Positions 1 to 64,000 of a DNA stretch of 64,000 nt are shown here, in pieces; position 1 is the first letter of the stretch; each line of letters opens with the position of its first letter. The DNA is taken from positions 160,001-224,000 of the forward strand of contig CAXXGJ010000025.1 in NCBI GenBank assembly GCA_963677895.2, written 5' to 3'. A program made the translations under genes and the position numbers. The notes below the pieces were generated by a model. It was not told the DNA's origin. It made no database searches and saw only the letters and a program-made list of their open reading frames with translations. The stretch comes from Treponemataceae bacterium (lineage in GTDB: Bacteria > Spirochaetota > Spirochaetia > Treponematales > Rectinemataceae).

Positions 1-86
1 AAGCTCACTCCATCTACTGCATGAAGGAATCCGTTTGGCGTCTTGAAATACTTCTTCAGATCCTTCACCTCAAGCAAAGTATCCAT
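1..86 (-). CDS. Oligopeptide/dipeptide ABC ATP-binding protein (OppF/DppF-like), 5' part; runs off the window
   Basis: Manual translation MDTLLEVKDLKKYFKTPNGFLHAVDGVS; purine-rich RBS; follows the DppD-like gene. Confidence 0.85.
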   Translation of the reverse strand, partial: MDTLLEVKDLKKYFKTPNGFLHAVDGVS

Positions 87-97
87 AAATTCCTCTC

Positions 98-1069
98 CTA
101 GATCTTGTTTTTAGCAAGGATGCACTTGACTGAATGACCAGGAGATACTTCGATCATTTCTGGCGACATTTCTGCACATTCTCGCTTGGCGTGCGGGCAT
201 CGGGGATGGAAAGGACAACCGGTGGGCAAGTTCGCTGGATCAGGCATCAATCCTTCGATCGGCTTGAGCCTATCCGCATCAGAATCCAGATCGGGTATCG
301 AGCCGAATAATCCCAACGTATATGGATGCTGGGCGTTTTCATAAATATCTTCGATATTTCCGATTTCCACGATATTACCCGCGTACATTATCGCGACTCG
401 ATTACATATCTCGGCCACGACCCCGAGATCGTGAGAAATAAGAATCATAGAGGTGTCGAAGTTTTGCTTGAGTTCGCTCATCATCTCAAGAACCTGAGCT
501 TGTATCGTTACATCAAGCGCGGTCGTTGGTTCGTCAGCTATCAATATTTTTGGATTGCATGCAAGAGAGATCGCGATGACTACTCTCTGCTTCATGCCAC
601 CAGAAAACTGATGCGGATAATCGTTGAATCTGTCGGAAGTGATTCCAACCATTCCCAGCATCTTGATCGCTTCTCTGTCCGCGTCTTTTCGTGACACTTT
701 CTTGTGGATGCGAATGACTTCCGAAATCTGTTCGCCGACCTTCTGAACCGGATTTAAGGATGTCATCGGATCCTGAAAGATCATCGATATCTCCCGCCCT
801 CTCATGAGGCGCAAGCCAAGCTTGCTAAAATTCAGGACATTCTTGCCTTTGTAGAGGATCTCGCCGCTGACTATCTTGCCAGGAGGATTGGGAATCAAGC
901 GCATAATGCTCTTTGCTGTCGTGGTCTTCCCCGCGCCGGTTTCTCCTACTATCCCCAGTGTCTCTCGATAACCTAAGTCGAAAGAAAGCCCATTGACAGC
1001 TTTCACGACAGTTTTATCCTTGACATAGTGTACAGTCAGGTTTCGAATCGAAAGGATCTGTTCACTCAT
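98..1069 (-). CDS. dppD: Peptide ABC ATP-binding protein (OppD/DppD-like)
   Basis: Walker A GETGAGKT, FSGGMKQR, DEPTTALD, C-terminal GCPFHPRC; start moved to MSEQ after GGAG. Confidence 0.92.
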   Translation of the reverse strand: MSEQILSIRNLTVHYVKDKTVVKAVNGLSFDLGYRETLGIVGETGAGKTTTAKSIMRLIPNPPGKIVSGEILYKGKNVLNFSKLGLRLMRGREISMIFQDPMTSLNPVQKVGEQISEVIRIHKKVSRKDADREAIKMLGMVGITSDRFNDYPHQFSGGMKQRVVIAISLACNPKILIADEPTTALDVTIQAQVLEMMSELKQNFDTSMILISHDLGVVAEICNRVAIMYAGNIVEIGNIEDIYENAQHPYTLGLFGSIPDLDSDADRLKPIEGLMPDPANLPTGCPFHPRCPHAKRECAEMSPEMIEVSPGHSVKCILAKNKI

Positions 1070-1101
1070 TGATATTCTCCAAAGGCGCAAACATGCTCAT
1101 C

Positions 1102-2007
1102 TTAACGTTTAAGCTTAGGATCAAGGGCATCCCGAAGACCGTCCCCGAAAAGGTTCAGCCCGAAAATAATCGCCATAATCGCAAGTCCTGGAAAGGTGAT
1201 GACATGCCAATGATCACGTATATACGGGCGCGCCGCTGAAAGCATTGCCCCCCATTCCGGAGATGGCGGCTGGACACCCATGCCTATAAAGCTTAAGGAA
1301 GCCGCTTCCAGTATCGATCTCGCGACGCTCATCGTCATATTCACTATTATAGGAGCCATGCAGTTCGGTAGAATATGTCGCATAATTATCCTGTAATCAT
1401 TGGCGCCAATCGATCTGGCCGCTTCGATATACTCCTGCTCTTTTACCGAGAGTATCGAAGCTCTGACGATGCGGGCATAGCCTGGGATCATGCCTATGCC
1501 AACCGCAATGATGACATTGTTCATTCCAGGTCCAAGCGCCGCTACTATGGATATAGCAAGCAACATGCTCGGTATCGCCATCATGATATCGATTCCGCGC
1601 ATTATCAGGTTATCCAGTTTCCCACCATAGAAACCTGCAAGGGATCCGAAAAAAATACCGACACCTGCCGAAAAAAGCGCGGAAAACAATCCAATCATCA
1701 ATGATACTCTTCCGCCAAAAAGAACACGACTGAATATATCCCTTCCAAGATTGTCCGTTCCAAAAATGTGCGATTTCGAAGGCGATACGAATCTGTTCAG
1801 AAGATCTTGGTCGTCAATGCCGTAGGGGGCTATAAAATCGGCGAGTATTACGGAAAGCAAAATGGCTACTATCAGAAAAAGACCGAATAAAGCAAGATTA
1901 TTCTTCTTGAGGCTATTCCAGGTCTCCTTTAATAATCCGATCTTTTTGACAGGCTCTGTGTCAATTTCCGTAGGGGCTGGAGTATTCGAGAGTTCATCTT
2001 GAAACAT
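1102..2007 (-). CDS. dppC: Peptide ABC permease (DppC/OppC-like)
   Basis: FGTDNLGRD, EYIEAARSIGA (EAA loop), GDGLRDALDP. Confidence 0.92.
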   Translation of the reverse strand: MFQDELSNTPAPTEIDTEPVKKIGLLKETWNSLKKNNLALFGLFLIVAILLSVILADFIAPYGIDDQDLLNRFVSPSKSHIFGTDNLGRDIFSRVLFGGRVSLMIGLFSALFSAGVGIFFGSLAGFYGGKLDNLIMRGIDIMMAIPSMLLAISIVAALGPGMNNVIIAVGIGMIPGYARIVRASILSVKEQEYIEAARSIGANDYRIIMRHILPNCMAPIIVNMTMSVARSILEAASLSFIGMGVQPPSPEWGAMLSAARPYIRDHWHVITFPGLAIMAIIFGLNLFGDGLRDALDPKLKR

Positions 2008-2023
2008 GCTATCCTCCAGGATG

Positions 2024-2992
2024 TCAAGCTTTTGCCGGAGCGGTTACCGCAGTCTTTCTGTGCTTTTTATATTGCGCCTTTATCCTTGGGTCGATAAATG
2101 CATAGAGAATATCCACGAGAAGGTTGACTATGCTGAAACCAAGGGCTATGAAAAGTACGCCGCCCTGCACCATTGGGTAATTCTTGACATTTATCGAGTC
2201 GATCATAAGTTTTCCTATTCCAGGAATGGAAAAGATTGATTCGGTAAGGATCGCGCCGCCTAACATCCCTCCAAAGGAAATGCCCACGACAGTCACGATG
2301 GGAATCAACGCATTTCGCAGAGCGTGATTGAATATTATATTCAGTTCGTTCTGCCCCTTGGCCCTGGCTGTGTTGATGTAGTCCTGCCTGATCACCTCGA
2401 GCATGCTTGATCTTGTCTGACGCATTATATTTGCCGTTGATGCCAATCCCACGGTAATGGAAGGAAGAATCCACTGTATCGGTTTCGAAAATCCAGAAGA
2501 CGGAAACCATCCGAGATATACAGAAAATATTATAATCAGCATTAATCCCGTCCAAAAGTTTGGCATGGAGACGCCGGTCAAGGCAAAAACCGTGGCAATA
2601 TTGTCGAAAATCGAGTATTGCTTAGTCGCTGCGATAATTCCTGTAATTATTCCTATTAGCGTAGCCAGTCCAATACTGAGGCATGCGAGCGTCACTGTCG
2701 TTGGCAGTCTTTCCAATATTTCTGTTGTGACGGATCGGCGCGTGGTATATGAAGTGCCAAAATCACCGTGTAGCAATATACCCTTAAGATAATTAAAGAA
2801 TTGGACGGGGAACGATTTATTCAATCCAAGCTCTTCTCTCAGCACCGCGACGCTGGTTTCGTTCGCGTCCATACCTAACATGTACTCTGCGGGATCGCCT
2901 GGAGTAAAATAAATCATGCTGAATACGATCAGAGATACTCCAAACAAGACAGGCACCATCATCAGAAGCCTTTTCATTATATATCTCAGCAT
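2024..2992 (-). CDS. dppB: Peptide ABC permease (DppB/OppB-like)
   Basis: PGDPA, TRSSMLEV..QDYINTARAKG, LLVDILYAFIDPRI. Confidence 0.92.
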   Translation of the reverse strand: MLRYIMKRLLMMVPVLFGVSLIVFSMIYFTPGDPAEYMLGMDANETSVAVLREELGLNKSFPVQFFNYLKGILLHGDFGTSYTTRRSVTTEILERLPTTVTLACLSIGLATLIGIITGIIAATKQYSIFDNIATVFALTGVSMPNFWTGLMLIIIFSVYLGWFPSSGFSKPIQWILPSITVGLASTANIMRQTRSSMLEVIRQDYINTARAKGQNELNIIFNHALRNALIPIVTVVGISFGGMLGGAILTESIFSIPGIGKLMIDSINVKNYPMVQGGVLFIALGFSIVNLLVDILYAFIDPRIKAQYKKHRKTAVTAPAKA

Positions 2993-3055
2993 CGCTTTCT
3001 CCTGTAATTCAAGAAAAAAAACAGCTTATAAGAATAGCAGCAGATATTTTACCGA

Positions 3056-3442
3056 TCATTGCTTTATTGCGATGGCATCAATCTCAACAAGCGCGTTTTT
3101 CGGAAGCCGGGCCACTTGAACCGCAACTCTGGCCGGAAAATCAACCGTGAAAAACTCTTTATATACTTCATTCATAGAATTGAAATCGTCCATGTTCATC
3201 AAGTAAACAGTCACTTTTACGATATCTGGCATATGTAAATCACCCGCCTCAACAACGGCCTTCAAGTTATTGAGGACTCGCCGGGTTTGGATGGAAATAT
3301 CGCTTTGCACGAGAGCCCCTGTTGCCGGATCTATTGGGAGTTGCCCGGATACAAAGAGAAAGCTATCAACCCAAACACCTTGCGAGTAAGGGCCAATCGC
3401 AGAAGGTGCATTGGTAGTCGAGACGATCCGCTTTGTATTCAT
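3056..3442 (-). CDS. ridA: RidA family enamine/imine deaminase
   Basis: APSAIGPYSQ, SGQLP, FPARVAVQVARLPK (catalytic Arg present). Confidence 0.92.
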   Translation of the reverse strand: MNTKRIVSTTNAPSAIGPYSQGVWVDSFLFVSGQLPIDPATGALVQSDISIQTRRVLNNLKAVVEAGDLHMPDIVKVTVYLMNMDDFNSMNEVYKEFFTVDFPARVAVQVARLPKNALVEIDAIAIKQ

Positions 3443-3443
3443 C

Positions 3444-4088
3444 CTAGTTCTCCTTTTTTATCCCATTTAAGTACCTGTATACGGTGGCTTCCGATACATT
3501 CAGCCTAGAAGCCACTTTCATAACCGTACCTTTCAAGAGGAAGACTCCTCCCTCGTTCAATTTCTTGATTATCTCGATTTTTTCAGATTGCGACATCCTA
3601 TCAGGAGGAACGCCATAAGCCTCTATGACATTTTCGATGCTATCATAAGCCAATACATCTACCGTACGACTAAATCGCTCTATTGGATCGGTCTTATCTT
3701 GCTGTTTCGGTTGTTGGAGAATACTGTCCAGATAATCCCGGAATTGGACAAGTTTTTCATCGTCTATATTGATGCAAAGGAGCCCGATTATCTTCTGCGT
3801 ATCATCACGTATAAAAAAAGTCGAAGAACGCAGCTTCTTGCCAAAAGTTGACACACCCTTATAGTTAGTCAGAGCATGCGTATTTTCCGCACTCCCATCC
3901 TTCAGGATTTTTAGAACAAGATTCGTAGCCGGGGAGCCTACCTCCCTGCCGCTTATGTGATTATTTGCTATGGCAATTATGGACTTGTCTATATCCAGCA
4001 CGTCATGAAGCACGATTTCGGTATCTTTACCTAATACTACGGCGAGAAAATCAACCAAAGGAAGAAAGGGCTTTAAATATGGGTTCAT
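3444..4088 (-). CDS. YheO-like PAS + HTH transcriptional regulator
   Basis: EIVLHD, ISGREVGSP, LRSST, LCIN, GVFLLKG..VA..L.VSEATVYRYL. Confidence 0.9.
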   Translation of the reverse strand: MNPYLKPFLPLVDFLAVVLGKDTEIVLHDVLDIDKSIIAIANNHISGREVGSPATNLVLKILKDGSAENTHALTNYKGVSTFGKKLRSSTFFIRDDTQKIIGLLCINIDDEKLVQFRDYLDSILQQPKQQDKTDPIERFSRTVDVLAYDSIENVIEAYGVPPDRMSQSEKIEIIKKLNEGGVFLLKGTVMKVASRLNVSEATVYRYLNGIKKEN

Positions 4089-4120
4089 AGTAGATCCTCA
4101 TGCTCATTATAATAAAATAG

Positions 4121-4218
4121 TATCGTGATAATAATTTATTTGTATCATGAGAATTGTGTTCCGTCAACTCTTTTCGTGACAATATAGGCTTATAGAATTC
4201 CTAATGTTTTCCGTGATG
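4121..4218. promoter_or_regulatory. Four repeats of a near-palindromic T-x-x-CRTGA box; candidate YheO operators
   Basis: TATCGTGATA 4121, TATCATGAGA 4143, TTTCGTGACA 4172, TTCCGTGATG 4209 upstream of the regulator. Confidence 0.5.
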
Positions 4219-4271
4219 AATCCATAGTAGAAGACTCGGTAAATCGTAAGGGACTAGTGTCAAACATGCAT

Positions 4272-4308
4272 AAAAAACGACCTCCGGAAGGAAATCCTCC
4301 GAAGGTCG
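4272..4308 (-). terminator. Rho-independent terminator after ilvD
   Basis: Minus strand CGACCTTCGGAGG-ATTT-CCTTCCGGAGGTCG followed by T6. Confidence 0.8.
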
Positions 4309-4335
4309 CCTATCGATACGCGGAACGCTAAGCGA

Positions 4336-5994
4336 TCATTCGAGCACGGCGCCCTTCATTCCCGAGGTGACGGCTCTCCTGTAGCGGTTCAGGAAGGGAC
4401 TTTCGGTGGGCTGGACATAGGGCTTCCACTCCGTTTTGCGGCGCGCCAGCTCGGCGGCGTCCACCAGAATATCGAGCTTCTTGGCGGGAATATCGATGCT
4501 GATCATGTCGCCTTCGCGCACGAGGGCGATGGGACCGCCGCCGGCGGCCTCGGGCGAGACGTGGCCTATCGAGGCGCCGCGCGAGGCTCCCGAGAACCTT
4601 CCGTCGGTGATGAGGGCCACGGTTTTGTCCATGCCCATGCCGGCCAAGGCCGACGTTGGGGTGAGCATCTCGCGCATGCCGGGGCCGCCCTTGGGTCCTT
4701 CGTAGCGGATCACGAGCACGTCGCCGTCGACGATTTTCCTGGCCTGAATCGCCGCGAAAGCCTCTTCCTCGCTGTTGAACACCCTCGCCGGTCCCGTGTG
4801 AACGAGCATTTCGGGCGCCACGGCAGCCTGTTTGACCACGCTGCCGTCGGGAGCGAGAGAGCCGCGAAGGATGGCGATGCCGCCGGCCTTGTGATAAGGC
4901 CTATCCAGAGGCCTTATGACCTCTTCATTCTTGACGCGCACGCCGGCGAAATTCTCGTTCTGAGTCTTTCCTGTGACCGTGAGGCAGTCGCCATGGATCA
5001 GACCGCCCTGGGACAGCTCGGCCATCACGGCCTGCACGCCGCCGGCCTGATAGAGGTCCTGGATATGATGGGATCCGCCCGGCGACATGCTGCAGATATG
5101 CGGCACCTTGCTTCCCAGCGTATTGAACAGTTCGATATCGAAGCCTACTCCCGCCGCCCAGGCGATGGCGGGCAGATGGAGCGTCGTGTTCGTGGAACCC
5201 CCAAGGGCGAGATCCACGGCCACCGCGTTTTCGAAAGCTTTGGCCGTAAGGATGTCCCTCGGCTTGATATCCTTTTCGACGAGATTCATGATGGCCCTTC
5301 CCGCTTCCTTGGCCAGGCGATCGCGCGCGGAGTAGACGGCCGGAATCGTGCCGTTGCCGGGCAGACCGAGGCCGAGCGCTTCCATCATGCAGTTCATCGT
5401 GTTGGCGGTGAACATGCCCGAGCAGGAACCGCAGCCCGGACAAGCCGCGTTCTCGACCTCCAGGAGGTCCGCGTCGCTCGCCGTGCCGGCGATGTGCTTG
5501 CCCACGGTCTCGAACACCGTATTGAGGTCGATTTCCTTCCCATTGAGCATTCCCGTGAGCATTGGCCCGCCGGAGATGACGACGGAGGGAATATTCAGCT
5601 TCGCCGCCGCCATCGCCATGCCCGGGATGATCTTGTCGCAGTTGGTCACCATGACGAGACCGTCGAAGGCATGCCCCTGCGCCATGACCTCGATCGAGTC
5701 CATGATAAGCTCGCGCGAAGGCAGGGAAAACTTCATGCCCATGTGGTTCATGGCGATGCCGTCGCAGACGCCGATCGTCGGGAACTCTATGGGCAGGCCG
5801 CCGGCCGCGTAGATGCCGGCCTTCACCGCGTCCACGATCCGGTTGAGATGGACGTGGCCGGGAATGATCTGATTGTAGGAATTGGCGACCCCTATCCAGG
5901 GCCTCGCGATTTCCCAGTCGGTATAGCCGGCCGCCTTGAGCAGCGCCCGGTGAGGAGCCCTCTGCGGGCCTAGTTTCGCCCTATCGCTTCTCAT
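4336..5994 (-). CDS. ilvD: Dihydroxy-acid dehydratase (IlvD/Edd family)
   Basis: [44 protein letters not shown]. Confidence 0.93.
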
Positions 5995-6022
5995 TGCATT
6001 AATCTCCTTTCATAGCTGCGCA

Positions 6023-7291
6023 TCAGTACCCCGGCAGAAGCATCACCAATCCAGGAACATAGGTGATGAGCAGGAATACCGCGATGAGAATAAGCACCAT
6101 GGGGATGATCGGTTTCGTTATCTTGCCCATGGGCAGGCCGGTGATGGCGCTCGCCACATAGATGTCGATCGCCACGGGGGGAGTCGCCATGCCGATGGCA
6201 AGCCCCACGGTCAGCACCACGCCGAAGTGCACGAGGTTGCCGCCGACGCCTATGATGGCCGGCAGGAATATCGGCGTCAGGATGATAAGGGCGGAGGCGG
6301 TCTCCATGAACATGCCCGCGATCAGGATGATGACGTCGATCATCAGATAGATAAGGAAGGCGTTGTTGCTCGTCACGCTGAGCATGGCGCCGGCGATCGC
6401 CTGGGGAATCTGGTAAAAAGCGAGACCCCATCCGAACACTTTCGATGTCGCGATGATGAACATGACAAGGGCCGAGGTGACGCCCGAGCCCACCACGAGC
6501 TTGTAGAATTTCTTGAAGTCGAGAGCCTTGTACACGAAGATGGCCACAAGGAAGGTGTAGAGAACGGCCACGGCGGCGGCTTCGGAGGGCGTGAAAACGC
6601 CCGAGAATATTCCGCCGAGGATGATGCCCGGGCACATGAGTCCCCAGAGCGCCGTCACGAATTTCTTCCATATCTCCTTGGCCGAATATTTTCTACCCGC
6701 CGGATACTTCCGTTTCTTGGCGATGTAGATGGCCCATACGATGAGCCCCAACCCCATGAGGGTGCCGGGGATGAAGCCGCCCAAGAAAAGCTTGGCCACA
6801 GACTCTCCCGCGATGACCGCGTAGAGCACCATAGGGACCGATGGGGGGATGACGACGCCGATCGTTCCGGCCGAAGCGATGAGGGCGGCCGAGAAATCCA
6901 CGTCGTATTTTCTCTCTTCAAGCTCAGGCAGAAGCGAAGCGCCTACGGCCGCCGTCGTCGCCGCGCCCGAACCTGAAATCGCCGCGATAAACATGGACGC
7001 GAGTACCGACACGATGGATAGGCCGCCGCGAATTCTGCCGAGGCAGGATTCGGCGAACGCCACGATACGCTCGGAAATCCCGCCCCGCGCGAGAACATCG
7101 CCGGCGAGAATGAAGAATGGCACGGCCACGAGGGAAAAGGAATTATTGCCCTCGAAGAGGGTCTGCGGAACCATCTGGAGGGGAATGCCGGCCTGTATGA
7201 ACACGACGAGGGCGGCGAGGCCGATGGACAGGCCGATGGGCACGCCGATCAGAAGGAAAAGAAAGAAGGCGCCGAATATCAGGTAGCCCAT
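6023..7291 (-). CDS. dctM: TRAP transporter large permease
   Basis: LVAVPFFILAG, ISGSGAAT, IPPSVPMVLY, TPSEAAAVA, TPPV; start at MGYL. Confidence 0.92.
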   Translation of the reverse strand: MGYLIFGAFFLFLLIGVPIGLSIGLAALVVFIQAGIPLQMVPQTLFEGNNSFSLVAVPFFILAGDVLARGGISERIVAFAESCLGRIRGGLSIVSVLASMFIAAISGSGAATTAAVGASLLPELEERKYDVDFSAALIASAGTIGVVIPPSVPMVLYAVIAGESVAKLFLGGFIPGTLMGLGLIVWAIYIAKKRKYPAGRKYSAKEIWKKFVTALWGLMCPGIILGGIFSGVFTPSEAAAVAVLYTFLVAIFVYKALDFKKFYKLVVGSGVTSALVMFIIATSKVFGWGLAFYQIPQAIAGAMLSVTSNNAFLIYLMIDVIILIAGMFMETASALIILTPIFLPAIIGVGGNLVHFGVVLTVGLAIGMATPPVAIDIYVASAITGLPMGKITKPIIPMVLILIAVFLLITYVPGLVMLLPGY

Positions 7292-7292
7292 A

Positions 7293-7793
7293 TCAGCTCC
7301 TTTTCCAGATCGCCGTGAGAGAGTCGACGACATGGATCATTACGACGCATCCCACGAGGGGATACATGAGGTAGAGCCACTTCATCGAAATCTGCATGGC
7401 CGGAGTGATCTGGCCGGCTTCGCTCTTCATGAGGACGGCCCCGAACCACGCCACTATGGCAAAGAAACCGATGCCCAAAAATCCGATAACCGTCTGCATC
7501 ACTTTCTTGGCTGCCGGCGGCAATTTATCGAGCACGAAGGTGACGGCGATATGGTTGCCCTTTTTGAAGGCGACCGCCGTTCCGAGAAGGCTGGCGAACA
7601 CGAGGAGGAAACAGGCCAGCTCCTCGGACCATGTCAGCGCGGTGAAGAAAAATCTGAAAACGACCTGGGCCACGGTCACGATCACCATGAGGACGAGCGT
7701 CACGAAGAGCGCCGCCTCGGTGATCGTGTTGATCCGGTCGCTCAGTGAATGGAGAAGGCCAGTGTTGGCTTTCCCCTCTTCAGTTGAGGACAT
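7293..7793 (-). CDS. dctQ: TRAP transporter small permease
   Basis: QVVFRF..WSEELA, HIAVT, four TM segments. Confidence 0.9.
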   Translation of the reverse strand: MSSTEEGKANTGLLHSLSDRINTITEAALFVTLVLMVIVTVAQVVFRFFFTALTWSEELACFLLVFASLLGTAVAFKKGNHIAVTFVLDKLPPAAKKVMQTVIGFLGIGFFAIVAWFGAVLMKSEAGQITPAMQISMKWLYLMYPLVGCVVMIHVVDSLTAIWKRS

Positions 7794-7806
7794 TAGTATC
7801 TCCTAT

Positions 7807-8766
7807 TCACTTCGTCGCGAGAATGGCGTCGATGAAATCCTGGCCATACTGCGCCGCGTACTGCTTGTAGACGGGCTGCACGGCGTCCAGGAAGGGCTTG
7901 AGGTTGGGCGTCGCGATCTGCATTCCCTTGGCCGCCAGATCTTTCATCCACTGGGCCTCGCTCGCGTTGTTGAAATCGCGCTCGAATTGGGCCGCTTCTT
8001 TCGCCGCTTTCATCACGGCTTCCTGCTGAGCGGGCTTGAGTTTGTCCCAGGTTTTCATGCTCATGATGAGAGGAGCCGGCGCATAGGCATGGCGGGTGAT
8101 CGTCATGTATTTCTGGCTGTCGTAGAGCTTGAAGGAGACGATGACGTTGAGGGGATTTTCCTGTCCGTCGATCGTGCCCTGCTGGAGCGCGGTAAGAGCC
8201 TCAGTCCAGGCCATCGGGACCGCGTTGGCTCCCAGAGCCTTGAACGAATCCACATAAATGGGGTTCTGCATCAGCCTGATCTTGAGACCTTTCATATCGG
8301 CCGGCGAATTGACCGGATGCTTGCTGTTGGTCAAGTTCCTGAAGCCGCGTTCGGCCCAGGCGAGCCCTTTCCATCCCTGCTTTTCCGCTTCCGCGAAGAG
8401 CTGGTTGCCGATGGGTCCGTCGAGAACGGCGTAGGCATGCTGAGGATCCCTGAAAAGGAAGGGCAGGTCGATGGCGCCGAACCTCGGAACGAAGTTGATG
8501 AAAGGTCCGTTCGTGATGATGGCCGCGTCGACGATGCCCATCTTCATGCGTTCGAGGAGGGTGCGTTCATCGCCGAGGACGGCGTTGGGGAACAAGGTGA
8601 CTTTCACTTCGCCGTTCGTGTACTTTTCCGTCAGTTCCTTGAATTTGGTCGCCGCCAAATGGAAAGAATCCTGCTCGTTGACTACGTGGGCCAATTTAAT
8701 GTCGATCGCGAAGGTCGGGGTGATGAGAGCCGCCGCGAGGACCAGGACGAGAAGCGCGCGTTTCAT
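7807..8766 (-). CDS. dctP: TRAP substrate-binding protein
   Basis: Signal peptide, ERGFRN, GLKIRLM (carboxylate-binding Arg), ALQQGTIDGQENP. Confidence 0.92.
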   Translation of the reverse strand: MKRALLVLVLAAALITPTFAIDIKLAHVVNEQDSFHLAATKFKELTEKYTNGEVKVTLFPNAVLGDERTLLERMKMGIVDAAIITNGPFINFVPRFGAIDLPFLFRDPQHAYAVLDGPIGNQLFAEAEKQGWKGLAWAERGFRNLTNSKHPVNSPADMKGLKIRLMQNPIYVDSFKALGANAVPMAWTEALTALQQGTIDGQENPLNVIVSFKLYDSQKYMTITRHAYAPAPLIMSMKTWDKLKPAQQEAVMKAAKEAAQFERDFNNASEAQWMKDLAAKGMQIATPNLKPFLDAVQPVYKQYAAQYGQDFIDAILATK

Positions 8767-8788
8767 AGTTTCCTCCTAATAAACGCTT

Positions 8789-8810
8789 TGGTACTACCTT
8801 GGTAGTACCA
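8789..8810. promoter_or_regulatory. Perfect palindromic operator, FadR-type
   Basis: TGGTACTACC-TT-GGTAGTACCA between the divergent dctP and FadR-family genes. Confidence 0.75.
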
Positions 8811-8821
8811 TGTTGCCTGAA

Positions 8822-8850
8822 ATGCTAAACCAGGTATATAATCATGTCAA
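8822..8850 (-). promoter_or_regulatory. Sigma70 promoter of the dctPQM-ilvD operon
   Basis: TTGACA-17 nt-TAGCAT on the minus strand, just upstream of the operator. Confidence 0.6.
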
Positions 8851-8861
8851 GGTATTTTACG

Positions 8862-9560
8862 ATGGAAAAGAAAAGAGAAGAGCTCGTTCACAGACTATTG
8901 GGCATGATCCACGACCCTCAGGCCTTCCCGGACGGAAAGCTGCCACCCGAGCGCGAACTGGCCATAAAAATGGACATAAGCCGCAATCTCCTGAGGGAAG
9001 TGATCATCACCCTCGAAGCCATGGGCTATATCACCGTACGGGAACGACAGGGAGCCTTTATCGTCAAACCCAATCCGGACGATTTTACCGCCAGCCTCAA
9101 GCTGGCCTCCTTTTGGCCCGACGACATGCTCATCAACGTCATGGAGATGCGCCTCATCATCGAACCGCCCATCGCCGGCCTCGCGGCCCTCCGACGAAGC
9201 GAGGAAGAACTCGCGAAAATGAAGGAGTGCGTCGCCAAACTCGTCGCCATGCACGAGAGCCCCAGCCACGGCGCCTCGAGCGGAGGCCAATGGGATTCGA
9301 TGCTCCACATGCTGATCGTCCAGGCGGCGCGCAATCCCCTTCTCGCCCGCCTTTACGAGGGCCTGTCTTCCACGATGGACCAATACATCGTCCTCAGCCG
9401 CGTCAAGCTGCTCGCCCTGCCCCAATGGCCGCAGAAAATCATCGAGGAACACTCCCTCCTCGTCGCCGCCATCGAAGCCAAGGACGAAGTCGCCGCCAGG
9501 GAGGCGCAGAGCAAGCATCTGGGAAGCGCCCTCGCCATGCTCAAGGAAATCTCGAAATGA
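8862..9560 (+). CDS. GntR/FadR family regulator
   Basis: KLPPERELA..SRNLLREVI, RLIIEP, FCD domain with D..LH and EEH; start may be 8844. Confidence 0.9.
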   Translation: MEKKREELVHRLLGMIHDPQAFPDGKLPPERELAIKMDISRNLLREVIITLEAMGYITVRERQGAFIVKPNPDDFTASLKLASFWPDDMLINVMEMRLIIEPPIAGLAALRRSEEELAKMKECVAKLVAMHESPSHGASSGGQWDSMLHMLIVQAARNPLLARLYEGLSSTMDQYIVLSRVKLLALPQWPQKIIEEHSLLVAAIEAKDEVAAREAQSKHLGSALAMLKEISK

Positions 9561-9973
9561 ACGTGGATCTCATAGCGGCTTCCATAGAAGCTTCGGTCGA
9601 GGTGGATTTCTCCAGGGCGGGAGGTCCCGGCGGGCAGAACGTCAACAAGGTGAATACGAAAGTGACCGCGAAGCTCGCCATCGACGCCATACAGGGCCTG
9701 AGCGCCGCCGAACGGCGTATCATGGTCTCGAAACTCGCCAACCGCATCACCACCGAAGGCATTCTGACCATTCAGGTGAGCGACGAGCGCACCCAGGGCG
9801 CCAATAGGCAGATAGCCTTCGAAAGGCTCCTCTCCCTCATCGTCGCCGCGGCGAAGCGCGATCCGCCCCGAATCCCCACCAAACCCGGCCGCGCCGCCCG
9901 CGAACGGCGCATGGATTCCAAAAAAGTCCGAGGCCGCACGAAACAGGACAGGCGCGGCCCCCTCGCCGACTAA
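9557..9973 (+). CDS. arfB: Alternative ribosome rescue peptidyl-tRNA hydrolase ArfB (YaeJ)
   Basis: FSRAGGPGGQNVNKVNTK, RTQGANR, basic tail RIPTKP..RERRMDSKK; ATGA overlap with the regulator. Confidence 0.92.
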   Translation: MNVDLIAASIEASVEVDFSRAGGPGGQNVNKVNTKVTAKLAIDAIQGLSAAERRIMVSKLANRITTEGILTIQVSDERTQGANRQIAFERLLSLIVAAAKRDPPRIPTKPGRAARERRMDSKKVRGRTKQDRRGPLAD

Positions 9974-9981
9974 GAAAAGCT

Positions 9982-10007
9982 AAAAATCGGGGCTAAACCC
10001 CATTTTT
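9982..10007. terminator. Weak bidirectional terminator between convergent arfB and bcp
   Basis: AAAAAT-CGGGG-CTAAA-CCCC-ATTTTT. Confidence 0.45.
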
Positions 10008-10011
10008 CAAC

Positions 10012-10476
10012 TTACAGCCCTTCCAGGATCTTCGCGGCGTGGCCGGCTGGCGTCACCTTCGGGAAGACCTTCGCCACGATGCCGTCGCCGCCGATTACGA
10101 AGGTCGAGCGGATCACTCCCAGCACCTTCTTGCCGTACATCATCTTCTCGCCCCAGGCGCCATACGCCGCAAGGACCTTTTTCTCCGGGTCCGAGAGGAG
10201 GACGAAAGGAAGCTCGTATTTTTTCCTGAACTTCGCGTGGGCGGCGGGCGAATCCGGACTCACCCCTACGACGCGAATGCCTCGCTTCGCGAATTCGCCG
10301 TAATTGTCGCGGAATGAACAGGCTTCCACCGTGCATCCGGGCGTATCGTCGCGGGGATAGAAATACAGGATAAAACCGGGTGTCCACGGACCGCCGCACA
10401 AGTCACCAAGCGTCCAGAGTTCCCCCTCCTCGTCGGCCAGGGAAAAATCGGGCGCCTTCATGCCTTTCTCGATCAT
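10012..10476 (-). CDS. bcp: Peroxiredoxin Bcp/PrxQ
   Basis: LYFYPRDDTPGCTVEAC, GVSPD, RSTFVI; start MIEKG after GGAGG. Confidence 0.92.
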   Translation of the reverse strand: MIEKGMKAPDFSLADEEGELWTLGDLCGGPWTPGFILYFYPRDDTPGCTVEACSFRDNYGEFAKRGIRVVGVSPDSPAAHAKFRKKYELPFVLLSDPEKKVLAAYGAWGEKMMYGKKVLGVIRSTFVIGGDGIVAKVFPKVTPAGHAAKILEGL

Positions 10477-10587
10477 GTTATGCCTCCGTGCGTTCCATAC
10501 TACTCCGCTTCCGTCACAGCCCACACTATCTCATGAGCCCTCTCGGCGAGGCAATCGACGCCGTCGCCGAGCATCCTCAGCCCAAGA

Positions 10588-11040
10588 TCAGCTCTTCTTT
10601 ATCGGAAAGTAGATCACCGTCTCAAGCTTTTCGGGAGGCGTATCCTCGGGGGAATTGAGATATTCCTCGAACATGAAGGTCTCCATCTGGACGCCTTTTT
10701 CCTTTACGAAAGCCGTCAGGGCGTTGTAGGTTTCCTCGAGAGTCGTGTACGGCCCCGTATGTTTGGCCGTCGCGAAGGAACCTCCATGCAGCGTGCTCGC
10801 GGCGACCCTGCCCTCGCCGGCTGCGGCCTTGGACAAGGGGAAGCCGACCTCGACGTCCAGGTCGTTCATGTCCATGTTGTAGTAAATGACGAAGGGCGCT
10901 CCGGCGAAGGGAATGCCGCTTTTACCCATGTACGCGGCGATCTCCCCGTACATCGCGCCCATCGTGCTCGGCAGCTCCGACACCGGTGTCCGGTAGCGGA
11001 CGGACAGCGTGGGTGTCTCCTTCCTTTCAATGATCTGCAT
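10588..11040 (-). CDS. GyrI-like small-molecule-binding protein
   Basis: GAPFVIYYN, DVEVGFP, HTGPY..L..TY, EEYLNSP..LETVIYFP. Confidence 0.85.
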   Translation of the reverse strand: MQIIERKETPTLSVRYRTPVSELPSTMGAMYGEIAAYMGKSGIPFAGAPFVIYYNMDMNDLDVEVGFPLSKAAAGEGRVAASTLHGGSFATAKHTGPYTTLEETYNALTAFVKEKGVQMETFMFEEYLNSPEDTPPEKLETVIYFPIKKS

Positions 11041-11087
11041 ACCAACCTCCATAATCTAATGATGGTTCGATGATGGCATGGGGTATA

Positions 11088-11103
11088 TGACAGCTGTATG
11101 TCG
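11088..11103. promoter_or_regulatory. Candidate WYL-regulator site
   Basis: TGACA-GCTGTA-TGTCG upstream of the GyrI-like gene; related CGATAGCTGTTGTCA at 12107-12121. Confidence 0.5.
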
Positions 11104-11116
11104 GGGATAAAATCGA

Positions 11117-12052
11117 TTATTCGTAAATTCGCGAAATTTGTCCGGCCACGGTCTTGATTATGTCTCGTAGATGGGGAGGTTCGAGCACCTCGACAAAGGC
11201 GCCATAGCTGAGGATGTAGCCGTACATCCACCCGTCCTCCGGCATCCGCGTTCTGACGATGAGCCCGCCGTCCTCGGTTCGTTCCAAATCTTCCTTATTG
11301 TAGAACTCTTCCACCAAGGGAACCATCTTTTCAGAGAATTTCAAGGTCAATTCCATGACGTTTCCCGTCTTCTCCGGCGCGTTATCGCGGGAAAAATCCT
11401 CAAAACTTTGACTCCGTCGCCGGAACCGTTCACCCAGGATTTCCGGCTCCCGGATCCGCGATATCCGGAAAAGTCGATACCCTTCCCGGAGACGGCAGTA
11501 GGCGTAGAGATACCAGGCGCGCCACTGGAACACGATCGTCATCGGTTCCACGATCCGCGATTCGCGCTCCAAACGGTTGTTGGTATAGTCCATCTTGAGA
11601 AGCCGTCCCGAGTTCACCGCGGCCTGGACGGTCTTGAATGCTTGTCGCTGGTCCGGCCCTCCGCCGAGCATGCTGAAATCGATGTGGAGCTTTTCTTCCC
11701 GATCCTTGAAATCTCCATCCTCGGCCGTCGGCACGAGGCCGCGCATCTTCTCCAGGGTATCGTCGATCCGCTGGTCGTCCAGCGAGTCACCGATGCCGCG
11801 CAGGGCGGTGATGATGAAGAAGAGGTCGTCCACGGTCACCAGGCGCCGGTCCATCTTATAGCCGTCCATGATGCCGTAGCCGCCCGACGGTCCCTGGACG
11901 CTGATCACCGGTATTCCCGCGAGGTTTATGGCTTCCATGTCCCGCTGGATGGTCCTGACCGAAACGCCGAAGCGCTCGGCCAGTTTGCCGGCGCTCGCCA
12001 GATCGCGGTTGAGAAGGTAGACAACAATGGACAGGAGCCGGTCAATTTTCAT
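11117..12052 (-). CDS. YafY family HTH-WYL-WCX regulator
   Basis: MKIDRLLSI..LAERFGVSVRTIQRD, RIVEP, AWYLYAYC, FRISRI, VEVLEP. Confidence 0.92.
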   Translation of the reverse strand: MKIDRLLSIVVYLLNRDLASAGKLAERFGVSVRTIQRDMEAINLAGIPVISVQGPSGGYGIMDGYKMDRRLVTVDDLFFIITALRGIGDSLDDQRIDDTLEKMRGLVPTAEDGDFKDREEKLHIDFSMLGGGPDQRQAFKTVQAAVNSGRLLKMDYTNNRLERESRIVEPMTIVFQWRAWYLYAYCRLREGYRLFRISRIREPEILGERFRRRSQSFEDFSRDNAPEKTGNVMELTLKFSEKMVPLVEEFYNKEDLERTEDGGLIVRTRMPEDGWMYGYILSYGAFVEVLEPPHLRDIIKTVAGQISRIYE

Positions 12053-12171
12053 GATGATTGGTTTGAAGCATGGTTCGCGCGGCTTCCCCTTGTCAAGGTA
12101 AACCGCCGATAGCTGTTGTCATTTTTTGTTACTTTTTTTAAATACTTAGTCTGTTTTTGTAACAAATAGGC

Positions 12172-12201
12172 TTGACAGTTTCATAGATAGTTACATATAC
12201 T
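12172..12201 (+). promoter_or_regulatory. Sigma70 promoter for the small membrane protein/PaaX-like unit
   Basis: TTGACA-18 nt-TATACT surrounded by GTTAC/GTAAC repeats. Confidence 0.6.
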
Positions 12202-12239
12202 CTACACATAGTTATTTTCAGTAACAATAGGAGCGCGTT

Positions 12240-12482
12240 ATGCCCAAGTTTACCTTCAATCTCGGCAGTTTTATCGTGAATGTGGCGATCGGGTGGTTTC
12301 TCATGTCCTTCATGCAGGCGGCGATAGGCGCTTTACGCGCGGGCGCGCGAAACGATATCATTCCACGTTTCAAGACTATCGCCTTTTTCCACGATAGGCC
12401 TGCCGCGATACTCAATATCGCCATCATGGCGGGGATCTGGATCGTTACGACGACGCTGTATTTTACCCTGAAGCGAAGGTAG
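12240..12482 (+). CDS. Small two-TM membrane protein
   Basis: AGGAG RBS, two hydrophobic helices, 8 nt gap to the next gene. Confidence 0.65.
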   Translation: MPKFTFNLGSFIVNVAIGWFLMSFMQAAIGALRAGARNDIIPRFKTIAFFHDRPAAILNIAIMAGIWIVTTTLYFTLKRR

Positions 12483-12490
12483 GGCACCCG

Positions 12491-13357
12491 ATGGCGAATA
12501 CGCCCGCTTTCATGAAAGCCTTTCCCCTCACCGCGAGGGCGGCGGTGCACACCCCGCTCGTCTTCCGCGCGGGGCTCTACGCCGCGGACGGCCTGCCCTG
12601 GCCCTCCCTCGAGGGAATCCGGGATTTCGCCCATTTCGCGGGGGTAGAGGATGGGGCTATCCGCACCGCCCTTTCGCGGGGCAAGCGCGACGGATCGCTT
12701 GTCGTGGAAGCTGATCCCGCGGGCCGCAATCGATATTCCCTCGCGCCCGCGACTTTCGCCATGGGAACCGCCCAGATCCGCGCGGATCAGAGACCGGAAG
12801 GTTTTCTGCTCGCGGTTTTCTCGTTTACCACGCCGGAGCAGGAAGAGCGCGCCTCGCTGCGCGCGCTGCTCAAATCCTTCGGTTTCCGGAAGCTGGCGCA
12901 GAATACCTATATCCATGGCAGGATCGAAACCGAAGGGCTCCATGCCGCTATCCGCGAGCTCGGGCTCGAGAACAATTTTTTCCTTTTCACCTGTCCTGAT
13001 ATCGATGACGAAAACCTTGTCGCCCGCGTGATTTCGCTCTTCGATCTGGAGTCGCGACGGAAGAAGTTAGGCGAATACTTTAGCCTTTTGAAGGATTTTC
13101 TTCCCGAGAAGCTATCGCGGGCTGTCGCCGCTGGCGACGATGCCGCTGGCGACAACGCCGCGGGCGACGAATTCGCGCGAAGGCTTCTCTACATCGGAGC
13201 GGTGCATTGGGAACATGTCGAGGCGAGCGAACCGCCCATTCCCGCGAAGTATCTTCCGGCCGACTACGCTTTCAAGGAGATCCAGGCTTTCTACGGCCGG
13301 AAGCTCGAAGAAGGACGCGCCGCGACGCTCGGATACTTCCGGAGGGTGTTCGCCTAG
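12491..13357 (+). CDS. PaaX-like transcriptional regulator
   Basis: GVEDGAIRTALSR wHTH, AVFSF..ERASLRALLKSFGFRKL, EPPIPAKYLPADY. Confidence 0.75.
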   Translation: MANTPAFMKAFPLTARAAVHTPLVFRAGLYAADGLPWPSLEGIRDFAHFAGVEDGAIRTALSRGKRDGSLVVEADPAGRNRYSLAPATFAMGTAQIRADQRPEGFLLAVFSFTTPEQEERASLRALLKSFGFRKLAQNTYIHGRIETEGLHAAIRELGLENNFFLFTCPDIDDENLVARVISLFDLESRRKKLGEYFSLLKDFLPEKLSRAVAAGDDAAGDNAAGDEFARRLLYIGAVHWEHVEASEPPIPAKYLPADYAFKEIQAFYGRKLEEGRAATLGYFRRVFA

Positions 13358-14754
13358 GGGACGATGAGAATTTGGAGGTCGCAAACGTTCGTGTTCGTCG
13401 GCCCCGTTCGCAAGAGTCCGCTTATTTTATCGAAGAACGCGTAGGAATTGTTGTCGGCCAGGTAGGCGTCGGGATCGAGACCCGCTGTCCTGGCTCGCCC
13501 GAGCAGCGACACGGACGCGAACGCTCCCGCCGCGTCGGTCGGCCCGTCGGAGCCGTCCGTCGATGCGGCGAGGAAAACAAGGCCGCCTGAGTCCTTGGGA
13601 GCGCGCGCCATAGCGGCGAGGAAGGCGAGCGCCATCTCCTGGTTGCGCCCTCCCTTTCCTTTTCCGCGGAGCGTCACTGTGGTCTCTCCCCCGACGAGGA
13701 GACAAGCGGGGCGCCGGAGCGGGAAGCCCGAAACGGCTATATCCTTGCCGATTCCCAAGAGCATGAGCGCCGCCTCGCGGGCTTCTCCGGTAAGGCGGGA
13801 GGTCAGGACCAACGTCGAATAGCCGAGATCGCGAGCTTTTGATTCCGCGGCCATGAGAGCGAGCCGGTTCGTGCCTATGAGTAGGTTTCGGGTTCGCGCG
13901 AAGACTGGATCCTCCGCCTTGGGGGTGTCGGCGGGCGCATCCAATCCCCCCGCGGCGCCGTGCCGAAGCAGATCCGCGACGGCCGACGGTAATGCCGCCT
14001 CGATGCCTCGTCGCTTGACGATCGCCAGCGCGTCGGCCCATGTGGTCGGATCAGGCGCCGTCGGCCCCGAGGCTATGGCGTCGAGATCGTCGCCGATTAC
14101 GTCCGAAAGGATGAGCGACACGACCGTAGCAGGCGCGAAGGCGGCAGCGAGCCTGCCTCCTTTGACCGCCGAAAGGTGCTTTCTGACGCAGTTCACCTCT
14201 TGTATCGGAGCCCCGGAGCCGAGGAGCAGCGATGTGGTCGCGGCCTTATCCTCGAGCGAAATACCGCGCGCGGGCGCGCAGAGAAGCGCCGAGCCGCCTC
14301 CGGATATAAGGACGATCGCCAAGGTCCTCTCGTCGGCGCCCCTGGCCAGCGCCAGAACCGCCTTTGCCGCGGTCACGGAGCTCACGTCGGGGACGGGGTG
14401 CGAGGCTTCGAGCAACGCGACGCTCGCCACGCGATCGAGTTGGCCCCTTTTCACCACCACGGAGCCGCCCGCCAGAAGCGGCTCCGCGACGGTCCCGGCC
14501 AGGGCTTCTTCGAGGCCTCGCGCCATGCTCGCGCCGGCTTTGCCGAATCCGGTCACGATAATCCGGTCATATCCCGCGAGGTCGTAACTTGCCTTCTCGA
14601 GCCCGTTCCCGAAAGTAATCGCCCCGCCCTCGACTCGCACGGAGTCTCGTACCATGGCGGCGGGGTCGACCCTGGCCAGGGCCGCGCGGAAAATTACCTC
14701 CGCGTCGCGCGAGGCCTTTCCCTCGCGGCGGGCGCTTTCGTTCACATCGATCAT
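13354..14754 (-). CDS. Glycerate 2-kinase (MOFRL/GckA/TtuD type)
   Basis: GFGKAG, EASHPVPD, LISGGGSAL, SDVIGD, GGETTV, GGRNQE, TDGSDGPT, TGPTNTNVCD. Confidence 0.92.
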   Translation of the reverse strand: MIDVNESARREGKASRDAEVIFRAALARVDPAAMVRDSVRVEGGAITFGNGLEKASYDLAGYDRIIVTGFGKAGASMARGLEEALAGTVAEPLLAGGSVVVKRGQLDRVASVALLEASHPVPDVSSVTAAKAVLALARGADERTLAIVLISGGGSALLCAPARGISLEDKAATTSLLLGSGAPIQEVNCVRKHLSAVKGGRLAAAFAPATVVSLILSDVIGDDLDAIASGPTAPDPTTWADALAIVKRRGIEAALPSAVADLLRHGAAGGLDAPADTPKAEDPVFARTRNLLIGTNRLALMAAESKARDLGYSTLVLTSRLTGEAREAALMLLGIGKDIAVSGFPLRRPACLLVGGETTVTLRGKGKGGRNQEMALAFLAAMARAPKDSGGLVFLAASTDGSDGPTDAAGAFASVSLLGRARTAGLDPDAYLADNNSYAFFDKISGLLRTGPTNTNVCDLQILIVP

Positions 14755-15446
14755 CGCGACTTCCTTTTCTTTGTCTGTTGGTTTGCTAGGGCGACCTTCG
14801 CCAGCTCCGCGTTCCTGGCGCATTGTGGAGATGAGGAGAGGGCGAAGGCTCGCTCAAAGAACGGGAGCGCCCGCTCGGGCATATGGAGTTCGTTGAGAAG
14901 GATCGCTCCCGCGTTGTTGAGCGCCGGCCAATAGCTCGGGTCAAGCCGGAACGCTTCCTCGAAAGCGGATACCGCCTCCTCGAGTCGGCCGGTTGACCTG
15001 GTCGCCTGAGCTTCCTCGAATTTGACATGACCGAGGCGGCTCCGCTCGAACGCCGCGCGATCGGCGCAGATAGCCTCCCGGATCCCAACGAGATCCGCCG
15101 AAGAAGCGCGGATCCCCGACGATGGTGAGGCCTCCGGCTCGGCGAGCGCCGCGCGGTAACGGCGAAGCGCCTCTTCACGACAGCCGGCGGCGTAAGCTAA
15201 ATCGCCTAACGCGCAATGGCGGTGATAGGAGGGTCCGAAAAGTTCCTCCTCGCGCGCGAGGTAACGTTTCGCCCCTTCGACATCCCCCTTCGCGAGGAGG
15301 ATAACCCCAAGATTGCGGAGGACGCGGATCGTCTCGCCCTCGCGAGCGAGGAGCTTCCGGAAGCGCGCCTCCGCCTTGTCGTAGTCTCCGGAGACATAGG
15401 CATTGAGGCCCATGCGCTCGTGAAATGATGCGATAATATCGCGCAT
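14751..15446 (-). CDS. TPR-repeat protein
   Basis: TPR helices (GDYDKAEARF, NLGVILL..GDVEGA, ALNNAGAILL); overlaps the kinase start. Confidence 0.75.
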   Translation of the reverse strand: MRDIIASFHERMGLNAYVSGDYDKAEARFRKLLAREGETIRVLRNLGVILLAKGDVEGAKRYLAREEELFGPSYHRHCALGDLAYAAGCREEALRRYRAALAEPEASPSSGIRASSADLVGIREAICADRAAFERSRLGHVKFEEAQATRSTGRLEEAVSAFEEAFRLDPSYWPALNNAGAILLNELHMPERALPFFERAFALSSSPQCARNAELAKVALANQQTKKRKSR

Positions 15447-15457
15447 GGGCCCGCCTT

Positions 15458-16789
15458 TTAGAAGATGAAGGACATGATCCAGATCGCCGCTATCGCGACG
15501 ACGCCCTCAATCGCTGTAGCCGAGGTGTAGACCTTGTAGGCGATGTTCACCTCCATATTGGAGAACTGAGACACGACCCAGAAGTAGGAATCATTGGCAT
15601 GAGACACCACCATCGAGCCGGCGCCGATAGCTATGGCGCAAAGAGCGGGGTCCAGCCCGAGGGTCGCCATCATGGGGGCGAGGATGCCCGAAGTCGTGAC
15701 GATGGCGACGGTGGACGAGCCCTGGGCCGTCTTCAAGGCCGCGGCGATCACGAACGGCAGGAATATGCCGAGGTTCATATTGGCCATGTTCATCTTTATG
15801 AAATCAGCGATGGGCGATTTCGCGAGGACCTCCCCGAAGGAGCCGCCCGCCGCGGTAATCACGAGGATGATAGCCGAATCCTTGATGCCCTCGCCCATCC
15901 AGGTGCTGATCGCTTCGCCCATTCCTCCCTTCTTGACGAGGAAGAGAGAGACGAGGACGCCGAGCATAAGAGCGACGACAGGGTCGCCGAGGAAAGAACA
16001 GGCCAGCTTGAAGCCGCCCTCCCCGAAGGGATGGGTCGGGTACTCGGCCAGTGTCTTGGCGAAGATGAGGATAAGGGGGAATACGATCGGCATGAAGGAA
16101 AGGAAGGTGTTCGGGAGTTTGCCGTATTTTTTGAGGATGTCGGAATAGGTTTCCTTGACGTCGGGATCGATCTGGTATTTCTTCGCGACTTTGAGAGCCC
16201 AGAAGAGGCCCGCGAGGGAAGCGGGTATGGCGGCGATGAGTCCGTAGACGATGACGAGCCCCAGGTCGGCGTTGAGGGCGGCCGCCGCGGCGAGCGGACC
16301 CGGCGTGGGCGGAACCATCGTGTGCGTCGCGTAGAGACCCGTTGCGAGAGCTACGGCCATGACAGCCATCGAGGTACCGGTCTCCTTGGCGAGGGCTTTG
16401 TTGAGCGGGTTCAAAATCACATAGCCCGAATCGCAGAAGACGGGAATCGATACCACGTAGCCGGCGATGTTCATTGCCAACGGCGCGCGCTTCTTGCCTA
16501 CGACCTTCAGAATAGCCTCGGTCATGGACAGGGCGGCGCCCGTGCGTTCAAGAATGGTGCCCATGATGGTGCCCGCTACGATGACGATGCCGATCTTGGT
16601 CAAGGTCCCGCCGAAACCGTTCTTGATGTAGGTGACAACATCGAGCGGCTTGATGCCGATCGCGAAGCCGTAGAAGAACGCGATGCCGATAAGCACGAGA
16701 AAGGCGTTCACTTTGTACTTACCAGTGAGGACGATGATGATCGCCACCGCGATCAACAAGTAGATAAGAGCTAATCCGCCGGAAACCAT
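15458..16789 (-). CDS. GntP family permease (glycerate/gluconate type)
   Basis: SIPVFCDSG, HTMVPPTPGP, KTAQGSSTVA, SHANDSYFW. Confidence 0.92.
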   Translation of the reverse strand: MVSGGLALIYLLIAVAIIIVLTGKYKVNAFLVLIGIAFFYGFAIGIKPLDVVTYIKNGFGGTLTKIGIVIVAGTIMGTILERTGAALSMTEAILKVVGKKRAPLAMNIAGYVVSIPVFCDSGYVILNPLNKALAKETGTSMAVMAVALATGLYATHTMVPPTPGPLAAAAALNADLGLVIVYGLIAAIPASLAGLFWALKVAKKYQIDPDVKETYSDILKKYGKLPNTFLSFMPIVFPLILIFAKTLAEYPTHPFGEGGFKLACSFLGDPVVALMLGVLVSLFLVKKGGMGEAISTWMGEGIKDSAIILVITAAGGSFGEVLAKSPIADFIKMNMANMNLGIFLPFVIAAALKTAQGSSTVAIVTTSGILAPMMATLGLDPALCAIAIGAGSMVVSHANDSYFWVVSQFSNMEVNIAYKVYTSATAIEGVVAIAAIWIMSFIF

Positions 16790-16845
16790 GAGTTAACCTC
16801 CTGCTCGATGGGTAATAGCGAAGGTTTTAGTATGGGACGATTTCT

Positions 16846-16904
16846 ATTATAAGGAAATGGAAAAAGAATCAGACCTGCTCATTGAAAACTATGCACCGTG
16901 CACA
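16846..16904 (-). promoter_or_regulatory. GntP promoter -10 with an upstream CdaR-type palindrome
   Basis: TATAAT at 16846-16851 (minus); TATGCA-CCG-TGCACA at 16890-16904. Confidence 0.6.
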
Positions 16905-16918
16905 GTTCTTGCCTTGGA

Positions 16919-18070
16919 TTATTTCGATTCAGAGAGTTCCAGGAAGCGAAAGAACAAGGCGGCGAGATCGCGGGCGCGGGAGTCAACCCTCGGGTCCGCC
17001 CCGATGAGCGAGCTGTAGCGATCGAGTCGCGCGGCAAGGGTGTTGCGATGAACGCCGAGGGATCCGGCCGCCTCCTTGACGTTGAATCCGCTTTCGACGA
17101 GCGCTTCGAACGAAGGAAGGAAATCGGCGGCGAGATCGGGGAGCAAGAACGACGTCAGGGGAGCGAAAGCGTTCACCAACTCGGCGCGCGGTATCTGCGC
17201 GATGAAGTATTCCATGAGCCTGCGGTGCGCGAAGAGGACCGGCTCTCCTTGTTCCGGATAACGGGAAGCCAGCCAGGCGGCTTGCCGGTATGCCCCGCGA
17301 TAGCGCGCGATATCGGTCTGGAACATCCCCACGTAGGCGCGTAAGCGTATCCGCCCCCCGAGGGCTTGCCGCGAGGCAGCCAGGTAATCCTCGATTTGCG
17401 ACTCGAATTCGGCGAAAATGCCCTGTTTGGAAAGCCGGATGGTCTTGAAGACGAAGATCGCACCATCGTTGGTCACCGACGAAAGATCCTCGGGACTGTG
17501 GAGACTGTTGCGCTTAATCGCCTTGAGCGTTGCCGCGGGGTCGAACCCTTCGCCCACATGGATGAGAATGGGGGCGCGAGGGAGCGCGACATCGTAGCCG
17601 AGCTTGGCGGCAAGGGCGGACGCGGCGTACCTCGGCGTTACGTCCTCGTAGAGCAAGTAGTTCAGAAGTGTGTTCTTGCTGTCTTGACGCCTAAGCATGA
17701 GATCTTTATAGAGTTCGAGTTCGACCATGGTTTCGACGCTTGTCTTCACCGCGTAAGCGACAGGCTCTACGACCGAAGGCTCGCCGGTGACGCCGACGAC
17801 GCCGATCACCTCGCTCTTGTAGAGGATCGGCAAGTTGACCCCGGGCTTGACGCCAGCGGGAAGATATTCGCTCGGTTCCACGGTCTCGATCGCCCCGCCC
17901 GACTGGACGAGCCGATGCGCGGCCTCATGGTAACTCCCCACCCTGGATTGGTCGCGGCTCGCGATAATGACTCCGTCCCTGTTCATTATGTTGATGTTAT
18001 AGTCTATGCGTTCGCCGAGACGCCGCACGAAAGCGGCTGCCAAAGCAGGATCGAGTCTCGTCGTTTCCAT
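16919..18070 (-). CDS. cdaR: CdaR/SdaR sugar-diacid recognition regulator
   Basis: YNINIMNRDGVIIAS.D.SRVG..HEAA, KPGVNLPI, GVVGVTG, C-terminal LGVHRNTL HTH; start at METT. Confidence 0.88.
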   Translation of the reverse strand: METTRLDPALAAAFVRRLGERIDYNINIMNRDGVIIASRDQSRVGSYHEAAHRLVQSGGAIETVEPSEYLPAGVKPGVNLPILYKSEVIGVVGVTGEPSVVEPVAYAVKTSVETMVELELYKDLMLRRQDSKNTLLNYLLYEDVTPRYAASALAAKLGYDVALPRAPILIHVGEGFDPAATLKAIKRNSLHSPEDLSSVTNDGAIFVFKTIRLSKQGIFAEFESQIEDYLAASRQALGGRIRLRAYVGMFQTDIARYRGAYRQAAWLASRYPEQGEPVLFAHRRLMEYFIAQIPRAELVNAFAPLTSFLLPDLAADFLPSFEALVESGFNVKEAAGSLGVHRNTLAARLDRYSSLIGADPRVDSRARDLAALFFRFLELSESK

Positions 18071-18180
18071 TACCGCGAGTATACACCGGGCGCGCGCGGG
18101 CGAACAATCGTCGAACCGATCAACGGCTTGCCGAGTTTCCGACTTGCCCATGGACGCGTTGGCGGATACAATATCGCATC

Positions 18181-20025
18181 ATGGAATACCAGAAACGCAC
18201 GGTCACCTGCGGCGATCTTAACGCCGCCGACATCGGCAAAACAGTGGTGCTGAACGGATGGGTCCATCGCAAGCGCGATCACGGTGGGATCTCCTTCATC
18301 AACCTTCGCGACCGCTATGGCATCACGCAGGTAGTCGTCGACGATGACGCCTCGGCCGACCTCCTCGCGGCGGCGGCCGAACTCAAGAGCGAATACTGCG
18401 TCGCCATCCGCGGCACGGTGCGCGGCAGACCCGAATCCATGGTCAATCCGGACATGACAACCGGCGCGATCGAGGTAAAGGCCGACAACATCATCATATT
18501 ATCCAAATGCGCCACCCTTCCCTTCCAGATCGACGAGAAGAGCGACGCCAAGGAAGATACGCGCCTCACCTACCGCTACCTCGACTTGCGCTCCTTTTCC
18601 ATGCAGAAGAAACTGAAGTTGAGGCACGAGACCGCCTTCGCCGTCCGCGAATATCTGGTCGGCCAGGGTTTCTACGAGATCGAGACGCCCACCTTCATCA
18701 GATCGACTCCCGAGGGCGCGCGCGACTACCTCGTCCCATCTCGTCTCTATCCAGGCAAATTCTACGCCCTGCCCCAGTCGCCCCAGCTCTACAAGCAGAT
18801 CCTGATGGTGTCGGGCTTCGACAAATACTTCCAGCTCGCGCGCTGCTACCGCGACGAGGACGCCCGCGGCGACCGCCAGCCCGAGTTTACCCAGATCGAT
18901 ATCGAGATGTCTTTCGTCAAGCGCGACGACATTCTCGCCATGTGCGAAGGCCTCATGGGTTACGTTTTCAAGAAGACCCTCGGCGTCGAGCTGCCGGCGC
19001 GGTTCGTGCGCATCGCCTACGACGATTCCATCGACCGCTTCGGCTCGGACAAGCCTGACCTTCGCTTCGGTATGGAGATGCGGGATTTTGCCCCTTACGT
19101 CGAAGCCTGCTCGTTCCAGGCCTTCAAGGAAGCCCTCGCGGCCGGCGGCAAGGTCAAAGCCCTCGTCGTGCCCGGCAAGGCCGACTACTCGCGCAAGCAG
19201 ATCGAGGAACTGGAAGCCCAGGCCAAGATCTACAAGGCCAAGGGCATGGCGTGGATGAAAGTAGCGTCGCCAGCGCCTTCCGGCACTGGCGGCACGGAAG
19301 CTTCTAGCGAAGCTTCCGCGTTTGACCGGTCTGCTCGTCTCGAAGGTGGAGCCTCGAAATTCTTCGCCGCCAACGCCTCCGCCGTGGTGGAAGGCCTGGG
19401 CGCCAAGCCCGGCGATCTCATCCTCCTCGTGGCCGACGCGAAAGCCAAGGTCGCTTGCGTGTCCCTGGGCGCCGTGCGCTCCAAACTGGGACGCGATCTC
19501 GGCCTTCTCGATCCTTCCGTCTTCAAGTTCGCCTGGATCGTCGACTTCCCCATGTTCGAATGGAATGAGGAAGAGAACAAGTGGGACGCAGCCCACCACA
19601 TGTTCACGATGCCCCAGGCACAGTACCACGCGACCCTCGAATCCGATCCCGGCGCCGTCAAAGGCGATCTCTACGACCTCGTCCTCAACGGCTTCGAAAT
19701 CGCCTCGGGTTCCATCCGAATCCACGATCCCGACCTGCAGAACCGCATTTTCAAGATCGTCGGATTTACCGCGGAAGAAGCGCAGAAAAAGTTCGGATTC
19801 CTCGTCGATGCCTTCAAGTACGGCCCCCCGCCCCATGGCGGCATAGCCCCCGGCTTCGACAGGCTCGTCATGCTGATGGCCGGCGAAACTTCCATAAAGG
19901 AAGTGATCGCCTTCCCGAAGAACACCTTCGCCGTCAGTCCGATGGACCAGTGCCCGAACGAAGTGGACGAAAAACAGCTCAAGGAGATACACATCCGCAT
20001 CGTCCCGAAGGAAGAGAAACAATAG
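18181..20025 (+). CDS. aspS: Aspartate--tRNA ligase
   Basis: RDHGG, YRYLDLR, TPEGARDY, LPQSPQ, RQPEFTQIDIE, GSIRIH, PPHGGIAPG. Confidence 0.97.
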   Translation: MEYQKRTVTCGDLNAADIGKTVVLNGWVHRKRDHGGISFINLRDRYGITQVVVDDDASADLLAAAAELKSEYCVAIRGTVRGRPESMVNPDMTTGAIEVKADNIIILSKCATLPFQIDEKSDAKEDTRLTYRYLDLRSFSMQKKLKLRHETAFAVREYLVGQGFYEIETPTFIRSTPEGARDYLVPSRLYPGKFYALPQSPQLYKQILMVSGFDKYFQLARCYRDEDARGDRQPEFTQIDIEMSFVKRDDILAMCEGLMGYVFKKTLGVELPARFVRIAYDDSIDRFGSDKPDLRFGMEMRDFAPYVEACSFQAFKEALAAGGKVKALVVPGKADYSRKQIEELEAQAKIYKAKGMAWMKVASPAPSGTGGTEASSEASAFDRSARLEGGASKFFAANASAVVEGLGAKPGDLILLVADAKAKVACVSLGAVRSKLGRDLGLLDPSVFKFAWIVDFPMFEWNEEENKWDAAHHMFTMPQAQYHATLESDPGAVKGDLYDLVLNGFEIASGSIRIHDPDLQNRIFKIVGFTAEEAQKKFGFLVDAFKYGPPPHGGIAPGFDRLVMLMAGETSIKEVIAFPKNTFAVSPMDQCPNEVDEKQLKEIHIRIVPKEEKQ

Positions 20026-20062
20026 GTTTGTTTTTATATATACTATTTACACTATAAACTCT

Positions 20063-20090
20063 TTGCAAAACCGAAAGGCGGTGCTATAAT
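20063..20090 (+). promoter_or_regulatory. Extended -10 promoter of the cytochrome gene
   Basis: TTGCAA...TGc-TATAAT; GGAGG RBS before the ATG at 20156. Confidence 0.6.
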
Positions 20091-20155
20091 TTCCGCGTTC
20101 CCCGAACGCATCAGCGCTCAAATCATCAATGTAGCCTTTTGACCTGGAGGTTGAA

Positions 20156-20974
20156 ATGTCCGATTCCGAAAAGACACTCGACAAAGAAGTTTCCCGCCGA
20201 AGCTTTCTGAAAACCGTTGGCTCCGGCATCGGGCTCGCGGCCGGAGCCCTCGTGCTCGGCACCGGCAAACTCGGCGCCCAGACCCCCGCGCCTGCGGGAG
20301 CCGTCGCGGAAAGTCCCTTCCCCTATGCCGAGCTCGATCCCGAGGAATCCTTTCTCAGAGGTCATGCCGGATACTATAAAGCGGGCTGCGCCTATGGCGC
20401 TTTTTACGCCGTTCTCTCGCTGATGAGGGAAAAAGTAGGCGGCCCCTACAACCAGGTTCCCCTTCGCATGCTCCGCTTCGGCGGCGCCGGCATCGCCGGC
20501 TGGGGCACGATCTGCGGAGCGCTCAACGGCTCCTGCGCCGCGATCGCCCTCACCGTTCCCGACGCCGATATCTCTAAAGTGTGCAACGAGCTTCTCGGCT
20601 GGTACACGAAGTATCCCTTCCCCAGCGCCAAATCGAACGCCCTGGCCGCTTCCGGCGGCTTCAAGTATTCCCCGGCCACCCATCCCAAGCTGAGCCTCGT
20701 GACCTCGGTTTCCGATTCCCCGCTCTGCCACGCCTCCAACGCCAAGTGGATCGCCGAATCGGGCTATGGACTCTCCACGCCCGAGCGCAAGGAACGCTGC
20801 GCCCGCCTCACCGCCGACGTGGCGGAAAAGACCGTCGAACTGCTCAACGCCTACAAGGCGGGCAAGTTCGCGCCCATCTTCAAGATCGACGAGGAAACGG
20901 CCAACTGCCTGTCCTGCCATGCCGACGACCAGGAAGGGAAGATGGCGTGCACGACTTGCCACGACCCTCACTGA
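20156..20974 (+). CDS. Tat-exported split-Soret-type diheme cytochrome c (C-GCAxxG-C-C family)
   Basis: SRRSFLK twin-Arg signal; GCAYG, GWGTICGALNG, PLCHAS, ERCARL; C-terminal CLSCH and CTTCH. Confidence 0.85.
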   Translation: MSDSEKTLDKEVSRRSFLKTVGSGIGLAAGALVLGTGKLGAQTPAPAGAVAESPFPYAELDPEESFLRGHAGYYKAGCAYGAFYAVLSLMREKVGGPYNQVPLRMLRFGGAGIAGWGTICGALNGSCAAIALTVPDADISKVCNELLGWYTKYPFPSAKSNALAASGGFKYSPATHPKLSLVTSVSDSPLCHASNAKWIAESGYGLSTPERKERCARLTADVAEKTVELLNAYKAGKFAPIFKIDEETANCLSCHADDQEGKMACTTCHDPH

Positions 20975-21025
20975 TCGATAGTATTTGCCGCTAGAGAAGC
21001 CGCCCTTGGGCTGCCGAAAAAAATG

Positions 21026-21052
21026 AGGGCGGGGGTCCACCCCCGCCCTTTT
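21026..21052 (+). terminator. Terminator hairpin after the cytochrome gene
   Basis: AGGGCGGGGG-TCCA-CCCCCGCCCT-TTT, with an A-run upstream. Confidence 0.75.
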
Positions 21053-21069
21053 CATATCTTGGGAGCATC

Positions 21070-22035
21070 ATGAAAAGATTTTCGGATACGGTCTACGACG
21101 CGCTGCGATCGGTGAAGCTCGCGACGGCGCTTATCATCCTCATCACCGTTTTCGCGGTGGCCGGCGGCATCATTCCGCAAGGCAGGGATGAAGCCTTCTA
21201 TCTCCACAAGTTTCCCGGCGCTCCCGCCCGGATCATCCTGGCTCTCGGACTCGACGGAATATTTTCCGGCATACCCTTCCTCCTCCTCGCGACGCTTTTC
21301 ACCACGAACCTTACCGTCTGCAGCTTTCACCGCTTCACCAAGGAGCTGAAAAAGCCGCGCGGAAACAGACGCCACGGACCCGACATCCTCCATATCGGTC
21401 TTCTCGTTTTCATTTTCGGCGGGCTTCTTACCGCGAGGACGAGATCAGAAACCCTCATCTACCTCGGCAAGGGACAGGAAGCCCGGCTCCCCGAAGGTTC
21501 CAGCATCGCGCTGATGGATCTTCGGGAGGAACGTTATCCCGACGGAAGACCGAAATCCTGGGAGTCCGACATTTCCATCGACGGGAAAGAAAGCACCATA
21601 AAAGTGAACAGCCCCCTGCGCTACAAAGGGTACACCATCTATCAGCAGGACTGGAAATCCGCGCAGCGCGCCGTCTTCGAGGACGCGGCGGGCATGAGGC
21701 TCAGCCTCGACCAGGGAGCCAAGGCCAAGATGGCCGAAGGTTCCATTTTCTTCATGACCATCGAAAAAAGCGCGCCCACGGAAATCGGGACAGATGAATA
21801 CGCCAACGCCGAAGCGGTCTTCCTTCTGGAAAATGACGCCGGTCGAAAGATCCTCAGGGCCAGGAAAGGCGACGCTATCGGACTCTTCACCTTCGCGGGA
21901 TTCGAGAAGGAGTCCATCTCGGGACTCAAGATCGTCCGCGACAAAGGCTTTCCCCTCGTCGCCGCCGGCCTCTTCCTGGTCGTTCTGGGTACTTTTCTCA
22001 CCTATATCCGTAAACTAAAAGGAATGCTCGCATGA
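21070..22035 (+). CDS. resB: Cytochrome c biogenesis protein ResB/Ccs1 (System II)
   Basis: LRSVKLA..GGIIPQ, TM His (ILHIG), IKVNSPLRYKGYTIYQ, SGLKIVRDKG. Confidence 0.85.
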   Translation: MKRFSDTVYDALRSVKLATALIILITVFAVAGGIIPQGRDEAFYLHKFPGAPARIILALGLDGIFSGIPFLLLATLFTTNLTVCSFHRFTKELKKPRGNRRHGPDILHIGLLVFIFGGLLTARTRSETLIYLGKGQEARLPEGSSIALMDLREERYPDGRPKSWESDISIDGKESTIKVNSPLRYKGYTIYQQDWKSAQRAVFEDAAGMRLSLDQGAKAKMAEGSIFFMTIEKSAPTEIGTDEYANAEAVFLLENDAGRKILRARKGDAIGLFTFAGFEKESISGLKIVRDKGFPLVAAGLFLVVLGTFLTYIRKLKGMLA

Positions 22036-22817
22036 TATCAACCATCTCCTTCGCCCTGCTTCTCGTCAGCCTGACCGTCCAGGCGATCTATCTTTTCCGA
22101 AAGGATGGAGCCAAGGATCCCGTTTCGCACTGGCTCGCGCTGGGGTCAGGCTCCCTTCTCCTCGTGGAAATCATCAGACGGAGCGTCGCCATACGTTTCA
22201 TCGCGCTGACAGGCATGTTCGAGTCGCTGGTCTTCATCGCGTGCCTCGTTTCCATCCTTGTCTTCGCGCTGCGGTATCTCAGAAGCCTGCGTGCCGAGAG
22301 AGCCATCGCTTTCGGGGCCACGGCCCTGGCGGTCGTCTTCCTCGCGCTTGCCAGTTCACCGCTCGCCCCCGCCGATATTAAGCCGCCCGTCCCGGCGCTC
22401 CAGTCGGGATGGCTCATCCTCCACGTATCGTTTACCTTCATCGGGGAAGTGTTCTTCGCGGCGGGATTCGTGAGCGCCGTACTCCAGCTCACGACCGGAA
22501 ACGAGGAAAAGCGCAAGAATTACGACAGGCTGGCTTATACGAGCATCGCCATCGGCTACCCCATCTTCACGGCGGGAGCCCTGGTATTCGGAGCCGTCTG
22601 GGCGCAGAAAGCATGGGGAATATGGTGGAGCTGGGATCCCAAGGAAACCTGGGCCCTGATAACCTGGCTGACCTACACGGCGTACCTGCATTTCAGGCTC
22701 GTGCGCAAGAATACCAGCAAGGTGATGCCCATCCTGGTGATCGCGGGATTCCTCATCGCGATGTTCACCTTCTTCGGGGTCAACTTCCTGCTCTCCGGCC
22801 TGCACAGCTACGCCTGA
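22032..22817 (+). CDS. ccsA: Cytochrome c synthase CcsA/ResC (System II)
   Basis: PALQSGWLILHV, GAVWA..AWG.WWSWDPKETW, AYLH, GLHSYA. Confidence 0.93.
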   Translation: MISTISFALLLVSLTVQAIYLFRKDGAKDPVSHWLALGSGSLLLVEIIRRSVAIRFIALTGMFESLVFIACLVSILVFALRYLRSLRAERAIAFGATALAVVFLALASSPLAPADIKPPVPALQSGWLILHVSFTFIGEVFFAAGFVSAVLQLTTGNEEKRKNYDRLAYTSIAIGYPIFTAGALVFGAVWAQKAWGIWWSWDPKETWALITWLTYTAYLHFRLVRKNTSKVMPILVIAGFLIAMFTFFGVNFLLSGLHSYA

Positions 22818-22829
22818 AGCAGAATATCC

Positions 22830-24143
22830 TTATTCGGGCAGTTCCTCGATCACCTTCCAGCGGCCTTCGGAATATTTGAAACGCTCGGCTTTCATGTCCA
22901 GGACGCGGCCGTCCTCGCCCGCCATCTTGACCGTGCCCGAGAGGGCATTCACTTCCACGACCTTGAAAAGCGTCCCGTCGTAGATGAACTTGACGCCCTC
23001 CTGGGGCAATTCGCGCCTCGCATCCTTGTAGAATTGGAATTCATAGCTCAAGCAGCAGAGGAGGCGGCCGCAGGGACCGGATATTTTGAGAGAGTTGAGC
23101 GAAAGATTCTGGTCCTTCGCCATCTTGATCGACACGGGATTGAGCCGGTCCGAGATGCCATGGCAGCAAAGAACGCGACCGCAGACGCCGCAGCCTCCCG
23201 TGACTCTCGCCTCGTCGCGGACGCCGATCTGGCGCAGCTCGATGCGCATCTTGAAGAGCGACACGAGATCCTTGACCAATTCCCTGAAATCGACGCGGGA
23301 CTCGGCGGTGAAATAGAAGAGAATTTTGGGTTCGTCGAGGAGATAATGGGCCGAGACAAGCTTCATAGGAAGGTTGCGCGCCCATATCTTGTCCCTGCAG
23401 AGCTCGTAGGCGTGCTTTTCCTTTTCCTTGTTGTCCTTGAGTTTGCGGAGATCGTCGATCCCGGCGGGCCGCTCGATGAGAACGATTTCGTCGGGATTGA
23501 TGAAGGCGGTATCGGTCGCCAAGCCCTGGACTTCGACCACATCTCTACCGTATTTCGTCGGCGCGATCACGAAAGCCCTGGCAGGGATACGCGGAACGGC
23601 TTTCGGCGCGACTTCTGGCAAGATGACCGCTGCGGCCTCTGGCGACACCTCCGGTTCGACCTCCGGTATGACCGCCGGTTTAACATCCGGTCCGGCTTCC
23701 TGGACGACTTCCGATATGGCTACCGTGGAAGCTTCGGCAGGAGCTTCAGCAGGAGCTTCCGCGGTAGTTTCCGCAAAAACCTCCGCTGAAGCTACCGCCG
23801 GACCCGGTTCCGGGTCGGCAAGCGTCTCGCCGGCATCCTGAGCCGGAACCTCATCGCTTTTCAGGCCATCCGAACCCGTGGCAAAGGGACCCTCGAGCAT
23901 CGCCTCGAGTTCGCGCTCCGTGCGGAAATGCGGCCACTCCGTTCCCGATGGAATATAATAGCCGTAGGAAGTCTCGCTGGAATGAATGGTCTTCAGCCTA
24001 TAGAGAATTTCCGGCAACTCGTCCAGGCTTTTGGCGCGGATTCTGGGAGCGGCTTCCTGCATCTCGGATTCGAGCATCTCGAAGTCTTCCGCGTGCCCGT
24101 TATTATTATTGTTAGTATGGTTGCCATTATGATGATTGGACAT
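22830..24143 (-). CDS. ricT: RicT/YaaT (PSP1) protein with a long acidic low-complexity N-terminal region
   Basis: RVDFRELVKDL, RIELRQIGVRDEA, GCGVCGRVLCC, KMAKDQNLSLN..KISGPCGRLLCCL. Confidence 0.9.
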   Translation of the reverse strand: MSNHHNGNHTNNNNNGHAEDFEMLESEMQEAAPRIRAKSLDELPEILYRLKTIHSSETSYGYYIPSGTEWPHFRTERELEAMLEGPFATGSDGLKSDEVPAQDAGETLADPEPGPAVASAEVFAETTAEAPAEAPAEASTVAISEVVQEAGPDVKPAVIPEVEPEVSPEAAAVILPEVAPKAVPRIPARAFVIAPTKYGRDVVEVQGLATDTAFINPDEIVLIERPAGIDDLRKLKDNKEKEKHAYELCRDKIWARNLPMKLVSAHYLLDEPKILFYFTAESRVDFRELVKDLVSLFKMRIELRQIGVRDEARVTGGCGVCGRVLCCHGISDRLNPVSIKMAKDQNLSLNSLKISGPCGRLLCCLSYEFQFYKDARRELPQEGVKFIYDGTLFKVVEVNALSGTVKMAGEDGRVLDMKAERFKYSEGRWKVIEELPE

Positions 24144-24249
24144 AAATTCGTCTCCTTGGGATCCATGGCGAAACGTCGATGCCATAGTATAAGCGCCACC
24201 ATAGTATCATGAAAATTCGGGAATTAAAACCGCGCCGGAAACAGGCGCT

Positions 24250-24639
24250 TTACCCGGCGTTTTCCGGATCGACGGCGCCCAGGACGCTGCCCAGAAAGAG
24301 CGCTCCGTCTTCCAGCACAAAGCCGGGCGATTGTACGTCGGCTTTGACTTGGGCGGTGGAAGCCAGGCGGACCGATTTTCTCCCTTTGATCAAACCGGAG
24401 ACCTTTCCCGCAACGATGATATCATCCGCCTCGATCTCGGCCTCCGCCTTGGCGCCTTCGGCGATCACCAGGGTTCCGGTGGCGGAGAGCTTCCCGGCGC
24501 ATTCGCCTTCGAGGCGGAGAAGGCCTACGCAGGAGAGGGTTCCCTCGAGCCGGGAACCTTTCCCGATTACGCAGGCGGAAATGCCGGATTTACCGGCTAA
24601 AACGACTGTCTTGACCTTTTTCGATGTATTTTTTTTCAT
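24250..24639 (-). CDS. Bactofilin (polymer-forming cytoskeletal protein)
   Basis: VIGKGSRLEGTL..LRLEG..G.L..LVIAEGA beta-helix pattern. Confidence 0.88.
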   Translation of the reverse strand: MKKNTSKKVKTVVLAGKSGISACVIGKGSRLEGTLSCVGLLRLEGECAGKLSATGTLVIAEGAKAEAEIEADDIIVAGKVSGLIKGRKSVRLASTAQVKADVQSPGFVLEDGALFLGSVLGAVDPENAG

Positions 24640-25682
24640 GGAGTCCCTGCCTTTTTGACATTCAGGAAACGCAAGGGATCGATGACACTCGTCCCCAGAT
24701 GCACCTCGTAATGAAGATGCGGTCCCGTGGTCTTGCCGGTGTTCCCCAAGGTGCCCAAGACCTGTCCCTGCTCAACTTGTTGACCCTTTCTCACCTTGAA
24801 GGAACGCAGGTGGCCGTATCGCGTAAGGAAACCATGACTATGCTGTATCGTGACGCAGTTCCCAAGCCCCGCGTCGTAGCTGGCGTCGATTACCTTGCCG
24901 TCGGCCGTGGCTATGATGGGATCGCCGACCCTGAACGTCGATATGTCGATGCCGTTGTGGAGGTACCATTGTCCGCCGGAAAAAGGATTCTCGTTCTGCC
25001 CGAAGTACATGGAGATATGGCCGATGCCGCTCTGAATGGGCCAAATATTGGGAATCTCGGACATGATCTCCTTTTGACCGGCGATGACCGTCGCGATCTG
25101 CTCGAGGCCGGGCGCCGCCGAATCGAGATAGTCGGCCAGACCCCGCAGCCGCTCCAGCTCCCTGTACGCCAGCCCGCCCGAATCGGGCATGTTGAGAAGT
25201 CCCGAGAGGCCGGCGGCGCGAAGGGCATCCTCGCCCGAAAGATCCGCGCCCGGCTGCCCCTTCTTGCGCGCGGCGATCGACAAGAGCTCGGAAAGCCGCG
25301 TCTCAAACCTGAGCGCGGAACCCGTCAGAGCCTCGGCGCTGTCCCGGAGTTCGTCGATCGCCGCGCGGGACAGGGCCAGCTCGTGTTTCGCGCTCTCCAG
25401 CATCGCGACAGCGGCGAGATACCGCCCCGTCGCGAAAACGGAGAAGCCGACCAGCAGCAAAAAGGCCAGGCCTGCCAGCCCGAGGATAAAGCGGCTCGCC
25501 TGGAAGCGCTTCGACGCGGCTTCGGCATGAGGCATGACGATTATGCTCGTCCTCTGCCTCGCCCAAGCCAAAAAGCGTCGGGGAAAATTGATGAATGCCT
25601 TGAAGAATGCCTTGGTGCCGGCCACAAGCCTCGCGTAGAAGATTTTTTCCTGTTTCTTGATCTCGCGCAGGCCCTCGAGCAC
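24636..25682 (-). CDS. M23 family metallopeptidase
   Basis: N-terminal TM and coiled coil, IPNIWP, HNGID, TRYGHL, TGPHLHYEV. Confidence 0.9.
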   Translation of the reverse strand: MLEGLREIKKQEKIFYARLVAGTKAFFKAFINFPRRFLAWARQRTSIIVMPHAEAASKRFQASRFILGLAGLAFLLLVGFSVFATGRYLAAVAMLESAKHELALSRAAIDELRDSAEALTGSALRFETRLSELLSIAARKKGQPGADLSGEDALRAAGLSGLLNMPDSGGLAYRELERLRGLADYLDSAAPGLEQIATVIAGQKEIMSEIPNIWPIQSGIGHISMYFGQNENPFSGGQWYLHNGIDISTFRVGDPIIATADGKVIDASYDAGLGNCVTIQHSHGFLTRYGHLRSFKVRKGQQVEQGQVLGTLGNTGKTTGPHLHYEVHLGTSVIDPLRFLNVKKAGTP

Positions 25683-25850
25683 TCGCCTCTCCTTGTTTCA
25701 CCCCTGTAAAGTGCCTGTACTCTATCACCCGCCCGGAGAAAATGTCAAACCGCGGCCCCAAATACAGGCTCCACGGCATTTATCAAAGCGGGAAAATTTA
25801 GTATATTTACGTCACACGCTTTACACTACCCTATCTCCGGAGAGGTCTGT

Positions 25851-27755
25851 ATGTCGAAATACGCATTTAAAACCGAAGTATCCCAACTTCTCGAACTCAT
25901 CACCCATTCGCTTTACTCGCACAAGGAAATTTTCCTGCGCGAGCTCGTCTCCAACGCCTCCGACGCCATAGACAAGCTCCGCTACCTGAGCATCTCGGAC
26001 GACGCCTACAAGTCCATTTCGGTCGATCCCAAGATCACCATTTTCGTCGATAACGATGCCAAGACCATCGTCGTGTCCGACAACGGCGTCGGCATGAACG
26101 AGGAAGAGCTGGCGGGCAACCTGGGCACCATAGCCCGTTCCGGCACGAAGGCTTTCATCGAAAAACTCTCCGATACCGAACGCAGGAACTCGAACCTCAT
26201 CGGCCAGTTCGGCGTCGGTTTCTACTCCGTCTTCATGATTTCGGACAATGTCGAAGTGATAAGCCGCAAGGCGGGCGGCGACGAAGCCTTTTGCTGGTCG
26301 AGCACGGGCAAGGGCGAATTCTCCATCGAACCCTCCAAGCGCGAAAGCTTCGGCACCGACGTCAAGATCCACGTAAACGAGGACGGCGGCGAATACTTGA
26401 GCCGCTGGGCTCTCGACGGCCTCCTCAAGAAGTACTCCAACCACATCGCCTACCCCATCCATCTCATTTCCCAGGAACCCAAGTACGACAAGGACGGCAA
26501 GGAAGAGGGCAAGGAATTCAAGGACGAGCAGACCAATACGGCGAGCGCCCTCTGGCGCAGGCCGAAGTCCGAGCTGGCCGACAAGGACTACATCGATTTC
26601 TACAAATCCTTTACGGGCGAGGACGACGAACCCCTCGTCTGGCTCCACACAAAGGCCGAGGGAACGATCGAGTACAATTCGCTCTTCTACATTCCCTCCA
26701 AGGTCCCCGGGGATCTGTACTACCCCGTCAGCCAGCAGGGTATCAAGCTCTACGTGCGGAGAGTCTTCATCAGCGACAAGGAAACGAACATCCTGCCCCA
26801 GTATCTGCGCTTCGTGCGCGGCGTCATCGATTCCGACGATCTGCCGCTCAACGTCAGCCGCGAGATTCTCCAGCAGAACCGGGTCATGACGACGATCCAG
26901 CAGGCTTCGCTCAAGAAAATCTTCTCCGAACTCGAATCCCTGGCCAAGAACAATCTCGAGAAATACCGCAAATTCGCCGATCTCTTCAACACCCAGATCA
27001 AGGAAGGCCTCTGCTCCGACTGGCAGAACCAGAAGACCCTCCTCGGTCTCGTACGCTACAAGAGCACGGGCGTCGAAGGCTGGACGAGCCTCGAAGAGTA
27101 CAAGGCGAGAGCCGGCGAGCGAAAAGTCATCTACTACATAACCGGCAACAATGAGGAACGCCTGCGCGCCAGCCCCCTCCTCGAGGCCTTCGCGGCCAAG
27201 GGCATCGAAGTTCTCGTCGGCTCGGACGAGATCGACGAGCTTGCCTTCGCCACCCTGGGCCAGTTCGACGGCATGTCATTCAAGAGCGTGAACCACGCCG
27301 ACAGCGACGAGGATCTTGGCACGGGCAAGGAAGGCGCCGGCGCGGCCCAGGACGAGGAAGTCGGAAAGAAAGCCGCCGAGGCCGCCAAACGCATTCTCGG
27401 CGAAAAGGTCAAGGATGTCCGCCTCTCGAAGCGCCTGGAGAAAAGCCCCTCCTGCGTCGTCATGGACAAGGACGATCCCACTCTCCAGTACCGTGAGCTG
27501 ATGAAGAGAATTTCCAACGTGGACATGCCCGAGTCGGCGCCCATCCTGGAGATCAATCCCGGACACGCCCTCGTGAGAAAGCTGGCCGAGCTCGAGGAAA
27601 AGCGCCTGGCGGCCCCGGAAGACGCCTCCATGGCGCAGGACGCCGAGGACATAGCGAACATTCTGCTCGACCAAGCGCTTCTCGCCGAGGGGCACAAGTT
27701 CATCAGGCCCGCCGAGTTCATCGAAAGGCTCAACCGCCAGCTGGCTAAGGCCTGA
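25851..27755 (+). CDS. htpG: Hsp90 chaperone HtpG
   Basis: SLYSHKEIFLRELVSNASDA, NLGTIARSGT, IGQFGVGFYS, LPLNVSREILQ. Confidence 0.97.
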   Translation: MSKYAFKTEVSQLLELITHSLYSHKEIFLRELVSNASDAIDKLRYLSISDDAYKSISVDPKITIFVDNDAKTIVVSDNGVGMNEEELAGNLGTIARSGTKAFIEKLSDTERRNSNLIGQFGVGFYSVFMISDNVEVISRKAGGDEAFCWSSTGKGEFSIEPSKRESFGTDVKIHVNEDGGEYLSRWALDGLLKKYSNHIAYPIHLISQEPKYDKDGKEEGKEFKDEQTNTASALWRRPKSELADKDYIDFYKSFTGEDDEPLVWLHTKAEGTIEYNSLFYIPSKVPGDLYYPVSQQGIKLYVRRVFISDKETNILPQYLRFVRGVIDSDDLPLNVSREILQQNRVMTTIQQASLKKIFSELESLAKNNLEKYRKFADLFNTQIKEGLCSDWQNQKTLLGLVRYKSTGVEGWTSLEEYKARAGERKVIYYITGNNEERLRASPLLEAFAAKGIEVLVGSDEIDELAFATLGQFDGMSFKSVNHADSDEDLGTGKEGAGAAQDEEVGKKAAEAAKRILGEKVKDVRLSKRLEKSPSCVVMDKDDPTLQYRELMKRISNVDMPESAPILEINPGHALVRKLAELEEKRLAAPEDASMAQDAEDIANILLDQALLAEGHKFIRPAEFIERLNRQLAKA

Positions 27756-27763
27756 AACGGCCG

Positions 27764-27794
27764 CGAGGGCGCCCGGCTTCGCCGGGCGCCCTCG
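27764..27794. other. Perfect 14-bp GC hairpin without a U-tract between htpG and rlmE
   Basis: CGAGGGCGCCCGGC-TTC-GCCGGGCGCCCTCG. Confidence 0.7.
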
Positions 27795-27809
27795 TCCCAA
27801 GGAAGTAGA

Positions 27810-28421
27810 ATGGCAGGATACGACAAGCCCGATTTCTGGTCCATCAAAGCCCGGAAGGAGGGCTACCCGGCCCGCTCCGTGTATAAGCTCGAGGAGATGG
27901 TCGCAAAATTCAGCCTCTTCAAAAAAGCCTCGGGAGCAGCCGGCGGCTTCCGGATACTCGACATAGGCGCCGCTCCGGGCTCCTGGAGCCTCTGGATCCT
28001 GCGCAACCTGGCGGGCGCGGGGCAACTAACAGCCATCGACATCCAGGATCTCGGCATCTCGCCCAAGGACGCCAATTTCACTTTCATAAAAGGCAGCATC
28101 CTCGACGAGGCAGTCCGCGCCCGCCTCCGCGAGTCCGGCCCCTACTCCCTCGTCGTTTCGGACGCGGCGCCCAACACCACGGGCAACCGCCTCGTGGATC
28201 AGGGCCGCTCGGAGGAACTCGTCGAATCCGTAATGGGCCTCGCCCTCGAAGTGCTGGCGCCGGGCGGTTCGCTCGTGATGAAGATATTCCAGGGCGGGGA
28301 GGAAAAGCGCCTCATCACCGATCTCAAGACACGTTTTGATCAGGCGCGCGGATTCAAGCCCGAGGCTTGCCGGGCCATATCCTTCGAGACCTATCTCGTG
28401 GCGATGGGATTCAAGGGCTGA
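27810..28421 (+). CDS. rlmE: 23S rRNA methyltransferase RlmE/FtsJ
   Basis: GYPARSVYKL, LDIGAAPGSW, VVSDAAPNTTG, KIFQG. Confidence 0.92.
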   Translation: MAGYDKPDFWSIKARKEGYPARSVYKLEEMVAKFSLFKKASGAAGGFRILDIGAAPGSWSLWILRNLAGAGQLTAIDIQDLGISPKDANFTFIKGSILDEAVRARLRESGPYSLVVSDAAPNTTGNRLVDQGRSEELVESVMGLALEVLAPGGSLVMKIFQGGEEKRLITDLKTRFDQARGFKPEACRAISFETYLVAMGFKG

Positions 28422-28427
28422 CGAAAC

Positions 28428-28949
28428 TCAGCAGGGCAGGTTTTTCAGGTATTCGATCACTTCTTTTTTGGATGGCCTTTTGGCTATGAAAGTTCTGAAG
28501 TCCTTCTTTCCGGCCATACAGGCGATGCCCGAAAGCGCCGAAAGATGATGCTGAACTCCCGCCGACAGGATGAGGAAGAGCGTTGTTACGGGCTTGCCGT
28601 CCGGAGCGCTCCAATCGAGCGGCATGTCCAGATAGCCGATAGCCATGAAAGCGCTTTCATCATTGGCCGCTTCCTGTTTCCGCGAATGGGGAATGGCGAA
28701 CCCTTCGCCTATGGCCGTCGTGCCGAGGCGTTCCCTTTCGATAAGCGCGTTTTTCAGCGCCGCCCGATCCACGGACTTGGGTAAGCGCAGCACTTTCGCG
28801 AAGGAAGAAATCGCCTCTTCCGCGCTTCCCCCCTGGATGTTGTAATACACGTCGCCTTTTTCCAAGAGAGAACAGACAAGGCTTTTTTTGGAGATTGCGG
28901 ATCCATCGACTTTGGACGCGTCATCCTTCTGCTCAGCGGATTGCTTCAC
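28428..28949 (-). CDS. PTS IIA (Ntr/Fru-like) protein
   Basis: RERLGTTAIGEGFAIPH (phospho-His), DWSAPDGKPV..LFL, HLSAL; GTG start inferred. Confidence 0.85.
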   Translation of the reverse strand: MKQSAEQKDDASKVDGSAISKKSLVCSLLEKGDVYYNIQGGSAEEAISSFAKVLRLPKSVDRAALKNALIERERLGTTAIGEGFAIPHSRKQEAANDESAFMAIGYLDMPLDWSAPDGKPVTTLFLILSAGVQHHLSALSGIACMAGKKDFRTFIAKRPSKKEVIEYLKNLPC

Positions 28950-29048
28950 AGATATTATTCTATAGATCGGGCGAGGTTTCAGCAAGAGATAGGCAGACCT
29001 CGGCGATAGATCGGCCCGAGCTCACTCCAGCCCGTATTCGAAAACGGG

Positions 29049-29230
29049 GGTCTGGCCAGGGAGAGCGTGGAGACTGAGGGATTTCAATATGGTTTTCTTT
29101 CCGTCATACGAGAAGCACACGTTCTCGAATCGCATATCGCCACTAAGGTGACCTCGCCCATCATGAGGCCGATACAGACCAGGATGTGCTTCCTGTACTT
29201 CCCGAGATGTGCATAAAGGGTTCGTATCAC
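29049..29230 (-). pseudogene. Chimeric remnant of a paralogous ABC-exporter gene pair
   Basis: 29049-29146 closely matches 55201-55298 (NBD of gene 2); 29147-29275 closely matches 58142-58272 (start of gene 1). Confidence 0.9.
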
Positions 29231-29400
29231 GGTTTTTCATTCTCCTCTAGATCGCTCGGACACTGGGCGCCCATAGCCTCAAGATTCCTGATCATTCGTA
29301 TATACATGAAGCGTAAAACCCCACGCTCTTTGTCCGAGAAGCCTTCGAGCATGCGTTGATCCATGTCATCGAAAGCCATTCCGGGCAGATTTCATCAAAC
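29227..29400 (-). pseudogene. C-terminal remnant of a MarR-like regulator
   Basis: Manual translation AFDDMDQRMLEGFSDKERGVLRFMYIRMIRNLEAMGAQCPSDLEENEKP*, with the stop overlapping the ABC GTG. Confidence 0.6.
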
Positions 29401-29414
29401 TTACCAATTCTCTT

Positions 29415-29560
29415 TCACTTCTTGCTTTCATTCACAATCTCATTATACCCTTTCCTTTTCGATGCCGCACTTGTAATATCAACACCTGCCTCTACCCTTC
29501 CGATTCGTAATACCGCCATGACTTTATATCCTTCAGGTAATCAAGGACGCTTTTCTGCGT
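29415..29560 (-). pseudogene. C-terminal gene fragment, possibly nitroreductase family
   Basis: LPEGYKVMAVLRIGRVEAGVDITSAASKRKGYNEIVNESKK*. Confidence 0.4.
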
Positions 29561-29568
29561 AGTCCGTC

Positions 29569-29917
29569 TCTTGAGTCCTTTCTTCAGAGAAAGAAACGTG
29601 CAACGCTGCCTATTGCGCCAAAGGTCACCGGCGATGTTGAAGCGCACATCATCACCTTGTATTGTAGCAACCCTCCTGAAGGTTATATGCGATGGACTGT
29701 CCGTTTGCTGGCGGACAAATGTATTGAACTTGGAATTATCGACTCCATTTCTCCAATGACGATCAACAGGACATTAAAAAAACGAATTTAAGCCTCACTT
29801 GAAAAAATACTGGTGTATTCCTCCCCAGCACAATGGTCGTTTCGTTGCCGCAATGGAAGATGTTCTGGAAGTATATAGCAGGCCCTATAACGTCAATCGT
29901 CCGGTGGTATTCATGGT
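29569..29917 (+). mobile_element. IS630 family transposase, 5' fragment (left end missing)
   Basis: CSNPPEGYMRWTVRLLADK..RTLKK, slippery TTAAAAAAAC, then KPHLKKYWCIPP..FVAAMEDVLEVY..PVVFM, cut at the first catalytic Asp. Confidence 0.88.
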
Positions 29918-30009
29918 TATGCTGAGCCCATCGGGTAGGGCCACTACAGAAAATTAATAAGGTGGAATTGATAGTCCCCCAATATCTGGACACTTTTCAA
30001 GTTAGAAAA

Positions 30010-30858
30010 TCAGCCTGACAGGCTGTTGGGGACACATGCCAGGGACGCGAATTCCTTAGGTGTTCTGTACCCAAGGGAGCTATGCGGTCGGAACTCGTTG
30101 TAATCCTTTCGCCACGTCTCGATTTTAATCTTCGCATCTTCTAGAGACAGAAACCAGTGCGTCTGAAGGCATTCTTCCCTGAAACTCCCGTTGAAAGATT
30201 CAATGTACGCGTTGTCTGTCGGTTTACCAGGCCGGGAAAACACAAGCCCAATGCCTTTCTGGTAAGCCCAAAGATCAAGTTCCTTCGAAACGAATTCGGG
30301 GCCATTGTCGACTCGAATTGCGGATGGTTTTTGCCGATGAATACACAATCGTTCCAACGCCTGGACCACATCCGTGCCCTTCATCGATTGGCCTATATGA
30401 GTACAAAGGCATTCCCGGGTGAAAACATCAACGACCGTCAAAGTCCTGAACCACTTTCCATTGAAAAGCTGGTCTGAGACGAAATCCATTGCCCATACCT
30501 CGTTAGCTCGACTCTCTTTTACCAGTTCTATTCGAGGCCTCGCCACCTGCTTTCTTCGTGATTTGAGCCGCATGTTGAGGTTTTCTAGACAGTAAAGACG
30601 GTAGACGCGCTTTCTGTTTATCTTCAAGCCTTCGCGTTGCAGAAGTACATGGATCCTTCGATAGCCATACTTCACCCGCGTCGTAGCGTAATCGCGAATC
30701 TTCATCCGCAAGACTTCCTGATCATCAGGATGGGGCTTGTAGTAATAGGTTGCACGGTTGAGCAATAGGACCTTACAGGCGGTCCTGATGCTTACCCGGT
30801 AGGTGGCAACAAGGTTGTCGACCAACTCATGCTTCCGGGCAAGCGTCAGGCTTTTTTT
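30010..30858 (-). CDS. IS3 OrfB (DDE transposase), expressed by -1 frameshift
   Basis: [31 protein letters not shown]7G slip site at 30851-30858. Confidence 0.92.
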
Positions 30859-31112
30859 GACAGCACCTCCTGCAGCATGTGCTTGTCCAAGCTGAGCTCG
30901 GCAACCATCTGCTTCAAGCGCTTGTTTTCATCTTCGAGCTGCCGCAAACGTTTCAGTTCACTGGGCAGCAGCCCTGCGTACTTCTTCTTCCACCGGTAGA
31001 AGGTCTGTTCGCTGATCTCCATCTTCCGGATGATATCAGCGACGGGGGTGTCGGTTTCCGCTTGCTTCAGGGCAAAGGCAATTTGCTCATCGGTGAAGCT
31101 CGATTTCTTCAT
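30846..31112 (-). CDS. IS3 OrfA
   Basis: [37 protein letters not shown]. Confidence 0.92.
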
Positions 31113-31219
31113 TGGACCGCTCCTTCCTGTAGTATCGCATTAAAATGCGATTACTGACATTATGAGTGTCCAGTTTTCGGGTGGCAGATCAGAATATCCT
31201 AGGAAAAGGAGTGTCCACC

Positions 31220-31522
31220 ATGAGGAAGAAGTTCGACGAGCAGTTCAAGACAATGGTTGCCCTCGAGGCAGTAAAAGAGGAGCTTACGCTCCAGGAGTTG
31301 GCCGAAAAGTATCAAGTCCACCCGAACCAGATCAGCGTCTGGAAGAAGAAGCTCCTGGAACAGTCCTCGGCGCTGTTTGAACGAAAGAACAAGAAGGACG
31401 AAGAATACAACCAGCTCAAGAAGGAAAAGGAAGAACTCTTCCGCCAGCTGGGGCAAATGCAGTATGAGAACGAATGGCTAAAAAAAAAGTACAAACAGCT
31501 GTACGGCAAAGATCCAGGCTGA
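31220..31522 (+). CDS. IS3 OrfA (outer element)
   Basis: FKTMVALEA..LAEKYQVHPNQISVWKK..ENEWLKKK; AAGGAG RBS. Confidence 0.9.
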   Translation: MRKKFDEQFKTMVALEAVKEELTLQELAEKYQVHPNQISVWKKKLLEQSSALFERKNKKDEEYNQLKKEKEELFRQLGQMQYENEWLKKKYKQLYGKDPG

Positions 31523-32355
31523 TCGATAAAAAGGAGCCCGTCTTGTCAGTGCGACGACAGTGTGAGCTGCTCAAGGTCCAAAGGAGCTGCGTCTATTACC
31601 GCTCAAAGCCTACTCAAGACTTGAATCATGAGCGTCATAAGGCGCTTATCCTCGCCATAAACGGGAAGTTGCCCTTCTATGGCTATCGAAAGATCACGCT
31701 GGAACTGCAGTCAAAGAAAAGTGAGCTCAGCCAAAAGCAGGTTCGAAGGCTCATGCATTCAATGCATCTTAAAGCGTCGCATGCCAAGAGAATGACCAGC
31801 ATGAAGCATCCTGAGAATCCTATCTATCCGTACCTGTTGAAGAATATCGTTGTACGATATCCCAACCAGGTGTGGATCTCGGATCTGACGTACATTAAGC
31901 TTCCATGGCTTGGATATGTGTACCTCGTCGCTATCATGGATCTCTATAGCCGCAAGGTGCTGTCCTGGAAGCTTTCCAACAGCATGGACTCATTATTCTA
32001 CGAAGAAGCCCTAAAAGAGGCCATAGTGCGCTTTGGCGTGCCTTCGCTCTTCAATACTGACCAAGGAAGCCAGTTTACATCGAATACGTTTACGCAGATT
32101 CTCCAAGACTATGGATTACAGATCAGTATGGACGGCCGAGGACGCTGGCGGGACAACGTACACATTGAACGGCTCTGGAGAACTGTAAAGTACGAAGACA
32201 TCTACCTCCAGGGCTACGAAAATCTAAGGGCATTAAAGCGAGGGCTTACTTCTTATTTTGAATTCTATAATCGGTATCGGTTTCATCAGAACCTGGACTA
32301 CGAGACACCTGACCACCGCTATCGTTCGTTCCAGGCTAAGAATTTGGTAGCGTAA
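31474..32355 (+). CDS. IS3 OrfB (outer element), -1 frameshift at A9G 31480-31489
   Basis: FYGYRK, PNQVWISDLTY, NTDQGSQFTS, SMDGRGRWRDN..IERLWRTVKYE. Confidence 0.92.
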   Translation: MAKKKVQTAVRQRSRLIDKKEPVLSVRRQCELLKVQRSCVYYRSKPTQDLNHERHKALILAINGKLPFYGYRKITLELQSKKSELSQKQVRRLMHSMHLKASHAKRMTSMKHPENPIYPYLLKNIVVRYPNQVWISDLTYIKLPWLGYVYLVAIMDLYSRKVLSWKLSNSMDSLFYEEALKEAIVRFGVPSLFNTDQGSQFTSNTFTQILQDYGLQISMDGRGRWRDNVHIERLWRTVKYEDIYLQGYENLRALKRGLTSYFEFYNRYRFHQNLDYETPDHRYRSFQAKNLVA

Positions 32356-32408
32356 ATGGCCACCTTATTCGTCAGCTGTTTTTGGTCTTGATCTGAGGGC
32401 CCAGCATA

Positions 32409-32852
32409 GTACCCCGATGCTCGAGAACATCGGACCAAGGTTGATTGGGCACACCATATCGAACAACTCCTCATAGTGGAATATCCAACAGCAGAAAAGA
32501 TTGTTCTCGTAATGGATAACTTGAATACCCATGGTATTTCATCGTTATACGATTCCTTCCCGCCATAGAAAGCATTCGAACTGGCCCAGCGGTTGGAAAT
32601 TCACTATACGCCAAAACATGGGAGTTGGCTAAATATCGCTGAAATTGAACTCTCTGCGCTTGGTCGACAGTGTTTAGCAAAAGGAGAGTCGACTGCCTCA
32701 ATGATCTGAATTCTGAGCTTGCGAGCTGGTATGTGAGCAGGAATAAAAACCAGCGCGTCGTTGATTGGCAATTCACAACACATGACGCAAGAACGAAACT
32801 GGGGCGTCTATATCCAATTATCGATGATAATATTATATGTTACAGACTACTA
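32409..32852 (+). mobile_element. IS630 family transposase, 3' fragment and right end (pseudogene)
   Basis: [47 protein letters not shown]; in-frame TAG at 32566, frameshift near 32680, ends ..ACAGACTACTA. Confidence 0.88.
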
Positions 32853-33124
32853 GAAGAAAGGTGTCCATATTCCAGGGAGATTTACTTTGCTTTCCTTGTG
32901 CCTATTGATAGGTATTATGACGACTTTTTTCTTAAGGATTTTCACAGCCATTATCAATATGGATATCGACCGCGATGATCAATGTGCCGATGATTTTTAT
33001 ATTGTAAGTACTCTTTGTGGGAACACTTGTTCGAAATCTTTCCCCTTTCCAAAATTGCCAAAATTGATTTCATGGCGGATCGCTCGGCCGCGCGTTGAAT
33101 AATCACCGGATTGAATGGCCGCGA

Positions 33125-34558
33125 TCAAACCAGATTGACCTTCAGCGGAAGGACTATGCGGAACTCCGTCCCCGCCTCCACTTCGCTTTTCACGTCGATC
33201 CGCCCTCCGTGCGCCTCGACGACAGCTTTGGCAACGGCTAGGCCGAGCCCGCTGCCGGCGGGACCTTCATCACCTTCGGTCCTCGCTTCGTCCACGCGGT
33301 AGAACCGATCGAATATTTTGCCGATCTTTTCGGAGGGAATGCCGGGGCCATTGTCCGACACGATGACACAAGCGTCGGTCTCCCGCGACTCCAGACGGAG
33401 ATCGATATGGCCATTATTCTTTCGGCCATATTTGATCGCGTTGTCCAGAAGGTTGCCAAGCACTGTCACGAGAGCTTTTCGATCGCCGAACACTATGGTT
33501 TCCGGCAACTCTCCGACGACGAGCTTAGCCCCCTTGGCCGAAGCGAGAGGGCCAAATCGTTCTACCGCCTCTAGGGCGATGTCAGCAAGGTCGACGAATT
33601 TCCAAGAAGTCTTGAGCCCACCTTCGTCGGCGCGGGCGAGGGTCAAGAGATCCTCGACCAACTTCGACATGAAGACGCTTTCGGTCCGGATCGACGTCAG
33701 GCTGCGCCTATATTCGCCCACCGATCGCTCCGAACCCAGGGATCGTTCCGTCTCCAACATGATGATGGAGAGCGGCGTGCGCAGTTCGTGGCCAGCATCG
33801 GCGATGAAGCGTTTTTGTCGCGCAAAAACCGCCTCGAGTCGATCGAGCATCTCGTCGAATACCGAGGAAATTTCTCCAAGCTCATCGCGGGTCCCGAGTC
33901 GTATTCTCCGCGAGAGATCTCCTTCACCTATCGATCTCGCCGTCTTCGCGATCCGCGCCACGGGTTTCATCGATTTGTTTGCCAACCATACTCCGCTCAA
34001 CAGAGCGGAGGCGAGCATGAGGATGAGCGCCAAGAGTAAATTCACGAGGAGCCTTAGACGAAGTCCATAGGGATCGAGAGGCGCTCCATAGAGAAGGTGT
34101 CCCCCAGGAGCGAACCCTTCTGGCCGTTCGAGCCACATATAGCCAAATAGAAGATCACCGCTCGCGACGTAGCTCGAAGGATTCGTCCCCTTCGACGGCC
34201 GGCCCCCACTGTTCTTTTCGGCTATGGGAGGAGCGCCCGCCGCGGACGCCGCCAGGGAGAGAGCCTTTTTTTCGTCGATCCCCTCGGCGCGAAGCACCTT
34301 CCCATCGCTCCCTATGACGGCGAAGGCCTCGTCGGAGCGCAGGGAGACATCCTGACCACGGTCCAAGGCGCGAAGAAGATCTCCCATCTCCTTGGATACC
34401 CGAAACCGGCTTTCGCCGTAGATATCCCGCACTTGATTGAGATAGATAAACGCGCCGAAGGCGATCGTGAGGATGCCTATCAGCACCGTATACCAAAGGG
34501 TTATACGGAAGTGGCTGCTCTTCAGAAAACTCGTCCGTCCCGCAGGTTCACTCATCAT
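33125..34558 (-). CDS. Sensor histidine kinase (HAMP-HisKA-HATPase)
   Basis: Two TMs, DELGEI, FIADAGHELRTPL, NLLDNAIKY, DNGPGI, GSGLGLAV. Confidence 0.93.
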   Translation of the reverse strand: MMSEPAGRTSFLKSSHFRITLWYTVLIGILTIAFGAFIYLNQVRDIYGESRFRVSKEMGDLLRALDRGQDVSLRSDEAFAVIGSDGKVLRAEGIDEKKALSLAASAAGAPPIAEKNSGGRPSKGTNPSSYVASGDLLFGYMWLERPEGFAPGGHLLYGAPLDPYGLRLRLLVNLLLALILMLASALLSGVWLANKSMKPVARIAKTARSIGEGDLSRRIRLGTRDELGEISSVFDEMLDRLEAVFARQKRFIADAGHELRTPLSIIMLETERSLGSERSVGEYRRSLTSIRTESVFMSKLVEDLLTLARADEGGLKTSWKFVDLADIALEAVERFGPLASAKGAKLVVGELPETIVFGDRKALVTVLGNLLDNAIKYGRKNNGHIDLRLESRETDACVIVSDNGPGIPSEKIGKIFDRFYRVDEARTEGDEGPAGSGLGLAVAKAVVEAHGGRIDVKSEVEAGTEFRIVLPLKVNLV

Positions 34559-35238
34559 TTGTCCCTCGCGGGATCGCGCAGACGATAGCCTGTTCCCCGC
34601 ACGGTCTCCAGCAGCTTAACCTCGAAGCCGTCGTCGAGTTTCGCCCTCAGGCGCCGAATGTAGACGTCCACGACATTCGAGACGACGATATTCTCCTGGC
34701 TCCACAGATGCTCCTCGACAAGCTCGCGGGTGACGGTCTGTCCGACATGCCTCATCAGATACTCAAGGAGCCCAAACTCCCGTGGCGTGAGATCAAGGAG
34801 CTTTTCTCCTCTGTGCACCTCGTGCCTAGCCGGATCGAGCGCGATGTCGCCCACTCGAAGCTCTCCCGCTGTACCTGCCGCCCCGCGCCTGAGCAAGGCT
34901 CTAATCCTCGCCAGGAGCTCGGCGAGTTCGAAGGGTTTTGGGAGATAATCGTCTGCCCCTATATCGAGCCCACGAACTTTGTCTTCGACATCGAGGCGGG
35001 CCGTGAGCATGAGGATCGGCGTCGTCACCTTCCTGGTCCGCAGGGCGCGGCATACCTCGAAACCATCCTTGCCCGGAAGCATGACGTCCAGCACTACAAG
35101 GTCGTATGCCGAGGAAGAGCCCATGCCCACTCCTTCGGGACCGTCGTAGGCCGGATCGACGGCGTAGCCCTCCTCCTGGAGGGATTCTGCCAGCGCGGCG
35201 GAGAACCGCCTGTTGTCCTCGACGAGCAGTATTCGCAT
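34555..35238 (-). CDS. OmpR/CusR family response regulator
   Basis: ILLVED, LDVMLP, LTAR, GADDYLPKPF, VDVYIRRLRAK, TVRGTGY. Confidence 0.94.
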   Translation of the reverse strand: MRILLVEDNRRFSAALAESLQEEGYAVDPAYDGPEGVGMGSSSAYDLVVLDVMLPGKDGFEVCRALRTRKVTTPILMLTARLDVEDKVRGLDIGADDYLPKPFELAELLARIRALLRRGAAGTAGELRVGDIALDPARHEVHRGEKLLDLTPREFGLLEYLMRHVGQTVTRELVEEHLWSQENIVVSNVVDVYIRRLRAKLDDGFEVKLLETVRGTGYRLRDPARDK

Positions 35239-35364
35239 CAAGAATCTCCCTGAATGCTGGCCTTCAGCGTCGACCCGCTTCGCTTTATCTCATTAAAACA
35301 TATTTCACAAGCCCACGCGAGAGACATCGGCGAGCGGCGCTGGGGATGGACCGAGGATAAACCG

Positions 35365-36411
35365 TCAGCCGCAGATTTGGGCTATCCACGCGAAGATTTC
35401 TTCTTTGTCATAGTCGCCACTGCGACGGATGTGCCAGTATCGAGCGATCGTCGCGTCTACGCCTACCATGGAGCAGTAGTCGTCAATTCCGCCCAGCTGT
35501 CGTCCATAGGCCATATCGACATCTTCGAGGCCGCTGATCGGGCAATGGCAGCAGGCGGCGAAGACATCGTCCCGCGCGTCCGCCGCCCCGAGAGACTTCA
35601 GGTAAGGCTCATAGTCCTTGCTGTTGCCCGTGACTCCGAGAATGGCTGAGATAACGCCGCCGATACTCGTGCCGTTGGATATGATTTTCTCGGCGTCGCC
35701 CGGCATGACTGCGTCATTGTAGCGCAAGTAGCGAACGGCGGCCTTGAGATCGACGATACAGGCTAAAATGTCGTCCGCGCAGAGACCGTCGTTTTGGATG
35801 ATCCCCCTACAACCAGGCGAGGCGACGATGTAACCTTTGGCCAGGGCGACGGAAATAGCGTTGGGACCAGGACCGAGACCGCAGAAACCACCGGGGACTG
35901 CGGGCGACGCCCCTGAGACAACGTCTACCGGCGAAATTGTCGTGCTCGCAAAATCGCTGGCGACGAGGCCGACGGATATACCAGATGACGGATTGGCCAC
36001 GAGGTCGCTAGGTTCGGTGGGCATGTACCCCCCCATGGCGTTGGTGAAAAAGATCGGCGCGCTGTCGACCGAATAGCCTCCGATCATCCTTCCTTCGTAA
36101 TAGTCTTCAGGTACGAAAAAGTCCATGCTTTCATCCCTGGAGCTGACAGGATCGGATACGTAGACGATTCCTTCGAAAGCGCGATATCTGATCGTCTGAT
36201 CGTCCACCGTCGTAGTCTTGATGGAATAGGGCTGCTGATCGAAGACGAGGCTGTGCGCTGCTTTGTCAGAAGCCTTCCACGATGAGGAGAGCTCCGGTGA
36301 AGCGGTCGCATCTTGAACCAACGCGGAAAAAGCCGCGATCATCAACGCCGCCAAAAGAAATCGTTCACCCACAAAAGAACGCTTATCCATGTCGTACACC
36401 TTCATGGCCAA
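35365..36411 (-). CDS. Subtype B tannase-like alpha/beta hydrolase with in-frame internal deletions (probably inactive)
   Basis: APIFFTNAMGGYMP, IVDLKAAVRYLR, GTSIGG, CPI..DMAY, C-terminal WHIRRSGDYD..FAWI. Confidence 0.7.
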   Translation of the reverse strand: MAMKVYDMDKRSFVGERFLLAALMIAAFSALVQDATASPELSSSWKASDKAAHSLVFDQQPYSIKTTTVDDQTIRYRAFEGIVYVSDPVSSRDESMDFFVPEDYYEGRMIGGYSVDSAPIFFTNAMGGYMPTEPSDLVANPSSGISVGLVASDFASTTISPVDVVSGASPAVPGGFCGLGPGPNAISVALAKGYIVASPGCRGIIQNDGLCADDILACIVDLKAAVRYLRYNDAVMPGDAEKIISNGTSIGGVISAILGVTGNSKDYEPYLKSLGAADARDDVFAACCHCPISGLEDVDMAYGRQLGGIDDYCSMVGVDATIARYWHIRRSGDYDKEEIFAWIAQICG

Positions 36412-36476
36412 GAGCTATATCGGCGTCGCGGTCAATCTTGGCCTTCTCCAGCGTCTTCATATACATGATAGTCCGT

Positions 36477-36857
36477 TCATACTCTCTGATCAGTCCGGGA
36501 AACGGGTTCAGGTATCCCAGGTCCATTTTTTTTGTCGTGCCCGAGGAACCGCCTTATGATGACGCCTACGATCGCCACGGCCGCGAAGACGCCCGAAAAT
36601 TTGGCGAGCACAAGGAGCACCGCTACAAGCTTGTTCCCTGAACCGCCGCCGGGACGTCCGTGCGTGGTGGCTAGGTTGGAAGCCGAGCCATCGGGTGATG
36701 CGCCGTAAGGCCCACCATAGGGAGACTGTTGTCTTGCCGCCGTCATGGCCGCGGGGGCAGGAACCGCGCTTGTCAGCTGGACTATCGAATAGGCCCCGAA
36801 ACCTATGGCGCAAGCGATCGCCAGGATCGCCAGAATTCGCACTACCGGTTTCATCAC
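36477..36857 (-). CDS. Small two-TM protein with a Gly/Pro-rich loop
   Basis: Two hydrophobic helices; overlaps the upstream stop; GGAGG RBS. Confidence 0.65.
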   Translation of the reverse strand: MMKPVVRILAILAIACAIGFGAYSIVQLTSAVPAPAAMTAARQQSPYGGPYGASPDGSASNLATTHGRPGGGSGNKLVAVLLVLAKFSGVFAAVAIVGVIIRRFLGHDKKNGPGIPEPVSRTDQRV

Positions 36858-37363
36858 TTCACCTCCGGGAGCGCTATCTTTTCAGGCCGCTTGCGGAAGA
36901 GGTTGATGATCGGCTCAATCAGATGCTTCTTTCCGTTGAACGCGATCCATCTCGCATGTAGGCCGCAATGGATCCCCAGGGTGATGAGGGCGATTTCCGC
37001 CGCCATCCCGTGGATCCGTTTCCAAACCAGGGAGAAAGGAAGACTGATCCCGAGGGCAGGAAGAGCGACCTTCGAGAGGGCAAAGCCGCTGACCATGATC
37101 AGTATCATCGCGAGAAAGAAGACACTGTCGACCACGAAGTTGAGGCGAGATTCGTGGAACAACCTCGCGAAGAATTTGGGCGCGACGCCGACAATCCACT
37201 CCCAATGGAGGAGAAGGTGGACGACGACGCAGGCCGCAAAGGCGATGGACAGCCACTCGTGGACGGGTATACCCGTGGTTCGCGGCGTCATCGCCAGGAC
37301 GAAGGCCATAAAAATGGCGATGTCCAGGAAAAGATTTGTGACTGTTTTGTTCTTGATAGGCAT
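36854..37363 (-). CDS. DUF4405-like cytochrome b-type membrane protein
   Basis: HEWLS..VHLLLHWEWI and WKRIH..IHCGLHARWI: paired TM His repeats. Confidence 0.8.
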   Translation of the reverse strand: MPIKNKTVTNLFLDIAIFMAFVLAMTPRTTGIPVHEWLSIAFAACVVVHLLLHWEWIVGVAPKFFARLFHESRLNFVVDSVFFLAMILIMVSGFALSKVALPALGISLPFSLVWKRIHGMAAEIALITLGIHCGLHARWIAFNGKKHLIEPIINLFRKRPEKIALPEVK

Positions 37364-37433
37364 ATGCGTACTCCCTATAGTTTTCTAGACCAATCGTGGG
37401 CTCGACGAGCCTTCCTTCGGTCTATGTGTTAAG

Positions 37434-37466
37434 AACATACGGCACGAAGATGACATCCAGATGACA
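37434..37466 (-). promoter_or_regulatory. Pho-box-like tandem repeat plus -10
   Basis: TGTCATCT twice at an 11-bp period; TGTCAT core 10 nt upstream of TATGTT. Confidence 0.65.
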
Positions 37467-37625
37467 AACGAAGAAAAATCTCTTTCGACCGACGGGCCAC
37501 GCTATCGGGAACTTGCCGATTTCTCCGGGTCCGCCGATGAGCGCTGAAAAGCATCCTACCTAGATACATCGATCCCGACAAATTCGCGTCAGTTGGGGGC
37601 GAGACAAATGAGGCCCGCTCCGCAG

Positions 37626-37678
37626 CTGCAAATATTTCTTGTATTTGGGTCTGAAATAATTAGAATTAATATTTGCAG
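37626..37678. repeat. 11-bp inverted repeat bracketing a promoter-like sequence
   Basis: CTGCAAATATT...AATATTTGCAG enclosing TTGTAT-16-TAGAAT. Confidence 0.6.
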
Positions 37679-37717
37679 GGCATTTAAGAAAGCCAAAGTG
37701 CTTCCCGAGGAGGTCTC

Positions 37718-39165
37718 GTGAACAAGCGAAGACTCGGGGAATTCGCCTTTGTTTCCATCGCGTTTCTGATCGTGACATCGTGCGCCTATACCACCAAGAA
37801 TAGAATTGTTGCCTCGGCGAACCAACCGCAGCAGAAAATACTGCCCCGATCCGGCCCTGGTCCCAGCGCCGATATCGATGAAAGCCTCGCCGAAGCCGCG
37901 CGTCTGTAGGCGCAAACCGGCGGCGCCAGAGGCAGCATCAGGGCGCAATTCGTGTCCTATATCAGGAAAAGGCTTTTAAGCATTGGCGCAAGCGAAATTT
38001 CACGGAACGTCGTCTCCGACCCAATTACGTATGATACCGAGTATTTCTGCGAAGATGGTTCCCGAAAAACCTGGAAACTCAGCGGTCTTGTTTTCCTGCC
38101 CATCGGCTCGGCGGATGAGAAGATATCGGCGCCGATAATCTCGTTCCAGTAAGGAACCCAGGTCAACAAAGGAAACGCCCCTTCAAGGTTCGACCCCAAT
38201 CCCGGCGTAGTTCTAAAGAACCCGCTTCGACCCGAAACAGACGAGGCGCTGCTCAACTATTTGGAGTGCACCATGGGCGCTGCCCTCGCAACATTTGGGT
38301 ATATCGTCGTAATGCCGGATTACCCAGGCTTTGGGGATAATACCGATATCCATCCCTACGTTCACCGTTCTCTTGGGGATTGCGTGAGGAACGCCATACT
38401 AGAAACAATCTCGCTGACGGGGACGACCAGTGGAAGGATCGGCTTTCGTGGAATGGCCGGCTCTACCTGATAGGCTATTCCGAAGGCGGGTGTGCCACGA
38501 TGGTCGGGGCAAAATCCCTGTCGGCCATGACTACTGAGACGATCCACGTAACCGCCGCCACTCTCTGCGATGGCTCCTACGATCTGTCGGGAACGATGAC
38601 TGAGCGGATTTTGGATAAGAAGCCTGAGATTAACCCTCACTACATACCCTACACTTTTATCGGCTATGAGGTGATCTACGGCGATTCGATTTTCAGGTCG
38701 TCCTCACCTTTCAAGGGAAACTACGCCGCGCGACTTCCGTGCCTTTTCGACGGAAACCATTGGACGGCCCAGATGTTTGCGGAGATCCCGCGAGCCGGAC
38801 TTTTCTCGCATCGGTATATAGCCCGCGACATCCTGGGCAGCGATGTAATCAAGGATTTAAGGGATGTTTCAAGCCCGCTCTTCAAAGCCATTCGCGAAAA
38901 CGACGCATTCAGAGGATGGAAGCCTACCTTTCTGATGAGGATCGTCCACTGCGAGAAAAACGATGTGGTTCCGGCCGAAAACGCTATCGCCGCATACTAT
39001 GCCTTCGGTGGATCAGAAACGACTAACGTGGAACTCGTGTATGTGCAGCCAGTAACGTTTGCGGCGACGCGGGCGGATATCCACACCAGGGCATTCCCCA
39101 CCGCCTTGCTCGATGGGTTTTCCTACATATATCGAACTGAATCCGTGGAGGAAAAGAACGAGTAA
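37718..39165 (+). pseudogene. Lipoprotein lipase/alpha-beta hydrolase pseudogene
   Basis: Lipobox VTSC; LSGLVFLP, ISFQ*GT, VVMPDYPGFG..HPY, GYSEGG, DVVP, H; stops at 37907 and 38150, frameshift near 38420. Confidence 0.8.
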
Positions 39166-39261
39166 TTGAAGTGTAACCATCACTGCCTTGAAACGGTATA
39201 TAAAAGGGTGGTGCATAGCTCTTGAGAATTCCGGCCGCCGCCTGCGCCTGGAAAGGAGCAT

Positions 39262-39432
39262 ATGATGAAGTGTCGTCAAGCGCGATGCGGAGTTGCTTCA
39301 ATCAGAGGGATAATCGGATTAACTGCAATCATTCTTGTTTCAGTTTCGGCTGTGAGCTGCGATTGGCTATCCGGCTCCAAGGCCGCGGCATATGTCGCGG
39401 GATACTACGGCAATGGCAAATCCACAAGCTGA
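39262..39432 (+). pseudogene. Truncated lipoprotein (56 aa)
   Basis: AAAGGAG RBS; MMKCRQ..IILVSVSAVSCDWL..AYVAGYYGNG*; runs into the ferredoxin remnant. Confidence 0.5.
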
Positions 39433-40470
39433 AGAACGGATACAGCCAGCTCGCGGAGCGGATCAACCTTATGCCGCAGGGAGCGCCTCTTGGAGAACTC
39501 TTGTACAAGATATTATCCATCCTGTTTTCTGAGAAGGAGGCCGATCGAGGCGCGCGGTATGATGCTGGACATCGAAAATCCCGAGGGTGCACAGATATTC
39601 AGCATGCTGCCGCCCATAGCGAGTTTCTTCGAATTTTCCATGATGCGGGTGGACAACGGCTACGACCAGAAACCTCTCGCCGAGCTTTACTACCGCTATC
39701 TCAACTTCGAGGAAGACTTCATAAAAAACCTGTTCGCGGGCGGGAAAACCCAGTTAAGCAGGGTCTTCGTCAACGAGCCTTCGTTCTCCGAGGAGAACTG
39801 CTTTCACGTTTTGGACTACGAGCGCGCGAGCGAAGTGATCCGGACAGCGACGCATGTGGGAATCGGCACCTGCTACTGCCGCCACAAGATGAGCCATCTG
39901 TATCGCGCGTGCGACGCCCCGATGGACATCTGTATGACCTTCAATGGTGTCGCGCAATCCCTCATCGCGCGCGGCGTTGGCGAACGCGAAGGCCTGGACC
40001 TCCTCGATAAAGCTATAGCGCACAACCTTGTCCAGTTCGGCGAGAATGTCCGCGAATCGGTGTCGTTCATCTGCAATTGCTGCGGATGCTGCGGGGTGCG
40101 ACGCTTACGCGCAGATCTGCCCCGTGGAACCGGTGGGCATGGTGAGCGCCGGAGATCCCCATGACAGCCGCAGGGAAAAGGCTCACGTCGATACATCGAT
40201 CTGCCTCGGCTGCGGAGTGTGCGCGCACGCTTGTCCCCAAAAGTCATTTCGCTTACGTCGCGGGAAAAGCGCGTGATCACGCCGGTCAATTCCGCCCACC
40301 GGACAGTTCACATGGCCATCGAGAGCGGGAAGCTCCAGAATCTCGTGTTCGACAACCAGGTCTTGGAGTCGCACCGCGCCATGGCGGCTGTTCTCGGCGT
40401 CATCCTGAAACTGCCTCCCACCAAGCAGATCATGGCCAGCCGGCAGATGAAATCGCGGTACCTCCTGATT
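39422..40470 (+). pseudogene. 4Fe-4S dicluster protein pseudogene (frameshifts and deletions)
   Basis: PQGAP..LYKIL, FFEFSMMR, CYCRHK..CDAP..C, ICNCCGCC, CLGCGVCAHACP, MAIESGKLQNL, spread over several frames. Confidence 0.82.
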
Positions 40471-40546
40471 AATGCCCTCGTGTTATATATTTCGTTTTTA
40501 TCAAAATACATTGATAATAATTTGACCAAGCAAAATGCTGCGCCAG

Positions 40547-40582
40547 AAAAAAATAAAAACAACCGATAGTTGCAAGCGGTTG
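40547..40582 (-). terminator. Terminator of the hydrolase operon
   Basis: CAACCG..CGGTTG followed by TTTTTATTTTTTT on the minus strand. Confidence 0.6.
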
Positions 40583-40640
40583 CGCGGGGATCCGCTGTGT
40601 TTCTCTATAGCCTCTCCTGACGAGTGGGTACGTCATATGG

Positions 40641-42092
40641 TTATCCTATCGATGGTGACTCGCGAGCGAATTTTGTCAGATAGTACAAAAACGCTGTACA
40701 GGACTTTTCGTTCTCCCGTAGTCCCTTGAGCGTAAAGAACTCGTTCGGCGCGTGGATCATACCGCTGATCCCAAGCCCGTAATCGACGAAGGGGATCGAA
40801 ATGGGCGGGTCGGTAAAAACGTAAGACGGACCCGTGCCCGGAAAAATCGGCCAAACCGTCGTTTCCGGATAACCGGAATCGTGCATAGCCGCGATGCAGG
40901 CTCGGGCGGCCACGCTGTCCTCCTTTACCTTCGACCAGGGCGTCCCTTGTCGCTTTTTCAGCTCGATATCCTGAAACCCATGCGCATCAAGATGCTCCCT
41001 GATCCGCTTGATCATCGCCTCTGCTGTCATATTTGGAACGAGACGAATATCGAGCTTTGCCTGCGCTTTATACGGAAGCACTGTCTTCGTGGCAGGGCCC
41101 GTATAACCCGCCCATATGCCATCGATATTCAGCGAAGGCGTCCAAAGCCAGGCCCTAAGCGCGTCCGCCCCCGAAAGTTTCTTCATGAAGCGCGTTGCGC
41201 CCAGCCGATCTCTCAGATACATCTTGTCGTCGAAAACCGCTGCCAGTTCCTGCGTCAGCTGGTTATCGGTTTCATCGGGTTCGACGACTTCGTCGAAAAA
41301 GCCTTCGATCAGGATCTTGTCGTTCTCGTCGCGCATCGTGCCCAAAGCCCGCACCAGTCGCCAGACCGGGCTGGAAAGCCAGGTCGCGTTCATGCTATGC
41401 ACATCCGCCCTGCACGGTCCGCCCCAATCCCCTCCTCTGGCTTCCAATTCCAGATAAAGCATGCCCTTGTTCCCCAGCGTGGTAAACGGCCTGCCCTTCT
41501 CGTCCTGTCGCGCGGCATTCAGAAAAACCCCGACACATTTCGACAGTTCCTCGGCATGCGCTTTTGTGAAGGGAACCATGCTTTCGCTGCCCATCTCCTC
41601 TTCGCCTTCGACGACAAAAAGGATATTCAAAGGGAAGGCCCCGAGGGTTTTTTTGATGGACTCCACGGCATTGAGGAAACAAACCAGCGGACCTTTGGAA
41701 TTGGCGATGCCCCTTGCCACGACACAAGAGCCGTGTGGTTCCACGTCCATGATTGCTCCGGCGAAGGGCTCCACCTTCCACTCATTCAGCGGTTCGGGCG
41801 GCTGTACGTCGTACATCCCGTACATTACCAGCGTCGGCGCATCGGGGATATCGGCCGGCAGCCTGCCGACTACTATCGGGCTATGGATGTATCTTTCAAG
41901 ATGGATATCGACACAGCCGACAGCGCTCAGGAGGTCTTCAACTTTCCGGGCGCATGCTTCTATTCCTTCCCCCGTCCCGGCGATGCTGGGCTGGCGCACC
42001 AGATCCAGGATCCGCGGCAGATGCTCGCTATCGAAATGTTCGTCGATATATGCATATACAGGCGTTGTCCAATTATCTTTCATGGTTATCAC
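40641..42092 (-). CDS. M20 family metallohydrolase (dipeptidase-like), atypical metal ligands
   Basis: YGMYDVQP, ARGIANSKG, EGEEEMGS, KTVLP, IHAPNE. Confidence 0.9.
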   Translation of the reverse strand: MITMKDNWTTPVYAYIDEHFDSEHLPRILDLVRQPSIAGTGEGIEACARKVEDLLSAVGCVDIHLERYIHSPIVVGRLPADIPDAPTLVMYGMYDVQPPEPLNEWKVEPFAGAIMDVEPHGSCVVARGIANSKGPLVCFLNAVESIKKTLGAFPLNILFVVEGEEEMGSESMVPFTKAHAEELSKCVGVFLNAARQDEKGRPFTTLGNKGMLYLELEARGGDWGGPCRADVHSMNATWLSSPVWRLVRALGTMRDENDKILIEGFFDEVVEPDETDNQLTQELAAVFDDKMYLRDRLGATRFMKKLSGADALRAWLWTPSLNIDGIWAGYTGPATKTVLPYKAQAKLDIRLVPNMTAEAMIKRIREHLDAHGFQDIELKKRQGTPWSKVKEDSVAARACIAAMHDSGYPETTVWPIFPGTGPSYVFTDPPISIPFVDYGLGISGMIHAPNEFFTLKGLRENEKSCTAFLYYLTKFARESPSIG

Positions 42093-42104
42093 TATGACTC
42101 CCGA

Positions 42105-42869
42105 TTATTTCAGCTTCAGCAAAGTCTTGATGTTGTCGCAGAAAAGCTTCTGTTTCCTCTCGGCGCTGACGTCCATCGAGAGGAGGGGATCAAGATTCTC
42201 CTTGAATCGCCCGAGGCGTAGCGGGTTGGCATCAGTCCCGAAAAGGATTCTGTCGTCTTTCCGCATCCATTCGTAGGAAGCGGCAGCCAATTGCGGGAAA
42301 AGTCTGACATAATCGGAAAATGTGCCCGTCGTATCCATATAGACATTCTCATGTTTCGACACGATACAGAGATCGTCGCTCAGAGGATTAGCGTGCGCGA
42401 TGATGAATTTCGCCTCGGGATACCGGATGGCCAGATCGTCGATCGGCGCCGAGCTGCTGTAGGCTAACCGGGCTGTCCGCGAGTAGATCGGACCCGTATG
42501 GATCAAGATCGGCAAGTCCATATCGATGCATGTCTCGATCACTTCCCCAACCCGCGGATCTTCCATCGAAAAATTCTGTAGCGGCGGATGCAGTTTCAGC
42601 CCCCTCAGTCCGTACGTCTCGATTGCCTGACGCAGCTCCTTCGAAGCATTGGGCTCGGTTGGGACGACACAGGCGTACCCCATCAATCGGTCCGGATAAT
42701 CATGAACCAACTTCCCCACAAAGGCATTGTCCGAATATCCCAAGCTCTCCGAACCGGGAACAATGGGGTGAACGATCGCGATGTCGATGTTCAGCGCGTC
42801 CATCGCATTCAAAAAATCCTTGACGTTTCCGCGGCCTTCGCGAATATGGGTATGCGTATCGATAATCAT
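42105..42869 (-). CDS. Amidohydrolase_2 family protein
   Basis: IIDTHTH, GLKLHP, LIHTG, IAH, LFGTD. Confidence 0.88.
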   Translation of the reverse strand: MIIDTHTHIREGRGNVKDFLNAMDALNIDIAIVHPIVPGSESLGYSDNAFVGKLVHDYPDRLMGYACVVPTEPNASKELRQAIETYGLRGLKLHPPLQNFSMEDPRVGEVIETCIDMDLPILIHTGPIYSRTARLAYSSSAPIDDLAIRYPEAKFIIAHANPLSDDLCIVSKHENVYMDTTGTFSDYVRLFPQLAAASYEWMRKDDRILFGTDANPLRLGRFKENLDPLLSMDVSAERKQKLFCDNIKTLLKLK

Positions 42870-42899
42870 TGTATACTCCTTTCTCCTTAGAAATCGAAA

Positions 42900-44360
42900 C
42901 TATTTGGTCGTGTTTACGTGGTGCGCGCGCGCTTCTTCCATCAGTTGAATGAGATAGTACAGAAATGCGCTGCAGGACTTCTCGTTTTCTACCATCCCCT
43001 TGATCGTCATCCATTCGTCCGGCGCGTGGATTCGTCCGGACTGCCCTAAGCCGTAGGAAGCAAAAGGCAGATTGATCGGCGGGTTGGTGAATAGATAGGC
43101 CGGCCCGGTTCCGGGAAATATCGGCCAAGGCGAACCGTCCGGGTACCCGGAATGGTCCATAGCAGCTATAGCGGCGCGAGCTGGCACACTTTCCGGATCC
43201 ATCTTCGACCATGGTGTTTTCTGCCGGATAGTCATCTGAATGTCTTCGAATCCATGTTCATCCAGATGCTTTCTGATGCACTTCGCGACATGAGCCGCGG
43301 TCATGGGCGGGACCAGCCGCACATCGATCTTGCAGTTCGCCTTATAAGGGAGAATCGTCTTCGTCGCGGGTCCAGTGTAGCCGGCCCATATGCCATCGAT
43401 GTTCAGCGTGGGTTGCCACAGCAGTTGTCTGAGCGCATTCCCTCCAGTGAGCCTATGAATGAACTTTTTTGCAAAAAGTCTTTTGTTCAAGTACATCGGT
43501 TCATCGAAGACATCGATCATGCGCTGGGTCAGCTTTTCATCGCCCTTTCCTAAGGGCCGTAGTTCGTCAAAAAAATTATCTATGAGAATATTGTCTTCTT
43601 TGTCCTTCATCGTCGCGAGCGCGTTGACGAGCCGCCAGACTGGGCTGGACACCCAGGCCGCGTTCATTCCGTGGAGATCGACTTCAGTGGGGCCGCCCCA
43701 GGCGCCACCGCTCGCCTCCAGTTCGAAGAACAAAATACCTTTGTTGCCATTGATCGTGAACGGCCGGCCCTGCTCGTCCTGGCGGGTGCCGTTCAAAAAG
43801 ACCGTATCAAATTGGGAAAGTTCGGCCGCATGCTTTTGCACGTACTGCGCCAGGCTTTCGCTCCCCAGTTCCTCCTCACCCTCGACAATAAACCGGATGG
43901 AGACCGGATCATAACCCAGCACTCGCCGGATAGAGTCCACCGCATTGATGAAGCAGATCAGCGGGCCTTTCGAATTCGCGACGCCTCGGGCCACCATGCA
44001 TTCGCCGTAGGGAGCTAGGTCCTTGATGACTCCTTCGAAGGGGGGGACGGTCCACGCTTCGATCGGGTCGGGCGGCTGTACGTCGTACATCCCGTACATC
44101 AACACCTTGGGCGCGTCTGGCAGAGGCGAGATCAGGTCGCCGATGACGACGGGGCTGTGGACGAACCTTTCCAGATGGATATTGACGCATCCGAGCCGTC
44201 CCAAAATGTCCATGACTTTGGTCGCGCACTCTTCGATGCCTTCGCCCGTGCCCGCGATGCTCGGCTGCCGTACAAGCTCTTTGACGAGAGGCAGGTGGGT
44301 CTCACGAAAATTTTTGTCGATGTGGCGGTAGGTCTCTTGGAGCCAATTTTCCGATTCCAT
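42900..44360 (-). CDS. M20 family metallohydrolase, paralogue of 40641-42092
   Basis: YGMYDVQP, ARGVANSKG, EGEEELGS, IHAPDE; long shared peptides such as LVRQPSIAGTGEGIE and LNIDGIWAGYTGPATKT. Confidence 0.9.
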   Translation of the reverse strand: MESENWLQETYRHIDKNFRETHLPLVKELVRQPSIAGTGEGIEECATKVMDILGRLGCVNIHLERFVHSPVVIGDLISPLPDAPKVLMYGMYDVQPPDPIEAWTVPPFEGVIKDLAPYGECMVARGVANSKGPLICFINAVDSIRRVLGYDPVSIRFIVEGEEELGSESLAQYVQKHAAELSQFDTVFLNGTRQDEQGRPFTINGNKGILFFELEASGGAWGGPTEVDLHGMNAAWVSSPVWRLVNALATMKDKEDNILIDNFFDELRPLGKGDEKLTQRMIDVFDEPMYLNKRLFAKKFIHRLTGGNALRQLLWQPTLNIDGIWAGYTGPATKTILPYKANCKIDVRLVPPMTAAHVAKCIRKHLDEHGFEDIQMTIRQKTPWSKMDPESVPARAAIAAMDHSGYPDGSPWPIFPGTGPAYLFTNPPINLPFASYGLGQSGRIHAPDEWMTIKGMVENEKSCSAFLYYLIQLMEEARAHHVNTTK

Positions 44361-44387
44361 AGTGATATATCCTCCTGCAGGTGATAT

Positions 44388-46385
44388 TTATTGTTTCAAG
44401 TGGGAATTGAACCAGTCCGTGATGAGCTTCAACCGATTGATGCGATTCCGGGGTTTCCCGGCCCGGCTCAACTCATGTCCCTCATTTTTGAAAATACAAA
44501 GCCGCGATTCGATGCCATGATATTTCAACGCGTAGAACATCTGAATGCCTTCTGAAACCGGGCAACGGTAGTCATTCTCCGAATGAAGAAAGAGCGTCGG
44601 AGTCTTGCAACAATCCGCGTATTTGAGGGGAGAATGCTCCCAGTAACGGTCTATATCCATCCATAGATCGGTGTCGAATTGCCAGAGCGGGAACTGGTAG
44701 CTGGTGTCCGATGTGCCGAACATAGAAATAAAACTGGCGATTCCTCTTTGCGAGACGGCGCACTTGAAGCGATCCGTATGGCCGATGATCCAGTTGGTTA
44801 TGTACCCGCCGTAACTTCCTCCGCCGACACCCAGTCGATGGGAGTCAAGTCCAGGGTACTTTTCCAAACAGACATCCGTGAATTTCATGATGTCCGAATA
44901 ATCATCGACCCCATATTTCCCAATGATGTTCGCGAAGACGTTATCTCGGCCGTCGCTGCCTCGAGGATTACAGTAGAAAACGTAGTAGCCTTGGTTCGCC
45001 CACACTTGCATCTCGTGGTAAAACACCGAACCGAAGGTGAGCTTATGGCCCCCATGGATATAAAGGATTCCTGGATAGGATTCGCCCGGCCGCCAATCGA
45101 CAGGCTTGATGAGGAAACCCTGCAAGCGTATTCCGTCGTTGGAAAAATCGACGAACTCGTGCCGGCTCAGGGTAATCTCGGATTGCACCCAATCGTTGAA
45201 ATCGGTCAACTTTTTTTCGACACCATCCTTTAGCGAATATAATTCCGGCAGTCTGTCGTGCTGCATCCCGACGAAAATAATTTCATTCCCGCACAACGCG
45301 ATGGAGTCGATCGACCCGCCTTCCCCGGTAAGCGTTTCAAAGCGTCCTTTCGCGTCTACACGTTTAAGATATGCATCGCCGCCTTCCGTGCCAACGTAGT
45401 ATACGAAATCCTGATCGGCGGCGACCGTATCCCCGCTTCCATACCTCGAATCGGTCCCGACAGAGTTCGACGCGCTCAATTCATTCCTGGCGAAGAGAAT
45501 TACTTTGGAAGTTATCTCATCAATCCAGTAAAAATACGAATTCTCCTGATAGCCATAGCGCAGCCCGTCCGATCCCAAGAAGAAAGGTTTCGTCCCCTGG
45601 AAGCCGCAGGAATGAACCCGATAGCGCATATCGTCAACGTACTCCCGGTTAAGACCAGTATCCGCATCGTATATCGCTATGTTGCTGAGGAAGATATATG
45701 GCTTATCTTTCGTGAATCGCTTTGCGCTGTAGATGATCCGGGAGCCTTCGGCTCTTACGAATTCGACCTGCTGCTCCGGACCTGAAACCGGCCAAAGCTT
45801 CTGCGTCGTCCGGTCGAATACATAGAGCCTGCTCCGTCGACCGCTCGTGATGCCTCGCCCATCTTTTCTAAATGGCATCTCGTCAGCCACAATATAACTG
45901 ACGTCCCGCTCTGCCCTTGCTTTTAAAGCCTTTTCCCGTTCTTCACCATCGTGATCCATAGGATCATCTTCATAGAGGTTAAAATCAGCCAGAAGCGCGA
46001 ACCGGTCACAGCCAAGCGGGCGTAGCCACGTAACGATCCGGGGAATTCGCATGTATTCCTGAGCTTCCCCGCCCGCAAACGACAGAGCATAGAAAACACT
46101 CCAGGACTCTCCCGCCTCGATCTTTTTTGCCAGTTCCTCATTTCGCATGGTCTGGAAAAGGAGAGTAGTATTGTCCAGCCAGAGGACGTTTTTCTCCGCG
46201 CCACCGGTTGTATAGCGGCTCGTGCGGCGTGTTTGCCTGTCGAACACATAAACAGACGAGTCGTAGCAGTTTTTCTTCTCGTTGCACTGGCTTACGATAA
46301 AAGCGCACTTTTTCTTGTCCGGAGACGCCACGAGGGCGGACAGATATTTGTAGTTAAGAAGATCTTCAATGGTAAGTCGCCTCAT
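44388..46385 (-). CDS. S9 family serine peptidase (S9C acylaminoacyl-peptidase-like)
   Basis: Beta-propeller N-terminus, IHGG, NPRGS, GGSYGG, ENDYRCP, NEGHELSR. Confidence 0.92.
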   Translation of the reverse strand: MRRLTIEDLLNYKYLSALVASPDKKKCAFIVSQCNEKKNCYDSSVYVFDRQTRRTSRYTTGGAEKNVLWLDNTTLLFQTMRNEELAKKIEAGESWSVFYALSFAGGEAQEYMRIPRIVTWLRPLGCDRFALLADFNLYEDDPMDHDGEEREKALKARAERDVSYIVADEMPFRKDGRGITSGRRSRLYVFDRTTQKLWPVSGPEQQVEFVRAEGSRIIYSAKRFTKDKPYIFLSNIAIYDADTGLNREYVDDMRYRVHSCGFQGTKPFFLGSDGLRYGYQENSYFYWIDEITSKVILFARNELSASNSVGTDSRYGSGDTVAADQDFVYYVGTEGGDAYLKRVDAKGRFETLTGEGGSIDSIALCGNEIIFVGMQHDRLPELYSLKDGVEKKLTDFNDWVQSEITLSRHEFVDFSNDGIRLQGFLIKPVDWRPGESYPGILYIHGGHKLTFGSVFYHEMQVWANQGYYVFYCNPRGSDGRDNVFANIIGKYGVDDYSDIMKFTDVCLEKYPGLDSHRLGVGGGSYGGYITNWIIGHTDRFKCAVSQRGIASFISMFGTSDTSYQFPLWQFDTDLWMDIDRYWEHSPLKYADCCKTPTLFLHSENDYRCPVSEGIQMFYALKYHGIESRLCIFKNEGHELSRAGKPRNRINRLKLITDWFNSHLKQ

Positions 46386-47425
46386 ATCGTTACGCTTTCC
46401 TTGAGGTCAAAGCTTTTAGCCCGTCCTGGGTCACACAAATGACAGGCCGCGAAATGTCCCGGCCCCAGCTCTCTCAGCTGTGGCTCCTGAGTAAAACAAA
46501 GTGGATTGGAATAGACACATCGCGTATTGAATCGGCAACCGGCCGGCGGATTCCGGGGGCTTGGCAGATCGCCTTTTAATATAATCCTTTCCCTCTTGAT
46601 CGAAGGATCTGGGATTGGAATCGCGGAAAGAAGGGCCTGAGTATAGGGATGGCAGGGTGAAGTGAATAGATCCTCAGAAGCGGCCATTTCGACGACCTTT
46701 CCCAGATACATGACACAGACGCGATCCGATACGTAGCGGATGACATTCAGGGCGTGGGAAATAAATACATAGGTCAGCCCGAAACGATCCTGGAGATGCT
46801 TCAATAAGTTGAGTATCTGCGACTGGATGGATACATCCAGCGCCGAAACGGGCTCATCACAGAAGATTAGCTTAGGCCGCACTATGATGGAGCGCGCGAT
46901 GCTAATTCTCTGCCGCTGTCCTCCCGAGAACTCGTGGGGATAACGTTCATAGTACGAAGACTCCAGGCCCACGACTTCCAAGGTTTCAAGGACTTTTTGC
47001 TTCCGTTCGGCCGCCTCCTTCATCCCATGCACCAATAGCGGCTCTCCGACAATCTCTCCGATCGACATTCGAGGATCCAGCGAAGAATATGGATCCTGAA
47101 ATATGATCTGCATCTGGCTGCGCGACTTGCGCAAGTCCTCCTCCGTCAAGCCAAAGAGATCGACGCCATCGTAGATGGCGCTGCCGCTCGTCGCGTGCAC
47201 AATTTGCATTATTGTCTGCGCTAGCGTGCTTTTTCCGCATCCGGATTCGCCCACTAAACCTAAGGTCTCCCCCTCGTAGACATTGAATGAAACCCCATCC
47301 ACCGCGTGGATGGAACCTTGCTGCTTCGAGAAAAGCCCGCCGTAAACGGGGAAATACGTCTTGAGGTCACGAACTTGCAGCAGCAGCCTAGCGGTAGCCG
47401 GACGGACAGCGCTCGGGAGTGTCAT
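46382..47425 (-). CDS. Peptide ABC ATP-binding protein (OppF/DppF-like)
   Basis: GESGCGKST, FSGGQRQR, DEPVSALDVS. Confidence 0.92.
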   Translation of the reverse strand: MTLPSAVRPATARLLLQVRDLKTYFPVYGGLFSKQQGSIHAVDGVSFNVYEGETLGLVGESGCGKSTLAQTIMQIVHATSGSAIYDGVDLFGLTEEDLRKSRSQMQIIFQDPYSSLDPRMSIGEIVGEPLLVHGMKEAAERKQKVLETLEVVGLESSYYERYPHEFSGGQRQRISIARSIIVRPKLIFCDEPVSALDVSIQSQILNLLKHLQDRFGLTYVFISHALNVIRYVSDRVCVMYLGKVVEMAASEDLFTSPCHPYTQALLSAIPIPDPSIKRERIILKGDLPSPRNPPAGCRFNTRCVYSNPLCFTQEPQLRELGPGHFAACHLCDPGRAKSFDLKESVTI

Positions 47426-48414
47426 ACGTTGTTGCCTTTCCCTGAACTCGCATTTGAGACTAAATGGCAGGCCACTTTATGCGTTCCCAAGGTTACCAGA
47501 TCCGGAATCCTCACCCTGCAAATATCCATGCACTGAGGGCAGCGAGGGTGAAAGCGACAGCCCTTCGGAAAATCGGCCGGATTGGGAACCTGGCCGCGGA
47601 TCACCGCCAACTCCGGTTTCCGCTTATCCACACGGGGGATACACTCCAAAAGGCCGCGCGTGTATGGGTGCAGGGGGTTAGTATATATATCCTTTGGCAA
47701 ACCTTCCTCGACGATTTTGCCCGAGTACATAACGAGGATCCGCTGGGCGATTTCAGCGACAACGCCCAGATCGTGCGTGATAAAAAGAACGGTCATACCG
47801 CGCTCTTTTTTTAGCGTGGAGATCAGGTCGAGTATTTGGGCTTGGATAGTGACGTCCAGGGCTGTTGTGGGCTCATCCGCGATCAGCAATTTCGGATTGC
47901 AGGAAATCGCCATGGCGATCATGACCCTCTGGCGCATGCCCCCGGAAAACTGATGGGGATACGCGTTGGCGCAGCGTTCCGGATCCGGGACCCCCACCAT
48001 TTTCAGCGATTCAATAGCTCGTTTACGGGCCTCGGACTTGCTCAGGCCCTCATGCGTCGAGAACACTTCTCCTATCTGCTCCCCGATCCGGTGCACGGGA
48101 TTCAGCGCTGTCATAGGCTCCTGGAAAATCATCGAGATATCCTTGCCTCGGATTTGCCCTATGTCATGGGCGCTTTTAGCCAAAAGGTCCTCTCCCCCAA
48201 ACCAGATTTCCCCCTCGACATATTTCCCCGGCGGGGAGGCTACCAACCGCATGATCGAAAGAGACGTGACGCTTTTTCCACAACCCGACTCGCCGACAAT
48301 GCACAGCGTTTCGCCCTTAAAAACATCGAAGCTCACGCCATCCACCGCAGTGATGACTTTATCCGAGAGATAGAAGGCTGTTTTCAGGCCCTTGACTTCC
48401 AGTAGTTTTTCCAT
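47422..48414 (-). CDS. Peptide ABC ATP-binding protein (OppD/DppD-like)
   Basis: GESGCGKSVT, FSGGMRQR, DEPTTALD; start MEKLL. Confidence 0.92.
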   Translation of the reverse strand: MEKLLEVKGLKTAFYLSDKVITAVDGVSFDVFKGETLCIVGESGCGKSVTSLSIMRLVASPPGKYVEGEIWFGGEDLLAKSAHDIGQIRGKDISMIFQEPMTALNPVHRIGEQIGEVFSTHEGLSKSEARKRAIESLKMVGVPDPERCANAYPHQFSGGMRQRVMIAMAISCNPKLLIADEPTTALDVTIQAQILDLISTLKKERGMTVLFITHDLGVVAEIAQRILVMYSGKIVEEGLPKDIYTNPLHPYTRGLLECIPRVDKRKPELAVIRGQVPNPADFPKGCRFHPRCPQCMDICRVRIPDLVTLGTHKVACHLVSNASSGKGNNV

Positions 48415-48445
48415 GCGTCCCAGTCCCTTGTCGAAAAGCTGACGA

Positions 48446-48477
48446 CTCGCCACCGCCGCCGACGCGGCGGCAGCGAG
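48446..48477. other. GC hairpin after the substrate-binding protein gene (probable mRNA stabiliser)
   Basis: CTCGC-CA-CCGCCGC-CGAC-GCGGCGG-CA-GCGAG, no U-tract. Confidence 0.55.
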
Positions 48478-48493
48478 GAGACGACTTCCCAGC

Positions 48494-50068
48494 CTATCTA
48501 ACCGCTTTGACTTTCATTTCAGCAGCCAGGATGTACTGGGTCTGCGCTGTCGACCAGTCGAGCCGCGCCGTAGTCGCATAAATCGAACCTAGCTGGAACA
48601 GATAGATAAACGGCGGGTCTTCGACCAGCTTCTTCTGCAATTCCTTGAGTAGTGGAGCCTTATCCGCCAGCTTTATGGTGGCAACTATTTTGTCGACGAG
48701 CCCGTCGTACCCCGGAATAAGGTTGTACGAACTCATACCGTTGGACCGAACGATACCGGTAAGCCATGTGTCGAGCAGCATCGGTTTTGAAGCCCAGTTC
48801 CAATCGAAGATACCGGAAATCTGCTTTTTGTTTTGACCGTTGATGACCATGCTTCGCGCGGCGCTGTCTTCGAGCGTCCTGACCGTGCAATCGATACCGA
48901 CGGCCTTCAGATAGGAAGCGACCGCCTGTGAAACCTCGATAGCCTTAGCGTGATTGCCATCGTTCGTCTGAAGCTCGATTTTGAAGCCATTTTTCAACCC
49001 AGCTTCCTCAAGCAAGGCCTTCGCCTTCGCGGGATTATATGGCAGCATTTTGATGGTCGCATCATAGGATGGAAAGTCAGTCCGGTACCAAGAAGCCAAA
49101 ACCTTGCCGTTGCCACCCATAACCTTGTCGAGGATAGTCTGTCGATCGACCGCGTAATTCATAGCCTGCCTGACCCTTACATCCTTCAGCTGCGAGTTTG
49201 GCGACCAATCCACCGTGTTGAACGCGATGTATTCGACACGCCTTGTCATCTTGCTTTCGATATTGATGTTGCCCTGAGCTTTGAGCATATTGGTAAACTC
49301 GCTATTGACATCGTAGATAATATCCACGTTGCCATTGACCAGCTCAGCAACGCGCGTGGCGGCCTCGGGGATCGCTTTGATTATATAGATGTCGACAAAG
49401 GGCTTCCCCCCCCAATAGTTCGGATTCCTTTCCAAGGTGATCTGCTGATCGTGTTTCCAGGACTTAAATACGTAAGGCCCGGTGCCTACGTAGCCTCCGG
49501 CCCCGATCGCTTGCTCGCCGACTTTTTTGGCGTTACCCGGCGCGATGATCGGCAGATCGCACAAATGATTCGGCATCATCGGATTTTCTGATGTAGTCGT
49601 GATTCGAATAGTATAGTCGTCGATGGCTTCCCAGGATCCAGCTCTATAGTAGGTTTTGAAAGCATACCCTTGCCTAGGGAACTCGGTCGACATAGCCCGG
49701 TCCAGGTTGAAACCTACCGCTTCGGCATTGAACGGCTCGCCATTCGAAAACTTGATCCCGCGATGGAGATAGAAGATCCATTCGTTATCTGATTTTTGCT
49801 CCCATTTATCTGCCAGATACGGGATCAGCTTGTCGTTGGCATCGTACGTAGTCAGCGTCTCGGCGATATTTCTGAAGACGTTCGCGCCATAATCCGCAGA
49901 CGCCCGATGAGGGTCCAGTGTCGCGGGATCGACCGGCTGAGCCAGAACAACTGTTACCGGCTTAGGTGCCGCAGCCAATTTCTGTGGCATCCCCACAGCC
50001 AGGATAGTTACGGCGTACATGGTTATCGCAATCGCAGGCGATAACATTTTCCATGTCTTGCTTTTCAT
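48494..50068 (-). CDS. Family 5 ABC substrate-binding protein
   Basis: Signal peptide, TLDPH, KFSNGEPFNAEAV, GTGPY, DVRVRQAMNYAVDR. Confidence 0.92.
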   Translation of the reverse strand: MKSKTWKMLSPAIAITMYAVTILAVGMPQKLAAAPKPVTVVLAQPVDPATLDPHRASADYGANVFRNIAETLTTYDANDKLIPYLADKWEQKSDNEWIFYLHRGIKFSNGEPFNAEAVGFNLDRAMSTEFPRQGYAFKTYYRAGSWEAIDDYTIRITTTSENPMMPNHLCDLPIIAPGNAKKVGEQAIGAGGYVGTGPYVFKSWKHDQQITLERNPNYWGGKPFVDIYIIKAIPEAATRVAELVNGNVDIIYDVNSEFTNMLKAQGNINIESKMTRRVEYIAFNTVDWSPNSQLKDVRVRQAMNYAVDRQTILDKVMGGNGKVLASWYRTDFPSYDATIKMLPYNPAKAKALLEEAGLKNGFKIELQTNDGNHAKAIEVSQAVASYLKAVGIDCTVRTLEDSAARSMVINGQNKKQISGIFDWNWASKPMLLDTWLTGIVRSNGMSSYNLIPGYDGLVDKIVATIKLADKAPLLKELQKKLVEDPPFIYLFQLGSIYATTARLDWSTAQTQYILAAEMKVKAVR

Positions 50069-50117
50069 TGCTCACCTCCTCTTTACATAAGCGTTTACAA
50101 CGCTAACCAGCCATTAA

Positions 50118-50997
50118 TCATATAGAGCCGTTACTTTGTCTGACGGCCCCCCGCAGTCTTGGATCGCGTATATCTCTCAGCCAGTCTCCGACAAAATTGA
50201 TGGATAGGCAGACGAAAAAAATCGCCAAGCCAGGAATCGTCGTCAGCCACCATGATGTAAAAATGTACTGTCGGCCCGTGGCGATCATATTGCCCCACGT
50301 CGGAATGGAAGGGGGAACGCCGAGGCCGAGGAAGGTCAAGGACGCTTCTGCCAGAATGGACGTGCCCATTTCCATAGTGGCAAGAATAATGGCCGAATCG
50401 ATGACGTTCGGCATGATGTGTTTGAGAACCACCCGCAGCTTGGTACAGCCGATGGTGTGCGAAGACTTGACGAATTCCCGCTCCTTTATGGAAAGGACCT
50501 GGGCGTGGATCATTCGGGTATAGGGAACCCAGCCCGTGATACCGAGCACGATGATTACGTTCATGAGGCTCGAGCCGAGGACGGCCATGAGGGTCAAGGC
50601 CAGAAAAAATAAACGGAAAGGACAACATCACGTCTACCATCCGCATGATGACAGTCTCTATCCATCCCCCAACGAAACCCGCCAATAATCCCAGGACGGT
50701 ACCGATAACCGATCCCACGAGGACTGCCGTAAAGCCAACAACGATTGAGACCCTCGCGCCATGCAGCAAACGGCTCAGCACATCCCGGCCCATTTCATCG
50801 GTGCCAAAAACATGCTTCAGAGAACCCCCGTTTTCCCATGAGGGAGGGATAAGCCTCTGAAGGATGTCCACTTGATCCGGTTTGCAGGGAGCGAGCAAAG
50901 GTGCGAAAAGTGCGCAGATGATCCAGAGAATGATGACGACAACACCGAACTTGGCAGTCCTCGTGCTGTTCCTGAACAACTCCGCGAATCTCTTCAC
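50118..50997 (-). pseudogene. DppC-like permease split by one extra T in a homopolymer (real frameshift or read error)
   Basis: 5' frame FGTDEMGRD..SFPFIF; 3' frame LALTLMAVLG..GDWLRD; T6 at 50604-50609, where T5 would restore the frame. Confidence 0.88.
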
Positions 50998-51008
50998 TGT
51001 TTCTCCTT

Positions 51009-51926
51009 CTAGTTATATCGAATCCTTGGATCGATGAGTATGTAGCATATGTCCGCCAGCAAATTGACCACCACAAACAGCAGGGCCATGCACAGGGCGC
51101 AAGCCTGTACGAGAGGAAAATCGTAATTCAGGATCGCGCTGACCATCAGACGACCGACGCCCGGCCAGGCGAAGACAGATTCAGTCACGACCGAGCCGCT
51201 AAGCATTTGCCCAATCTGGAGGGCTATCATGGTCACCACTGACAACAGCGCGTTCCGGAGCCCGTGGTGAATAATCACCCGGTTCTCCACCACACCCTTT
51301 GCCCGCGCAGTGGTCATGTAATCCTGTCTCATCACCTCAAGCATGGACGAGCGAGTCAAACGCGCCGTACTGGCTGCCATGCCGGCCGCCAAGGTGATCG
51401 CCGGCATAATCAGTTGCCTGAATGTGCCATAGCCCGACGGAGGCAGCCACTTGAAGACGACCGAAAAAAGCAGAATAAAAATCAGACCCAACCAGAACGT
51501 CGGCAGCGACCGGCCCGCGATCGTCACCGTCGTCACCACGTTATCGAGCAATGTGTTTCTTTTAATAGCGGACAGAATCCCCGCCCCGATCGCCAGAGGC
51601 ACCGCGATCAGCATGGCGACGCCGCTTAAAAGCAGCGTCGCCGGGAAATGCTCTTTGATGATGTCGAAGACGGGACGCGAATAGTAGAACGATTCGCCGA
51701 AGTCACCCTTTAAAATGCCAGTAATGTATATCGAGTATTGCTTGAGCAAAGGCTGGTCCAACCCAAGGATAGCCCGCATTTTGCTGAGGTCGTCAAAAGT
51801 CGCTTCCGGACTGATCAGAAGCTTTGCCGGATCACCGATGGCGCGGAGAATCACGAAGACAAGCGTTACCACAATGAATAGAACGAGAATAGTTTGCAGC
51901 AACCTACTAATCAGATACCTGACCAT
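51009..51926 (-). CDS. DppB-like permease
   Basis: GDPA, TRSSMLEV.RQDYMTTARAKG, ESVFAWPGVG, DPRIRY. Confidence 0.92.
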   Translation of the reverse strand: MVRYLISRLLQTILVLFIVVTLVFVILRAIGDPAKLLISPEATFDDLSKMRAILGLDQPLLKQYSIYITGILKGDFGESFYYSRPVFDIIKEHFPATLLLSGVAMLIAVPLAIGAGILSAIKRNTLLDNVVTTVTIAGRSLPTFWLGLIFILLFSVVFKWLPPSGYGTFRQLIMPAITLAAGMAASTARLTRSSMLEVMRQDYMTTARAKGVVENRVIIHHGLRNALLSVVTMIALQIGQMLSGSVVTESVFAWPGVGRLMVSAILNYDFPLVQACALCMALLFVVVNLLADICYILIDPRIRYN

Positions 51927-51984
51927 GCTCGACTAGCCCTTTCCTCAAGATTTAGACAGAATTGAAATTCCCTTCAGCCGGTCC

Positions 51985-52995
51985 CTAATTGTCCTTTCGA
52001 ATCGCATTTGCCCGGTTTCCCAGGATATATGCATAATCCCCCGGGTGAACCTTCGTCATAAGACCCCGCATATCTAGGAAGACCGTTTCCTCGCAGGGGG
52101 CGTGAATTTGCTCGATGACTTCCAAGGACAGAGGATTTCGGATCGTAGCCAACAAAGTCCCTTTTGGTACAATACGATTCAGGTATTCAGGACCGCACTC
52201 GGGGTAGAACATGCCGCCGTTCCTCGGCCTCAGCAGTGGTCTCTCTCTGAGCAACCACTGTGTTTTCGGCAGCTCCGGCTCACCGGGATACATCCCCATA
52301 TGCTTCATCGCATTGAAGACACCCCGAACGCTTCCGCCGACAATGTCGATTTTGAGTTCCATTCCGGCACCTACTTCAGCCACGATGGCTGGTTTACCCA
52401 GGCTTATCATGTAATCCGTGAGGGTGCCTGCGTAGGCTGCGGCCGGTCCGGCCGGTGCACCGCTATAGAGGTATTCCAAGCCATACGCGTAGCCCATATC
52501 GATCACTTTCTTCCCAATCTCGCCATCAGGGTTTTTCATCAACAAATAATTGATCGCTGTACCATATCCGCCGCCGTGCCAGTCGATGAGCGCATCTGCA
52601 TCATTGCAGAAAACGGACACAGCGGCGGCCATCTGATCCGTAAACCAGCCTTTGGGGCTGCCCGGAAAGGAGCGGTTCATATTGGCCATATCTATGGGGG
52701 TATTTCTGGAATCCCACTCAAAGCCAACCGGATTCTGGCAGGGCAGGGCAACGATGGTTCCTTTCAGCTTTTTCGGATCGGTCTTTTCAAGCACTTGCCG
52801 AATAGCCTCAAGACCGGTGATGGCATCTCCATGGCTCAACGCCGTGAGCATGAGCCGCGGCCCTTCCTGAGCGCCGTTAAGGATGTGAACCGGCAACACC
52901 ATTTCTAAGCCGCTTGCCATGGTTGTGACCGGGACAAACTTAAAAACACGTTCGCCTGAGTTAGCCTTAATTCCACGGATAGTAACAGCTGACAT
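51985..52995 (-). CDS. Succinylglutamate desuccinylase/aspartoacylase (M14) family protein, atypical
   Basis: GAQEGPRLMLTALSHGDA, NMNRSFPG, IDWHGG, AEVG, C-terminal biotinyl-lipoyl-like domain. Confidence 0.85.
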   Translation of the reverse strand: MSAVTIRGIKANSGERVFKFVPVTTMASGLEMVLPVHILNGAQEGPRLMLTALSHGDAITGLEAIRQVLEKTDPKKLKGTIVALPCQNPVGFEWDSRNTPIDMANMNRSFPGSPKGWFTDQMAAAVSVFCNDADALIDWHGGGYGTAINYLLMKNPDGEIGKKVIDMGYAYGLEYLYSGAPAGPAAAYAGTLTDYMISLGKPAIVAEVGAGMELKIDIVGGSVRGVFNAMKHMGMYPGEPELPKTQWLLRERPLLRPRNGGMFYPECGPEYLNRIVPKGTLLATIRNPLSLEVIEQIHAPCEETVFLDMRGLMTKVHPGDYAYILGNRANAIRKDN

Positions 52996-53060
52996 CGTTA
53001 TTCTCTCCTTGCCAAATGACTATTAGAAAAAACAATGAAGTGATCGGCAATATTGAGCAC

Positions 53061-53088
53061 AGTGTATCACCCGGAATTCCCCTGTCAA
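53061..53088 (-). promoter_or_regulatory. Promoter of the hydrolase/ABC operon
   Basis: TTGACA-16 nt-TACACT with TGn extension, in a very AT-rich divergent spacer. Confidence 0.55.
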
Positions 53089-53356
53089 GTGCATTATTGA
53101 TAAATATTATAATTAATACTACGTATGTTTTTTAAAAGACACACTATATATTTTATATGTAATAATTTATTAATAAAATACCCCTGTCTACAAATTGAAA
53201 AATATAAACACATCATTGGATATTCTTATAAAATGACAAAAACAAACTTTTTCTGTAAAAAATAGAGACAGACTCATAAAATTATATTATAATATGATAA
53301 GACTGATTGATTGTCGCAATGGATTCGAAAACATCTCATATGGGCGGAAAGGCGTC

Positions 53357-54298
53357 ATGAACTTCAAAGTCCTAAAATATGTGGTCACCGTAGCCGAGGA
53401 AAAAAGCTTCACCCGCGCAGCGAAGCGCCTAGCAATCTCCCAACCCTCATTGAGCCAGAACATTCAGGGGCTTGAGGTGGCTTTGGGAGTATCCTTATTC
53501 GATCGGAAATGCATGCCTTTGACCTTGACATATGCCGGCAAACTTTACGTCGAATGGGCAAAGCAGATATTGCTCTCGGAATCGCAGGTCGAACGCCGCA
53601 TCTCGACGATCTCGAAAGATCAATCACTCCGTCTCGTAGTCGGCATCGCGCCCCACAGAAGCCCTTTGATGCTTCCCAAGATTATCGGGAATCTCGCCGC
53701 GGAGTTTCCGGATTGTTCGATTGTTATTGAAGATGGCCTGATCGAAGAAGCGCTTTACGAAAAAGTGTACAATCATGAAATCGATTTACTGGTCGGCGAT
53801 ACGCAGCCAGATACGATCCGGTTTAAGAACATACCTGTGACCGAAGAAAGAATCCTTCTGGCCGTTCCATCGAGCTATAAAATCAATGGCTTTGATACCA
53901 TAAATGAAAAGGACAGTAATCCTCGAATCCATCTGGACCAACTGCGGGACTGGCCATTCATCACACTAGGGATAAAAACCTACTTGGGAGCAGCTCTGCG
54001 CAGGCTGTGCGAACAGGAGGAGTTCCTGCCGATCAACAAGATCGAATGCAACAGCGTTGCCACCGCCCATCTGCTCGTAAGCAGGGGAATTGGAATTACC
54101 ATCATCCCCGAACTGTTTATCCGGCTCAGCCCCCCCCTGCTCAACATCGACTATTTCATCATAGAGAGGAGCGACCCGCATCGGACTATGTCCATCATCT
54201 ATCGCAACGGAGATGATCTGATGAATCCGGCAAAGAGATTTATCGAGCTGTTCATGGAAATGTACCATAAAAAGAGCCCTGAGAGACCAATCTCCTAA
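53357..54298 (+). CDS. LysR family regulator
   Basis: VAEEKSFTRAAKRLAISQPSLSQ..LE..LFDR; start MNFKV. Confidence 0.92.
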   Translation: MNFKVLKYVVTVAEEKSFTRAAKRLAISQPSLSQNIQGLEVALGVSLFDRKCMPLTLTYAGKLYVEWAKQILLSESQVERRISTISKDQSLRLVVGIAPHRSPLMLPKIIGNLAAEFPDCSIVIEDGLIEEALYEKVYNHEIDLLVGDTQPDTIRFKNIPVTEERILLAVPSSYKINGFDTINEKDSNPRIHLDQLRDWPFITLGIKTYLGAALRRLCEQEEFLPINKIECNSVATAHLLVSRGIGITIIPELFIRLSPPLLNIDYFIIERSDPHRTMSIIYRNGDDLMNPAKRFIELFMEMYHKKSPERPIS

Positions 54299-54564
54299 GC
54301 TGGCGTTCTACAGCATAAGCCGGATAAGAAGAACCTCCACTTCTTAAAGATATTTTTCTTCGTAAACCTAAAATTCTTTTGATCTGCAACGCGTTTATTG
54401 GCGCGATTCTTGTATCATCTTGATTGGCCTCCTTGCTTCGTTCATAAATAGCTCAACCGCAAGAATCATGATAGAGTGTTGCCAAGTCGGAGCTGTTGTT
54501 ATACATCCCATTTATTTTATGGAAGCTTTATTAGTCTTCAATTATTCTTCAAGTGTCTGAGAAA

Positions 54565-56481
54565 TTAATCCAGTTCGCTCACCCCCATACAAAGTTCGTA
54601 GTACCGTCCCTTCTTCTCGATAAGGGATTCGTGGCTGCCGAGCTCGATTATCTCGCCGCGCTCGAGGACGGCTATCGCATCGGCCCTGCGGACCGTGGAG
54701 AGGCGATGGGCGATGACGAAAGCTGTCCGGCCCTCAAAGAGGGCATCCATGCCTCTCGCTATGAGGTGTTCGGTGCGTGTGTCTATGGAACTCGTCGCCT
54801 CGTCCAGGATGAGGACAGGCGGCGATGCCACATAGTCGCGCGCTATAGAGAGAAGCTGGCGCTGGCCCTGCGAGAGGTTGGCACCGTCTCCGCTGATCAC
54901 CGTTTCGTAACCCTCGGGCAGGCGCTCGATAAAAGAGTCGGCGCTCGCCGCACGGGCCGCGGTCACGCACTCCTCGTCTGTGGCATCGAGCCGGCCGTAA
55001 CGGATATTCTCCATGACGCTGCCGGTGAACAGATGGGTGTCCTGCAAGACCATGCCGAGAGAATGACGCAGGTCATCCTTCCGTATCCTGCGGACATCTA
55101 TATCGTCATACGTTATGCGACCCGAGTCCACGTCGTAGAAGCGGTTGAGGAGATTGGTGATCGTCGTCTTGCCCGCGCCCGTCGATCCCACGAAAGCGAT
55201 GGTCTGGCCGGGGAGAGCGTGGAGACTGAGGTTTTTCAACACGGTTTTCTTTCCGTCATACGAGAAGCACACGTTCTCGAATCGCACATCGCCTCTGAGT
55301 GGAACGAGCTCGGTCTCCCCGTTTTTGCCGCCGTCAATCGGAACGCACCACGTCCAGAGTTTTGCCTTCTCGTCCTTTTCGATGGGCACTAGATCGCCCA
55401 CCTCGTTCTTCTTTACTGCAAGAAGGGTGACGTCGCCCTCGTCGATTTCAGGTTCGCGGTCCATGACGTCGAAGATGCGTTCCGCGCCCGCAACCGCCGC
55501 GAGGATGTTATTGATCTGGCTCGTGATTTGGTTGATCGGCATGCCGACTTGACGCGAGTACTGGAGGAAGGCCGCCAAGGATCCGATATCGAAACGCCCC
55601 GCGATAGTGAGCATGCCACCGAAGACGGCCGTGCCTGCGTAGACGATGTTGTTGAGGTTGCCCATGATCGGCATGATGACTCCGGCATAGAAATTAGCCT
55701 TCGTCACCGCGACCTTGAAATTCTCGCTGATTTCGTCGAAGTCCTTCTTCATCGCCTCCTCGTGGTTGAAGACCTTGACCTCCTTCAGTCCGCCTATCGC
55801 CTCTTCTATGTTCCCGTTGAGCCGGCCGAGGAGTGCCTGCTGCTTTTGGAAATAGGTGCGGCTCTTGCCCCCGATCCTTGTACTCATGAATATCATGAGC
55901 ACGAGGACGAGGGCGGTAAACGCGAAGAGGAGGGGAGAAAGAATGACCATCATCACGATGGAACCCACGAAGGTGAGAACGCTCGACACGAGTTGGGTAA
56001 GACTTTGCTCGAGCATGAGCTGTACATTGTCCACGTCGTTCGTATAGCGACTCATGAGTTCGCCGTGAGTATTCGTATCAAAGAACTTGAGCGGCAAGGC
56101 CTGCATTTTGCCGAATAATTCCCCGCGAATGATGTTCGTCGTGCGTTGCGCGAGGCGTATCGTGAGTCTCGACTGCAGGTAGGAGGCCGCGACTCCGACC
56201 AGATAGATGCATCCAAGCCCCAAAAGGGCGCCCGCGAGTCCCGCGAAGTCGCCGGGGATGATGTACTGGTTGATGAGCGGCTTCAAAAAATAAGAACCCG
56301 CGAGCATCGAAGCCGAGCTCAGGAAAAGCAGTACGAGAACGAGAGCTACGAGGACCTTGCTCTTGTCGAGATACTTGAGGAGACGGCTAAGGCTTGCCAT
56401 AAAGCTCTTGGGCCGCTCGTAGCTGCGCGGGCCTGCGCCGGGTCCCCGGGACGCGGGCGATGCTTGTTTGTTTTCCGCCAT
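54565..56481 (-). CDS. Heterodimeric ABC exporter subunit (canonical DE and H-switch)
   Basis: TMD + NBD, GSTGAGKT, LSQGQRQ, LDEATS, AHR. Confidence 0.93.
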   Translation of the reverse strand: MAENKQASPASRGPGAGPRSYERPKSFMASLSRLLKYLDKSKVLVALVLVLLFLSSASMLAGSYFLKPLINQYIIPGDFAGLAGALLGLGCIYLVGVAASYLQSRLTIRLAQRTTNIIRGELFGKMQALPLKFFDTNTHGELMSRYTNDVDNVQLMLEQSLTQLVSSVLTFVGSIVMMVILSPLLFAFTALVLVLMIFMSTRIGGKSRTYFQKQQALLGRLNGNIEEAIGGLKEVKVFNHEEAMKKDFDEISENFKVAVTKANFYAGVIMPIMGNLNNIVYAGTAVFGGMLTIAGRFDIGSLAAFLQYSRQVGMPINQITSQINNILAAVAGAERIFDVMDREPEIDEGDVTLLAVKKNEVGDLVPIEKDEKAKLWTWCVPIDGGKNGETELVPLRGDVRFENVCFSYDGKKTVLKNLSLHALPGQTIAFVGSTGAGKTTITNLLNRFYDVDSGRITYDDIDVRRIRKDDLRHSLGMVLQDTHLFTGSVMENIRYGRLDATDEECVTAARAASADSFIERLPEGYETVISGDGANLSQGQRQLLSIARDYVASPPVLILDEATSSIDTRTEHLIARGMDALFEGRTAFVIAHRLSTVRRADAIAVLERGEIIELGSHESLIEKKGRYYELCMGVSELD

Positions 56482-58226
56482 TATGCTGAAAGTCCTTCCT
56501 GCTGTGATAAGCAGATCTCACGATAGATTGCGTTGTTCGAAAGAAGATCCTCGTGCGTCCCAACGCCTACTATCTTGCCATCGTCGAGTACGATGATTTT
56601 GTCTGCGTCCCGCACAGAGCTGATGCGTTGGGCGATCATGAGGATCGTCGTGCCTTTGAGCCCCTGCGTGAAGGCCGCCCTGATTTTTGTCTCGGTCGCT
56701 GTGTCCACCGCGCTCGTAGAATCATCGAGAATGAGAATGGCTGGTTTTTTGAGCATGGCCCTCGCGATGCAGAGACGCTGCTTTTGGCCGCCCGAGATGT
56801 TGACACCTCCCTGGCCGAGTTCTGTCGCATAGCCTTCAGGGAAGCTTCGAACGAAGTCATCCGCTTGGGCGTTCCGCGCCGCCTCGGCGACCTTTTCCTC
56901 GCTCGCATTTTTATCACCCCAAAGGAGATTCTCCCTGATGCTGCCAGAAAAGAGGACATTCTTTTGGAGGACCACACCGACGCCGGAGCGCAGATTCTCT
57001 ATCCGGTAGTCGCGCACATCGACGTCGTCGACGAGAACCTGTCCAGCCGTCACGTCATAGAGACGTGGAATGAGACTCACGAGGCTGGTTTTGCCGGAGC
57101 CCGTGCCTCCCACAATGGCGACAAACTCCCCGGGCTCGATGGTGAGATTTATGCGCGACAACACGTTATGCGCCTTTGCCTCGGCACCGTATTTGAAATC
57201 AACGTCTCTGAATTCGATGCGTCCCTTGCGCACCAGGCCCCCCCCTTCCCCGCTCGGGGGAAGGGCCCTGTCGCTGATGTCTATCCTGGTATCGAGCACC
57301 TCGACGATGCGTTTCCCGCAAGCCTCAGCTCGGGCAAAAAGGATGAAAACCATGGAAAACATCATGACGCTGAACAGTATTTCCATAAGATAGCTGATGA
57401 AGCTGATGAGAGCGCCAGTCCCCATGCCGCCTGCGTGGACCATCCTGCCGCCAGCCCAGATCACGGCGATCATTGCTCCGTTCATCACGAATATCATGAG
57501 AGGCATCATCATGCTGATGAGATTGCCGGCGTTTATGGCGGATTGGGTGAGTTCGTCGTTGGATTTTTTGAACTTGATCTTTTCGTGAGCCTCGCGGACG
57601 AAGGCCTTGACCACGCGGATGGCGACGAGGTTTTCCTGCACCGTCCCGTTGAGAGCGTCGATCTTCCGCTGCATGGCGGAGAAGAGACGTTCCGCCGTCC
57701 GAAGCACGAGGATGATGCCGATGACGAGAAGGGGGATGGCCACGACAATGACGAGGGAGAGCCTCGCATTGATGCTCACGGCGAAAATGATGGCCGCGAT
57801 AAGCATCAAGGGCGCCCTAAGGAGCATCCTGAGACACATGAGCAGCGTGTTCTGCAGTTGCGTCACGTCGCTTGTGAGCCGTGTCACGAGGGAGGGCGCG
57901 CTGAAACGGTCGATGTTGGAGAAGGAAAAAGCTTGGATCTTGTCGAAAAGGGCCTTCCTCAGGTTAGCCGCAAACCCCTGGCTCGCCTCCGCCGAAAATT
58001 TCGCATTGAGCACTCCGATCGCAATACAGAGGAGAGCTAGGGCGACCATTCCCATCCCTATCCTGCTGATGTAGGAAATATCCTTCGTCGCGACTCCTAC
58101 ATCCACGATCTTGGCCATTAGCATGGGCATGAGCATGGTGCAGGTGACGTCGCCCATCATGAGGCCGACACAGACCAGGATGTGCTTCTTGTACTTCCCA
58201 AGATGTGCATAAAGCGTTCGTATCAC
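56481..58226 (-). CDS. Heterodimeric ABC exporter subunit (degenerate site)
   Basis: TMD + NBD, GGTGSGKT, ISGGQKQ, LDDSTS, AQR; TM287/288-type asymmetry. Confidence 0.93.
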   Translation of the reverse strand: MIRTLYAHLGKYKKHILVCVGLMMGDVTCTMLMPMLMAKIVDVGVATKDISYISRIGMGMVALALLCIAIGVLNAKFSAEASQGFAANLRKALFDKIQAFSFSNIDRFSAPSLVTRLTSDVTQLQNTLLMCLRMLLRAPLMLIAAIIFAVSINARLSLVIVVAIPLLVIGIILVLRTAERLFSAMQRKIDALNGTVQENLVAIRVVKAFVREAHEKIKFKKSNDELTQSAINAGNLISMMMPLMIFVMNGAMIAVIWAGGRMVHAGGMGTGALISFISYLMEILFSVMMFSMVFILFARAEACGKRIVEVLDTRIDISDRALPPSGEGGGLVRKGRIEFRDVDFKYGAEAKAHNVLSRINLTIEPGEFVAIVGGTGSGKTSLVSLIPRLYDVTAGQVLVDDVDVRDYRIENLRSGVGVVLQKNVLFSGSIRENLLWGDKNASEEKVAEAARNAQADDFVRSFPEGYATELGQGGVNISGGQKQRLCIARAMLKKPAILILDDSTSAVDTATETKIRAAFTQGLKGTTILMIAQRISSVRDADKIIVLDDGKIVGVGTHEDLLSNNAIYREICLSQQEGLSA

Positions 58227-58329
58227 AGTTTTTCATTCTCCTTCAGATCATTCGGAAACTGGGCGCCCATGGCCATTTGAGGAAATCTCATTAGCTTGGT
58301 AGCGTCGTCACTCGCGCAGGGGGCTTCAG

Positions 58330-59616
58330 CTACCGCTCCCTATCGTAATAGTGAGCCAAGTTCAGTTTTTGGATAAGAATGTCGTATTCGATCTTCTGAG
58401 CGTCTATTTTCTCTATGGAAAGATCGATCCGCGTTATCACGAGATCTTCCTCACTGGCGTATCCTCCATTGTAGAGCCGCTCTGTGATTGTCATATCCTC
58501 TTCCGCGTCGGCTATGTCGAGTTCCTTGATTTTTCTGTCCAATTCAAGCGATTTGAGGGTATCCTTGACTATTCTAATGCCATCCGTGAGTTCATCCCGG
58601 GCATCCTCGAGTTTGATCTTATAAATTGTTGGATACTCCTCTCGCTTTAACGCGTCCAAGGAGTTTTGGCCCTTGTTGAGGGCATCATAGGACAGCTTGA
58701 AGGACAGTCCCCAACCGACCTCATTCTTTTCCGTGTCGTAGTTCACGGAAGCGGTAATGCTGGGGTTCGGCAGATAGGGGAAGAGCGAAAAAGCCTTTCT
58801 CTTCTCCGCCGCGGCGAGGGAAAGCTCAAGAGCGCGTATCGTCAAGGTACTTTTAGGATCTTTCCCCTCGATTGCCGCAATCCATTCGGCTTGAAGCCGA
58901 AGGACATCCTCATAGAGGGCATCGGCGTTCTTTTTGATATCGTCATCCAGATTGTCTAAGGCGCTGGAAGCGGCGAGTATGGATTTTTGCGCTTCAAAAA
59001 GGCGCCTGTCCAACTCGCGGAGCAACGTTGTATCTATGGTCGCCTTTCTCACCTTTTCGAGGACCTGGAGATTTTCTTTGTTCGCCTCGAGGAGGCGCCG
59101 ATAATAAATCGCGTTGAGGATATCCGTAGCGAGCGCCGTGCGCACGGTATCCTCCGAGCTTTTTATCGCGGCACGCGCCGTCATGACGTTCGCCTCCGCC
59201 TCCATGCGATCCGCGCCCGTTTCCACGAAAAGCTTGCGGGTTAAGCTCAAGCTGGGACTCCCCAGGCTGATCTCGCCGGAAGTGGAGGCTTCCAAGGGTA
59301 CCTTAAGCGACAGATCGGCTCCGAAAAGGTTTTCCAGGGTCACGGAAGGGATCAGACTCCCCGCGATAAATCCATCGCTGCCGATACCCAGAAATTCGTC
59401 AGTATACGATGTGCCAGTACTTGTGGCGATGGATACGGCAGGAATATAAGGCTTCGTATAGTTATTTAAGGCGACCTCGGCGGATTTGAGATCGAGTCTC
59501 GACTCGAGGTAGGCCGCGGAAGCGTTCAAACGGGCCTTATAGATGTCGTCCCAGCCTTCCGCGGCTGCCGCCCAGGCGCTCAGGGCGAGAATAAGCACTA
59601 GGTAAAATCGTCGCAT
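58330..59616 (-). CDS. TolC-like exported coiled-coil protein
   Basis: Signal peptide, helical repeats with beta hairpins, RLYNGGYASEEDL; lies in the RND operon. Confidence 0.6.
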   Translation of the reverse strand: MRRFYLVLILALSAWAAAAEGWDDIYKARLNASAAYLESRLDLKSAEVALNNYTKPYIPAVSIATSTGTSYTDEFLGIGSDGFIAGSLIPSVTLENLFGADLSLKVPLEASTSGEISLGSPSLSLTRKLFVETGADRMEAEANVMTARAAIKSSEDTVRTALATDILNAIYYRRLLEANKENLQVLEKVRKATIDTTLLRELDRRLFEAQKSILAASSALDNLDDDIKKNADALYEDVLRLQAEWIAAIEGKDPKSTLTIRALELSLAAAEKRKAFSLFPYLPNPSITASVNYDTEKNEVGWGLSFKLSYDALNKGQNSLDALKREEYPTIYKIKLEDARDELTDGIRIVKDTLKSLELDRKIKELDIADAEEDMTITERLYNGGYASEEDLVITRIDLSIEKIDAQKIEYDILIQKLNLAHYYDRER

Positions 59617-59618
59617 AG

Positions 59619-60632
59619 TTAAATTCCTAAAGGGTTTTCTCCCATTGCGCTCAGGTAGGAGCCGATCGACTTAATGTAGCTCTTTTGAGAGGCGAGCAGG
59701 TTCACCCGGGCGGTGAGAACGGCGATCGCCTTTACGTTCTTATCACTCAGGGAGATCATTCCACTCTCGTATTGCCGCAAAGCATCCTGGTACGCGAGTT
59801 CCTCAAGGGAATATTCATCCGCCCTTATCTGAAGGAGGGTGGCCTGATTCTTGAGGGTGGAAAGGGAGCTTTCGTAAGCCCTTCTGGCATCGCTTTCCGC
59901 GTTCGATGCGGAAACTTTCGCTTTTTGGTTTTCCGTCTCTTGGATCCGTCTGTCGTAGACCGAAGTGTTTGTCGCGAGGGAGGCTGTCTTGAGCCCCTGG
60001 ATCTTTTGCGAAAGGAGAGCCATCTCATGCGTGAGATCCTTCGCGATCCAATCCTCCACTTTCGCGTTCGCCTCGAAGGAAGGTGTTTCCGGGATAAGGC
60101 TTGAGTTCCATTCCAATCCGGTGACGAGCCGGACGTTATCTTTGGCATCCTTCAAGGTCCAGGCGGACAATTCCTGATCGGTCGATGTCGTCTTGTAGGT
60201 GATATCGATCTCCTTGAAGATATCTTCGGAAATGAGGCCGTTCTTATACCGGGATTCGGCATACTTTTTATCTTCTTCAGCGTTCTGGAGGCTGAACCCG
60301 ATCGATTCGATGTCGAGTTCGGCGGTCGCCGCGGCGAACACCGCGTCGATCACCTCATTGTAGAAGCTCAGGACCGAGTTCCTATAGCCTGCCAAGGCCG
60401 AAACATAGGAGTACTGCGCGTTAACCCGATCCAGCTCGACCTTTGCCTCAATCTCACCCTTATTCTTCTTGAGCTGGGCAAGTTCGAGATCGATCTTGTA
60501 AATGGAATAATCCTGATTCGACTGGGTAGCTGCCGCGAACAGATCCTTGAGCGATTCCGCGGCTAAGGGGGAGGCGAAAGAGATCAACAAAAGCGCGAAC
60601 AGCGATCGAAAAAAAATGCTTCTAGATTTCAT
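59619..60632 (-). CDS. TolC-like exported coiled-coil protein (short)
   Basis: Signal peptide, RYKNGLISE and QYESGMISL OEP-type motifs. Confidence 0.6.
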   Translation of the reverse strand: MKSRSIFFRSLFALLLISFASPLAAESLKDLFAAATQSNQDYSIYKIDLELAQLKKNKGEIEAKVELDRVNAQYSYVSALAGYRNSVLSFYNEVIDAVFAAATAELDIESIGFSLQNAEEDKKYAESRYKNGLISEDIFKEIDITYKTTSTDQELSAWTLKDAKDNVRLVTGLEWNSSLIPETPSFEANAKVEDWIAKDLTHEMALLSQKIQGLKTASLATNTSVYDRRIQETENQKAKVSASNAESDARRAYESSLSTLKNQATLLQIRADEYSLEELAYQDALRQYESGMISLSDKNVKAIAVLTARVNLLASQKSYIKSIGSYLSAMGENPLGI

Positions 60633-60670
60633 GTTTTACTCCTTGCATGATAATGAAAAGCGATAGAAAA

Positions 60671-60970
60671 CTATCGCTCCCCGACGAAAGCGTCCGCTTC
60701 ATACTGGAAAACCTTTATGCCCTCCTTAGGAAAGGCTTTCTTGACTTCGCTCACAGCCTCATCGATCAGGAAAGCTTCATGTTTGTTTCCAAAGAGGATA
60801 TAGAGGATGTTCAACTCCGGCCAAATCGCGGTGCCATGGCGAACGCCGCTCCTTCCCCTTCCTTTCACATCCTCGACGAGGGAATAGCTGAAACCCGGAA
60901 TCCGCTTTTCTATCTCCTCGAAGATATCTTCCTCCACGGATCTGTTCGCGTAGATTTCAGTTCGTATCAT
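60671..60970 (-). CDS. PII-like transporter-associated protein (PG0541 family)
   Basis: VKGRGRSG.RHGTAIWPELN; overlaps the RND stop. Confidence 0.75.
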   Translation of the reverse strand: MIRTEIYANRSVEEDIFEEIEKRIPGFSYSLVEDVKGRGRSGVRHGTAIWPELNILYILFGNKHEAFLIDEAVSEVKKAFPKEGIKVFQYEADAFVGER

Positions 60971-63900
60971 CTTCCACCTCCATCGCGCCTTCCGCTCTGC
61001 GCCATTTCTCTACCTCCCTCTCTTTTTTCCTGTTCTTCTTCTCGCGCCTTTCGTTGAACAGCGAGTAGAGGACGGGGGTGAGGAAGAGGGTCATGATCGA
61101 GCTTATCAGCAGCCCGCCGAACATTGTCTTCGCTATCGGCTGGATACTTTCCGTCCCTTTGCCGGGAAAGAGGGCGAGGGGCATGATGCCGAGAATGGTG
61201 GTGAGCGTCGACATGAGAATGGGCCGCAGGCGGTGGCGGCCCGCTTCGCTGCAAGCCTCAAAGAGGCCGAGGCCGCGGGCCCTGAGCGTATTCGTATAAT
61301 CGACGAGGACTATGCCGTTGTTCACCACGACCCCCGCCAGCGCTACGACACCTATCAATGAGAAGAGTGAGAAAGAATCGTTCGTGAGCTTGTATATCCA
61401 AACAACCCCTATGAACATGAGGGGGATTGAAAAGAAGATGATGAGGGGGTCGATGAAGGATTCGAACTGGCTGGCCATGACGCCGTACACGAGGAAAACG
61501 GCGAGAAGGACAATCAGGATGAATACGGGCAGGTAAGTGCCCACGTCCATGTTTTCGCCCCCGAGAGATACCGTGACGTTTTCGCGGGGGATGTATTTTT
61601 CGTCCAATACCTTCTGCAATCTTTTCGCCGTTTCCGTCGAGGTGAGTTTGGATGAAGCGGGAAGGTCGCCCTCTACGTGGATTATCCTCTCCTTGTCCTC
61701 TCGATTGATCTGCTGAGGGGCTGTGCTGTTGGATATGGTCACGAAGGTGGAGACGGGTATCCTCGCCCCCGAAGCGCCGATGAGGAATATCGACTTGAGG
61801 TCGGAGAGAGTCTCCCTATCCTCCTGCCGGAGTCTGACCACGATGTCGATAGTCTCGCCGGCCGAGTCGTAGGTAGTGGCGGTCGTGCCGTAGACCGAAC
61901 TGCGTATCTCCTTCGCTATCTGGGAGACGGAGAAGCCGAACATAGCCGCCCTATCGCGGTCGATGCTGATGAGAAGTTCTGGCGACCCCTGTTCAAGGGA
62001 GATGCTGAGGTTCTCCACCTGAGGCAGTTCCGCGGCGATAATTCGCTTGATCTCTTTCGCCGCCTCGAGGGAAGTGTCCTGATCCTTCGAATGAATCTCC
62101 ACGTCGACAGCAGAACTTGAAGAGAATTAGCGACCCGCCGAGTAAGAGAAACTGGCGCCCGGAACGGATCCGATATAGGCGGCCAGCTTTGCCTTGATCG
62201 AGGAAGGCGTATCGATCTGATCTTTTGGATCGGGAAGCATGATTTCGAGCGAGCCTTCGCTGTTGGAAGACCCGCCGAAAAGACCGCTGCTCCCGACGGT
62301 GATGACGAGACTCTCGTACGCCTTCACATTTCCTTTAACGTAAGCCTGCAAATCCTCGAGAACTTTCTGGGTATGTTCTGCGGTCGTTCCAAGCGGCATG
62401 GTGAGATTCACCGTGAGCGTATCGTCGGTATTCGAGCGGGGGAAAAGATTCATGCCGAAGGCGGTCAACTGGAGAAGAGCGCTGGTGAGTATAACCGCCA
62501 CGAGGGTGACGATCAGTAATCGGTTCCTCAGGCAAAATTCGAGGGCCTTCTTGTAGCCCTTTTCCTGAGCCGCGAAGAAGGTCTCGAGCGTATCGTCGAT
62601 CTTTTTCAGGATCGGGTTTTTGAGAGGTTTCTGGACGCGGGTGTTGAGATGCATCACGGGACCGCAAAGCACGGGAACGATCGTCACCGCGACGACGAGG
62701 GATGAGGCGAGGGAGAAGCAAACCGTAAACACAAGGTCGCTAAAAAGCTGGCCCATCATTCCGAGCTTATTGCGGAACAGGATGATGGGGATAAACACGC
62801 AGAGCGTCGTCAAGGTCGAACCCATGATTGCCACGATCATCTCCTGGCTCCCAAGGATGGCCGCGATCCTGGGTTTGGTCCCCCGTTCCCGGTAACGGAA
62901 GATATTGTCCAGAATGACGATCGAAGCGTCGACGACCATGCCGAGCCCCATGATGAGCCCGGTGAGGCTTATCGTGTTGAGCGTAAGGCCCATGAAATAC
63001 ATGCAGAGTAAGGTGATGAGGATGCAGATGGGGATGGATATCCCTATGATAAAGGTAGCTTTGAGGTTCCTCAGATACAGCAACAGAATGAGCACGGCCA
63101 AGAGGATTCCCTGCCATGCCGAATTGTATACTTCTTTCAAGGTGGAGCTGACGAGAGTCGTGTCGTCCGACATGAACTCTACCGTCACCCCTTTGGGAAG
63201 GGACATATTGATGTCCGCGAGCGCGGCGTGAACATCGCGCGATATCTGGACCGCGTTGCTATCGCTTTCCCTCATTATCTGGACGTTTACGCCCTGCTTG
63301 CCGTCAATGTAGATAATCTTCGAAGGATCGTCCTGCGTTTCCTTGACATCGGCTATATCCTCGAGACGGAGCGCGCGATTACTCCCCGAAACGTCCGAAA
63401 CGTTAGTATCGATGATTAGGCTTTTCACCTCTTGGATAGATGAGAGCTTTTCGTGCGTGCGGATCTGATATTCCGTTGTGCCCCTGACGATATCTCCTCC
63501 GGAGAGGAGGATGTTCTGCGCCCCCAGGGCACTGGCCACCGCGGTGAGCGTCAATCCATGTGCGGCGAGGCGGTTCTGGGAGACCTCCACGGAAATGATC
63601 GTATCGCTCCCGCCGACGACGCTTGCCGTTGCCACGCCCTCTATCCTTTCGAGCTGGGGCTGTACCGTATCTTCGCCTATCACCTTGAGCTCTTCGAGGG
63701 AGCGATCGCCCATGATAGCCAGCTTGATGATCGGTTCCGAAGACATATCGAATTGCCTTATGGTCGGGGTATCGCAATCCTCCGGCAATCTATCCAGGAC
63801 GCCGTTTATCGTGGATTCGACCTCGTTCTGCGTCACATCGAGATCCACGTCATAGCCAAATTCGAGCATGATAAAGCTGGAATCCTGAGAAGAGGTTGAG

Positions 63901-64000
63901 GACATGGTCTCGAGCCCTTCGACGGATGAAAGCGCGTTCTCGAGAACCTTGGTGACGTTCTGTTCGACATCTTCCGGACCAGCGCCCGAATAGGTAGTGT
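60957..64000 (-). pseudogene. AcrB-type RND permease with an in-frame TAA at 62127-62129; 5' end outside the window
   Basis: YSGAGPEDVE, GMVVDASIV, QFESF.DP, VVNNGIVLVD, RLRPILM; both ORFs share one frame (AGR*FSSSSAVDVEI). Confidence 0.88.

Follow-up and report, generated by a model that had tools for sequence, protein, structure and literature searches.

The locus described here raises the question of which nutrient an importer linked to a set of hydrolases might serve when several of its proteins have lost the residues that usually hold a metal or the amino end of a peptide. It lies in a 64,000-nucleotide stretch of a Treponemataceae contig (hereafter the window).

Organization, integrity and conservation of the locus

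The families, order and strands that a preliminary description had given for a co-directional importer and hydrolase run divergent from a LysR gene were confirmed by Pfam. The - strand genes run in the order M14/AstE_AspA, dppB, dppC, SBP_bac_5, dppD, dppF, S9, M20, Amidohydro_2 and M20, with the LysR gene on the + strand across an AT-rich gap of 300-360 bp from the M14-led run:

53357..54298, + strand, divergent LysR-type regulator (Pfam HTH_1 and LysR_substrate)
52996..53356, no strand, divergent AT-rich control region in which both strands have sigma-70-like sites (consensus matches only)
51985..52995, - strand, M14/AstE-AspA-family hydrolase of the HGDA type (Pfam PF24827, motif, fold)
51009..51926, - strand, DppB-type permease (family profile match)
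50118..50997, - strand, DppC-type permease, split at ~50604 in the window (profile match, read-derived contigs)
48494..50068, - strand, family-5 substrate-binding protein, SBP (profile match, alignment)
47422..48453, - strand, DppD-type ATPase (family profile match)
46382..47425, - strand, DppF-type ATPase (family profile match)
44388..46385, - strand, S9C serine peptidase with a canonical triad (Pfam, match to S9Cfn, 7EP9)
42900..44360, - strand, M20a, with a remodelled metal site (motif, alignment, model)
42105..42869, - strand, amidohydrolase_2 TIM-barrel enzyme with canonical metal residues (Pfam, alignment)
40641..42092, - strand, M20b, paralogous to M20a, its metal site remodelled in the same way (alignment)
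40540..40584, - strand, possible terminator, a weak hairpin with a U-run (folding; see below)

The longest LysR reading frame begins at 53294, and the HTH starts close to the start at 53357. The dppC frame is broken in the window, a point overlooked in the preliminary description. Contigs from runs X1, X2 and X3 (at most two samples from two studies, with the source sample possibly among them) have one base fewer at this site at full depth, and are otherwise identical to the window across 40641-54298. Since the read-derived contigs differ at this site only, dppC is intact and the unusual metal codons are no sequencing error. The frameshift is an assembly error rather than the mark of a pseudogene, and the same contigs, together with subfamily-wide conservation, show that the odd ligands arose neither by sequencing error nor by local decay.

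Claims of low GC, a promoter and a terminator survive in reduced form. The GC content of the cluster is indeed below that of the genome (0.524 versus 0.560), but the deviation is modest and weak as an argument: 11-14% of equal-sized windows have lower GC, 8% exceed its tetranucleotide distance, and the dip reaches past the cluster limits. A sigma-70-like site, TTGACA-16-TG.TACACT at 53088-53061, faces the operon as a consensus match, in a region with 21 such sites against 12.9±3.5 in shuffles. The putative terminator hairpin has 7 bp and a folding z-score of only -0.70, and a terminator scan called none on the - strand downstream of M20b. A search for island borders and repeats recovered no informative repeat, the chief direct repeats being the M20 and ATPase paralogues. 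The host genome encodes Omp85 and appears to be that of a diderm; Spo0A_C was not found in it (93% complete).

The cluster is real, and rare yet well conserved. The arrangement, whose conservation the preliminary description had left to gene-neighborhood comparison, recurs across genomes: M20, S9, amidohydrolase_2 and SBP genes adjoin the M14 gene in 8 of 12 genome loci (Clostridia; flanks cut at 10 kb), and a LysR orthologue of at least 39% identity is present in 9 of the 12 (L001-L012), these counts not being independent as related loci share ancestry. Two named strains with whole-genome records, Emergencia timonensis SN18 and Paratissierella segnis BX21, carry it, and the same gene set, with interchangeable peptidases, occurs in Deinococcota and Actinomycetota. 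Searches of 60 relatives of the host genome, and of 398 further genomes sampled from the class of Emergencia, did not find it. Accessory genes of the related loci encode further amide hydrolases (M32, with an intact HExxH, M19 and amidase), and no recurring redox or lyase gene was seen among their neighbors.

Altered binding and metal sites

In the SBP the amine-binding Asp of DppA and OppA is replaced by K428, which aligns with DppA D408/OppA D419, pocket positions here being taken from alignments of ~25-30% identity. In DppA, D408 makes a salt bridge to the ligand's amino terminus (PMC3295651). This replacement is a new observation. A Lys occupies the position in 17 of 18 cluster SBPs, in 0 of 8 SBPs from distant loci and in 0 of 13 paralogues from the host genome; R132, R277 and R329 are kept in all 18 cluster SBPs and K375 in 17 of them. 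At least 13 further family-5 SBPs are encoded in the host genome, and only 1 of 13 has the Asp; absence of the Asp is common in family 5, with the Lys alone being specific. Around DppA R355 the alignment is poor and the Arg itself is not conserved, so that K428 could instead grip the C-terminal carboxylate if the ligand were bound the other way round.

Motif analysis confirmed the earlier observation that three of the five hydrolases (M14, M20a and M20b) have non-canonical metal ligands in full-length open frames. Both M20 proteins, which are 61% identical, possess the catalytic and dimerization domains of the family (PF01546 and PF07687; model, Foldseek) but score under every NCBIfam cut-off, and display YGMYD for YNHYD, NSK for DNK and N190/G191 for the acid ligand (E/D). 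The site of M20a comprises M91 (for His), D93, N129 (for the bridging Asp), E162, E163, R193, H230, R348 and H445. In the carnosinase CN2, metal 2 (H99, D132, D195) binds the nitrogen at bestatin's N-terminal end, and metal 1 (H445, D132, E167) its carbonyls (PMC6271292). The lost ligands are exactly the metal-2 set, whereas E163, H445, the catalytic E162, H230 and R348 are retained; of the five ligands that hold two metals in M20A enzymes only E163 and H445 remain, alongside the catalytic Glu and the C-terminal-binding Arg/His. All three metal-2 ligands are missing in 73 of 145 representative relatives and present in 50, and their loss is, by this alignment, a coordinated one. R193 lies two residues past the lost acid, where CN2 has the pocket residue Y197, and is found in the best 51 M20 matches but none of the 69 that follow; E162, R348 and H230 are invariant in 26 of 26 aligned rows. 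The emphasis that the preliminary description placed on the M20 remodelling holds for a subfamily-wide trait but was overstated, the His being missing in 89 of the 145 relatives: the remodelling is not special to the cluster, and the site-loss lineage is far broader, large and old. Loss of the metal site is also not required for capped substrates, because the two-metal enzymes ArgE, DapE and Acy1 cut N-acyl substrates (PMC11511702).

The M14 enzyme has the carboxypeptidase-A-like fold with a C-terminal beta domain (PF24827; Z 34). Its family is defined by a His-Glu-His zinc triad (PMC9974463), of which it has H55 and H140 with A58 for the Glu (HGDA for HGDE). All other catalytic residues are kept, including the catalytic E207 and the carboxylate-binding R97/N107/R108, with roles assigned by analogy with CphZ as described in the same source. 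In 59 of 82 M14 homologues a small residue stands in for the Zn-binding Glu (Ala here, and among the others also Gly, Ser, Cys or Asn), against 17 with Glu and 6 fragments, and the tree forces at least two changes of state. Because no replacement ligand is common to both Ala clades, only A52, G61, K231 and Y264 co-varying with the HGDA state, the enzyme may be weak or inactive. The change is not required for the pathway, since close relatives of the HGDE type occur in like clusters (L032, L013). The odd M14 and M20 sites are inherited subfamily traits and not decay.

The remaining hydrolases are canonical. The S9C peptidase has the GGSYGG motif and Ser-Asp-His triad, with no signal peptide seen, and the amidohydrolase_2 retains H6, H8, H124, H159 and D213 (HxH, His, His, Asp), 95-100% conserved in 88 rows. 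The ESM Atlas yielded generic family names only.

Candidate substrates and rival explanations

The parallel changes in the SBP and in two kinds of metal enzyme suggest a nutrient without the usual free amino end. We favor, with a probability of about 0.55, N-capped peptides, whose cap may be anionic, that are taken up, trimmed from the C-terminus and de-acylated. A LysR-controlled operon would scavenge short peptides or acyl-amino acids with a free C-terminal carboxylate and an N-terminus that bears a cap, probably an acidic one, in place of a free alpha-amine; the ABC importer would take them up, cytoplasmic enzymes acting at the C-terminus (here S9C, and M32 in some of the relatives) would shorten them, and a one-metal M20, the two-His M14 and the amidohydrolase_2 would then cleave the capped bonds that are left, so that amino acids and a simple cap are set free. 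This reading is favored because a Lys replaces the amine-binding Asp of the SBP, because the M20s lose exactly the ligands of the amine-binding metal 2 and would keep the carbonyl-binding metal 1, because the M14 keeps a CphZ-type carboxylate clamp and catalytic Glu, because the nearest relatives with solved structures hydrolyze acyl-amino acids or are carboxypeptidases (S9Cfn, Sso-CP2, DoeB, CphZ), and because the hydrolase/SBP gene set recurs with amide hydrolases as accessory genes. The earlier proposal of import and stepwise deblocking of an amide thereby gains in its N-blocked form a third, separate line of evidence, the binding protein, beside the conserved arrangement and the subfamily-wide sites. 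More tentatively, the locus might define a dedicated, undescribed pathway for anionic N-capped peptides (succinyl or another diacid, ureido, N-phosphoryl), in which the importer would read an anion at both ends, the M20s would use one metal and, instead of the second, an Arg, and the M14 would complete its zinc site with the substrate anion as third ligand, a device that would have evolved more than once.

It is unlikely, though worth weighing, that the substrate is instead a non-peptide or partly peptidic anionic conjugate (an opine or metallophore amide, a ureido- or phosphoramidate-linked compound, a natural product) that itself binds metal in the M20 and M14 sites with unusual chemistry. 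The five conserved basic residues of the SBP would suit such a ligand, as would its best curated matches, NikA/opine-type and glutathione-binding proteins, all far under cut-off; similarly, the actinobacterial HGDA loci have a PotD-like importer in place of Dpp, and AtzE/GatA-like amidases accompany distant loci. 5-nitroanthranilate aminohydrolase (5K8N), a one-metal M20 with changed ligands, offers a precedent, albeit from another subfamily and sharing the fold at match rank 42 and 12% identity. Against this, the true peptidase families that recur (S9C, M32 with HExxH, M19) fit a peptide chain, and no downstream catabolic genes recur. Nickel import was rejected as an assignment: the SBP scores 168 against 393 bits for NikA (NCBIfam), and of the NikA ligand residues, which we take to be R97, W100, R137, R386, W398, Y402 and H416, only W398 is matched, an Arg sitting one position off R97.

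An ordinary, broad peptide-scavenging operon, with the odd residues as tolerated variants and an unchanged substrate class, appears quite improbable. The many other family-5 SBPs of the host, the proximity of the S9C to a known general carboxypeptidase and the size and age of the site-loss M20 family would accord with it, but it leaves unexplained the charge reversal at the amine-binding position of the SBP, the fact that the metal site lost is precisely the amine-binding one, beside an invariant R193, and a gene set fixed across families in a rare cluster. A loss of catalysis in all three remodelled proteins, which would then be scaffolds, ligand-binding subunits or genes in decay and leave the chemistry to S9C and amidohydrolase_2, is very unlikely. 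In its favor, the M20s lack three of their five ligands and the M14 one of its three, with no compensating M14 ligand found; the distant M14 displayed from L014 has Gln for the catalytic Glu, and yeast Dug2p carries a non-catalytic M20A-like domain. Against it, the residues for catalysis and substrate binding vary little or not at all, the frames are full length, the proteins are modelled with confidence as native folds (pLDDT 95), and lineages ~45-70% identical retain the state.

If the N-capped reading is right, the locus shows how anaerobes can draw amino acids from blocked peptides, which are closed to ordinary Opp/Dpp systems and aminopeptidases. The locus also provides a testable handle on a large uncharacterized M20 branch that deleted one metal site and on the two-His M14 enzymes, both now under misleading generic annotations, and the substrate could be found through the two named strains.

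Relationship to known systems

A literature search reaching few subscription papers found no paper on the cluster or its motifs. Among characterized M14 enzymes, DoeB/EutE (6TWM), CphZ (8EIN) and 3CDX share with the cluster enzyme the fold (Z 34 to both 3CDX and 6TWM), two His, the catalytic Glu and the R/N-R carboxylate clamp; it differs in lacking the Zn-binding Glu, in its 22% identity and in having no ectoine or cyanophycin context. Its score against the DoeB model TIGR02994 is 79.7 versus 402.7 bits, and no ectoine genes occur among the annotated neighbors; the ectoine and cyanophycin assignments, under cut-offs or without gene context, were rejected. The M20 proteins share the fold, catalytic Glu, metal-1 ligands and C-terminal-binding Arg/His with the dipeptidases and carboxypeptidases Sso-CP2 (4MMO; Foldseek TM 0.80, 30% identity to the model), S. 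pneumoniae 2POK, CNDP1/CNDP2 and Dug1p, whereas the His→Met and bridging Asp→Asn changes, the loss of the third acid and the gain of Arg193 set them apart. The closest solved structure to the S9C is S9Cfn of Fusobacterium nucleatum (7EP9), a carboxypeptidase by the title of its reference, which matches over the full length (E 5e-179) with the same canonical triad; unlike it, the cluster enzyme is embedded in a dedicated import cluster. HbpA2, with an Arg at the amine-binding Asp position, is described in PMC3295651 as binding neither dipeptides nor glutathione. As a whole, the locus is reminiscent of the Dpp, Opp and Gsi operons (E. coli dpp, opp, iaaA-gsiABCD), which have the same five-part ABC architecture and in which hydrolase genes are likewise co-transcribed with the importer, iaaA overlapping gsiA; it differs from them in the Lys for the amine-binding Asp and in having five hydrolases of four families.

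Gene organization, assembly and composition

ORF listing and family scans recovered a single co-directional run on the - strand in the order M14, dppB, dppC, SBP, dppD, dppF, S9, M20a, amidohydrolase_2 (AH2) and M20b, with a LysR gene divergent from it, and thereby bear out the one-directional arrangement of the preliminary description.

51985-52995, - strand: M14 (AstE/AspA-family hydrolase), first gene of the run
48494-50068, - strand: SBP (family-5 substrate-binding protein)
Run ends at 40641, - strand: M20b, last gene of the run

M20a and M20b share 61% identity, and the genome encodes one further M20, a canonical YNHYD-type enzyme on a different contig. In the window dppC is interrupted near 50604, where contigs from 3/3 public runs (at most two samples, with the source possibly among them) lack one base while being otherwise identical across the cluster; dppC is therefore unbroken, and the odd codons are genuine. 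An AcrB-family gene adjoining two TolC-like genes (60957-63905, -) is likewise split over two ORFs, possibly by another such single-base assembly error.

The lower GC first noted for the cluster stands as 0.524 versus 0.560, but still lower values occur in 11-14% of windows of the same size and the dip extends beyond the cluster. The proposed promoter survives as a predicted, promoter-like site oriented toward the operon; the terminator is at most a possible one, the candidate hairpin 3' of the operon being weak and the terminator scan making no call there. Elsewhere in the window, a low-GC stretch at 29-33 kb holds two integrase-core (rve) ORFs (30010-32355), which we take to be IS3-like. Overlapping Cys-rich ORF fragments without a Pfam match directly downstream of M20b (39222-40289, +) look like a broken iron-sulfur protein gene, and a subtype-B tannase-like ORF (35365-36411, -) covers only profile positions 1-229 of 463, reflecting a truncated gene or an assembly frameshift.

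Remodelled sites in the hydrolases and the binding protein

Alignment of the cluster M20s to Sso-CP2 (4MMO), 2POK and CNDP1 revealed substitutions of a metal-binding His by M91, the bridging Asp by N129 and the third acid by N190/G191, with D93, E162, E163, H230, R348 and H445 retained; the AlphaFold model (pLDDT 95) has 4MMO as its best structural match. Met or Leu at the His together with Asn at the Asp occurs in 119 of the best 120 of 2220 M20 matches, the remaining one being a fragment. In a set of 145 rows made up of the window proteins and of representatives from clustering at 50%, all three ligands are absent in 73 and kept in 50, and these states are strongly clustered on the FastTree phylogeny (6 changes versus 44.7 when shuffled), the clade holding the cluster's own M20s having a support of 100. 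In CN2, metal 2 binds the nitrogen at the N-terminus of bestatin and metal 1 its carbonyls (PMC6271292; this and the other articles are cited from excerpts), and the ligands of Sapep are divided between the metals in the same way (PMC2937973). Because of this shared division, the lost site is by analogy the amine-binding one. Mapping by alignment count places R193 at the position of CN2 Y197, a pocket residue for bestatin (PMC12655758); R193 is present in 26/26 M20 rows from the window and loci and, within the best 120 of 2220 matches, in 51/51 of the closest and 0/69 of the next.

The M14 fold resembles DoeB and CphZ; in the latter, zinc is bound by an H-E-H triad, a Glu serves in catalysis and the carboxylate is held by an R/N-R clamp (PMC9974463). 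The window M14 retains H55, H140, E207, R97, N107 and R108, with Ala replacing the triad Glu. This position carries a small residue in 59 of 82 homologues, Glu in 17 and is absent in 6 (one match with 21% coverage being omitted). The unusual metal ligands originally read from both families are confirmed; they are widespread among homologues, and their codons are present in the run contigs. A tree of 76 M14 locus sequences, with two mislabelled rows that touch neither clade of interest, implies 4 state changes, of which branches with good support force at least 2, with Glu-type enzymes separating a clostridial from an actinobacterial clade; no replacement acidic, His or Cys ligand common to these two clades was found. 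Several kinds of remodelling occur within the family: of neighbouring Trueperaceae paralogues (L014:9965 and L014:5479), one has Gln for the catalytic Glu and the other an altered third-His motif.

The S9 enzyme has a canonical triad and a full-length match to 7EP9 (S9Cfn), called a tetrameric carboxypeptidase in the title of a reference in PMC13181208. AH2 has canonical metal residues; no close solved relative of it was found. Inspection by eye revealed no signal peptide at the N-termini of the cluster hydrolases.

In an alignment with E. coli DppA, OppA and GsiB, K428 of the SBP falls on DppA D408 and OppA D419. D408 forms a salt bridge to the amino terminus of the ligand, and an Arg at the equivalent position of HbpA2 is said to block dipeptide binding (both PMC3295651). 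With near-duplicates removed, Lys occupies this position in 17 of the 18 SBPs from the clusters, 0/8 distant-locus SBPs and 0/13 paralogues of the host genome, although Asp occurs in only 1/13 of these paralogues, which tempers the reading of K428. R132, R277, R329 and K375 are likewise conserved; the pocket is mapped by sequence alignment, which is gapped around DppA R355. The genome encodes no fewer than 13 other family-5 binding proteins, and the window a second Dpp-type importer (98-2992, -) in a stretch of 44-47% GC.

Conservation and distribution of the neighborhood

A neighborhood scan seeded with the M14 alignment recovered 28 genome and 39 metagenome loci. The 12 closest genome loci (M14 identity 61-68%), from Oscillospiraceae, Emergencia, Eubacterium, Christensenellaceae, Paratissierella and others, contain, with flanks cut at 10 kb, an SBP in 12, M20, S9 and AH2 in 10 each and M32 in 4. 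All four of the former occur together in 8/12, in keeping with the expected co-occurrence of M14, M20 and S9. Counting near-duplicates and short contigs, the 27 loci with a close M14 include SBP in 24, M20 in 19, S9 in 20 and AH2 in 21. Distant loci (Deinococcota, Actinomycetota, Chloroflexota) combine M14 with AH2, amidase, M19, M32 and GntR regulators, and in some cases a YCLYD-type M20 or a PotD-like importer.

Among 60 relatives of the host genome, neither a close M14 (best match at 34% identity, or 31% for one spanning near-full length) nor a close M20 turned up, and none was found in 398 other scored genomes from Emergencia's class; the cluster is rare. The host genome encodes Omp85 and Spo0A was not detected in it; gain of the cluster by transfer is therefore likely.

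Individual loci show further associations. A 40-kb Trueperaceae region (G065:C13:25000-65600; loci L079, L080 and L013) has five M14 homologues, several SBP-permease sets, two AH2, M19 dipeptidases, an amidase and a YCLYD-type M20. At a single locus (L029:373-6932), SIS, xylose-isomerase-like, PfkB and SBP_bac_8 genes lie upstream of the cluster, a set presumably resembling fructoselysine-type operons. Directly upstream of the cluster's LysR, L006:1179-8184 holds a separate Dpp system accompanied by a nitrilase resembling deaminated glutathione amidase and by an RraA-like aldolase (below cut-off). Canonical-Glu M14 relatives adjoin hydantoinase/oxoprolinase gene sets in Chloroflexota-type loci (L026, L027, L063), a context that would accord with lactam or pyroglutamyl caps in these lineages.

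Proposed function and relation to known systems

Judged from sequence, three unrelated folds (SBP, M20 and M14) are altered in the same direction: recognition of a free amino terminus is probably removed or charge-reversed, with the parts for holding a C-terminal carboxylate and for amide hydrolysis kept. By analogy, the partner enzymes would work from the C-terminus or strip acyl groups, and no redox or lyase gene recurs among the loci. The simplest reading, at a rough probability of 0.55, is that the importer would take up N-capped peptides, which would then be trimmed from the C-terminus before the cap is removed; that the cap is acidic is a tentative extension. The initial proposal of import and deblocking of a blocked amide gains from the parallel changes, but HGDE-type M14 relatives occur in similar clusters and two-metal M20 aminoacylases already cleave N-acyl substrates (PMC11511702; for the DapE ligands, PMC4012986), both of which count against N-capped peptides. 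A non-peptide anionic conjugate as substrate is an unlikely alternative in keeping with the conserved basic residues of the SBP. An ordinary peptide operon is somewhat less probable still given the shared alterations, and it is quite improbable that the remodelled enzymes, with their retained residues, are dead.

No published description of the cluster was found in searches of article listings that covered a minority of subscription papers, and its M20s and M14 fall outside the curated family cut-offs and the solved structures. As an architecture, the pairing of an importer with peptidases is already known. The M20s and M14 share the fold of canonical family members but fail the defining metal-ligand tests of those families.
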